The notes beneath the pieces are model-generated. The model saw nothing but the letters and a program-made list of their open reading frames with translations, did no database searches and was not told where the DNA came from. Shown here piece after piece: positions 1 through 64,000 of a stretch of 64,000 nucleotides of DNA. Within the stretch, counting starts at the first letter, position 1; every line of letters starts with the position of its first letter. The translations under genes and the position numbers were made by a program. Location: the NCBI GenBank assembly GCA_950097015.1, contig CATNEN010000037.1, positions 4,030,001 to 4,094,000 of the forward strand. Reading direction: 5' to 3'. Origin of the DNA: Macrostomum hystrix. Taxonomy: Eukaryota > Animalia > Platyhelminthes.

Positions 1-479
1 TAATTAATTTCGAATTTTAACTACAGAGGAGGCAATTCTCTCTACAATCCAATGATCCGTGAACCCTGTAAAAAATTCGGCTGCTTCTTCGGCGGGTTTT
101 TTGTGCAAAATAGGAGTGGAATCTACCGAAATCCCCCCTATCTCGCAAGAGTTAAAGAAACCACCCAGGAAGCAGCCGATGTAACCGTAAATTGTGCGGA
201 AACCGCCGAAGAATCACCCGAAGACGTGGCCCATGGGAAAACCAGAGAATTATTTACGGGCGATTCCTCGGCGGTTTCTGAGCATGGAATCTTCCGAACT
301 GGAGGATTCTTTGGGTGATTCCATTTCGCCACCAAGAAGCACCGAGAAAACGCCCAGTTGGGTAGATTCTAATCATGGAATCATCCGATTGGTATGTTTC
401 CTGTGTTGGGATTTAAATAGCGGATCTCTCTGGGGAAATATTTATTTGCAGGAATAAAAAATGTTTGCATTCTGCTTAC

Positions 480-3400
480 CTTGAGATTGTTCAGTAGAGT
501 AGCCAGCACATCGTGCGGTCCAATGGCCTTGGCGATGTAGCCGAATGTGTTAACTGTAGCTCTTCTGATGCTCTTCTTGTGCGCTTTGAGAAGATCCAGC
601 AGTTCAAAGCAGATTCGCATCCATTCTTTGACGCTGACAAACTCGGAGCCGCGATCAGCGATGCGGCCAACCAGATCGATGCAGTTCTCCTGCACCTTCT
701 CGTGCCGGTTCTTCAGAATGGGCGTCAGCCTTGGCAGCAGGTCCTTGATCGGAGGCGTCATATTATTCATGCCGATCACGTTCACGATGGCCTTCAAAGC
801 GCCAAGAATCGAACCAAGCACCTCTGGATACTCTTCTCCAAGGTATTCGTACAGCACAACGCCCAAATGGCCCATTAGTCGTTCCTCTTGACAAGCCTTC
901 ATAACTCCGGCGATGCGGCTGATAAGATCAGCCACCTGTTGGCGCACCTTGGCCGATTTGTTGTTTAAGCGCCAGAGAATGTTTCCGCAAATCTGCGGCA
1001 GGTAGGGCTTCACCCGCTTGCCGAGTGCGTTTACCAGAGTGCCAAAACCGTTCAGCATTACAGCGTCCTCCGTAGTCTGTTCAGAGAAGGCGAACATAAC
1101 ACCGTCGACTAGTTGCTCCTCCAGACGGGCGTCAACCTCAGTGGCGCCAAGATTATTGAGCACCTTCTCAACTGTGTCCATAACCATTTTGCGATACTGC
1201 TCGGACTGTTCCTTTAGATCGTCGACAATGCGATTTAGTATCTCGGCGGAGCCCACCTTGTTGGCGATCTCCACTGTGGTGTCAACCAGCTGGCGATAGT
1301 TGCGCCTCTCTGTGGCCATCTTCTGGGTCCAGAAGTGCTTGAAGAATGGCGGCAGGATGTCCTTCTTGATGTAGGCTGGCTCCACACCCTCTGTGGAGCA
1401 GCACTGTTTTACTACCTTGAGTACAATCTTCTTCATCTCTTCGTCGGGAGATTGGAATTCGCGAATTAGGATAAGCATAACCTCGCGAGTGTAGTAGTTA
1501 GCGTACTCAGCGTCCATAAGTGGAATCAGGTAGCCGATGGCTTTGAGGAAGGCAGCCAATCCTTTGCCGCGATGAGTTCGAATGCCTTTCCACAGCGGTT
1601 TGAGCACAGTATCGAATGACTCAATGCCGTAGGGTGTGGCTGATTCAGCAAGAGCGGCCAGGGCCAAAGCGGTGATGGTGCGCACTTTCTGCTGCTCATC
1701 AACCAGGCCCAGCTCAATAATCTCAACAAGTGAGCGCAGGTGCGGAAGGACTGCGCAGCCCATTAGGATGGCAATTTGTTGCACAATCTTGATGCCAGTG
1801 TGCCTGGCCTGCCAGCTGCGCTTGGATTTGCAAACAGCTTTCAAAAAAAGGAGCAGACTGGGAATGCCAAGAGCTGAGGCCACTACAGCGAAAGCCCTGG
1901 CTGTGGTGTTGCGCACATATTCGTCCATGTTCTCCAAATCCGGCCGCATTGTGGTGATCATAGTGGCCAGGCCGGCCGCTTTGGCCAGGTTAGAAATGAT
2001 CTCGCGGCCCTCTACGCGGGCGTAATAGTCTTCGTCAATTAGCAGCGGCTCAATCACCACAAGGATTTTGTGAACGAACGGTCGCACCAGATCGTCTAAC
2101 TTATACAGAACGCGATCGATCACCTTCACCAACAGGTGACGCTCCTGATCTTCTAATGTTGGCGACATCAGCAGCGGCAGAATCTGGTTGAACAGCGGGC
2201 CGGCGCCGAATTCCCGCGACTTCTCCGTGATCTGGCGGAGCGCGGATTTGCGCATCGGCGGAGTGCCGTTCTTGATCTTCAATAGCAGCGTCATGATTCG
2301 ACGCTCGCGCAGTTCGTCAGCTGAAAGGCTGTCCTCGTCAACGTCGGTTAGCAGCTTGTCAAAGTATTGCATATCGTCCGGCTTCAGCATAGGCAGATTG
2401 GTGCCCTTTGGCTGCATATCCGGCAGAGCTGAGCCCGTAGAAGTGCGAACATCCGGAGTGGCCATCTTGAAGCCGGCCGGTGTAGTCAGGGGAGTTGGCG
2501 TAGCTGTCAAACGCCTGGGCGTCCTCAGCGGCACATAGCCGGCCGGTGGCGCCAGCACCTTGTAGCCTTCGGGCAGCATTGCGTCCAGATCTTCGTCGGA
2601 AAGCGGCCGATTTCGATCGTCTAGCTCCTTCTGAGCTGAAAACAACTGCATCTGCTCCGGCGTCATTGGGACAGCGGCGGCTGCAGCTGCCGCGCTCGGT
2701 GTGGCCATTGCCATGGCCTTGACGCCCATCGGGGTGACGCCGCTGGGGGTCATGACGCCGCCTGGAGTGAAGCCACTAGGCGTTGCCGAAGCCGGCGTGG
2801 CGATGCTCGGCGTGGCGCCAGCGGCATTTGAAGGCGTCTCAGCTCCGGGCGTTGTCTCGTCCCAGCGAGATCGGCGCTTACCAGGCTGCGGCGTCTCTTG
2901 AATGAGGTCGGCGGCGGCGCGCTCAACCCTCGGCGTCTCCCCCCAGCCTCCAGGCGTAGCTTCATCCCATCGATTTCGGCGGCCCATCGGCGTTGTAGCG
3001 GACGGCGTGGCGTCGAAATGACCGGGCGTTTCGCCGCGTGTGGACATGTGAATGGGCGTCTCAGACCACTGGCGATCGTTCCCCGGAGCCGGGGTGGCGT
3101 CGCCGCTGATGCGACCGGGTGTCTCCGCCCACTGGCGCACACTGGCTGAGGGAGTCGCAGCGCCGCTGGCCGAGACAGACGATGGAGTGCCGGCTGCGTC
3201 AGATTCAAAGCCGGGCTGCAAGGAGTTAAGGAAGAGTTAGTTTTTTGAGTAGACTAGAGAAATGGGCTGGAGTTCCAGTCTCAACAATCTGCGAAACGAG
3301 AGACACAACAGACTGAGATGCAGGAGACACAACAATCTGAGATACAGGAGACACAACAATCTGAGATACAAGAGACACAACAGACTGAGATACAGGAGAC

Positions 3401-5740
3401 ACAACAATCTGAGATACAGGAGACACAACAATCTGAGATACAGGAGACACAACAATCTGAGATACAGGAGACACAACAGACTGAGATACAGGAGACACAA
3501 CAGACTGAGATGCAGGAGACACAACAGACTGAGATACAGGAGACACAACAGACTGAGATGCAGGAGACACAACAATCTGAGATACAGGAGACACAACAAT
3601 CTGAGATACAGGAGACACAACAGACTGAGATACAGGAGACACAACAGACTGAGATGCAGGAGACACAACAGACTGAGATACAGGAGACACAACAATCTGA
3701 GATACAGGAGACACAACAATCTGAGATACAGGAGACACAACAGACTGAGATACAGGAGACACAACAATCTGAGATACAGGAGACACAACAATCTGAGATA
3801 CAGGAGACACAACAGACTGAGATACAGGAGACACAACAATCTGAGATACAGGAGACACAACAGACTGAGATACAGGAGACACAACAGACTGAGATACAGG
3901 AGACACAACAGACTGAGATACAGGAGACACAACAGACTGAGATACAGGAGACACAACAGACTGAGATGCAGGAGACACAACAGACTGAGATACAGGAGAC
4001 ACAACAGACTGAGATGCAGGAGACACAACAGACTGAGATACAGGAGACACAACAATCTGAGATACAGGAGACACAACAGACTGAGATACAGGAGACACAA
4101 CAATCTGAGATACAGGAGACACAACAGACTGAGATGCAGGAGACACAACAGACTGAGATACAGGAGACACAACAGACTGAGATACAGGAGACACAACAAT
4201 CTGAGATACAGGAGACACAACAATCTGAGATACAGGAGACGCAACAATCAAAGAAACAGGAGAACCAGACCTTCTGCCTTACCTTCTTGGCCTGCGGAGT
4301 GTCGCCGCTGTCAGCCGGTACATCCCAGCGACCGCGCTTCTTGGCGGGCGCCTCCTGCTGCACAGGCAATGGGACGGTGCGCAATGCGCCAGCCTTGGCT
4401 TTCTCAGCCATCTGCTGGCGCAGCTCGGCCTGCTTCTGAATGAGCGCCTGCGACTGCATGATGTCCCTGTAAGTCTGCAGGCTGTGGTCTGGCGTTTTGC
4501 CGCCTGCAAATATATGGGAGACAGTTTATAATTATTAAGGTGTAAGTGGGCATCATAATGTAGTTCTTGTTAGTTCTTTTTCACTTTTTATTGCTTAATG
4601 CAATACTAAAATACTATTCAAACATGATTACTATTTTATTATTATAAGCTAGCTAAGTAGAACAATCCAATCCAATCCAATATCCAGTCAGTATTGCTGT
4701 TCCAGATCGACCAAAACTGAACCGGATGGTCGCTGCAGCTAAACTGTAGCCCTGGCTGTAGCTAGGACAGCTCCAACTCATGCTCAGCAGTGCCTGTTGC
4801 CGTCTGGGCGCGCCAACCGATTGAGCTAAAACGGGCACTTTGGGGCACTGTTGGCGCAAATTCATTATAGCGGCTATGAGTTGGTCTGCAGTGTGTGAGC
4901 TATATAACATCACCAGTCCCCAAGCCCCATGTTTCTGGCTAACGGCTTTTAACGGCTGATAATCTGGAAGACAAAGAAAAAACAAAGCGAGCCGTCAATT
5001 TAGCAGGCCAAGCGGCTTTTTAGAGAAATTGAAAACTAATTAAATACAGGTCCATAGCTAGGTGGCTGATCTGGTTCACTCCAGATTGCAGAGATCCGAA
5101 TCCAATGCATCGTCTGCAATAAGATCTAGATTTTTGTGTTATAAAGTGTTCTGCTTTCTTCAAAAAGAGAGACAACAGACACAAACAGCACAAACCTCGG
5201 CCATAGCTTGTTGCCAAGCCCCGTCAACCCCCCAGGCGGTGAACACTGGGGGGACGCAGAGGGCGGCAGCTGGCGCGCCATTGCTAGTCGAGAGAGAAAG
5301 AAGGGAATGGGGAAAACCGGTGGGAGTATAATTAGCAGTGCAACAACTCTCTTGACAGCGAGCATTTATCCCAAAATAATTCACTTATTACTATTGTTTA
5401 GCGTATTATAATGCCTAAGAACTTGTATAGCTTTATAAGCAGACACTCATAGCCACTGTGAATTGCATGGCCAGAAATTAGTGCATGTTGACAATTAAAT
5501 CTAAATCTTTATTTTTTAATAACTACCACTTACAATATTACAGTCAATAACTACAATTTAAATTAAAAAAATAATCATACTAAGTAAAATATTTACTGTA
5601 TAACAAGCACTAATAAATTCCATTGCTTGCCAGTAGGACCTCTGCATTACTTACCATCTAGAAACATGTCTGCCCTAGCTGGCGAAATCATCTGCAGGCT
5701 CTTCCTATAATTGTTGTCCTTCTTGCCCAGACCAGGGGGC
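480..5740 (-). CDS. SF3B1: Splicing factor 3B subunit 1 (SAP155), partial. Exons 5740-5655, 4503-4283, 3215-480; continues beyond the left edge; 5'-most exons not located
   Basis: Spliced translation reads [30 protein letters not shown]|GKTPDH...AEKAKAG...KKRGRWD|PGFESD... It has RWDETP/WGETP-type ULM repeats, [52 protein letters not shown] and HEAT repeats to LLNNLK. Donors are GTAAG (5654, 4282, 479), acceptors are CAG, and phases match (1, 0, 0). A CTAAC branch motif lies at 3240-3236. Confidence 0.97.
3299..4250. repeat. 24-bp minisatellite (GAGACACAACAGACTGAGATACAG), ~40 copies, filling SF3B1 intron 4282-3216
   Basis: Direct tandem repetition; 8-residue periodicity in the overlapping ORFs (QETQQTEI). 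Confidence 0.97.
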
Positions 5741-8700
5741 CTGTGAGTGAATTGAGAAATTAAATTAACTCATTTTTTATTTAAAAAAGAAACATTAATA
5801 TATAGTTATTAAAAGCACTGAATATAAGGGCCAAAAACAGAGTTATGTAATTTTTTATATGAGAGTAATACATACTTAGAGAAATTTTGCTGTCAAATCA
5901 TTAAACCTTTTTATTTTGACCTCATTTTTGTGCCAACTAACAAGGAACTAGAAAATTGATTATTTATGAGGGATTATATTATGCTGGCAGTGCCCTCTTT
6001 CTAGTAGCACTACCTTGCTCCAACCTCAAGTTCAAATGGCTCCCCAGCATGAGCCAAAATATCGACTCAGTCTGGCTTTCAATAAAATCCCAGTCTTAAG
6101 CTGTCTTAAACAAACAGCTAGCCCCAAACAATTTTAAGAATTATTAACATAGTCATTTGTCCACTTCCCAGCAGATTATGAGAATTATGATCCCATTGAA
6201 AGCTGGTAAAGGTTATACTAAAGAAGTAAATATAACTATTTAAACATAATTATAAAAAACGTATATATAATAAAAAGCAACAAATATTTTTTAAAATATA
6301 AATATTTTAAAGAGAAATATAGGCCTAGCCGTTTACTATACATCTAAGGGAAATATTGGGAGAAAAAAATATTATTAAGGGATATAAAAAGATTAACTTT
6401 TTGGGACAAAAAATACATTCACATTTTAGCCAACTAACTTGACAAAGAGAACTAATGAACACAATTGCATATCCACTGTAACACATAGCACAAAAAAGCA
6501 ATATCAACATACATATTCTGCATAATTTTTATTTGGTATTCAGAAAATAATGTCTCCTAATAAAAAAACCTACTTTTTTCAAAAAGTAGTTTTTATGTCT
6601 ATTTATACCATTTAAATGATCTTAAACTAAAGTAGATATATATGATCCTTTTGTAGAACAGTTCAGGAACATTCATTGTATCACTAAATCCCCTACCTTC
6701 AGTTCACAATCATTCACATATTTTTTCTATTTAAAGCATTGTAAACCAAATTGGATATTGGATAGCATCCTTTTTGAAGAGCATAAAATGACACAAAACA
6801 ATATTAATAAGCATAGTTTATCCATTTTTGTTTCATTCAAGCAAGCCATTGTTTGAAAAGAAAAATACATGGGGTCATGCCATAATCTGGATTATGGTTT
6901 CTTGTACACTAATACACAAAAAATTCCTCACTGAGTGTATGTTGATATGCCAGTTCAATAAGAAAAAAATAATAAAGGTTAAAAAAAAGAAATTTACTAT
7001 GTTAATTTAAAAGCAAAAACAATTTGAAATAACATTTATAATAAAAATTATATATATTTATTTTGATGAATAAATGTAGCATATAATTTGTTTTAACTAA
7101 TTAATGGGATCTTTAAAATGCTAGAGTATTTTATTTAAAAGCAAGATTTGGTAATTTTATTGATTAGTCATGTAATTTAACTTGCAACTTAGTGGTACAT
7201 ATACCAAGTGGACTGCTATATAATTTATCTATCCATTGAAAAGCCACTGAAGACTCAAATGTATGCTGAACTAGTTTGGTGTATAGTATAGGCCACCTTC
7301 CAAACTATGGGTTTCAAAAATCAAAATATAGATGAAACAATTAATAAACAGTTTTTATAAAGCAATCCTATAGGCCTACCACCATTTGAAATCTTACTTG
7401 CTGCTAACTAAGGCATAGGTAACTTTGTTTTATAGCTACCATGTCCGAAAGCTACAAAATTATGTTATAGATCTTGTGTCCCTAAAAATGAGTCATTGCT
7501 TACTTATGGATATGATGGCCATATATTCAAGAACATCAGTATGGTAGGCCATGCCCCAATAAGTATGCTGCTGCCTAGTCCTTTAAGTTTTCTTAATGTA
7601 AATATATAAATATATACAGCTAACATTAGCACTTTACACCATAACCTTGCATTAGAATGTAACAATGTAAGAAAAAAACAAATTTAAAATAAATAATATA
7701 TAATCTCTTGACTAATAATCTGACCAAAGTTTAAGAGAGATAATACTTGCATGTGATTACCCACATTTTCTGTGACAAAGTGGGTACCATCAAGTGTATA
7801 AACAGTAAAGACGAACTGTTTAACAGGATGATCTGCATAACAGGGTGAAGACACTTTCATAGCTAAGCTAATGAAAAATGAAAATAATTTTGTTTATAAC
7901 TATTAGTAAACTGTGAAAGGCCCAAACAAAACTAAATATTGAATTATTATATAACACAGTTTAGGCGAGTCTCTTATGGCTAAATAGAAGGTTTTCTTGA
8001 AATTTGACTTGAAATGTAAGTCCAATAATGATTAACATAGGTAACTTTTTTTAAAGAAAAGAATTTTTATTGAGTAACTTACGAGCTGTTTTGAGCCATT
8101 TCAAAGGATGGGCTTATAAATATCAACAATCAGTGAGAATTAAAATATTTAATAGAAAGAACAGTTGACTCGAACTCAGAACCACTCAATTACATTGCAC
8201 ATTCGGTTGAAATGGAGGTACTTGAATTTCGAGAACTTTATATTGCATTATTTACGCGGTTTAAAAATACAAATATAGTTATTATGCATTACAAATTGCT
8301 ACAATAGCTGTCAAAGATTAGCAACGCAATTTATAAAATGCTATATGTTGTATAAATGTTGCACATGTTTCTAAGGTATTTACTGATATGTTACCTCTTG
8401 TTTTAATCCTTTCAGTATTTAAATCAACGACGCAAATGCGAAGCAAGGACCACTAGAAGAAGACCTCTTCCTCTAGTGATCCTTGATGCGCGCATTGTAT
8501 TCCAAAGCAAGCTAAGCCACTCAGCAAACACCAAGCAAGCATGCCCATAGACTATAGAGGCTTCGTATTTCTTGAAAATGTTTACTAGCTAGCTTTAATG
8601 CGTAATGAGAAAAGTCGATGCTGTGCTTGCAAGTGATCTATATTTCTCTTGGACCAGCGAATGAAATGCTCTCGGTTTAATTTATTTTTTCCTATTTGCG

Positions 8701-9890
8701 CGGTCGGTACTTCCCTGTTGAATTCAGCGAGAATTGAATGAGAGAATGCAATCTAGGGAATAAAAGTAGGGAATATAACTGCATCTAGGGAAGATTGATG
8801 CAGTTGCGCGGCACCGGCCCCCTCGGATAGGGGGTCGGATCCCAAACAACGCATCTGCCATTTGGAGTGCGAAAATCCAAATAAATAAACACCTAGGGAT
8901 TTTTGGGCCTGCTATACTAGAAGACTGAGTTTATAGCTGTACACTTAGGGTTTTGGATTAGTTAAACATTCGATTTTAACTCCCTCTGGATAACCGGTTT
9001 CGATGGTGCAACTCTCTTTTTACAAAGAGTAATACCTGATTTATAAACGTCCTTACATTACTTTTTTCTTCTACATATTTGGTTTCCTCTGTGGTTTCCT
9101 TAGGAAACCACTTTGAAATAGGCAAGAATTTTCTTCATAGTACCGATCAAATGAAAAAATAAAATACTACGTGGCCGCGTGTATAGCCCCATCCCACCAA
9201 ATGTTATCGGCATGATGCGATCGTATATGTAGTTATTGTTACGATGAGCTCTAATCGCATCGCTTTTTGCTTCAAGAGAGGGAAAATGTATTTTATATGG
9301 TACTACGTAGAATTTAATAAATTAAATAGATTTTCAATTAAACATGGATCTCGGACTCTTCATTCAACAGATTTCTTTCAGTAGAGCCAAAGAATTAATT
9401 CACTTCACTTCACCACAGAAAACAATGAAATAATTAAATAGTACTATAACGGACATTCCAAATTAAAGCTTACATGTTCAATTATATTTGCATAGTATCA
9501 AACATCCTTAAGATGATATTTTGGTCTCGATGGTGAATTGTTGATGCATTGGTGTTTTTGGTGAAAGAGTGATTATTGATTTGAGAACAACATAAATTAG
9601 GCTTGTGTAATCTACGGCTTATTTGATTAAATGTGCAAGGATGGACACAACAGCTGTCTGGCCTTTTAAACAAATTCTTTACTATAAATATAACTCTATT
9701 ATATAAGCCTAAAAGGATTGTGACAGTTTTGTAAGTGGAGTATTATTTAAAGTTTGATACAAATGTTAAAGTAAACTATAAAAATAGACCAATCGTGCGA
9801 ATTAGGAAAACTTTTTTCTTTCAATCAGCGATCAGAGTCACAGAGAAGGCGAGATGGTTACTACTATGCGTAGGATTGCGTGCTGCAATT

Positions 9891-12800
9891 TTACATAGGC
9901 TTCTCACATATGCATCCTTGCCAGCTCCCGCAGGAATTGTATATTAAGCTTGAGCTCCAACTGGCTGATGGTGAAGTCACACGAATGGCTACACAATTGC
10001 CGCTTGCACCTACCGTGCCATTGTTCACCCAGAACGTTGTGCTTTCTCCTGTGCAAGTGCGGGGGCGGGCTGGCATATTTATCACTTAGCAAATTAATAT
10101 AAATTCAGATAAACAAAAAAAATCCCTGTGAATATTGCAACTCAACTTCGAACCCTAACTCCCTATTTGTTTGGCAACGTTTGGCAATGAATTTCACATC
10201 TCGCTGACTATTTTTTTCTTTACCAATGGAAAAACCACACTATTTTCCCCTGGGGAAAGACCACGGGGCTCCCACTGCCTACTTCACGACAGCTCCCAAA
10301 CCGAATGACAGATTTCCATGAAATTCCACCATATATGGATCAAATTTTTCCGCCCTTTACGATGAACTATTTATCAAAGCCGTCCAGCATCCAGCGTCCA
10401 GCGATTCTTGTCAGAGACCCTGGTGACAAACAGCTAACATATCTCTGTATAAGCCTTTATAGCGAAGCCTTTATAGTTGGTTCAATAATATTCAATAATT
10501 AGCAATACAATCAATACAATATAAACAGTAACAGTCGAAATGGTTACATGATGAAATTTCGTGAGCTGAAAAATTACGCCTATATTGTTAGTTTTTGCCA
10601 CAAGACACCTCGACGAGAATCGTTGAATATCTGGACGATACCGATTTTTGTGATTCTAGAAGTTGTTTCAACGGATAGATAGAGCGGAAAGTTTTAATCC
10701 ACGTTCTGGAAATTCCTAGCGATCGGCTGAACATTTTGTGAGATACAGAAAAATGCTAATTTCAAGACCCCGTGGTCTTCTACCGTTAACAGATCTCTCA
10801 GCTACTCACTTCCGTTGACGAATATGATGTCCCGGATCTGGTTGAACTTCTCCTGGGACTGCAGCTCAGCCATTGAGCCGCCCATGGCAGCGCAATTGCT
10901 GGAGCAACTCATCGAGGTGGCTGCGCCCGGCTGAAGAGCCACGCACGAGTTTGTAGCAGCTGCGAAGTTCAAGAAGTTCTGCGCAGAGGGGCACACCTCC
11001 GCATTGCTACGACAGATCACAGGGCGCATCACATTCGAGTAGCCCCTGAACGGGCTGCCGGTGCTGTTCATATAATAACTGCCAGAGCTGCCGTCAGTAA
11101 TAGTGCTGGTGATTGGATCGCCATTGGTGACAGTGAGGCCTCCACCGGCTGAGGAGGTCCACAGCCAAGCCTCCCAATCGGATGCCAAAATGTTCCTGAT
11201 GTTAAATACGTAGTTCCTCGCCTTGATGTAGTCGCCATCGATTAGGGCCGGAATGTACTGGTCGCTACCGCAGGCAACACTCGGGCTTGAAACCGAGCTC
11301 ATGTTCACACTGTTGCCTGTGTAGTAGAAGCAGAGGAAGCCCACAGTGCGCACATCATTTGCGCCCGATGGCGGCTGGATCGGCAGAGGGCAGCTGTTCG
11401 TCTGGAGTGAATGAAACATTGACAGTCAGCCAAGTCCATCCGTACTTCTGAGAGTTATTCAGATTGGATCGGTTTGGAAATCGTCTAAAAATTTCGATGT
11501 GATTTAGATACCCCAACGAGATCTTTGCCTACTTTGCCTACTTTGCCTACTTTGTCTTTCAAAACCTGAATCTGTCAGCCTTTTGAGTCTAAATGGACTG
11601 ATAAAGTGACTTTTTTTCAATGCCTATTGGTTAGAGTTCAGAAGTTCGAAAATTAGCCCAGTAGAAAATTAATGTGCCCCGGCATTGCTTCAGTACGCCC
11701 AGCCCTACAGTCCATGGACTAAAAGGCTGTACACAGCCTTTGAAAGTGCAATAGTTGCACATATGGCCCAAATAGGTCATTTCTTTCAGTTTTTTTCTAG
11801 GCGAAATCTGTGTTGATAAAAATCGAATCAATTGGCAAACAAGTTGTTAGGCATTGCTCACAACAATGCCAGGCGATTGAGTCATGGTACCGCCGCCTCT
11901 AGAGCTTCCAATGTTGAGCTCGTCTTGACAGATGCTCCTGTATGCCAATGTACATTCTCTCGATGATGCAGCGGTGCTGATCGCGTCTGACAAAGCATTG
12001 ATTGTTAGAGCAATGCAGTTCCCGTAAGCGGTGACTTCGCTAGGCAGGTGGGATCCCGTATTGGAGATCCACACTTGGCTGCCATTCCCTGCGCAGAAAC
12101 GGGTGAATGCCAAATTAATGAAATGCAGCTTTTAATTGACTTATTAATAAACGGCTGAAGTCTTACATGCGCGCTGCCAAATGCCAGTTCTGATTGCGTT
12201 ATACGAGTCGCTGCTCTCAATCCTGGCCTTTTGCTTTCCCGAGCAGGAGTCATTGTAGTTCGCTTCGGTGGGGTTGAAGTAGTACCAGAGCAGTCCAGTG
12301 GAGCCGATTTTCACCACGAGAATATCAGCCAGGCTGGCTCCAGGGAAGGCCAGGTTCTTGGCGCAGATTGGTCTCAGCTGGCGAGGTACTCCACCACTAT
12401 CGTTTGCGCACGGGTTCACCTTCAACGGGTTGCATTTGAGATCGTCAGAAGTCTCTAGAAAATGACCAGTGGAACTTCTCCTTCGCAGGAGGTAGAGGTG
12501 AAAATGGTATGCAGAAAAGCAATTTTTCAAGACCAGAAAAAACTGTGTTACGCAATGCAGCGACTGTGATGATGCTTGATGAGGTTCTGTGAGTTGTACT
12601 CGTAATTAATGATCTGGTATCCAGGTATGATTTGATCAGATGTTTTGTTAGTATTCGCTAGCAAAATTCGTTACAAACTATATGTACATGCAAGTATATT
12701 ACTGACAGCGGAAACCCTGCTACCGGATGCAACACTGAATGCGCAGACTCCTGTGCCACTCCGGCTGTCTCGGGCCCAGAAGAGTGCGTTGTCGATGCTG

Positions 12801-13466
12801 CTCAGGTAGTTCACGTACTTTACCAGCTGACTCTCAGTCTCCGAGTCTTGTATTTCAAATAGTTGGCCATCAGTTCCACAAGATGTCGAGGCGCTCGCAC
12901 TGTCGAAGTTTATATTACCATCGACCCTGTAGATGCACTTGTTCACGTAGACCACTGGCTTCCAGGCGTCCGAAATGCCAGGACAGGTGGTCTGCGGAGG
13001 GAGCAGTGGCGATATATGTCAAAAGAATCCGTCTTTAATGGCTGGGCTATTATCAGGGTGGATGAAGTGCGCAGCTCACCAAGTTCCACAATGATCCGGC
13101 ATTGTTTGGAGTGGAAGTTCCACCAGAAGAGCCCTCGGATGAGATGACGTCCCAGCGCTCACAGTTGGTCCGGCAGCACGGCGTTGAGTTGGCGTACAGG
13201 CGTACACATTCACAGTCAAACGAGCCTCCGAGGGCGCCGGGAAGCATCTGCACCGCGTCGAAGCTCTTCTTTGTCTTGGCGCACTCAACAATGCACGATA
13301 GGCGCGTCGGAGAGCCTAGAAATCTGGCTTGAGCGGCGGACTCTGCTAGGCAGGCGTTCTGGCGAAGCCTTAACACCGCGGCGACATTCTCGGAGCTGGC
13401 GGGCGCTGGGAGACAGGACAAACAGACAACAGCCGACCAAGTCAACAGCAGATGGTGGCAGTCCAT
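9891..13466 (-). CDS. Secreted protein: signal peptide, Cys-rich PAN/apple-like N-terminal module and four divergent C-type-lectin-like domains. Exons 13466-13080, 12991-~12724 (donor uncertain, alternative ~12701), 12454-12167, 12088-11862, 11401-10810, 10048-9891
   Basis: Hydrophobic leader MDCHHLLLTWSAVVCLSCLPAPASS. CTLD-type motifs: CP..W....NKCIY, LFEIQDSETESQL, VWISN, CIAL...ECTLAYRSICQ, CP...FLCFYY, CAAMGGSMAELQSQE, FWVN...GNCVAI...SCGSWQGCICEK. Every junction can be joined in phase with GT-AG. Confidence 0.8.
10244..10783 (-). mobile_element. ~540-bp non-autonomous dispersed element (copy 1) with 12-bp subterminal inverted repeats and a terminal palindrome; Helentron/DINE-like or MITE
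   Basis: AAGACCACGGGG (10257-10268) and CCCCGTGGTCTT (10768-10779) are perfect inverted repeats. TTTCCCC-T-GGGGAAA palindrome at 10244-10258. Colinear similarity to 53345-53851. Confidence 0.7.
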
Positions 13467-14552
13467 GGGAAATGCTGGGCAGCAAGTAGAAGATTGAGAT
13501 TCTCGCCTAAAAGCTTCTGTAACTAAGATGACTTGAGTACGACATACCACCGCATATTTTATGCAACCAGACACTTGAAAATCAGCATGGCAACCAATTT
13601 TTTGTCCTTGCATACACATGGTGCACAATCGATCAGTTGCTGTGGTTACTGGGACGCCAAATTAGACGAATAGCTAAAGCTATTGTTCTTGAATGTGTCA
13701 TCGACGTGTAATTCACTGCAGTGGCACTCAGCTTTTCCCATTATGCTGCGCTTCAGTATGTGATTTTGCTAGATTTCTGGCATCAACACAGTCGCAATCA
13801 AAACAATCCGGAACCCCTCCATCGCTCCATCGTGACTCTTAATTGGTTGATTAACGCATTGTTCCTGTATGAAGTGTATCTGTGCCGGATCCAACTATAA
13901 ACAATGGAGTCACATTGACGATCGGGTCGATAGTGCAAGTTTTATCTTAGAAGATCTGAGAAAACTAATAATGAAATGCGTGCGTAGCCATAATACAAAT
14001 GAAATAAAACTATGTAAGCCCATTTAGCAGAGCTGATTTATAAACATGGATATGCCACACTTGCTACTCATGGGTAGCGCGAAATATACTTAACTCAGTC
14101 ATTTCCAAGGATGGGAAGTGACTTTCCATGCAGACAAAAAATTCCCTCTCGCTTACCCGCTTACCTTGGAGATTAACATTGCAGCACTGCAAAAGCAAAG
14201 ACCCCAGCATCCCCGTAGACTTCCTGGGCATTGTTCCACACTGGAGGCAAGCGGGTAGACACACGACAAGAAACTACAACGACAAGCCCCACTACCTGAG
14301 TGAGGGCTCATTTGGAGTTGTAGCTGGAGAGGGACAATTGACGGCCAACGATGAAGCTGCAAATTTGAAGAAGCAGTAGCATGCGAGGAGATGGAGACAA
14401 TTCCCTTCTTCTAGCCCCTAATTTTATGCCCCGTGCTCCAGTCCCTCCCTGTCTTCTGTCTCTATGTTTCTGGCTGCATTGTTTGAATAAAAGCAACAGC
14501 CGATGCTTGGACGCCCTGTGCTAATTCTAATCCAATACCTCTGGACACCTTG

Positions 14553-14777
14553 GTAAGTGTGCTGTTTCTACTATCGGGCCTCGACCCGCTGCACACACTC
14601 ACACAGGTGAGTGTGCTGAAGGACTTGGTTGTGAGACTGTGAGAGTCGGAGGAGCTTCCACTCAACCGCCTGGGATTTTAGACAACTCAAAGCTAAGTTG
14701 TGGAATTTTTTGACTGAGTAAAAGACTAAGAAACCTTAAAGCTTGTACTGCTTGTACTGCAAACTTCGCTATTCCAG
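14553..14777 (+). other. Probable 5'-UTR intron (or trans-splice acceptor) just upstream of the K2P start codon
   Basis: Consensus donor TG|GTAAGT at 14553; pyrimidine-rich TTCCAG acceptor ending at 14777, 5 nt before the ATG at 14783. Confidence 0.5.
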
Positions 14778-14782
14778 GCAAA

Positions 14783-17433
14783 ATGTATACAAATGGCGGC
14801 TTCGAGGCTGGGACCTTCGGCGATGTTGGCAAGTCGTCCGCCGGCTTCGACGTCAGGCGCAGCGGCGGCTTTCGCACAACGGCGCTCAACGGGGACGACT
14901 TTGGCAGCGCCGGTGGCGGTGGTTTCGGCGGCTTCGAGGCTGATAAGCGGCGATTGGCCAGCGGCAGGAAGCCAGAGCTGATGTCGGAGAATTCCGCCAA
15001 CGATGCCGACGTTGTTGAAGACGATCAGCAGGAGAAGAAGAGCAACGTCAAGAGCTGCATGAAGCGCTTCTCCTCCATCATGCTGTCTCACCTGGGCACA
15101 TTTCTCCTCGTGCTGCTCTACGTCCTGATGGGCGGCTTTCTGTTCTGGTATCTGGAGGTAGAGAACGAGATTTCCAGCTGCAAGACCAAGTCAGAAAAGT
15201 TCATTGTAAAGCTGCAGGAGGCCGTTGATCGCATCTACAACATGGCCCAGGGTAGCAACGCCACCCAGTCCAAAGCGGCCATTCTGGAAGAGATGAACAG
15301 CTTTGCGCAGGACATTTTCACTCTAGGCGTTGATCCCTCCCTAAACTGCACCGCCTACAGCACGGGCGAGGCCCTGCCCAACTGGAATGTGGTTAACGCG
15401 GCCTACTTCTGCGTCACAATTGTTACCACGATAGGTGAGAACTGGATAATGGAGCCGCCTGGTAAATAGGCAATGAGTAATCCTGTTTGAATATCTCCCT
15501 GCAGGCTACGGTCACATCAGCCCGGTCACCCAGTGGGGGCAGATCGTGTGCATGATCTACGCCATCCTGGGCATCCCGCTCATGCTGCTGTTCCTATCCA
15601 AGATCGGCGAGCCAACAGCCATGCTGTTTCGCAGCTTCTATCTGAACATCTTCTGCTGCAAGTGCTTCGTTAAGAAACTTCCAAATGAGAGCAAACTGAT
15701 GGAGGCCCTGCAGGAGAACGGTGGCAACGCGCAGACCACCTGGCAGCAGGTGGAAGAAGGCGACGGCAAGAGGCCGCCTGCGAAGGTGATCGATGAGCGG
15801 GAAAAATCGGTGCCCTTTAAAAACCCCTTTATCACACTAAATTAGGGGTCGGCAAACTCCAGCAAACTCCAGCGGGCAGGATGCGGCCCTCGAAGCTCCC
15901 AAATCCGGCCCGTTGCCCCTTCCGACACCTACAGTATCCTGTCTCATCTCTCCCGTGTCTCATCTCTCCCGTGTCTCATGTCTCCCGTACCTCATCTCTC
16001 CCGTGCCTCATGTCTCCCGAGTCTCATTGCTCCCGTGCCTCATCTCTTCTGAGTCTCATCTCTCGTGTGTCTCATCTCTCCCGTGTCACATCTCTCGCGT
16101 GGTCATCTCTCCGGTGTCTCATCTCTCCGGTGTCTCATCTCTCCGGTGTCTCATCTCTCCCGTGTCTCATGTCTCCCGTACCTCATCTCTCCCGTGCCTC
16201 ATGTCTCCCGAGTCTCATTGCTCCCGTGCCTCATCTCTTCTGAGTCTCATCTCTCGCGTGTCTCATCTCACCCGTGTCTCACCTCTCGTGTCTTATCTCT
16301 CCGGTGTCTCGTTTCTCTCGTGTCTCCTATTTCTACAGTCAATGCGGCCTGCTGTCGTCTTTTAGGTTCTAATCTTTTTGGCCCGCTTGCTAATAAGTTT
16401 ACCGACCCCTGCACAAAATCAAACCATCACGCTTTTAGTACTCTGACCATCTCTAGCCGAACCTCATTTCCTGTAAAAAACAACAGATCACCGTCGTGGA
16501 CGATAACGAAGAAGAAGAAGAGGAAGAAGAAGAGGACGAGGTGGTGAACATCCCCATCACTGTCACCATCATCCTGCTGATCCTCTACATCCTGCTGGGA
16601 GCGGCTGTATTCCTGGTCTGGGAGAAGGAGTGGACCCTGGTCGAAGGCACTTATTTTTCCTTCATCACACTGAGCACAATTGGATTTGGCGACTACGTGC
16701 CCGGCAGGAATGGGCCCTTCAATGATGTAAGAGTCCTTTTGATTGTGTTACTGCTCTGAACTGCTCAATTGGTTGAACTCCTTTGCGACTTCTTTGGCAG
16801 CCTCTTTTGCTGAAATTTCGCACTTTCTCAATGGCCACTTTCGAACTTGGAATGAGGTCCTATCTGGCTCTCTCCCAGCGATAGTCGTCACGCAGAGCAC
16901 CTCAGCTAAATCGATTTTCAGCTGTCAGTATTTAATAGCCAGTAAAAATTCTCTGCATCAACATCAAAGTGGTTGAGAATTCAGTTTTATCTGTATGCTC
17001 ACCTTCCTCCGGAGGAGGAGTTCCCTCAAATGGAACTGAAACAACAAGTTAACAATTTGCTGAAAATATCACAACTCTTCAGCTATCAGTGATCACGGAG
17101 CTCATTGTGGGCTGCATCTACTGCCTGTTCGGCCTGGCCATGCTGTCAATGTGCATCAACCTCATCCAGGACGAGATGCAGGCCAAGTTCGTCTGGCTGG
17201 GCCGCAAGATCGGCATGATCAAGAAGGTGCCAATCGAAGAACTAGAAGACGGTGATGAAGAGGACGGCGACGAGGACGGCAGCGGGAGTAGCGACAGCGG
17301 CAGCGGCAGCGAGGAGGATAACGACGAATTTGAAGATGCCAAGTCGAGCAAAACTAGCTCGTCCGCGGCTCCAAGCTCCGCAGCTACTCAAAGCAGGGAT
17401 CGCGAGCGCAGCGCTGCCAGCAGCTTTGCCTGA
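14783..17433 (+). CDS. Two-pore-domain potassium channel (K2P/TWiK family). Exons 14783-15434, 15505-15785, 16487-16726, 17083-17433
   Basis: M1 LGTFLLVLLYVLMGGFLFWYLE; P1 WNVVNAAYFCVTIVTTIG|YGHISPVT; M2 CMIYAILGIPL; M3 IPITVTIILLILYILLGAAVF; P2 WTLVEGTYFSFITLSTIGFGDYVPG; M4 YCLFGLAMLSMCINLIQ. Junction phases are consistent. Confidence 0.95.
15940..16325. repeat. 16-bp pyrimidine-rich minisatellite (GTCTCATCTCTCCCGT) in K2P intron 2
   Basis: Direct tandem repetition with a duplicated block of variant units. Confidence 0.9.
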
Positions 17434-18579
17434 CTGGCTGACTGAAACAAATCGACTTTTCACAATGCTGAGTACGAGTATATAAGCAACTGCTCCTCAT
17501 AAGAATCGATTGTTGTGGGTCTTGAGCTCTATCGTTGTTGGGTAAAGAGGATCTTTTATGCATAACGAAGGGGTCCGTAGTCTTAGAAAGTGATTTTCTG
17601 GCTTAAAGTGTCTACGGCACGCTCTCTTTTTCAGAATTCAATTTTTTACACGCCTAAATAGATTCTCTATCTTTCTTGCTGCTCATTATTTTTAGATTTT
17701 TCACTGTTCAGCGAATATTCGCACTCCTGTAAAGAATCTAATAGCTTTTGAGGGAACAAAAAGATAAATTTCCAAGTAGCATTGACACAGAAACAGTTAC
17801 ATTATGACTAGCAAAAGTCGTTGGGCATTTTTAGCTTCCTAAGCAGCCCACTCCAATTCTCCCAGCTTCCTCATCGCGTATTCTGTTGCCATGACAAGTG
17901 AACAACAAAACTTGTAAGCTCCTCAAAACTCCCCAACACCAACAACGCCGCAACGCAGCAAGGAAAATCATTAAAACTGCATTCAGTGGCAGCTTTGGCA
18001 CAGACTCAATGACAACGCGATGGAAGGCTTTAGACGCTTAAAAAATAGGCAGCTGGCGCCCACAGCTGGCTCAGTCTGAGTTTAGAGTTAACTCCAGTGT
18101 TAACGACTGAGCCCATTGTTTAAACTACTTTTCAATTTTTTCTAAAAACACATTTCTTAAAAAAAGGCGCTTGATGGTTGACGGACACTGGTTCTCTGTT
18201 GCGCTTACCGAAGAGGGGCAAAAAATGCTCATCTATATACTGAGAGTAGAAATGCTTGAAAATGCTGGAATATTTTAAAACACAGTTTTACTTAAAGACA
18301 AAATAAGCACTGAACCGGAAGTAGTGAGAAGCAGAAATTAAGCTTTGGCTTGAAACTGAAAGATAAAAAACGCGAAATTCATTTTCACATCCTTGCTAGA
18401 CATCTACTTAGGACAACGATTGCAGGATAATTTTTAAGCATTTTTGCTTGTCAAAGGCCTTCAGGACACTTTACTACTCGTAGAAAGATTAGGCTAGCCA
18501 ATGAGAAAACTGTAGTTCTATACATGCTTTCGAAAGCCCAGCGAAAGCTTAAGAAACCAGGTGCTTTGCTTCAAGTACA

Positions 18580-21500
18580 ATGATACAAGCTGAACAACAG
18601 AAACAAAAGGTCTTAAAAACAGCCTCCAATTTGGAGACTCCGGTTGTCAACTCGGCGATCAGCATGCCGACTCAAAGTCCTAAATCGAACACTAACCCTA
18701 ACCCTAACCCTAACCCTAGCCCTAACCCTAGCCCAAACCCTAACCATAATACTAATCCTAATCCCATCACTATGCCTGTGCCAAATCCACAATTCAAGTC
18801 AGCCCAAGTCGACAGCGTTGGCGTCGGCGCTGACCTCGCGCACACCTTCCGTCTATTCGCTGGCAGCACCACGGCGCACGGGTTCCGGCACTTGAACCAC
18901 CCGATCCGGGCTGCGCAAGCCGCTTGGCTGGCCCTCATCGTCGCTGCTTTCATCGCCTTCACCGTCCACCTGTCGCTGCTGGCTGTGAAATTTCGTGAAC
19001 AACCGATCAGCACAAAGATCAGCCCGAAGGGGAGCCACTACGAGCCGCCTGACATTACCGTCTGCAACCGGATGATGTTCGCCATCAGCCGCGTCTTCAA
19101 CGGCTCCTCTGGCAACGGCAGCAGCGACGGTAGCGGCATGGAAATCAGTAGCAGATTCAGGTAAAACTTTCTGCTGCCGATCTGACAATCTGCAGGCGAA
19201 GGATTAAGTCACTGTAATCCAAGTGACCCGGATTGAGAATCCGAATGACCCGGATTGAGAATCCGAATGACCCGGATTGAGAATCCGAATGATCTGGATT
19301 GAGTATCGAAATGATCTAGATTGAGAATCCGAATGACCCGGATTGAGAATCCAAATGATCTACATTAAGAATCCAAATGATCTAGATTGAGAATCCAAAT
19401 GATCTGGATTGAGAATCCAAATGATCTAGATTGAGAATCCGAATGATCTAGATTGAGAATCCGAATGATCTAGATTGAGAATCCAAATGATCTGGATTGA
19501 GAATCCAAATGATCTGGATTGAGAATCCAAATGATCTGGATTGAGAATCCAAATGATCTAGATTGAGAATCCGAATGATCTAGATTGAGAATCCGAATGA
19601 TCTGGATTGAGAATCCAAATGATCTAGATTGAGAATCCGAATGATCTGGATTGAGAATCCGAATGATCTAGATTGAGAATCCAAATGATCTGGATTGAGA
19701 ATTCGAATGACCTAGATTGAGAATCCAAGTGATCCGGATTGAGAATCCGAATGACCCATATTGAGAATCCGAATGATCTAGATTGAGAATCCGAATGATC
19801 TAGATTGAGAATCCGAATGATCTAGATTGAGAATCCAAAAAATCTGGATTGAGAATTCGAATGACCCAGATTGAGAATCCAAGTGATCCGGATTGAGAAT
19901 CCCAATGATCTAGATTGAGAATCCGAATGATCTAGATTGAGAATCCGAATGATCTAGATTGAGAATTCGAATGACCCAGATTGAGAATCCAAGTGATCCG
20001 GATTGAGAATCCGAATGCCCGGATTGAGAATCCAAGTGATCCGGATTGAGAATTCGAATGACCCAGATTGAGAATCCAAGTGATCCGGATTGAGAATTCG
20101 AATGACCCAGATTGAGAATCCAAGTGATCCGGATTGAGAATCCAAGTGATCCGGATTGAGAATCCAAGTGATCCGGATTGAGAATCCAAGTGATCCGGAT
20201 TGAGAATCCGAATGACCCGGATTGAGAATCCAAGTGATCCGGATTGAGAATCCGAATGCCCGGATTGAGAATCCAAGTGATCCATATTGAGAATCCGAAT
20301 GACCCATATTGAGAATCCAAGTGATCCGGATTGAGAATCCGAATGATCTGGATTGAGAATCGAAATGATCTGGATTGAGAATCCGAATGACCCGGATTGA
20401 GAACCCAAATGATCTAGATTGAGAATCCAAATGATCTAGATTGAGAATCCAAATGATCCGGATTGAGAATCCGAATGACCCATATTGAGAATCCAAGTGA
20501 TCCGGATTGAGAATCCGAATGATCTGGATTGAGAATCGAAATGATCTGGATTGAGAATCCGAATGACCCGGATTGAGAACCCAAATGATCTGGATTGAGA
20601 ATCCAAGTGATCCGGATTGAGAATCCGAATGACCCATATTGAGAATCCAAGTGATCCGGATTGAGAATCCGAATGACCCAGATTGAGAATCCAAGTGATC
20701 CGGATTAAGAATCCAAATGATCTAGATTGAGAATCCAAATGATCTAGATTGAGAATCCAATTGATCTAGATTGAGAATCCGAATGATCTAGATTGAGAAT
20801 CCGAATGATCTAGATTGAGAATCCGAATGATCTGGATTGAGAATCCAAATGATCTGGATTGAGAATCCAAATTATCTGGATTGAGAATCCGAATGATCTA
20901 GATTGAGAATCCGAATGATCTAGATTGAGAATCCAAATGATCTAGATTGAGAATCCAATTGATCTAGATTGAGAATCCGAATGATCTAGATTGAGAATCC
21001 GAATGACACGGATTGAGAATCCAAGTGATCCGGATTGAGAATTCGAATGACCCAGATTGAGAATCCAAGTGATCCGGATTGAGAATCCGAATGACCCATA
21101 TTGAGAATCCAAGTGATCCGGATTGAGAATCCAAATGATCCGGATTGAGAATTCGAATGACCCAGATTGAGAATCCAAGTGATCCGGATTGAGAATCCGA
21201 ATGATCTGGATTGAGAATCGAAATGATCTGGATTGTGAATCCGAATGACCCGGATTGAGAATCCAAATGATCTACATTAAGAATCCAAATGATCTTGATT
21301 GAGAATCCGAATGATCTAGATTGAGAATCCGAATGATCTGGATTGAGAATCCAAATGATCTAGATTGAGAATCCGAATGATCTGGATTGAGAATCCGAAT
21401 GATCTAGATTGAGAATCCAAATGATCTGGATTGAGAATTCGAATGACCTAGATTGAGAATCCAAGTGATCCGGATTGAGAATCCGAATGATCTGGATTGA

Positions 21501-24500
21501 GAATCCGAATGATCTAGATTGAGAATCCGAATGATCTAGATTGAGAATCCGAATGACCCAGATTGAGAATCCAAGTGATCCGGATTGAGAATTCGAATGT
21601 CCCAGATTGAGAATCCAAGTGATCCGGATTGAGAATCCAAGTGATCCGGATTGAGAATCCAAGTGATCCGGATTGAGAATCCAAGTGATCCGGATTGAGA
21701 ATCCGAATGACCCGGATTGAGAATCCAAGTGATCCGAATTGAGAATCTGAATGACCCATATTGAGAATCCAAGTGATCCGGATTGAGAATCCGAATGCCC
21801 GGATTGAGAATCCAAGTGATCCATATTGAGAATCCGAATGACCCATATTGAGAATCCAAGTGATCCGGATTGAGAATCCGAATGATCTGGATTGAGAATC
21901 GAAATGATCTGGATTGAGAATCCGAATGACCCGGATTGAGAACCCAAATGATCTAGATTGAGAATCCAAATGATCTAGATTGAGAATCCAAATGATCCGG
22001 ATTGAGAATCCAAGTGATCCGGATTGAGAATCCGAATGACCCAGATTGAGAATCCAAGTGATCCGGATTGAGAATCCGAATGACCCAGATTGAGAATCCA
22101 AGTGATCCGGATTGAGAATCCGAATGATCTAGATTGAGAATCCAAGTGATCCGGATTGAGAATCCAAATGATCTAGATTGAGAATCCAAATGATCCGGAT
22201 TGAGAATTCGAATGATCCGGATTGAGAATCCAAGTGATCCGGATTGAGAATCCGAATGACCCGGATTGAGAATCCAAGTGATCCGAATTGAGAATCCGAA
22301 TGACCCATATTGAGAATCCAAGTGATCCGGATTGAGAATCCGAATGCCCGGATTGAGAATCCGAATGACCCATATTGAGAATCCAAGTGATCCGGATTGA
22401 GAATCCGAATGACCCATATTGAGAATCCAAGTGATCCGGATTAAGAATCCAAATGATCTAGATTGAGAATCCAAATGATCTAGATTGAGAATCCAATTGA
22501 TCTAGATTGAGAATCCGAATGATCTAGATTGAGAATCCGAATGATCTAGATTGAGAATCCGAATGATCTGGATTGAGAATCCAAATGATCTGGATTGAGA
22601 ATCCAAATTCTCTGGATTGAGAATCCGAATGATCTAGATTGAGAATCCGAATGATCTAGATTGAGAATCCAAATGATCTAGATTGAGAATCCAATTGATC
22701 TAGATTGAGAATCCGAATGATCTAGATTGAGAATCCGAATGACACGGATTGAGAATCCAAGTGATCCGGATAGAGAATTCGAATGACCCATATTGAGAAT
22801 CCAAGTGATCCGGATTGAGAATCCAAATGATCCGGATTGAGAATTCGAATGACCCAGATTGAGAATCCAAGTGATCCGGATTGAGAATCCGAATGATCTG
22901 GATTGAGAATTGAAATGATCTGGATTGTGAATCCGAATGACCCGGATTGAGAACCCAAATGATCTGGATTGAGAATCCGAATGACCCGGATTGAGAATCC
23001 AAATGATCTACATTAAGAATCCAAATGATCTTGATTGAGAATCCAAGTGATCCGGATTGAGAATCCGAATGACCCGGATTGAGAATCCAAGTGATCCGGA
23101 TTGAGAATCCGAATGATCTGGATTGAGTATCGAAATGATCTAGATTGAGAATCCGAATGACCCGGATTGAGAATCCAAATGATCTACATTAAGAATCCAA
23201 ATGATCTAGATTGAGAATCCAATTGATCTAGATTGAGAATCCGAATGATCTAGATTGAGAATCCGAATGACACGGATTGAGAATCCAAGTGATCCGGATT
23301 GAGAATTCGAATGACCCAGATTGAGAATCCAAGTGATCCGGATTGAGAATCCGAATGACCCATATTGAGAATCCAAGTGATCCGGATTGAGAATCCAAAT
23401 GATCCGGATTGAGAATTCGAATGACCCAGATTGAGAATCCAAGTGATCCGGATTGAGAATCCGAATGATCTGGATTGAGAATCGAAATGATCTGGATTGT
23501 GAATCCGAATGACCCGGATTGAGAATCCAAATGATCTACATTAAGAATCCAAATGATCTTGATTGAGAATCCGAATGATCTAGATTGAGAATCCGAATGA
23601 TCTGGATTGAGAATCCAAATGATCTAGATTGAGAATCCGAATGATCTGGATTGAGAATCCGAATGATCTAGATTGAGAATCCAAATGATCTGGATTGAGA
23701 ATTCGAATGACCTAGATTGAGAATCCAAGTGATCCGGATTGAGAATCCGAATGATCTGGATTGAGAATCCGAATGATCTAGATTGAGAATCCGAATGATC
23801 TAGATTGAGAATCCGAATGATCTAGATTGAGAATCCAAATGATCTGGATTGAGAATTCGAATGACCCAGATTGAGAATCCAAGTGATCCGGATTGAGAAT
23901 CCGAATGATCTAGATTGAGAATCCGAATGATCTAGATTGAGAATCCGAATGATCTAGATTGAGAATTCGAATGACCCAGATTGAGAATCCAAGTGATCCG
24001 GATTGAGAATCCGAATGCCCGGATTGAGAATCCAAGTGATCCGGATTGAGAATTCGAATGACCCAGATTGAGAATCCAAGTGATCCGGATTGAGAATTCG
24101 AATGTCCCAGATTGAGAATCCAAGTGATCCGGATTGAGAATCCAAGTGATCCGGATTGAGAATCCAAGTGATCCGGATTGAGAATCCAAGTGATCCGGAT
24201 TGAGAATCCGAATGACCCGGATTGAGAATCCAAGTGATCCGAATTGAGAATCTGAATGACCCATATTGAGAATCCAAGTGATCCGGATTGAGAATCCGAA
24301 TGCCCGGATTGAGAATCCAAGTGATCCATATTGAGAATCCGAATGACCCATATTGAGAATCCAAGTGATCCGGATTGAGAATCCGAATGATCTGGATTGA
24401 GAATCGAAATGATCTGGATTGAGAATCCGAATGACCCGGATTGAGAACCCAAATGATCTAGATTGAGAATCCAAATGATCTAGATTGAGAATCCAAATGA

Positions 24501-27500
24501 TCCGGATTGAGAATCCAAGTGATCCGGATTGAGAATCCGAATGACCCAGATTGAGAATCCAAGTGATCCGGATTGAGAATCCGAATGACCCAGATTGAGA
24601 ATCCAAGTGATCCGGATTGAGAATCCGAATGATCTAGATTGAGAATCCAAGTGATCCGGATTGAGAATCCAAATGATCTAGATTGAGAATCCAAATGATC
24701 CGGATTGAGAATTCGAATGATCCGGATTGAGAATCCAAGTGATCCGGATTGAGAATCCGAATGACCCGGATTGAGAATCCAAGTGATCCGAATTGAGAAT
24801 CCGAATGACCCATATTGAGAATCCAAGTGATCCGGATTGAGAATCCGAATGCCCGGATTGAGAATCCGAATGACCCATATTGAGAATCCAAGTGATCCGG
24901 ATTGAGAATCCGAATGACCCATATTGAGAATCCAAGTGATCCGGATTAAGAATCCAAATGATCTAGATTGAGAATCCAAATGATCTAGATTGAGAATCCA
25001 ATTGATCTAGATTGAGAATCCGAATGATCTAGATTGAGAATCCGAATGATCTAGATTGAGAATCCGAATGATCTGGATTGAGAATCCAAATGATCTGGAT
25101 TGAGAATCCAAATTCTCTGGATTGAGAATCCGAATGATCTAGATTGAGAATCCGAATGATCTAGATTGAGAATCCAAATGATCTAGATTGAGAATCCAAT
25201 TGATCTAGATTGAGAATCCGAATGATCTAGATTGAGAATCCGAATGACACGGATTGAGAATCCAAGTGATCCGGATAGAGAATTCGAATGACCCAGATTG
25301 AGAATCCAAGTGATCCGGATTGAGAATCCGAATGACCCATATTGAGAATCCAAGTGATCCGGATTGAGAATCCAAATGATCCGGATTGAGAATTCGAATG
25401 ACGCAGATTGAGAATCCAAGTGATCCGGATTGAGAATCCGAATGATCTGGATTGAGAATTGAAATGATCTGGATTGTGAATCCGAATGACCCGGATTGAG
25501 AACCCAAATGATCTGGATTGAGAATCCGAATGACCCGGATTGAGAATCCAAATGATCTACATTAAGAATCCAAATGATCTTGATTGAGAATCCAAGTGAT
25601 CCGGATTGAGAATCCGAATGACCCGGATTGAGAATCCAAGTGATCCGGATTGAGAATCCGAATGATCTGGATTGAGTATCGAAATGATCTAGATTGAGAA
25701 TCCGAATGACCCGGATTGAGAATCCAAATGATCTACATTAAGAATCCAAATGATCTAGATTGAGAATCCAATTGATCTAGATTGAGAATCCGAATGATCT
25801 AGATTGAGAATCCGAATGACACGGATTGAGAATCCAAGTGATCCGGATTGAGAATTCGAATGACCCAGATTGAGAATCCAAGTGATCCGGATTGAGAATC
25901 CGAATGACCCATATTGAGAATCCAAGTGATCCGGATTGAGAATCCAAATGATCCGGATTGAGAATTCGAATGACCCAGATTGAGAATCCAAGTGATCCGG
26001 ATTGAGAATCCGAATGATCTGGATTGAGAATCGAAATGATCTGGATTGTGAATCCGAATGACCCGGATTGAGAATCCAAATGATCTACATTAAGAATCCA
26101 AATGATCTTGATTGAGAATCCGAATGATCTAGATTGAGAATCCGAATGATCTGGATTGAGAATCCAAATGATCTAGATTGAGAATCCGAATGATCTGGAT
26201 TGAGAATCCGAATGATCTAGATTGAGAATCCAAATGATCTGGATTGAGAATTCGAATGACCTAGATTGAGAATCCAAGTGATCCGGATTGAGAATCCGAA
26301 TGATCTGGATTGAGAATCCGAATGATCTAGATTGAGAATCCGAATGATCTAGATTGAGAATCCGAATGATCTAGATTGAGAATCCAAATGATCTGGATTG
26401 AGAATTCGAATGACCCAGATTGAGAATCCAAGTGATCCGGATTGAGAATCCGAATGATCTAGATTGAGAATCCGAATGATCTAGATTGAGAATCCGAATG
26501 ATCTAGATTGAGAATTCGAATGACCCAGATTGAGAATCCAAGTGATCCGGATTGAGAATCCGAATGCCCGGATTGAGAATCCAAGTGATCCGGATTGAGA
26601 ATTTGAATGACCCAGATTGAGAATCCAAGTGATCCGGATTGAGAATTCGAATGTCCCAGATTGAGAATCCAAGTGATCCGGATTGAGAATCCAAGTGATC
26701 CGGATTGAGAATCCAAGTGATCCGGATTGAGAATCCAAGTGATCCGGATTGAGAATCCGAATGACCCGGATTGAGAATCCAAGTGATCCGAATTGAGAAT
26801 CTGAATGACCCATATTGAGAATCCAAGTGATCCGGATTGAGAATCCGAATGCCCGGATTGAGAATCCAAGTGATCCATATTGAGAATCCGAATGACCCAT
26901 ATTGAGAATCCAAGTGATCCGGATTGAGAATCCGAATGATCTGGATTGAGAATCGAAATGATCTGGATTGAGAATCCGAATGACCCGGATTGAGAACCCA
27001 AATGATCTAGATTGAGAATCTAAATGATCTAGATTGAGAATCCAAATGATCCGGATTGAGAATCCAAGTGATCCGGATTGAGAATCCGAATGACCCAGAT
27101 TGAGAATCCAAGTGATCCGGATTGAGAATCCGAATGACCCAGATTGAGAATCCAAGTGATCCGGATTGAGAATCCGAATGATCTAGATTGAGAATCCAAG
27201 TGATCCGGATTGAGAATCCAAATGATCTAGATTGAGAATCCAAATGATCCGGATTGAGAATTCGAATGATCCGGATTGAGAATCCAAGTGATCCGGATTG
27301 AGAATCCGAATGACCCGGATTGAGAATCCAAGTGATCCGAATTGAGAATCCGAATGACCCATATTGAGAATCCAAGTGATCCGGATTGAGAATCCGAATG
27401 CCCGGATTGAGAATCCGAATGACCCATATTGAGAATCCAAGTGATCCGGATTGAGAATCCGAATGACCCATATTGAGAATCCAAGTGATCCGGATTAAGA

Positions 27501-30500
27501 ATCCAAATGATCTAGATTGAGAATCCAAATGATCTAGATTGAGAATCCAATTGATCTAGATTGAGAATCCGAATGATCTAGATTGAGAATCCGAATGATC
27601 TAGATTGAGAATCCGAATGATCTGGATTGAGAATCCAAATGATCTGGATTGAGAATCCAAATTCTCTGGATTGAGAATCCGAATGATCTAGATTGAGAAT
27701 CCGAATGATCTAGATTGAGAATCCAAATGATCTAGATTGAGAATCCAATTGATCTAGATTGAGAATCCGAATGATCTAGATTGAGAATCCGAATGACACG
27801 GATTGAGAATCCAAGTGATCCGGATAGAGAATTCGAATGACCCAGATTGAGAATCCAAGTGATCCGGATTGAGAATCCGAATGACCCATATTGAGAATCC
27901 AAGTGATCCGGATTGAGAATCCAAATGATCCGGATTGAGAATTCGAATGACCCAGATTGAGAATCCAAGTGATCCGGATTGAGAATCCGAATGATCTGGA
28001 TTGAGAATTGAAATGATCTGGATTGTGAATCCGAATGACCCGGATTGAGAACCCAAATGATCTGGATTGAGAATCCGAATGACCCGGATTGAGAATCCAA
28101 ATGATCTACATTAAGAATCCAAATGATCTTGATTGAGAATCCAAGTGATCCGGATTGAGAATCCGAATGACCCGGATTGAGAATCCAAGTGATCCGGATT
28201 GAGAATCCGAATGATCTGGATTGAGTATCGAAATGATCTAGATTGAGAATCCGAATGACCCGGATTGAGAATCCAAATGATCTACATTAAGAATCCAAAT
28301 GATCTAGATTGAGAATCCAAATGATCTGGATTGAGAATCCAAATGATCTAGATTGAGAATCCGAATGATCTAGATTGAGAATCCGAATGATCTAGATTGA
28401 GAATCCAAATGATCTGGATTGAGAATCCAAATGATCTGGATTGAGAATCCAAATGATCTGGATTGAGAATCCAAATGATCTAGATTGAGAATCCGAATGA
28501 TCTAGATTGAGAATCCGAATGATCTGGATTGAGAATCCAAATGATCTAGATTGAGAATCCAAATGATCTGGATTGAGAATTCGAATGACCTAGATTGAGA
28601 ATCCAAATGATCTGGATTGAGAATTCGAATGACCTAGATTGAGAATCCAAGTGATCCGGATTGAGAATCCGAATGACCCATATTGAGAATCCGAATGATC
28701 TAGATTGAGAATCCGAATGATCTAGATTGAGAATCCGAATGATCTAGATTGAGAATCCAAATGATCTGGATTGAGAATTCGAATGACCCAGATTGAGAAT
28801 CCAAGTGATCCGGATTGAGAATCCGAATGATCTAGATTGAGAATCCGAATGATCTAGATTGAGAATCCGAATGATCTAGATTGAGAATTCGAATGACCCA
28901 GATTGAGAATCCAAGTGATCCGGATTGAGAATCCGAATGCCCGGATTGAGAATCCAAGTGATCCGGATTGAGAATTCGAATGACCCAGATTGAGAATCCA
29001 AGTGATCCGGATTGAGAATTCGAATGACCCAGATTGAGAATCCAAGTGATCCGGATTGAGAATCCAAGTGATCCGGATTGAGAATCCAAGTGATCCGGAT
29101 TGAGAATCCAAGTGATCCGGATTGAGAATCCGAATGACCCGGATTGAGAATCCAAGTGATCCGAATTGAGAATCCGAATGACCCATATTGAGAATCCAAG
29201 TGATCCGGATTGAGAATCCGAATGATCTGGATTGAGAATCGAAATGATCTGGATTGAGAATCCGAATGACCCGGATTGAGAACCCAAATGATCTAGATTG
29301 AGAATCCAAATGATCTAGATTGAGAATCCAAATGATCCGGATTGAGAATCCGAATGACCCATATTGAGAATCCAAGTGATCCGGATTGAGAATCCGAATG
29401 ATCTGGATTGAGAATCCGAATGACCCGGATTGAGAACCCAAATGATCTGGATTGAGAATCCAAGTGATCCGGATTGAGAATTCGAATGACCCATATTGAG
29501 AATCCAAGTGATCCGGATTGAGAATCCGAATGACCCAGATTGAGAATCCAAGTGATCCGGATTGAGAATCCGAATGATCTAGATTGAGAATCCAAGTGAT
29601 CCGGATTGAGAATCCAAATGATCTAGATTGAGAATCCAAATGATCCGGATTGAGAATTCGAATGATCCGGATTGAGAATCCAAGTGATCCGGATTGAGAA
29701 TCCGAATGACCCGGATTGAGAATCCAAGTGATCCGAATTGAGAATCCGAATGACCCATATTGAGAATCCAAGTGATCCGGATTGAGAATCCGAATGCCCG
29801 GATTGAGAATCCGAATGACCCATATTGAGAATCCAAGTGATCCGGATTGAGAATCCGAATGACCCATATTGAGAATCCAAGTGATCCGGATTAAGAATCC
29901 AAATGATCTAGATTGAGAATCCAAATGATCTAGATTGAGAATGCAATTGATCTAGATTGAGAATCCGAATGATCTAGATTGAGAATCCGAATGATCTGGA
30001 TTGAGAATCCAAATGATCTGGATTGAGAATCCAAATGATCTAGATTGAGAATCCGAATGATCTGGATTGAGAATCCAAATGATCTAGATTGAGAATCCAA
30101 ATGATCTAGATTGAGAATCCGAATGATCTAGATTGAGAATCCGAATGATCTGGATTGAGAATCCAAATGATCTGGATTGAGAATCCAAATTATCTGGATT
30201 GAGAATCCGAATGATCTAGATTGAGAATCCGAATGATCTAGATTGAGAATCCAAATGATCTAGATTGAGAATCCAATTGATCTAGATTGAGAATCCGAAT
30301 GATCTAGATTGATAATCCGAATGACACGGATTGAGAATCCAAGCGATCCGGATTGAGAATTCGAATGACCCAGATTGAGAATCCAAGTGATCCGGATTGA
30401 GAATCCGAATGACCCATATTGAGAATCCAAGTGATCCGGATTGAGAATCCAAATGATCCGGATTGAGAATTCGAATGACCCAGATTGAGAATCCAAGTGA

Positions 30501-33500
30501 TCCGGATTGAGAATCCGAATGATCTGGATTGAGAATCGAAATGATCTGGATTGTGAATCCGAATGACCCGGATTGAGAACCCAAATGATCTGGATTGAGA
30601 ATCCGAATGACCCGGATTGAGAATCCAAATGATCTACATTAAGAATCCAAATGATCTTGATTGAGAATCCAAGTGATCCGGATTGAGAATCCGAATGACC
30701 CGGATTGAGAATCCAAGTGATCCGGATTGAGAATCCGAATGACCCGGATTGAGAATCCAAGTGATCCGGATTGAGAATCCGAATGACCCATATTGAGAAT
30801 CCAAGTGATCCGGATTGAGAATCCGAATGCCCGGATTGAGAATCCAAGTGATCCGGATTGAGAATCCGAATGACCCATATTGAGAAAATAAGTGATCCGG
30901 ATTGAGAATCCGAATGACCCATATTGAGAATCCAAGTGATCCGGATTGAGAATCCGAATGCCCGGATTGAGAATCCAAGTGATCCGGATTGAGAATCCGA
31001 ATGACCCGGATTGAGAATCCAAGTGATCCGGATTGAGAATCCGAATGCCCGGATTGAGAATCCAAGTGATCCGGATTGAGAATCCGAATGACCCATATTG
31101 AGAATCCAAGTGATCCGGATTGAGAATCCAAGTGATCCGGATTGAGAATCCGAATGCCCGGATTGAGAATCCAAGTGATCCGGATTGAGAATCCGAATGC
31201 CCGGATTGAGAATCCAAGTGATCCGGATTGAGAATCCGAAAGACCCATATTGAGAATCCAAGTGATCCGGATTGAGAATCCGAATGACCCAGATTGAGTA
31301 TCTAAAACCTGTGTTAATAGGTCACGTGCAATATGGCACCTATATAATATAGAATATAGGAGCCATATTGTCGATCTGAAATTTTTTTAAAGTATTTTTG
31401 ATGCCAAATCGCTAACTGGAGCATCGCATTAGAGAGCATCATAATTATTTTATTGATTCTGCCCCGTCTTAGCTCGTATTTTCGCTAGTGGGCGGTGAAA
31501 GTACAATCGGAGGCAGCCGGATTTTTTCGTCAAATTGGTGATTTACGCTCGTAACTCTTTTTTTAAAACGCGCGACACAATGAAGCTTTGTATGCTGAAG
31601 GGAAGTGATAAAATGCGTTTTCTACCTGCCATCAGTGCTCACTATTGCACTTTTCATGTTTGAATTCATGCATTACTCGCTATATTAATAATGCTACTGC
31701 AGGAGTAACAATGGCGGCATTCATCTCAGACATTTACGGGTTACCATTCCTGGCGGGTTCTAACCCTTGCTGGCGGGTTCTAGCCCTTGCTGGCGAGTTC
31801 TAACCCTTGCTGGCGGGTTCTAACCCTTGCTGGCGGGTTCTAATCCTTGCTGGCGGGTTCTAATCCTTGCTGGCGGGTTCTAACCCTTGCTGGCGGGTTC
31901 TAGCCCTTGCTGGCGAGTTCTAACCCTTGCTGGCGGGTTCTAACCCTTGCTGGCGGGTTCTAATCCTTGCTGGCGGGTTCTAATCCTTGCTGGCGGGTTC
32001 TAGCCCTTGCTGGCGGGTTCTAATCCTTGCTGGCGGGTTCTAGCCCTTGCTGGCGGGTTCTAATCCTTGCTGGCGGGTTCTAGCCCTTGCTGGCGGGTTC
32101 TAATCCTTGCTGGCGGGTTCTAGCCCTTGCTGGCGGGTTCTAATCCTTGCTGGCGGGTTCTAATCCTTGCTGGCGGGTTCTAATCCTTGCTGGCGGGTTC
32201 TAGCCCTTGCTGGCGGGTTCTAACCCTTGCTGGCGGGTTCTAGCCCTTGCTGGCGGGTTCTAATCCTTGCTGGCGGGTTCTAGCCCTTGCTGGCGGGTTC
32301 TAATCCTTGCTGGCGGGTTCTAACCATTGCTGGCTGGTTCTAATCCTTGCTGGCGGGTTCTAACCATTGCTGGCGGGTTCTAACCCTTACTGTCGGATCT
32401 TATCTTCTCAGGTGGCTCTTACCTTTCTCAGAGGGGCTCTTACCCTTCTTAGGTGGCTCTTACCCTTCTGAGGGGGCTCCTACCCTTCTTAGGGGGCTCT
32501 TACTCTTCTTAGGGGGCTCTTACCCTTCTCAGGGGGCTCCTACCCTTCTCAGGGGGCTCTTACCCTTCTCAGGGGGCTCTTACCCTTCTCAGGGGGCTCT
32601 TACCCTTCTCAGGGGGCTCTTACCCTTCTCAGGGGGCTCTTACCCTTCTCAGGGGGCTCTTACCCTTCTCAGGGGCTCTTACCCTTCTCAGGGGGCTCTT
32701 ACCCTTCTCAGGGGGCTCTTACCCTTCTCAGGGGGCTCCTACCCTTCTCAGGGGGCTCTTACCCTTCTCAGGGGGCTCTTACCCTTCTCAGGGGGCTCTT
32801 ACCCTTCTCAGGGGGCTCTTACCCTTCTCAGGGGGCTCTTACCCTTCTCAGGGGGCTCTTACCCTTCTCAGGGGGCTCTTACCCTTCTCAGGGGGTTCTT
32901 ACCCTTCTTAGGTAGCTCTTACTCTTAATTACAGCTTTTGAACCAGCTGACGAGGCTTTACTCCCTCTCTATTATTTCTGTGCTTTCTTAAATTTCCGTC
33001 TAATTTCAACAATTGCACTCGTGTACCACCCTACGAACCAGGCCAGTGTACGACAGTGTTCAGCAGGTGCGTCAGATTCTCAATCTTAACGTTCGGCGCT
33101 ACCTGCGCGACAGGTACGGCGACTATGAGCATGACACGGACACTCTGCGGGCTGAGGATGATGGAATCTACAATCTGCCCAGTGAGTACCATTGCTTGGC
33201 TACTGTTTACGTTCAGTGTTGCTGTGCGATTTCACTCCGACTGTCACTCCACCATTTCACTCTGACTGTCCCCTCCGTCATTTCACCCCGACTGTCATTC
33301 CGCCATTTCACCCCGACTGTCATTCCACCATTTCACTCCGACTGTCACTCCACCATTTCACTCCGACTGTCACTCCACCATTTCACTCTGACTGTCACTC
33401 CACCATTTCACTCCGACTGTCACTCCACCATTTCACTCCGACTGTCACTCCACTATTTCACTCCGACTGTCACTCCGGCATTTCTCTCCGACTGTCACTC

Positions 33501-35679
33501 CACCATTTCACTCCGACTGTCACTCCACCATGGCAGACCTGGTGATCCGGGACACCTATGGCATCAGGATGCTGGCTCAGTTCAGCGCCAGCCCCAGCGC
33601 CATGCTGCTGTGGTGCGCATTCGGTACGCTCGCCTGCGACCAGGCCGACTTCCAGCCAGTCGCCCTGCCCGCTAGCCCGGCCTGCATGACCTTCAGCCTC
33701 GACAGATTCCGGTCCAGACGGCCCAACATCACCGTCAACGAGCTGAATGAGCTGCGCCTCGTTCTGTTCACCGACTCATTCAACAGCGACCCCGGCGTCA
33801 TCGCTGGCCTTGCCAACTTGCCTGGCGACTGGTTCAACATGCAGACAACTGGCGGCGCCGTGGCCTACGTGCACCCCAGGGGCACCTACCCCACGCATGG
33901 CAACCGAATCGAGGCTAGCAACGGGGAAGAGACCATTGTGGATATCCGGTACCAATTAAACTCCTCTAAAATAATCATGATAATACCTTGTAAGGGGCTT
34001 CGGGCTCTGGTACATCATCGGGTGACGCATAGGCCACGCACACGCACACATACTGTACACATGTACAACACACAGGTGTGTACATCTGCCCCACACCATT
34101 TTTTATTGAGAAAGTGGCCTCATAAAAGTGGCCTCATGAAAGTGGCCTCACCGCGGAATCGAGCTCGGGGACCTTGGTGCTAGAGGCAAACGTGTGTTAA
34201 CCGCTTTGCCACTCACTCCAACTGAGCAATGTTTGTACACACGTGCGTACTTGGGAACGTGATTTATGTGACATAATTTCCTTCAAAGTCTCTCGAACAC
34301 CTTTTTTGATCGAATAAGTTCAGCAGGTGAAGCACATTCTCTAATTATGGTTCGGCCATAGACAAAAAGGTTTGGTTACGGCCATAGACAGAAGGGCTAT
34401 GGCAGTCGTCAATGGGCGTTTTCCAAAGTACGCTCGTACATTGATTGTACTTGGATGTGTGAATTTTGAAAAGCATTTAGCAGTGTTAGTGGTTAGAGCA
34501 CAAATCAATGAACTCAATATTCCGCAGGTATCAGGCGTTCGACGCTAAAAGTACACAGAGTGCGCCATGCCTGGACGACGCCAGTCACCGGAAGCTGCAG
34601 TACCTGGTGATTGCTAATCGCCAATTGGTGCCAGCAACTTTTGAGGTTTGTATAAAATGATCTAAAAAATCAATTCTGAAGCCTTGCTAAAAAAGTCAGC
34701 TACGAAAACTCGCATGTTGCTCGGTTAGCTGACCATGGTGAGGAAGTAACACCCAGTGCAATATCCTGAGCACGAGCTCAGGTTGAACTTGAGCACAGTG
34801 CTCATGCAATTCTTCTTTAGTGAAGTAAATCGAAGGTGATAAATCAAGCAGAAATTGCATTCACAGGCCCACCTGTACGATTGTCACGTGACAGTGTCCC
34901 AGGACGTATTGCTGCGCCGTTGCGGCTTCATCGATCCGAGCCTGCCGCTGCCAGCTGACCTCGCCGGCAAGCCGAGGCGCGGCAACCTCAGCAACCTTCT
35001 ACCAGCGTCTGGCGGGGAAAATCTGACCCCAGCCCAACTGATCGACTCCGTGTTCATCCAGGCAGTCAACAGCTCAAACGACGGCGGCATGCCGGGCATG
35101 ATCCGTCGCCTGCTTGAGAACGAGTCCTGCCTGCGGCTAGCCCAGGTGGCCGCGGCGGCAGATTCGCGAATAGACGCCTGTCTGGACTTCTGCCGAGGCG
35201 GCATCTACAGCACCGGCTTCATGGCAGCCGCTTGGCCAGTGGCGGACGCGGCCTTCCTGCAGCCGCTGGTTCGGCGCTGGCTGGGGTCCAACGCCTACTT
35301 CCTGAACGGCTCCTCCAGGACCAACCAGTCTATAAACGAGGCCTTCATCCACTCGGCCAGCTGGAATCTGCTGCGGGCCTACAAGTCGCTGCCCGACAAG
35401 GCGCTTGGCGAGTCTCTAAAAAATTTTCTAGCTCTCCGATTTCGTCCGGCTGACTCGCAGGGCCTCGGAGCGCTGACGGAGGAGAACTGGGCCTACCAGC
35501 TGCATGACCTGGCCTCCGATGTTGGCGGCATACTCGGCCTGTACATGGGCGTCAGCGTGCTGACCCTGTGCGAGCTGCTGGAGCTGCTGGGCCGCATGGC
35601 TGGCATTGCTTCTCGGGGCAGGCGGGCCGCAGCTCCAGGTGTTGCTGCTGCTTCCGCGTTGCGAACCACCAGTGTGTGA
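18580..35679 (+). CDS. DEG/ENaC-family amiloride-sensitive sodium channel subunit. Exons 18580 (or ATG 18664/18772)-19160, 33042-33181, 33537-33948, 34528-34645 (or 34606), 34867-35679
   Basis: Pre-TM1 HG motif FAGSTTAHG; TM1 AWLALIVAAFIAFTVHL; post-TM1 PDITVCN; WCAFGTLAC...DF; CMTF; AYVHP; thumb Cys; AAAWP; TM2 YQLHDLASDVGGILGLYMGVSVLTLCELLE (GxS filter). Junction phases 2, 1, 2, 0 match. Confidence 0.92.
18692..18765 (+). repeat. Degenerate (CCCTAA)n telomere-like tract at the 5' end of the DEG/ENaC ORF, read as (PN)n
   Basis: CTAACCCTAACCCTAACCCTAACCCTAGCCCTAACCCTAGCCCAAACCCTAACC... seen directly. Confidence 0.85.
19216..31302. repeat. ~12.1-kb satellite of a 22-bp monomer (GATTGAGAATCCGAATGATCTA and variants, occasional 21-bp units), ~550 copies, in DEG/ENaC intron 1
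   Basis: Direct tandem repetition; higher-order period of 2549 bp from rare-variant markers. Confidence 0.99.
31750..32388. repeat. 20-bp minisatellite (TGCTGGCGGGTTCTAACCCT), ~32 copies
   Basis: Direct tandem repetition. Confidence 0.97.
32398..32925. repeat. 20-bp minisatellite (CTTACCCTTCTCAGGGGGCT), ~26 copies
   Basis: Direct tandem repetition, starting ~10 bp after the previous array. Confidence 0.97.
33225..33530. repeat. 25-bp minisatellite (ACTCCGACTGTCACTCCACCATTTC), ~12 copies, filling DEG/ENaC intron 2
   Basis: Direct tandem repetition ending 6 nt before the acceptor AG at 33535-33536. Confidence 0.95.
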
Positions 35680-36287
35680 AACTTGCTAGTTATTGTATCG
35701 TTACCAATAAAGACAAACTGGCTTTTGCTACAGTCTTAAATTATTGAATGTTGTTGCACTTGTTCTCTTTAGCTGCAGTGCGAGATGACTGAATCTGAGG
35801 TGGCTGTGCGGCGTGAGGTGGGTGTAAGACATTGGATATTTGTACGGTTTGAGGTGGGTGTAGGATTTGAGTGATCAGACTCGGACTAATGTCTCTGAGT
35901 ACTATATTTTCCTCCCTAGGCTAAGAGAATATTTGAAAGCAGCAGCATTTCATATTGCTATAAGCATAGAAACAATTGCACTCCACAAAAGTTCAATCAA
36001 CAAAATTGAACACTAATTTCGCTAATGATCACTGAGGGAGCTAGCTTCTCTTTTAATCAGATAGAGCTGAGCTGCGTGATCTTGGGCCTTCTGGAAAGGC
36101 TTCTTGCTCTCGAGGTGCAGTCAACAAAGCGTATTGTTCCAATTAGAGCTGCTTATTCTTCTTTGAGTTGTTGCTTTTTAATTTCCACCTGACGCTTGAA
36201 ACTAATTTTAGCGAGTGCAGAGGCAACTGCCTCGAATTCGTAATAAAAAACTCACAGGAAGTGAGACACCGAGTACTTTGTGACTCA

Positions 36288-36620
36288 CTGAGTACAGACA
36301 ACTGAGTACAGACAACTGAGTACAGACAACTGAGTACAGACAACTGAGTACAGACAACTGAGTACAGACAACTGAGTACAGACAACTGAGTACAGACAAC
36401 TGAGTACAGACAACTGAGTACAGACAACTGAGTACAGACAACTGAGTACAGACAACTGAGTACAGACAATTGAGTACAGACAACTGAGTACAGACAACTG
36501 AGTACAGACAACTGAGTACAGACAATTGAGTACAGACAACTGAGTAAAGACAACTGAGTACAGACAACTGAGTACAGACAACTGAGTACAGACAACTGAG
36601 TACAGACAACTGAGTACAGA
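36288..36620. repeat. 14-bp minisatellite (ACTGAGTACAGACA), ~24 copies
   Basis: Direct tandem repetition. Confidence 0.97.
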
Positions 36621-37906
36621 TATAAGAACCTAACTAAGTCACAGACATGGGGCAATTATAAAAGCAGCACGTAATGTATTACCCGTTTGCCCGCCAACGC
36701 CAGTCTATGTCTTAAAACATTTCATTTATTTGCCCAGTGCGGATAAACGGAACGTTTACCATAGACAACTCACAGACGTCTTGGGGAAATGAAAAGAGCA
36801 TGAACAACATGAACAGCATTGAAACTTAACTAGAATTACACTTAAACCTCCAGCCAAGACAGCCTTTCCAGCCTTACACGCCTCGTGTGCACTTTTTACC
36901 ACAGACGCTTCTTCTTCAAACAGGTCTGCTTTTTACCATAGACTATGGACAGAGTCCGAGAGAGAAAGAGAGTCAGAGTTTATACACAGAGCATAAAAGT
37001 GCAATCAGAGTTGGCGGGCAAGTGGGAATACATACCATATTTCCCATTTATATATTATAAACCAAGGCTTGTTAGACTTTTATGTCAAGATGGCAGTCTC
37101 GAAATATTACTAGCTAGTCTCTACTCTACTAATAGTAAACTATTTTGACTGACAACTCATTTATTTTGAATAAACGTAATAATCTTGATAATTGTTATTA
37201 TTTATCACTGATGTAACTGCAGGTGCATCTGTGTCAAGTGGATATATGTATCTGTGATAGGCGTGCGATGAGTGAAGGTTATATTATCATATAACTAGTG
37301 TAATTTGGAAGCATGTGTAGTTATAGTATGTACGATGGCCATTAGTTGTAATTCTAGATTTGTATTAATTTGTACTTAAACTTGTGAAATAGCTCGCACT
37401 GGTTTTGATTTGTTAAGATCATCTCGGCTGGTTGCGTCTAATTTATCTTATTTTAGCATTTATACTGATTTCTAGGCGTACCTCGTAATTCATTGAAAAG
37501 TTTGCCTGAATGCACATACAAATGCTACTTATAGTAGAATGGTTCGTTTTCGAAATGCGGTAAGCGTTTTAACAATAAAAAAACAATCGAAAAGTTAAAA
37601 CAAATTGAATTGGCCCGGATTCTATTTCACAGGTGCCGCTACTCAGCCAACTGTCCAGCCAGCACAATATGACGTTTCGGTGTATATATTTTGCGGACCT
37701 TTTATGACCCAACAATCCGTAGATAGAAGCACAACAATTTAGTCGGGGGTCTATTCATTTCTTAACAATAAGCGGCCTCTTTTGGTTTGCACAGCCGCTG
37801 CCGCATGCACAGAGGGGGAGAGGTGAGAGTGGAGTCTTGAGTCGCTTGAATAATCAATTTTGGAGTTCGTCAAAGGTGCTCAGTCGTGTCTCTGACGGGT
37901 CATCTC

Positions 37907-38224
37907 TTAGCCGTAGCGCATTCGGCTGCCCGTGGCGTAGGCGGCCTTGCCGCGCTCCTCGCTGTGATATCCGGGGTGCTGGAAGGACAGTGACGAGGCC
38001 AGCAGGAAGCCGCGGTAGGGCCGCTCGAATCGGCGATAGCGGAGCAGTTGTGAGCAGAGCGCCGCTAGGCGAGGGCTACTGGCCCGCCGCTCAGGTGAGC
38101 ACAGGCCCATCGCAGCCGCAGCAATGGCAGCTTCGTCCGACCAGACATCCGGCTCGGCTAGAGCTAAGGCTACGAAGCCCATGACGGCGCATAGCAACAG
38201 CATGGCAACCGTACTGTATTGCAT
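37907..38224 (-). CDS. Neuropeptide precursor (105 aa): signal peptide, two-Cys pro-region, C-terminal ...AAYATGSRMRY-Gly-stop (RY-amide)
   Basis: Leader MQYSTVAMLLLCAVMGFVALALA; C-x14-C motif (LCSPERRASSPRLAALC); RR and R/K processing sites; the terminal Gly sits immediately before TAA. GC-rich coding-like composition in AT-rich flanks; TTCTCAG acceptor at 38299 upstream. Confidence 0.8.
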   Translation of the reverse strand: MQYSTVAMLLLCAVMGFVALALAEPDVWSDEAAIAAAAMGLCSPERRASSPRLAALCSQLLRYRRFERPYRGFLLASSLSFQHPGYHSEERGKAAYATGSRMRYG

Positions 38225-38924
38225 GTTTTGGTTGCTATGTGAGGTTAGCGAACTTTCAAATTTACTAAGCTGTCAAAGATTGGAACTGATGAATGCGGCT
38301 GAGAACAGCTAGTCACCTTTGTGAGTGCACCTCGACATGGATTTTTGGGGCCGTATTATATCCGCCGCCAAGGTCCATAGATGGTGCGTTGGCTTGGGGC
38401 GGCTTTGAGCCAGAGACAGCTCCGACTGTTCTGATTGGCTGCGGAACAGGCCGTGGGCGATCGCTGGTAAGCCTTGTGCAATTCTTGTCAGATATTGTCA
38501 GATTTGCTGATTAGGAGGATTTTCATTCATCAACAGCGCGTGCTAAAACTGGCTCTAAGTTTGCTCTTAGAGTAACAAAAATTGAATTTCACTCCCCTAT
38601 TAAAATGCACGTAGTAAAATCCCATCTTGAATTTTAATCTGGATTTAATGAAGCCGGTTGAAAAGCTACCTGACAAGATTTCTTTGCTCAGAAACTTGGA
38701 GAACGCAGAAATGAGAGCCTGCGTAGATTCATCAGAGCTGGGAAGTGAATGCATCAGAGACGACTGAATGCGCATTTGCGAATGCTCAAACATCTTTGAG
38801 CACATTCCGTACATTAGACTCTGAATCGACAATTAGCCACAAAATAGTACGTGGTAGAAAGTAAATGCAGAAGAATAAAAAAAGATAATACGAGGTTGCA
38901 TTTCTAACTTTTAGGATAGTACTT

Positions 38925-39566
38925 AGATATTTGGCTGGATGTTTGGCTGGATGTTTGGCTGGATATTTGGCTGGATATTTGGCTGGATATATGGCTGGAT
39001 ATTTGGCTGGATATATGGCTGGATATTTGGCTGGATATATGGCTGGATATTTGGCTGGATATTTGGCTGGATGTTTGGCTGGATATTTGGCTGGATATTT
39101 GGCTGGATATTTGGCTGGATATTTGGCTGGATATTTGGCTGGATATTTGGCTGGATATTTGGCTGGATGTTTGGCTGGATGTTTGGCTGGATGTTTGGCT
39201 GGATATTTGGCTGGATATTTGGCTGGATATTTGGCTGGATATTTGGCTGGATATTTGGCTGGATATTTGGCTGGATATTTGGCTGGATATATGGCTGGAT
39301 ATTTGGCTGGATATTTGGCTGGATATTTGGCTGGATATTTGGCTGGATGTTTGGCTGGATATTTGGCTGGATATTTGGCTGGATGTTTGGCTGGATATTT
39401 GGCTGGATGTTTGGCTGGATGTTTGGCTGGATATATGGCTGGATATTTGGCTGGATATTTGGCTGGATATTTGGCTGGATATTTGGCTGGATATTTGGCT
39501 GGATATTTGGCTGGATGTTTGGCTGGATGTTTGGCTGGATATTTGGCTGGATGTTTGGCTGGATAT
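38925..39566. repeat. 12-bp minisatellite (GGATATTTGGCT), ~53 copies
   Basis: Direct tandem repetition. Confidence 0.97.
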
Positions 39567-39567
39567 A

Positions 39568-39775
39568 TAGAGGAAGAGGAAGAGGAAGAAGAGGAAGAGG
39601 AAGAGGAAGAAGAGGAAGAGGAAGAGGAAGAAGAGGAAGAGGAAGAGGAAGAGGAAGAAGAGGAAGAGGAAGAGGAAGAGGAAGAGGAAGAAGAGGAAGA
39701 GGAAGAGGAAGAGGAAGAAGAGGAAGAGGAAGAAGAAGAAGAGGAAGAGGAAGAGGAAGAGGAAAATGAGGAGGA
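39568..39775. repeat. Almost purely purine (GAG/GAA)n tract
   Basis: About 200 nt of A/G only, seen directly. Confidence 0.95.
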
Positions 39776-40403
39776 AAAATTTGTCAAAAAAATGAAAGGC
39801 GTTGGTGGTAAAATAAAATTAGACAAATGCAGAATATGCACTTATCCTAGGGTGAAACAGGGAAAACTCTGAAGGTTGAGTGCAATTTGTGGGGCACAAT
39901 TAAATTAGGCAGGTACCCAACCAGCATTTTGGCTCCTTTGTATTCACACTGAAATGTCATCTGATGATGAGAATCTTCTGAATTTCTAGTGAAATACCCT
40001 GACGTGTTCGCCTCCATCAGGTTGTCCATTAGCAACCTGTGCTTATGGATAATTTCAACCAGCATACGAGCTAGAAGGCGCTGTGAAGCCATTAATAATA
40101 CAAACTATGAGGGCCTTCTGGAAGACCGGTCGCCCACAATCAACTCAAACCATCTGAGCTTGGCCACTTCACTGCAATCACTGCTAGCCAATCAATAAAC
40201 GCTTTCAGCTTGAGCAGGTGTTTCTAACGGGGCTCAATAGTTTGCAAATTTAGCTGCTCCACATCTGTCCATCGCTCTCATGTGGGGACAATCTGGTAAT
40301 TCGGCCAAAAACAATATACTTTTTCCTTTCTCAATAACAAGTCTTTGGCGGTGTTGATTCGGATTAAAATAACTGCGGCTTCTGTGTGAATCTGACGATT
40401 AGG

Positions 40404-41150
40404 ATGGACACCCTGAATCTGTCAACTCTTGATGGACACCCTGAATCTGTCTAATAAAGATGGACACCCTGAATCTGTCAACTCTTGATGGACACCCTGA
40501 ATCTGTCAACTCTTGATGGACACCCTGAATCTGTCAACTCTTGATGGACACCCTGAATCTGTCAACTCTTGATGGACACCCTGAATCTGTCAACTCTTGA
40601 TGGACACCCTGAATCTGTCAACTCTTGATGGACACCCTGAATCTGTCAACTCTTGATGGACACCCTGAATCTGTCTAATAAAGATGGACACCCTGAATCT
40701 GTCAACTCTTGATGGACACCCTGAATCTGTCAACTCTTGATGGACACCCTGAATCTGTCAACTCTTGATGGACACCCTGAATCTGTCAACTCTTGATGGA
40801 CACCCTGAATCTGTCTAATAAAGATGGACACCCTGAATCTGTCAACTCTTGATGGACACCCTGAATCTGTCAACTCTTGATGGACACCCTGAATCTGTCT
40901 AATAAAGATGGACACCCTGAATCTGTCAACTCTTGATGGACACCCTGAATCTGTCAACTCTTGATGGACACCCTGAAACTGTCAACTCTTGATGGACACC
41001 CTGAATCTGTCTAATAAAGATGGACACCCTGAATCTGTCAACTCTTGATGGACACCCTGAATCTGTCAACTCTTGATGGACACCCTGAATCTGTCAACTC
41101 TTGATGGACACCCTGAACGTGTCAAGTCTTGATAGACACCCCGAATCTCT
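40404..41150. repeat. 28-bp minisatellite (GATGGACACCCTGAATCTGTCAACTCTT; variant ending CTAATAAA), ~26 copies
   Basis: Direct tandem repetition with two alternative tails. Confidence 0.95.
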
Positions 41151-41754
41151 CAATTATATCAAGTGGACACCTTACATCTGACAAATCAAGATAAACGCCC
41201 TGAATCTGTCAGTCCATGTGGACACACGAAACCTTGGTGTTGGATGGATCCTTATGAACTTCAGGAAGAATTTAATTATGCTCGTCATTTGCGACATTTT
41301 AGATTTATTTTAGATCAGCTTTTCCGCGTGCGTGAACCTCTCGAACCGTTTTTTTCTTGTTGATTCCTCATCAACGAGCGTAGGCGGTAGATTAGCTCGT
41401 TAGCTCGTGATGATGCTGTACTTATCTCAAGGTACTTATCTCATCTGGTTAGTTTTTTTGCCGTTTTGGTTTTTTCAATGCTCGATTTTTCGTTGTTGTT
41501 TAGTGTGACTTTTTTATTTTTGCACTAAAATACCTGGTTAAGTTTTCGTTTTGATTTTTTTCAATTTTACTAAGTTGTTGTTGATTAAACTACTCGTAGA
41601 TTTATTAGTAGTACAGTAAGGATATGAACATTGAAAAAAAAGCATAGAAACAAAGTAAAAAGAGAAAATCGGGTTGATGAAGACATTTAATGGACGTCTT
41701 ATATATTGTTTATCTCTATCTCGGTTTCAGCGCCAATTCAATGGGCAGTCAGCG

Positions 41755-41970
<216 letters not shown>

Positions 41971-42464
41971 GATTAATGCAGAGCTGATTTGTAATCCAGC
42001 TCAGACTGTAGGCCATGAAATGAAGGGACGCGGCTGCTGTTGCTGATGACAAACAAGATGACAGGCGGGTCATGGCGCTGCGTGGCTGATGTATTATGCT
42101 GCGTGGTCGGATGGCCAACGGGCGCACGGACAGCCAAAACAAAAAAATAAAAAACAGCAACAGTTTGACATTCCTTTATACCAGAGCAGAACACGGAAAA
42201 CATGAAGACATAGGAGTCAGATAAGACTCGGAGAAGGGACCCAAGTAGAAGGAATTTGTAATGAGAAATGAAGGAAAAATTAGATAGATGAATGCGGGGC
42301 TGGGGCAAGGAGGCACTGCAAGGAAAGAATCGGGCCAAAAGTAAAGAAAGGAAGACTCGACAAGTAGCGGCACAGACATGTTGAAAGTCACGGGGGACAA
42401 AACACTGGAACATGAAGCAGGAAAAAACAAAACACTAACAGAAAGCTGCAGAACATCTTAAAGT

Positions 42465-45400
42465 AGATCTAGAAACTGATCTAGAAACAGAAGCAGATCT
42501 TGAAACTAATCTAGAAACAGAAGCAGATCTTAAAACTGATCTAGAAACGGAAGCAGATCTTGAAACTGATCTAGAAACAGAAGCAGATCTAGAAACTGAT
42601 CTAGAAACAGAAGCAGATCTAGAAACTGATCTAGAAACAGAAGCAGATCTAGAAACTGATCTAGAAACAGAAGCAGATCTTGAAACTAATCTAGAAACAG
42701 AAGCAGATCTTGAAACTGATCTAGAAACGGAAGCAGATCTTGAAACTGATCTAGAAACAGAAGCAGATCTTGAAACTGATCTAGAAACAGAAGCAGATCT
42801 TGAAACAAATCTAGAAACAGAAGCAGATCTTGAAACTGATCTAGAAACAGAAGCAGATCTAGAAACTGATCTAGAAACAGAAGCAGATCTAGAAACTGAT
42901 CTAGAAACAGAAGCAGATCTAGAAACTGATCTAGAAACAGAAGCAGATCTAGAAACTGATCTAGAAACGGAAGCAGATCTAGAAACTGATCTAGAAACAG
43001 AAGCAGATCTAGAAACTGATCTAGAAACGGAAGCAGATCTTGAAACTGATCTAGAAACAGAAGCAGATCTAGAAACTGATCTAGAAACAGAAGCAGATCT
43101 AGAAACTGATCTAGAAACAGAAGCAGATCTAGAAACTGATCTAGAAACGGAAGCAGATCTAGAAACTGATCTAGAAACAGAAGCAGATCTAGAAACTGAT
43201 CTAGAAACGGAAGCAGATCTTGAAACTGATCTAGAAACAGAAGCAGATCTAGAAACTGATCTAGAAACAGAAGCAGATCTAGAAACTGATCTAGAAACAG
43301 AAGCAGATCTAGAAACTGATCTAGAAACGGAAGCAGATCTTGAAACTGATCTAGAAACAGAAGCAGATCTAGAAACTGATCTAGAAACAGAAGCAGATCT
43401 AGAAACTGATCTAGAAACGGAAGCAGATCTTGAAACTGATCTAGAAACAGAAGCAGATCTTGAAACTGATCTAGAAACAGAAGCAGATCTAGAAACTGAT
43501 CTAGAAACAGAAGCAGATCTAGAAACTGATCTAGAAACAGAAGCAGATCTAGAAACTGATCTAGAAACAGAAGCAGATCTAGAAACTGATCTAGAAACGG
43601 AAGCAGATCTAGAAACTGATCTAGAAACAGAAGCAGATCTAGAAACTGATCTAGAAACGGAAGCAGATCTTGAAACTGATCTAGAAACAGAAGCAGATCT
43701 AGAAACTGATCTAGAAACAGAAGCAGATCTAGAAACTGATCTAGAAACAGAAGCAGATCTAGAAACTGATCTAGAAACGGAAGCAGATCTTGAAACTGAT
43801 CTAGAAACAGAAGCAGATCTTGAAACTGATCTAGAAACAGAAGCAGATCTAGAAACTGATCTAGAAACGGAAGCAGATCTAGAAACTGATCTAGAAACAG
43901 AAGCAGATCTAGAAACTGATCTAGAAACAGAAGCAGATCTAGAAACTGATCTAGAAACAGAAGCAGATCTTGAAACTGATCTAGAAACAGAAGCAGATCT
44001 AGAAACTGATCTAGAAACGGAAGCAGATCTTGAAACTGATCTAGAAACAGAAGCAGATCTTGAAACTGATCTAGAAACAGAAGCAGATCTAGAAACTGAT
44101 CTAGAAACGGAAGCAGATCTAGAAACTAATCTAGAAACAGAAGCAGATCTAGAAACTGATCTAGAAACAGAAGCAGATCTAGAAACTGATCTAGAAACAG
44201 AAGCAGATCTAGAAACTGATCTAGAAACAGAAGCAGATCTAGAAACTGATCTAGAAACAGAAGCAGATCTAGAAACTGATCTAGAAACAGAAGCAGATCT
44301 TGAAACTAATCTAGAAACAGAAGCAGATCTTGAAACTGATCTAGAAACGGAAGCAGATCTTGAAACTGATCTAGAAACAGAAGCAGATCTAGAAACTGAT
44401 CTAGAAACAGAAGCAGATCTTGAAACAAATCTAGAAACAGAAGCAGATCTAGAAACTGATCTAGAAACAGAAGCAGATCTAGAAACTGATCTAGAAACAG
44501 AAGCAGATCTAGAAACTGATCTAGAAACAGAAGCAGATCTAGAAACTGATCTAGAAACAGAAGCAGATCTAGAAACTGATCTAGAAACGGAAGCAGATCT
44601 AGAAACTGATCTAGAAACAGAAGCAGATCTAGAAACTGATCTAGAAACGGAAGCAGATCTTGAAACTGATCTAGAAACAGAAGCAGATCTAGAAACTGAT
44701 CTAGAAACAGAAGCAGATCTAGAAACTGATCTAGAAACAGAAGCAGATCTAGAAACTGATCTAGAAACGGAAGCAGATCTAGAAACTGATCTAGAAACAG
44801 AAGCAGATCTAGAAACTGATCTAGAAACGGAAGCAGATCTTGAAACTGATCTAGAAACAGAAGCAGATCTAGAAACTGATCTAGAAACAGAAGCAGATCT
44901 AGAAACTGATCTAGAAACAGAAGCAGATCTAGAAACTGATCTAGAAACGGAAGCAGATCTTGAAACTGATCTAGAAACAGAAGCAGATCTAGAAACTGAT
45001 CTAGAAACAGAAGCAGATCTAGAAACTGATCTAGAAACGGAAGCAGATCTTGAAACTGATCTAGAAACAGAAGCAGATCTTGAAACTGATCTAGAAACAG
45101 AAGCAGATCTAGAAACTGATCTAGAAACAGAAGCAGATCTAGAAACTGATCTAGAAACAGAAGCAGATCTAGAAACTGATCTAGAAACAGAAGCAGATCT
45201 AGAAACTGATCTAGAAACGGAAGCAGATCTAGAAACTGATCTAGAAACAGAAGCAGATCTAGAAACTGATCTAGAAACGGAAGCAGATCTTGAAACTGAT
45301 CTAGAAACAGAAGCAGATCTAGAAACTGATCTAGAAACAGAAGCAGATCTAGAAACTGATCTAGAAACAGAAGCAGATCTAGAAACTGATCTAGAAACAG

Positions 45401-46800
45401 AAGCAGATCTAGAAACTGATCTAGAAACAGAAGCAGATCTAGAAACTGATCTAGAAACGGAAGCAGATCTAGAAACTGATCTAGAAACAGAAGCAGATCT
45501 AGAAACTGATCTAGAAACGGAAGCAGATCTTGAAACTGATCTAGAAACAGAAGCAGATCTAGAAACTGATCTAGAAACAGAAGCAGATCTAGAAACTGAT
45601 CTAGAAACAGAAGCAGATCTAGAAACTGATCTAGAAACAGAAGCAGATCTTGAAACTGATCTAGAAACAGAAGCAGATCTAGAAACTGATCTAGAAACGG
45701 AAGCAGATCTAGAAACTGATCTAGAAACAGAAGCAGATCTAGAAACTGATCTAGAAACAGAAGCAGATCTAGAAACTGATCTAGAAACGGAAGCAGATCT
45801 TGAAACTGATCTAGAAACAGAAGCAGATCTTGAAACTGATCTAGAAACAGAAGCAGATCTTGAAACTGATCTAGAAACGGAAGCAGATCTAGAAACTGAT
45901 CTAGAAACAGAAGCAGATCTAGAAACTGATCTAGAAATAGAAGCAGATCTAGAAACTGATCTAGAAACGGAAGCAGATCTTGAAACTGATCTAGAAACAG
46001 AAGCAGATCTAGAAACTGATCTAGAAACAGAAGCAGATCTAGAAACTGATCTAGAAACAGAAGCAGATCTAGAAACTGATCTAGAAATAGAAGCAGATCT
46101 AGAAACTGATCTAGAAACAGAAGCAGATCTTGAAACTGATCTAGAAACAGAAGCAGATCTAGAAACTGATCTAGAAACAGAAGCAGATCTAGAAACTGAT
46201 CTAGAAACAGAAGCAGATCTAGAAACTGATCTAGAAACGGAAGCAGATCTTGAAACTGATCTAGAAACAGAAGCAGATCTTGAAACTGATCTAGAAACAG
46301 AAGCAGATCTAGAAACTGATCTAGAAACAGAAGCAGATCTAGAAACTGATCTAGAAACAGAAGCAGATCTAGAAACTGATCTAGAAACAGAAGCAGATCT
46401 AGAAACTGATCTAGAAACGGAAGCAGATCTAGAAACTGATCTAGAAACAGAAGCAGATCTTGAAACTGATCTAGAAACGGAAGCAGATCTTGAAACTGAT
46501 CTAGAAACAGAAGCAGATCTAGAAACTGATCTAGAAACAGAAGCAGATCTAGAAACTGATCTAGAAACAGAAGCAGATCTAGAAACTGATCTAGAAACGG
46601 AAGCAGATCTTGAAACTGATCTAGAAACAGAAGCAGATCTTGAAACTGATCTAGAAACAGAAGCAGATCTTGAAACTGATCTAGAAACGGAAGCAGATCT
46701 AGAAACTGATCTAGAAACAGAAGCAGATCTAGAAACTGATCTAGAAATAGAAGCAGATCTAGAAACTGATCTAGAAACAGGAATAGCTCTAGAAACAGAT
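42465..46800. repeat. ~4.3-kb 30-bp satellite (AGAAACTGATCT-AGAAACAGAAGCAGATCT; 12+18 substructure), ~145 copies
   Basis: Direct tandem repetition; successive 60-nt lines are near-identical. Confidence 0.99.
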
Positions 46801-47124
46801 TTAGTAACAATTGAAATCAGAATATCTAAAAGCAGATCATGAGGTAGATATAGAAACAGATCCAGAAGCAGATCTAGAAGCAATAAAGTTGCAGGGTGTC
46901 CTAATAGTGAAACTGGTTTTGTACATGGGGTCTAACTATTCGCATGCCAACTGTGAAGCACAATTGTTCACCCTGGCCTGGCATAGGGCACTGATTGGCT
47001 GTTCGTGTATTATGCTTTGTCTTCCATCGCTGAAACATTAATGCATATTTTCACAATATTATATCAAAGCGAAACTTCAGCAGTTTGCTTAGGCAAATTA
47101 CAAATTACAAATTACAAGTTAAAG

Positions 47125-47196
47125 CGATTTAAGCAGGATTCGAACCTTGAGTTTGGTGTGCTCAAGCGACAGCGTGTTAGGTCACTCAGCCGTCCC
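47125..47196 (-). pseudogene. Degenerate tRNA-like sequence (pseudo-tRNA or head of a tRNA-derived SINE)
   Basis: Minus strand has A-box-like CGGCTGAGTGA and perfect B-box GGTTCGAATCC at tRNA-like spacing. I could not fold a clean acceptor stem. Confidence 0.5.
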
Positions 47197-47569
47197 GAAT
47201 AGACGTAGATAGTCTCGCAGGACTATTATAAGCTGTGCATTCTCCCTAATCTCGTATTCTCCCCATTTCCTTTTTGCTATTCCCATTCGCTGCATTTCAA
47301 ACCAAGCGTGATTCTCTCTCTTGTTAACCTCATTTTCTTTCTTCTATTCGACTTTCGGCCCGTCCCCAAGCTTCCTCTTGCCTCCCCCAAGCCACCCAGC
47401 CAATCCGTTCGAACCCGAATCGGTCTCGCCCGGCTAAAATAAGGCGCAGGAGAAATTGTCCGACTAGTGACAAAAGGCCAGTCAAAGCCGCTTTCCCAAC
47501 CGAAAAGGAATAGGAAATATCCTCCGTTCCGAATCCCCAGCTAGACCAGCCCTCCGGGATCTCGCGGGA

Positions 47570-49263
47570 ATGTCTGAACCGCCTGGCGCAGTCGAATGCG
47601 CCCTCGCGGTGCCCCTGATGGTGGCGGTGATCCTGCTGACGGTGATCGGCAACGCCCTGGTGATTCTGGCGGTGTTCACTTCAAGAGCTCTGCGCCAGGC
47701 TCAGAACTTTCTCATCGTCAGCCTGGCCTGCGCTGACATGGCTGTCGGCCTGCTAGTCCAGCCGTTGCAGGTCAAGACCTTCCTGACCGACGATGCGTGG
47801 CTACTGCCCCGGCTGGTGTGCACCGTATTCACAATGTCCGACATATTCTTCTGCACTGCCAGCATACTCAACCTGGCCGCCATCGCTGTGGACCGCTATT
47901 GCGCAATCAAATACCCGATACCCTACGCCAACAAAAGAACAACTGGCACCGTCTTGATGATGATTGGCGCCGCCTTCGGGCTTAGCGGAGCCATCAGCTT
48001 CGGGCCGCTGATCAGCTGGACTGGCGTCGGAGGCTCCGCCTTGGCGAACAACAGCAGCGGGCAGGTGTGCGAGCTGCCTAGTGCCAGCGGTTACATTGTG
48101 TTCAGCGCTTTGGGCAGCTTCTACCTGCCCGCAGCTGTCATTGCCGGCCTGTACATCAGCATCTACCTGGCGCTGAGGCGGCGACTGCGGCGGCGAGCGG
48201 CCGCCTCGGCGGTGAGCAAGTTTTCCCAGGTCACCGCCATGGCAACGCCTCCGCAACGGCAGCGGGTGAGTTTAGGTTGGAGTGAGTTTAGGTTGGGGTG
48301 AGTTTAGGTTGGAGTGTGAGTTTAGGCTGGAGTGAGTTTAGGCTGGGGTGAGTTTAGGCTGGGGTGAGTTTAGGTTGGAGTGAGTTTAGGTTGGGGTGAG
48401 TTTAGGTTGGAGTGTGAGTTTAGGCTGGGGTGAGTTTAGGCTGGGGTGAGTTTAGGTTGGAGTGAGTTTAGGTTGGGGTGAGTTTAGGCTGGGGTGAGTT
48501 TAGGTTGGGGTGAGTTTAGGTTGGGGTGAGTTTAGGCTGGGGTGAGTTTAGGTTGGAGTGAGTTTAGGTTGGGGTGAGTTTAGGCTGGGGTGAGGTTAGG
48601 CTGGGGTGAGTTTAGGCTGGGGTGAGTTTAGGTTGGAGTGAGTTTAGGTTGGGGTGAGTTTAGGTTGGAGTGTGAGTTTAGGCTGGGGTGAGTTTAGGCT
48701 GGGGTGAGTTTAGGCTGGGGTGAGTTTAGGCTGGGGTGAGTTTAGGTTGGAGTGAGTTTAGGCTGGGGTGAGTTTAGGCTGGGGTGAGTTTAGGTTGGAG
48801 TGAGTTTAGGCTGGGGTGAGTTTAGGTTGGGGTGAATATAGGTGTGAGTGAATTTAGGCTGGGGTTAGTGTGGGTTCTGCCGAGTTATGCCTAGTATTTC
48901 CATTTTCAGTTCAGGCCAGTAGTGAGTTTCGGTCGCTAGGGAGTGCACTGAGACGCAAGGCAGTGATTATTTCAATATTTGTTCAGATCCAAATGAGAGC
49001 CTGCAGCGGGGGATATGTAATCCATGTAGCCTCAGTAGGAAAGATACAGAAATGTTGATATATAACTTTTCTTCATTTACTTCCTCGCATCCGGCAAAAG
49101 AAGTATAGTTTTTATTTCCCCGGCTCCCTTGGGGAAGCTCTCATCGACTGACAAACTGGGGATCTGAAGGCTGAGTCCTGGGATCAGTGAGATCAAATCA
49201 TTGCCAGACTTGCAGGAGCACTATCTGTCTATCCATCTATCTGTCTATCTATCTATCTATCTG

Positions 49264-49303
<40 letters not shown>

Positions 49304-52300
49304 GGGATCAGAATTAAATATTTATAGTCTGCCTCTTGACCATTTTAGGCCGATGTGTTTTGCCATTATGCTCTGTTCCTAATTCGATCCCTTGGACTCT
49401 TGAAAGCTCATTTCGGACTTGATCCAAATTTGTTATTCTTTTTGATGCCCATCAGACAGCCCTACAATACATACGAGATGTACTTGTTGTATGGAACCAA
49501 TGCACTGGCTAATATGTTTCTAATTATAGACTGGGGCATATGAACATTAAGTGATCCTCTCTGATCTCCATTTTATTCCTCGGGAGATTTCTGATTTCTG
49601 ATTTATAAAGACGCAGCCGCAGCAGCAGCAGCAGCTGTCGAGTTTTCAAGTGCCACCACCAAGCCGGCAAAAACTTGTCAGGATTGGGTCTGGGATGTTA
49701 GCCAGATCCGGGTTCTATAATTCTAGAATGGGATTTTTTAGGACCGGAGTCTAGGGCATAAATTCTGGGCATTCATCAAACTCCACGGTTTGAGAGAGAT
49801 CGAAAGAGGGTGAAAAAAGCTGTGGAAATGTAGTAGAACGATAAAAATACGTCAAAGATGACAAAGATAAGATAATTGATGATGTCAGCGGAAAATTATT
49901 GTGAGTTGTCATGCAACGCATGTCAATTGTGCAGAGAACAGAAATGGCATTGACCGTAACCTATTGAGCGCATGAGTCTCATGTTAAACAAACAATTATT
50001 AAACGATTGTTAAACAATATTAATGGCAAAAAATATGGCGAATGTGCAAACAGGCGAATACCTACCTATGAAATTATGGAAATTATGAAAATAAAAGCGT
50101 ACATTGTCAATGCCTAATTGATTAATATAATTCAGGACTACTCTACAAAGAATTCGGAAAATGACACCTGAATTTTTCTCTCCCAGCCAATTATCGATCC
50201 GAGACCTTCATTTCTCTCCCCCAGCCAATCATTGATCCGAGACCTTCATTTCTCTCCCCCAGCCAATTATCGATCCGAGACCACATACCCACCCCACGAA
50301 TTTCATTTCTCTCCCCCAGCCAATTGTCGATCCGAGACCTTCATTTCTCTCCATTAGCCAATTATCGATCGGAGACCTTCATTTCTATCCCCCAGCCAAT
50401 TATCGATCCAAGACCACCTACCCACCCCCACACTTTTCATATCTCTCCCTCATTAAATGAACGATTCTGCGCCTAAAATGCAGTATTTTCACTCTACTCT
50501 GTTCGCACAGCGCAATTGAATACTTCTTCTCAAATCTAAAGGTTTATGGAGCAGAATGTAAGTGATATGAGCTATTAGAAATATGTTGTTGTACGAGAAT
50601 GTCTTATCAGCTTTCTAGACATCCCACGATTATACTACCTTAGTACTTGTGTTCCAGATATTTTCACGGTTAACAACGAAAATTCCAGCACAGGGTTTGA
50701 GCAGTGTTAGAAAACTGAGAGCGACTGGGTCCTTTCGAAGCCACAATCGTTGAGCGTGATCAAATTTCTCGAAATCTCTCTTTTAGGCCCATAGGTGAAT
50801 AGCTTAGTGACTAGCTGAAGATGAGATTTTCTTGCTCAAGCAGGTTCCAGACTCTTATGCATCAGCCTCCAACTGCAAAATTCTGTGCGGCCAAATTTCG
50901 TTGCTAACATTAAGTGTAATTCGATAACCTCCCTTTTTGCCTGGCAGGGCCGGCCGACTCACTTTGAGAGGCCGCCTGAGTTTCAGTGTTATTAAACGAA
51001 TTAGGCGCAAGAATTTGTTCAGAACTTAAGAGATTAGCGCGGTAGAGTGCGCGCTTTTACTCTGAACTTTTTGGCCCAGCGAAATCACTGCCCGATTTCG
51101 GGAAGTGCGCGTCGACTGCTTTTATAATCAACTTGACTGGTCGCTTCGAGTTAGTCAGATCGGCATTCTCGCTTCTCAATAAAGATTCAGTCAAATGTCA
51201 CCGAGCCCCGCACTGCTCACAATATGCGAATTATATGAATTGAGCACAGCTCACGTATAGTGATTTGTCATGCCAAAAATTAGGGGGAAGTTAATTGAAA
51301 ATGTTTAGTATTAATATTCTTTCATTACTTCAGAATGATAAATTGCAATGCAGACTTTTCTGATGCTTTTGCAGTTAAAGGGAGCCATTTTGAATCCGCG
51401 ATCTCTAACTAATTTATATAGTTCTTGAAGTTACGAAGAGTAATCAGAACTGCCAGTTTTTAAACTGTCCACAGCGCGCTTGTTAATAAAAAGCATCCTC
51501 CATATCAGGGATATCAGAAACCCAAGACCTCTCCATAAACCCTAGTACCTCTCCATAAACAATAGTGCCTCTCCATAAACCCTAGTAGCTCTCCATAAAC
51601 CCTAGTAGCTCTCCATAAACCCTAGTAGCTCTCCATAAACCCTAGTAGCTCTCCATAAACCCTAGTAGCTCTCCATAAACCCTAGTAGCTCTCCATAAAC
51701 CCTAGTAGCTCTCCATAAACCCTAGTAGCTCTCCATAAACCCTAGTAGCTCTCCATAAACCCTAGTAGCTCTCCATAATCTTAATACCTCTCTATAAACC
51801 CTTGTACCTCTCCATAACCAATTAATACCTCTCCATAAACCCTAGTACCTCTCTATAAACCCTATTACCTCTCCATAAACTCTAGTAGCTCTCCATAGAC
51901 CCTAATACCTCTCCATAAACCCTAGTACCTCTCTATAAACCCTATTACCTCTCCATAGACCCTAATACCTCTCCATAAACCCTAATACCTCTCCATAAAC
52001 CCTAGTACCTCTCCATAAACCCTATTACCTCTCCATAAACTCTAGTAGCTCTCCATAGACCCTAATACCTCTCCATAAACCCTAGTACCTCTCCATAAAC
52101 CCTAATACCTCTCCATAAACCCTAATACCTCTCCATAAACCCTAATACCTCTCCATAAACCCTAATACCTCTCCATAAACCCTAATACCTCTCCATAAAC
52201 CCTAGTACCTCTCCATAAACCCTATTACCTCTCCATAAACTCTAGTAGCTCTCCATAGACCCTAATACCTCTCCATAAACCCTAGTACCTCTCCATAAAC

Positions 52301-55300
52301 CCTATTACCTCTCCATAAACCCTAGTACCTCTAGTCCATATATAAGTTAAAGAGTTGAAAGTTACTTGGCTAACCAAAAATGTCAAATGATTCTTCAAGC
52401 AATTATTATGAAGAATGAGGTGTCAATCCGGTGGATTATTCAGACCTCAACCTTTGCTGGAAGTCACAGAGCTGGTGCTCAACGCACGGCTCACCCTGAA
52501 CCTTATCATTCTAAATAATAATTTCGATTTAATGCCGAACGAACTAATCCGTATATTTTTTTCCTACTGAATTGAGCAATTGAACTTTGCAAGCTTGTTT
52601 GTTGTTAGGTTGCAAATTCTTGACAAAATAAGATTAACAAATCGCTTCCTAGCCAGCGGACTAGCATGAGCCAGCTAGCGGATTAGCGGGAATAGCGGGA
52701 TTAGCCGTTCATGATCGGCGCGGATCAGCCGGCAAATCCTCGACGCCGCCAGACACGGGCTCGGCATCCGTTGACAGGTTTTTGACAGATCGCTGGCCGG
52801 GCTCAGGAAGGGAGGGGGTGGCTGTCCGCCGGGCAACAAGCCGTATCTTTGCTTTCTTTTCAATCTGGCCGGTTAGTGAAGCGCTTCGATCAGGGCTTCG
52901 TGCCCGGTCGGCTCGTTAACCAGATGGATTGGCCGCTGGTTCGAAGTTAATTGGTGCGGCTAGCGAGTAAAAGGGGGAGTGTGTTTTTATCCCCTGAATT
53001 ACGAGTTGAGCTCACCTCATATATCCTAGCTATACTCAGGCGAACTCAGTGCATACAGCTCGTACATGTGCTATAGTCTCGCTAGAGCTTACTTTACTTT
53101 TGTCATGTTCAAGTCCTGAGCTCAGTAGACCGCGTCTGATGAGCTGCGTGCTCGAGCCGCCAAAGGGATGGGTTAGAGACAGGATGGGTTGTGGCACAGG
53201 CCCGTCTCCGGGTCAGCTATTGATCCAGCTCCCTAGACAACCAAGGAGCTTAAAAAAAGGCTGGCTAGGCCAGGTAAAAACTGCTTTAAATACTCGTAGC
53301 AAGAAACCGATACTGGTGCTGTAAATGTGGAAAGACAACGCTATTTTTAAAGACCAGACTACTTCACGCTAGCTCCCAAACCGAATGACCGATTTTCGTG
53401 AAAGTCCACCATAAGGATCACAGTTTTCCACCCTTTACGATGAACTAACTTTCAAAGCAGTCCGACGTCAGCATCATTGAGACTTTTTTGCGATTCTTGA
53501 CAAAGACACTCGCGACAAGGACAACTAACATTGCTCTGGATAAACCCCATGGCGAATCCCTATTGGCTAAAAAGTATTCTAATTAAGAATATAATCAATA
53601 CGGTATAATCAACAATAATAGCCGACATGGTTCCAGGATGAAATTTGGTGAGCAAAAACCGACAACCAAACGAAAATCGTTGAATATCTCGACGATGCCG
53701 ATGTTCTGTGATTCTGGAAGTTGTTTCATCGGATCGAGCAGAGAATTTTCGCCGGCGTTCTGGATTTTTATTGCGATAGGTTAAATATTTTAGGAGTTAT
53801 AGAAAAAAAACAAAAATCTGGGTATTCGAAATACCCCAGTGGTCCTTCTACTGCTGCAGTGCTTGAACTTGGCATTAGGACACGATGGTAGTACAACCCA
53901 GCTGTGTTTCTGAATCTTATATCGCTTGAAATCTGTGTTTTCGTCACAAGTTTTTCAAACTTTTAAACTTTTGAACTTGAATACGATTTCGCAATTATAA
54001 TATTCTACAAGTGTGTTTTGTGCACCACGAAGAACAAAACATACTTGCACATAAAGTCACAGCACAGAACATCACAGCACAGAACGTCACCGTACAGAAG
54101 GTCACAGTACGAACGACACAGTACGAACGTCACAGTACAGAACGTCACAGTAGAGAACGTCACAGTACAGAACGTCACAGTACAGAACGTCACAGTGCAG
54201 AACGTCACAGTACAGAACGTCACAGTACAGAACGTCACAGTACAGAACGTCACAGTACAGAACGTCACAGTGCAGAACGTCACAGTGCAGAACGTCACAG
54301 TACAGAACGTCACAGTACAGAACGTCACAGTACAGAACGTCACAGTACAGAACGTCACAGTACAGAACGTCACAGTACAGAACGTCACAGTACAGAACGT
54401 CACAGTACAGAACGTCACAGTACAGAAATCACCGTACAGAAGGTCATAGCTTATAACATCACAGCACAGAACGTCACAATGCAGAACGTCGCAGTACAGA
54501 ACGTCACAGTAGAGAACATCACAGATCAGAAACGGCACAGCTCAGAACGTCATAGAACAGAACGGCGCAGCTCAGAACGTAACAGTGCAGAAGATTCTAT
54601 TGCTTCTTCCAGGTCAAAGTTCGGGCAGTATATTACTTTACAGAATTACAGCACATACGTCTAAAAGTGAAACAGTAATATAATAAGAATCGATTAAGAA
54701 AAGTCTTAAAAGTTCCCATCACAATCCGATCATCCCACAGTCGATACCGAAAAGCAGTGAAGCTGACCCCGACGAAGAAGATGCCGAAGCGGATGACGAC
54801 GAAGAGGACAGCACTCGGCGGCAGCCGCCAACCAATGAGACAGCAATGTGCGACGACAATGATTCCTGCGTGGCTGAGCAGGAGACAACTGGCTCGCTGG
54901 CTGTAGTCAGCGGCTGCAGCAATGGCACCGCACCAGAGAGACAGCCTGGCCACCACCAGCAGCAGCTGCAGGTCCGTCTGCAGCTACCCCAGCCGCGTCG
55001 ACAGCCGCGCCTCGCCGCCAAGCTGCTGTCACCAGTCAGGCCAGCTCATCAGCTAGCCCAGCCACCAGCCTCGTCTGCTTGCACTTCAGTTCACGAGCAC
55101 TCGCGCAATAGGCAGAAGATCTCGCTGAGTAGGGAGCGGAGAGCGCTGCGCACTCTGGGAATAATCATGGGCATTTTCATTCTCTGCTGGCTGCCCTTCT
55201 TCCTGGTCTACCTGGCTGGAGCCTGGGGCTTCGCGCCCGAAAAGCGCCTCTTTCGCCTGTTCGTGTGGCTCGGCTACGTGAACTCGGCGCTGAATCCGGT

Positions 55301-55418
55301 CATCTACACCGTGTTCAATGCCGACTTCAGGCGCGCCTTCGCTCGCCTGCTGCACATCAGCGACTCGGCTGACACAGCTGGAGATGCGGTGCGCTGCTGC
55401 CTGCCCTGCCAGCGCTGA
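47570..55418 (+). CDS. Class A biogenic-amine GPCR, octopamine/tyramine-receptor-like. Exons 47570-48265 and 54741-55418
   Basis: GNALV (TM1); [11 protein letters not shown]...VQP (TM2); TM3 Asp in [21 protein letters not shown]; TM5 [13 protein letters not shown]; TM6 [24 protein letters not shown]; TM7 [15 protein letters not shown] phase-0 intron lies in ICL3 (CGG|GTGAGT...CCACAG|TCG). Confidence 0.95.
48266..48868 (+). repeat. 16-bp G-rich minisatellite (GTGAGTTTAGG[T/C]TGG[A/G]), ~36 copies, starting exactly at the GPCR donor site
   Basis: Direct; the first unit is the intron's first 16 nt. Confidence 0.97.
49226..49283. repeat. (ATCT)n microsatellite
   Basis: Direct. Confidence 0.9.
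50172..50442. repeat. ~38-bp repeat (TTCATTTCTCTCCCCCAGCCAATTATCGATCCGAGACC), ~6 copies in two groups separated by a C-rich spacer
   Basis: Direct imperfect tandem repetition. Confidence 0.85.
51525..52332. repeat. 20-bp minisatellite (CTCCATAAACCCTAGTAGCT and variants), ~40 copies
   Basis: Direct tandem repetition. Confidence 0.97.
53345..53851 (-). mobile_element. Second, diverged copy of the 10244-10783 dispersed element, in the GPCR intron
   Basis: Shared colinear blocks: CTACTTCACG, AGCTCCCAAACCGAATGAC, CCCTTTACGATGAACTA, GATGAAATTT, AATCGTTGAATATCT, TGTGATTCT.GAAGTTGTTTCA, GTGGTC..TCTAC. Confidence 0.75.
54055..54590. repeat. 15-bp minisatellite (CAGTACAGAACGTCA)
   Basis: Direct tandem repetition, ending ~150 nt before the GPCR exon 2 acceptor. 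Confidence 0.95.
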
Positions 55419-55964
55419 GTTCCCATCGTCAAGCAGCTCCGCATTCACACAGCCTCTGTAATTACTGACCTACTGGGCGACTTCATGTAAAATCATTTGG
55501 GAATTCCTGAACCCAAATCATCTGTGAGGTGAGCAGTAGGTAGCTCACTCAGTGTCCTACTGTGGGGTGCTTTGTTTTGCCTGTCAGCTTTTTAAATTAT
55601 TTTCTTCGTTAACCCTTGATTGATTGAGCGCGGTTGAGTATGTACACATAAATATCCGATGCCAGCCTTCATCCTCCCAAGTACTCGCGTGTTTGTTTAG
55701 ATTTCTCCTTTCTTTGTTTTCACTCAAGAAGATAATTGCCAGTGTAATTCCATGTAGCTGCAATTGTTTTCTGAAAATCAGCCCTTTTTATTTGACAGTT
55801 GAATGTCAAGAACTACTCAACTCGCTTACTTTGTGGATGCTTAAAGTGATGTTCGCTCATAAATATGCTTGGGTAATTGCTAATCGAGTTTACATGCTTG
55901 CAAATCTAGATTTATCTATTTTTTTTCCAAAAAATACATGGCACACACTGGAAGGTATAATATT

Positions 55965-57830
55965 GCCTCACCCAGTCCTTCAAGAACCTACTGCTCACCC
56001 AGTCCTTCAAGAACCCACTGCTCACCCAGTCCTTCAAGAACCCACTGCTCACCCAGTCCTTCAAGAACCCACTGCTCACCCAGTCCTTCAAGAACCCACT
56101 GCTCACCCAGTCCTTCAAGAACCCACTGCTCACCCAGTCCTTCAAGAACCCACTGCTCACCCAGTCCTTCAAGAACCTACTGCTCACCCAGTCCTTCAAG
56201 AACCCACTGCTCACCCAGTCCTTCAAGAACCTACTGCTCACCCAGTCCTTCAAGAACCTACTGCTCACCCAGTCCTTCAAGAACTTACTGCTCACCCAGT
56301 CCTTCAAGAACCCACTGCTCACCCAGTCCTTCAAGAACCCACTGCTCACCCAGTCCTTCAAGAACCCACTGCTCACCCAGTCCTTCAAGAACCCACTGCT
56401 CACCCAGTCCTTCAAGAACCTACTGCTTACCCAGTCCTTCAAGAACCTACTGCTCATCCAGTCCTTCAAGAACCTACTGCTCACCCAGTCCTTCAAGAAC
56501 CTACTGCTCACCCAGTCCTTCAAGAACCCACTGCTCACCCAGTCCTTCAAGAACCCACTGCTCACCCAGTCCTTCATGAACCCACTGCTCACCCAGTCCT
56601 TCAAGAACCCACTGCTCACCCAGTCCTTCAAGAACCCACTGCTCACCCAGTCCTTCAAGAACCTACTGCTCACCCAGTCCTTCAAGAACCTACTGCTCAC
56701 CCAGTCCTTCAAGAACCTACTGCTCACCCAGTCCTTCAAGAACCCACTGCTCACCCAGTCCTTCAAGAACCCACTGCTCACCCAGTCCTTCAAGAACCCA
56801 CTGCTCACCCAGTCCTTCAAGAACCCACTGCTCACCCAGTCCTTCAAGAACCCACTGCTCACCCAGTCCTTCAAGAACCCACTGCTCACCCAGTCCTTCA
56901 AGAACCTACTGCTTACCCAGTCCTTCAAGAACCTACTGCTCATCCAGTCCTTCAAGAACCTACTGCTCACCCAGTCCTTCAAGAACCTACTGCTCACCCA
57001 GTCCTTCAAGAACCCACTGCTCACCCAGTCCTTCAAGAACCCACTGCTCACCCAGTCCTTCATGAACCCACTGCTCACCCAGTCCTTCAAGAACCCACTG
57101 CTCACCCAGTCCTTCAAGAACCCACTGCTCACCCAGTCCTTCAAGAACCTACTGCTCACCCAGTCCTTCAAGAACCTACTGCTCACCCAGTCCTTCAAGA
57201 ACCTACTGCTCACCCAGTCCTTCAAGAACCCACTGCTCACCCAGTCCTTCAAGAACCTACTGCTCACCCAGTCCTTCAAGAACCCACTGCTCACCCAGTC
57301 CTTCAAGAACCCACTGCTCACCCAGTCCTTCAAGAACCTACTGCTCACCCAGTCCTTCAAGAACCCACTGCTCACCCAGTCCTTCAAGAACCCACTACTC
57401 ACCCAGTCCTTCAAGAACCCACTGCTCACCCAGTCCTTCAAGAACCCACTGCTCACCCAGTCCTTCAAGAACCCACTGCTCACCCAGTCCTTCAAGAACC
57501 TAGTGCTCACCCAGTCCTTCAAGAACCCACAGCTCACCCAGTCCTTCAAGAACCCACTGCTCACCCAGTCCTTCAAGAACCCACTGCTCACCCAGTCCTT
57601 CAAGAACGCACTGCTCACCCAGTCCTTCAAGAACCTACTGCTCACCCAGTCCTTCAAGAACCCACTGCTCACCCAGTCCTTCAAGAACCCACTGCTCACC
57701 CAGTCCTTCAAGAACGCACTGCTCACCCAGTCCTTCAAGAACCTACTGCTCACCCAGTCCTTCAAGAACCCACTGCTCACCCAGTCCTTCAAGAACGCAC
57801 TGCTCACCCAGTCCTTCAAGAACCTACTGC
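55965..57830. repeat. 27-bp minisatellite (CTGCTCACCCAGTCCTTCAAGAACCCA), ~69 copies
   Basis: Direct tandem repetition. Confidence 0.98.
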
Positions 57831-58324
57831 AGACTTTGCAGACTGAAACTGTTGAACTACACAGCAGTTAATATATTGGCAGTTGTAAAATTAAAAACGG
57901 ATAGTTTTAGCGCAGGGTGAGAACACGGCTGCACCAGCTGTGTTTCGCAGAAAGCTTCTCCTGAAAAAGGAAAAGCGATTAGCGCCCGATCGCTGAGCAA
58001 ACTGAGTTCCATCCGTGTGCAAACTTCACAAGTTGGTTTTTTATAAAGAAAATCAATCCTTACTTAACTGTTTGTACAGCCGCAACAGCAAACAAGCATT
58101 TCATCTGCCTATTTTCACCAATTGTTTCCTGGTGTCTCAGAGATCTCTGCGAGTTCTGTGTCGATTAAACGGTGTTTGCGTTTTAGATTTTAATTGCGAG
58201 ATTCTGTTAAACGTTTGACGAAATAAAAGTTCTAGGTTGAGCCTAGGGTACTCTACCTTATTATTATTATTTAAGGTATTATTTCGATATTTCTTATAAT
58301 CATATTTTTGCTTTCGTCTACCTT

Positions 58325-59308
58325 TTAGCAGTTTCTGTCTACCCTCCTGCAGTTTCTGTCTACCCTCCTGCAGTTTCTGTCTACCCACCTGCAGTTTCTG
58401 TCTACCCACCTGCAGTTTCTGTCTACCCTCTAGCAGTTTCTGTCTACCCTCCTGCAGTTTCTGTCTACCCACCTGCAGTTTCTGTCTACCCTCCTGCAGT
58501 TTCTGTCTACCCACCTGCAGTTTCTGTCTACCCACCTGCAGTTTCTGTCTACCCTCGAGCAGTTTCTGTCTACCCACCTGCAGTTTCTGTCTACCCACCT
58601 GCAGTTTCTGTCTACCCTCCTGCAGTTTCTGTCTACCCTCTAGCAGTTTCTGTCTACCCTCTAGCAGTTTCTGTCTACCCACCTGCAGTTTCTGTCTACC
58701 CACCTGCAGTTTCTGTCTACCCTCTAGCAGTTTCTGTCTACCCACCTGCAGTTTCTGTCTACCCTCCTGCAGTTTCTGTCTACCCACCTGCAGTTTCTGT
58801 CTACCCTCTAGCAGTTTCTGTCTACCCTCTAGCAGTTTCTGTCTACCCTCTAGCAGTTTCTGTCTACCCTCTAGCAGTTTCTGTCTACCCTCTAGCAGTT
58901 TCTGTCTACCCACCTGCAGTTTCTGTCTACCCACCTGCAGTTTCTGTCTACCCTCTAGCAGTTTCTGTCTACCCACCTGCAGTTTCTGTCTACCCTCCTG
59001 CAGTTTCTGTCTACCCACCTGCAGTTTCTGTCTACCCTCTAGCAGTTTCTGTCTACCCTCTAGCAGTTTCTGTCTACCCTCTAGCAGTTTCTGTCTACCC
59101 ACCTGCAGTTTCTGTCTACCCTCTAGCAGTTTCTGTCTACCCACCTGCAGTTTCTGTCTACCCTCTAGCAGTTTCTGTCTACCCACCTGCAGTTTCTGTC
59201 TACCCTCTAGCAGTTTCTGTCTACCCACCTGCAGTTTCTGTCTACCCTCTAGCAGTTTCTGTCTACCCACCTGCAGTTTCTGTCTACCCACCTGCAGTTT
59301 CTGTCTTC
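58325..59308. repeat. 21-bp minisatellite (GCAGTTTCTGTCTACCC[ACCT/TCTA/TCCT]), ~46 copies
   Basis: Direct tandem repetition. Confidence 0.97.
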
Positions 59309-59737
59309 CCTAGGTAGTTTTCTATTTACCTTGTCATATTCGGATCTACTCGTAGTTTTAGAATTAGAAAGCTGATTTATTTTGCAGAGAAGACTGAATT
59401 TAAAGACGTCACTGACGATGGTAAGTCTCTTTAACAAAAATTTCACATTTTTCAGTCAAAGCCATGAGCTACTCCAGTATGGCTTCAGCAGAAAGCCCAG
59501 AATTACTTAGATTTTCCAAGTTGTCTCAGACAGAAACCCCCCAGAGCTAATGAGATAGTCACAAACAATTCTTGGGTGCGATCGGAAGCCCTGTGATAAT
59601 TAAACATCAAATTTGAAGGAAATTGTGATAAAAGGCAAAATTCAACTATTTGGACGATTAAATTGATTTATATCTTTACTGATCAACTCCAATTCATGAG
59701 CTATTTAAAAACGGTTTGAGCATAGCAATGAAAATAA

Positions 59738-60190
59738 GAAAGTTGATCACTCCGAAGAAGTTGAGCACTCCGACGGAGTTGAGCACTCTGAAGGAGTTGA
59801 GCACTCTGACGGAGTTGAGCACTCTGACGGAGTTGAGCACTCTGACGGAGTTGAGCACTCTGAAAGAGTTGAGCACTCTGAAAGAGTTAAGCACTCTGAA
59901 AGAGTTGAGCACTCTGAAAGAGTTGAGCACTCTGAAGGAGTTGAGCACTCTGACGGAGTTGAGCACTCTGAAAGAGTTAAGCACTCTGAAAGAGTTAAGC
60001 ACTCTGAAGGAGTTGAGCACTCTGAAAGAGTTAAGCACTCTGACGGAGTTGAGCACTCTGACGGAGTTGAGCACTCTGAAGGAGTTGAGCACTCTGACGG
60101 AGTTGAGCACTCTGAAGGAGTTGAGCACTCTGAAGGAGTTAAGCACTCTGAAAGAGTTAAACGCTATAACGAAGGAGTTGAGCACTCTGG
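59738..60190. repeat. 18-bp minisatellite (GAGTTGAGCACTCTGAAG), ~25 copies
   Basis: Direct tandem repetition. Confidence 0.96.
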
Positions 60191-61184
60191 ATACTAAATG
60201 AATGCTTAACTACCAAACTAATCGCTTAGAGCATTAGAAATCATGAAAAATTCCAACGGACTGTAATTAATGTGACTATGTTTACGGACCTTTAAAGCTA
60301 GATTAGATTTACAATCGGAAGCGGACCCAGCTTCTACGCACACTAGTTAGTGCGAGAGGGCAGGAACTGAGACGGTGGGCAGTGGGCGTCTCATGAAAAT
60401 TTATGGATCTATTTTGGTGGTATACAAGTGGCCTACTGATTTCCCTTTCTGACACTGCCCCCTGCCTTCACGCCCTGTTTAGACACCGCTGCTTGTGAGA
60501 AAAAACTGTACTTAAAAATAATCGTGGCGGTGGTAGGGAAATAGTATAGAAAATATAAATACAGGCAAGATAGGTCAGTGTGAGCAGTTACTTGCAGTAG
60601 TATGAACATGGTCAGCTAGAACCTAAAGAACGAGTAAATCGATGCACAGGAAAAATTATGGACGATAGAATCATGTCTTCAAATGTTAGCTTGAGGAATT
60701 CACAAAATTACTTTTTGCACGATCGCCGACGTTGCATTTCCAGGAAACGCACATTCAAATTGGTGCCATGATGCCTCGCTTCAAGTCTGGGCGGCTGCGG
60801 GAGGATGATAGGGTCAAAGCTCATTCAGATTTTAACTGTTTAATAAATACTACTTTAAGTAGAAAAACATGGGCTTAAATTCCAGAGAAGCGAATGCAGT
60901 TGAATTAAAATTCGAGATAGGAAATACTAGCGTGTTTTTTAGCAAAAGAAAAACTAAAAAGTTAAATAAAATTATCAAGGAGCACACTTAAATTCGCTTG
61001 AAGGCTCAAGGATCCTTAAGATCCCACATAGGAAGCTACCCGTTAAGCTACTGTAGCAGATTTTTACAAAGAAAATGGCTTCCTATGTGGCAAAGACGCA
61101 AGCTGAATGGAAGCAGGCAGAAAGAATTTAAAGCCAGATGGAGAGGCAATCATGAAGTAACTTCCATGGCAGTTTAGTTAAGGA

Positions 61185-63545
61185 CTGCATCACCTGCATC
61201 ATCTGAATTCACTTGCATCACCTGCATCACCTGAATTCACTTGCATCACCTGAACTCACCTGCATCACCTGAACTCACTTGCATCACCTGCATCACCTGC
61301 ATCACCTGCATCACCTGCATCACCTGCATCACATGAACTCACTTGCATCACCTGCATCACCTGCATCACCTGCATCACCTGCATCACCTGCATCACCTGC
61401 AACACCTGCATCACATGAACTCACTTGCATCACCTGCATCACCTGAACTCACTTGCATCACCTGAACTCACCTGCATCACCTGAACTCACTTGCATCACC
61501 TGCATCACCTGCATCACCTGCATCACATGAACTCACTTGCATCACCTGCATCACCTGAACTCACTTGCATCACCTGAACTCACTTGCATCACCTGAACTC
61601 ACTTGCATCACCTGAACTCACTTGCATCACCTGAACTCACTTGCATCACCTGAACTCACTTGCATCACCTGAACTCACTTGCATCACCTGAACTCACTTG
61701 CATCACCTGCATCACCTGCATCACCTGCATCACCTGCATCACATGAACTCACTTGCATCACCTGCATCACCTGAACTCACTTGCATCACCTGAACTCACC
61801 TGCATCACCTGAACTCACTTGCATCACCTGCATCACCTGCATCACCTGCATCACATGAACTCACTTGCATCACCTGCATCACCTGAACTCACTTGCATCA
61901 CCTGAACTCACCTGCATCACCTGAACTCACTTGCATCACCTGCATCACCTGCATCACCTGCATCACATGAACTCACTTGCATCACCTGCATCACCTGAAC
62001 TCACTTGCATCACCTGAACTCACCTGCATCACCTGAACTCACTTGCATCACCTGCATCACCTGCATCACCTGCATCACATGAACTCACTTGCATCACCTG
62101 CATCACCTGAACTCACTTGCATCACCTGAACTCACTTGCATCACCTGAACTCACTTGCATCACCTGAACTCACTTGCATCACCTGAACTCACTTGCATCA
62201 CCTGAACTCACTTGCATCACCTGAACTCACTTGCATCACCTGAACTCACTTGCATCACCTGAACTCACTTGCATCACCTGAACTCACTTGCATCACCTGA
62301 ACTCACTTGCATCACCTGCATCACCTGAACTCACCTGCATCACCTGAATTCACTTGCATCACCTGCATCACCTGCATCACCTGCATCACCTGCATCACCT
62401 GCATCACCTGCATCACCTGCATCACCTGCATCACATGAACTCACTTGCATCACCTGCATCACCTGCATCACCTGCATCACCTGCATCACCTGCATCACCT
62501 GCATCACCTGCATCACATGAACTCACTTGCATCACCTGCATCACCTGAACTCACTTGCATCACCTGAACTCACCTGCATCACCTGAACTCACTTGCATCA
62601 CCTGCATCACCTGCATCACCTGCATCACATGAACTCACTTGCATCACCTGCATCACCTGAACTCACTTGCATCACCTGAACTCACTTGCATCACCTGAAC
62701 TCACTTGCATCACCTGAACTCACTTGCATCACCTGAACTCACTTGCATCACCTGAACTCACTTGCATCACCTGAACTCACTTGCATCACCTGAACTCACT
62801 TGCATCACCTGCATCACCTGAACTCACTTGCATCACCTGCATCACCTGAACTCACTTGCATCACCTGAACTCACTTGCATCACCTGAACTCACTTGCATC
62901 ACCTGAACTCACTTGCATCACCTGAACTCACTTGCATCACCTGAACTCACCTGCATCACCTGAACTCATTTGCATCACCTGCATCACCTGCTTCACCTGC
63001 ATCACCTGCATCACCTGCATCACCTGAACTCACTTGCATCACCTGCATCACCTGAACTCACTTGCATCACCTGCATCACCTGAACTCACTTGCATCACCT
63101 GAACTCACTTGCATCACCTGCATCACCTGAACTCACTTGCATCACCTAAACTCACTTGCATCACCTGCATCACCTGAACTCACTTGCATCACCTGAACTC
63201 ACCAGCATCACCTGAACTCACCTGCATCACCTGAACTCACCTGCATCACCTGAACTCACCAGCATTACCTGAACTCACCTGCATCACCTGAACTCACTTG
63301 CATCACATGAACTCACTTGCATCACCTGAACTCACCAGCATCACCTGAACTCACCAGCATCACCTGAACTCACCTGCATCACCTGAACTCACTTGCATCA
63401 CCCGCATCACCTGAACTCACTTGCATCACCTGAACTCACCTGCATCACCTGCATCACCTGCATCACATGCATCACCATCATTCATCACCTGCATCACCTG
63501 CATCACCATTATTAACTGCATCACCTGCATCACCTGCATCACCTA
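61185..63545. repeat. ~2.4-kb composite array of 9-bp (TGCATCACC) and 10-bp (TGAACTCACT/C) words
   Basis: Direct; two interleaved units with a recurrent 112-bp higher-order block. Confidence 0.96.
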
Positions 63546-64000
63546 CACTGCATCAATTGAAAGTTTTTTCAATACCTTTAACTTCCTTTTTTTATTTTCC
63601 CCTTAGCCTTTAGTTTCAGCTTAACCTACTGGTCCAATCCTTCTACAAACCCATGCAGCAAAACGATTTTCCCAACGGCACTTGACCCAGAAGAATTTAT
63701 CCCAATTTTTGGCGCCACAAGGTGACGTCTGTGAAAGATGATTAGCAATTCCTCACTCCATTTCCTCCCTTGAAGAATTTGCGACAAGTGACGCTTCTAA
63801 CAAACCGGAAAAATAGGCAAATTGAAGCCAATTTCCCTTTTCTAAGGTAATATATGACTTACAGCATGGCAATAGAAGCTTTTTTCTGTCTAAAGTCTGT
63901 CTCGTTCAACCCTTCAATAGCACTTTAAGCTGATCCAATAAATGTGCGGCAACACATTATACAGGTGAAATATGATTGAAGCGAATATTACTAATAGGTA

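Follow-up and report, generated by a model that had tools for sequence, protein, structure and literature searches.

NKY, which has been called a paralogue of NPY, occurs in nemerteans, molluscs and annelids, and there is a report of NKY1 from a polyclad flatworm. Its precursors consist of a signal peptide, a propeptide, a dibasic site and one C-terminal peptide of about 35–43 residues, which ends with [FLM]RYG followed by zero to three basic residues (Thiel et al. 2021 supplement, PMC8557429). NKY-1 ends with P-[FM]-R-Y-G and NKY-2 with K-L-M-R-Y-G, the stop following directly after the latter in one nemertean (Thiel 2021, PMC8557429). The cores of the peptides are FW[RQ]P[LM]G[YG] in NKY-1 and G[YF]WIWMPAQG in NKY-2. 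An N-terminal lysine is diagnostic of the NKY peptide (De Oliveira 2019), although several nemertean NKY peptides lack it and mass spectrometry shows one that starts with T-G-F-W (Thiel 2021, PMC8557429).

A hallmark of NPY/NPF genes is a phase-2 intron inside the codon of the penultimate arginine. The mature peptide of myosuppressin is a decapeptide of the type x-D-V-x-H-x-F-L-R-F-amide. Myosuppressin is ecdysozoan and has the myomodulins as its spiralian counterparts (Thiel et al. 2021, PMC8557429). Flatworms possess many orphan receptors of the NPY/sNPF group, and it is still a matter of debate which receptor the long NKY peptides truly act on.

The window analysed here, a 64-kb stretch of Macrostomum hystrix DNA, contains on its minus strand an open-reading frame of 105 residues (positions 37907..38224 of the window) with an ATG start and a single exon. 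It rather probably represents a true gene, free of introns, that encodes a small secreted prohormone and would yield a single 39-residue RY-amide in an NKY-like layout. All features of the gene described below lie on the minus strand. As an earlier note on this DNA had claimed, the frame closes with R-M-R-Y-G and a stop, which can be read both in the list of open frames and in the sequence; the stop codon is TAA (37907..37909) and lies directly 3' of the Gly105 codon. The start codon (38222..38224) has an A at −3 (caaaacATGc), and the open frame of 121 codons holds no in-frame ATG upstream of this start. A CCAAT box (agCCAATcag, 38434..38438), a consensus match of putative function, is found 210 nt upstream of the ATG, and a TATA-like box, TATAATA (38354..38360), 130–136 nt upstream of it. 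The TATA-like box is the downstream one of the two, and their spacing of 74 nt would be typical of a Pol II core promoter.

The signal peptide is predicted to comprise residues 1–23 (38156..38224), with cleavage expected after Ala21 or Ala23. The call was made by a heuristic of our own, under which a signal peptide must have a core that is hydrophobic and free of charge, with small residues at −3 and −1. The hydrophobic N-terminus passes it, in agreement with the earlier note: the Kyte-Doolittle mean reaches 2.83 in the best stretch of 12 residues, the core carries no charge, the residues at −3 and −1 are small and an A-L-A motif precedes Glu24. Among 4000 simulated open frames with the same dinucleotide make-up, 0.55% have such a signal-like start.

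The propeptide (residues 24–63, 38036..38155) contains two cysteines, Cys42 (38099-38101), which is preceded by Leu41, and Cys57 (38054-38056), with 14 residues between them. The loop holds an R-R pair at residues 46–47 (38084-38089), and both cysteines and this pair are invariant in comparison with the sister gene described below. The loop R-R may be a second cleavage site, giving two disulfide-linked chains, or a structural feature. Further along, the loop contains P51-R52 and ends with L56-C57. The LC-x14-C arrangement proposed earlier is therefore present as described, while the accompanying PR..LC pattern has to be corrected, as three residues and not two separate P-R from L-C.

The dibasic site R64-R65 (38030..38035) stands in the context R-Y-R-R and is matched by K-R at the corresponding place of the sister gene. 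The predicted mature peptide, residues 66–104 (39 residues, 37913..38029), starts with Phe66, ends with S-R-M-R-Y and includes the motif LLASSLSFQ (37979-38005), which is shared with the sister gene. Its net charge is +3, Gly, Ser and Pro are abundant in it, and it has no amphipathic helix. The residue after it, Gly105 (37910..37912), is the putative amide donor, as known prohormone chemistry would suggest.

We infer that the gene is expressed and that its product is processed in the following way. The signal peptide of approximately 23 residues would be removed first, a prohormone convertase would cut after R64-R65, and Gly105 would be converted to a C-terminal amide. The product would be one 39-residue peptide ending with G-S-R-M-R-Y-amide, the propeptide with its two cysteines being left over, and this 39-mer may act as a ligand of a GPCR in the NPY/sNPF receptor group. 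Its predicted monoisotopic mass in the amidated form is 4521.230. The R-Y-R-R context fits the usual convertase rule, which Lys93, the other site considered below, does not. The genome encodes copper monooxygenase domains and convertase P-domains, but some enzymes of both domain families have other roles, so that the presence of a processing toolkit is plausible and no more. Of the readings considered, the best is still the one first given for the locus, a single-exon precursor with a signal peptide and one amidatable peptide at the extreme C-terminus, and to see in it a hidden prohormone for an amidated RY-amide is probably correct.

The AlphaFold model of the precursor is of low confidence (pLDDT 55) and shows helices only at the signal peptide (residues 5–23), on both sides of the Cys loop and at residues 68–79. 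Such a model would fit an unfolded prohormone but hardly anything beyond that, and carries no weight either way.

The coding character of the frame is visible in its composition. Its GC content is 64.5% against 48–49% in the flanks, so that it forms a GC island, and the GC fractions at codon positions 1, 2 and 3 (0.66, 0.55 and 0.74) follow the pattern of the securely identified genes of the window. These are SF3B1, a rhodopsin-type receptor, a DEG/ENaC channel and a two-pore potassium channel, and 2242 of their codons were used to train a codon model. With this model the frame scores +15 bits with the stop excluded (+12.3 with the stop), compared with −31 to −38 for the five other frames. Open frames simulated with an equal dinucleotide composition score −20 ± 10, and not one among 3000 comes up to the observed value (z 3.6). 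The sister gene has a z of 4.0.

The two ends of the precursor are similarly uncommon. An R[FY]G ending was found in 0.025% of the 4000 simulated open frames, and a signal-like start together with such an ending is expected by chance at about 1e-6 per open frame. The window contains about 26 non-repetitive ATG-started frames of at least 80 residues per 64 kb, which by a rough extrapolation to the 220-Mb genome gives a chance expectation of roughly 0.1 frames with both such a start and such an ending. Only one other of the 26 has a signal-like start, and this is the first membrane helix of a receptor. The 1.4 kb around the frame is single-copy DNA in the genome, which argues against a mobile element, and an Rfam scan of the locus gave no match to an RNA family.

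The sister gene (G000:C37:2728383-2728724, or L005:2384-2725, minus strand) lies 1.3 Mb upstream on the same contig and encodes 114 residues from its ATG. Its parts follow the same order: a signal peptide, a Cys pair, a K-R site, a 38-residue peptide, R-Y-G and a stop. The two cysteines are 13 residues apart, and their loop contains R-R-R, with R-R at the matching place. The 38-residue peptide starts with Met, carries L-L-S-S-Q-L-S-Y-Q where the window gene has L-L-A-S-S-L-S-F-Q, and ends with I-V-R-Y before the glycine and the stop; the motif common to both mature peptides is LLxSxLS[FY]Q. Its predicted monoisotopic mass in the amidated form is 4280.087. Both genes are placed in short unique islands between minisatellite arrays, those on the two sides of the sister gene having units of 22 and 35 bp, and the unique islands that carry such short intronless prohormone genes measure approximately 0.8–2.3 kb.

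The two proteins are linked by BLASTP at E 0.015 only. The signal peptide and the final R-Y-G are the features by which the pair had been picked, and both were removed before the local similarity was assessed; 218 of 20000 shuffles were then as good (p ~0.011). The mature peptides alone are matched in similarity by 126 of 10000 shuffles. In a global alignment over the full length the pair scores 46, against −24 ± 12 in codon-shuffled controls, and none of 1000 controls reached 46. The nucleotide identity at codon positions 1, 2 and 3 is 0.54, 0.54 and 0.35, as compared with 0.41, 0.45 and 0.33 in the controls. The identity is thus raised at positions 1 and 2 only, which indicates that the likeness is at the level of the protein and that silent sites are saturated. 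Judged by this pattern, the two genes appear to be old duplicates kept under protein-level constraint, and nothing else speaks as strongly for a true coding status of both.

Searches of the genome with either protein, with a profile of the two genes and with a DNA pattern of the shared motif brought up no further member. The DNA pattern also hit other places, in numbers close to those of the control, and these are AT-rich matches due to chance. The two genes would accordingly make up a two-member family, detected in this genome only.

Neither protein matched a Pfam family, that of the window gene not even at E 10. Word searches with both sister genes found no relative, and a full HMMER search against 1.84 billion representatives gave no true match at E 0.001 or better; its only hit, P0001, is a translated tandem repeat and was rejected as a relative. 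No counterpart in another species, including other Macrostomum, was found in the word and HMMER searches. Exact-sequence look-ups among transcripts and contigs returned no record, in a collection that may leave out the records of this genome. For a fast-evolving precursor of 105 residues it is estimated that a counterpart scoring below about 40 bits would be missed at the size of the HMMER database, and the blank therefore means that no close relative is on record rather than that counterparts are absent.

In a language-model comparison, almost all look-alikes of both genes are small neuropeptide precursors. Those of the window gene score 0.85–0.90, while those of the sister gene include myosuppressin, DH31, NPS, NMU, NPFF, gastrin, kisspeptin and PDH. 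They read as a likeness to small one-peptide prohormones in general and not as kinship.

By layout, peptide length and ending, NKY would be the closest known kind, as judged against the nemertean, phoronid and brachiopod precursors in the Thiel 2021 supplement. The order of the parts is the same, with one long peptide at the extreme C-terminus after a dibasic site, here of 39 residues. The hydrophobic-R-Y-Gly ending is also the same, here as M-R-Y-G and then the stop, and so is a Gly/Ser-rich stretch ahead of it, with which the Gly/Ser run of the sister gene lines up by eye. The NKY cores find a partial likeness, by eye only, in F-E-R-P-Y-R-G and F-L-L-A-S-S-L-S-F of the window gene and in M-W-L-L-S-S-Q of the sister gene. 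In an unscored comparison by eye, aromatic-L-L-x-S-S-x-S-aromatic resembles the W-L-W-V-P-S-Q-G-Y of NKY-2 and F-E-R-P-Y-R-G recalls the FW[RQ]P[LM]G of NKY-1.

The pair differs from NKY in several respects. The N-terminal lysine is absent, with Phe66 as the first residue here and Met in the sister gene, and the core consensus is not clearly kept. The propeptide is short (40 residues) and holds a Cys pair, which the NKY precursors compared do not have. The full HMMER and word searches gave no link in sequence similarity to NKY. A true descent of the family from NKY, suggested by the comparison by eye, is possible, with the balance leaning against it. A more specific proposal, that the two genes are a flatworm branch of the NKY-2 lineage which diverged past detection by searches and gained a disulfide-looped propeptide, is tentative and rather unlikely. 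If it were true, some of the many orphan NPY/sNPF-like receptors that flatworms possess would have the 38–39-residue RY-amides as their natural ligands, and the pair would bear on the question of which receptor NKY peptides really use.

Other readings of the locus can be weighed against a prohormone with one long RY-amide. The one nearest to it keeps the gene and changes the product: cleavage after Lys93 would, as the earlier note correctly stated, give an 11-mer that ends with T-G-S-R-M-R-Y (predicted monoisotopic mass 1244.608 when amidated) and that might act as a peptide of the sNPF/LFRF-amide type. The last six residues, G-S-R-M-R-Y, do resemble spiralian sNPF/LFRF-amide or 'RYa' peptides, the form G-S-x-hydrophobic-R-[YF]-amide being common to GSLMRY-amide of Platynereis, GSVFRY-amide of planarians and GSLFRF-amide of the oyster, and nemertean NKY is also cut at single basic residues (Thiel 2021, PMC8557429). 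Lys93, however, has neither a basic residue at position −4 or −6 nor a dibasic pair ahead of it, and precursors of the sNPF type hold several copies of 5–10 residues between dibasic sites, whereas here a single copy ends a long conserved peptide. The LLxSxLS[FY]Q motif lies upstream of Lys93, within the long peptide, and points to the long form as the unit under selection. Of the two products proposed earlier, the 39-mer is better supported because in the sister gene the dibasic site and the motif inside a long peptide are preserved and Lys93 is not; the 11-mer is a possible secondary cut, and unlikely to be what the gene is for. It is similarly improbable that the frame arose by chance or belongs to a dead or never-expressed gene. 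The shortness of the frame, the lack of a relative in databases and the very large amount of sequence scanned would be expected of a chance frame, but the codon usage of both genes, the rarity of the joint start and ending, the collinear sister gene conserved at codon positions 1 and 2 only and the CCAAT and TATA-like boxes upstream all speak for a gene. The product could also be secreted and amidated and yet have a task outside neural signalling, for example as a gland product, a defence peptide or a reproductive peptide. Secreted effector peptides are often lineage-restricted and fast-evolving, as this family appears to be, and the net charge of +3 would suit such a role; on the other hand, the R-x-R-Y-amide ending is typical of ligands of the NPY/RF-amide receptor group, the 39-mer is without an amphipathic helix and the look-alikes are neuropeptide precursors, so that this reading is decidedly improbable.

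The two family assignments that the earlier note had offered fare worse. A divergent gene of the NPY/NPF type would explain a 39-residue peptide with an R-x-R-Y-amide ending (36–40 residues and R-x-R-[FY]-amide in the family), and the genome does contain a very large NPF family. However, the 28 genomic matches of the Hormone_3 profile (PF00159), of which at least 19 exceed its cut-off, include none on contig C37 and neither of the two genes, and the protein of the window gene does not match the profile even at E 10. The peptide does not follow the signal peptide directly, being separated from it by the 40-residue propeptide, and it ends with Gly and the stop instead of G-K-R and a C-flanking peptide. 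The codons of R-M-R-Y-G and the stop are contiguous, without an intron in that of the penultimate Arg, and the Gly/Ser/Pro-rich peptide shows no Tyr-spaced helix. Membership in NPY/NPF is very unlikely on these grounds, yet the phrase then used, an NPY/F-like peptide in an atypical position, comes close to NKY, a family absent from that first reading. A flatworm member of the myosuppressin family can hardly be credited at all. The layout agrees with that of arthropod myosuppressin, a small precursor with one C-terminal peptide and cysteines in the propeptide, and two myosuppressin clusters stand at 0.91 among the look-alikes of the sister gene, a score in the range that serves for leads only. 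Against it, the peptide differs in sequence and length: no HVFLRF-like decapeptide occurs anywhere in the 105 residues, and the product backed by the sister gene is 38–39 residues long. The full HMMER search found no arthropod precursor, the spiralian counterparts are myomodulins (PMC8557429) and planarians have myomodulin-like genes.

With an RY-amide prohormone as the preferred reading, the unannotated-looking gene pair provides two candidate long RY-amide ligands with predicted masses in a laboratory flatworm genus. It also suggests that short intronless prohormone genes in unique islands between minisatellite arrays are easily missed by gene finders. The advance is a modest one, since molecules of this class are well known, and what is new is an apparently lineage-restricted pair with the standing of a candidate.

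Two NKY-like genes of the same genome, L027 (G000:C25:6548955) and L031 (G000:C39:18799992), were considered as members of the family and rejected, as they show no similarity to it (p 0.23-0.9), a result that also counts against NKY kinship. Both are split genes, the last exon of which ends with G-F-K-P-L-R-G-K-R after Q-F-G-S. The upstream exon of L031 holds a signal peptide and a K-R site ahead of a GT donor. Among the NPY/NPF genes of the genome, several Hormone_3 matches fall in one open frame or a few kb apart, for example at C34:3167768-3172910, which indicates multi-unit or clustered NPF genes.

The window also holds an SF3B1 gene (381-4459, minus strand), in which a single open frame of 946 codons accounts for most of the protein, and a 24-bp minisatellite (3300-4246) lies between this frame and the apparent N-terminal exon (~4290-4459). 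The DEG/ENaC channel gene, with an ASC domain (18580-35679, plus strand), has its exons split by a 12-kb satellite with a 22-bp unit (19216-31306), and the end of its last exon is separated by 2.2 kb from the prohormone gene, to which the channel gene stands tail to tail. The rhodopsin-family receptor is encoded on the plus strand by two exons (47570-48301 and 54846-55418), the intron between them being filled by minisatellites, and by eye it has the look of an amine receptor, with an Asp in helix 3, a DRY motif and NPxxY.
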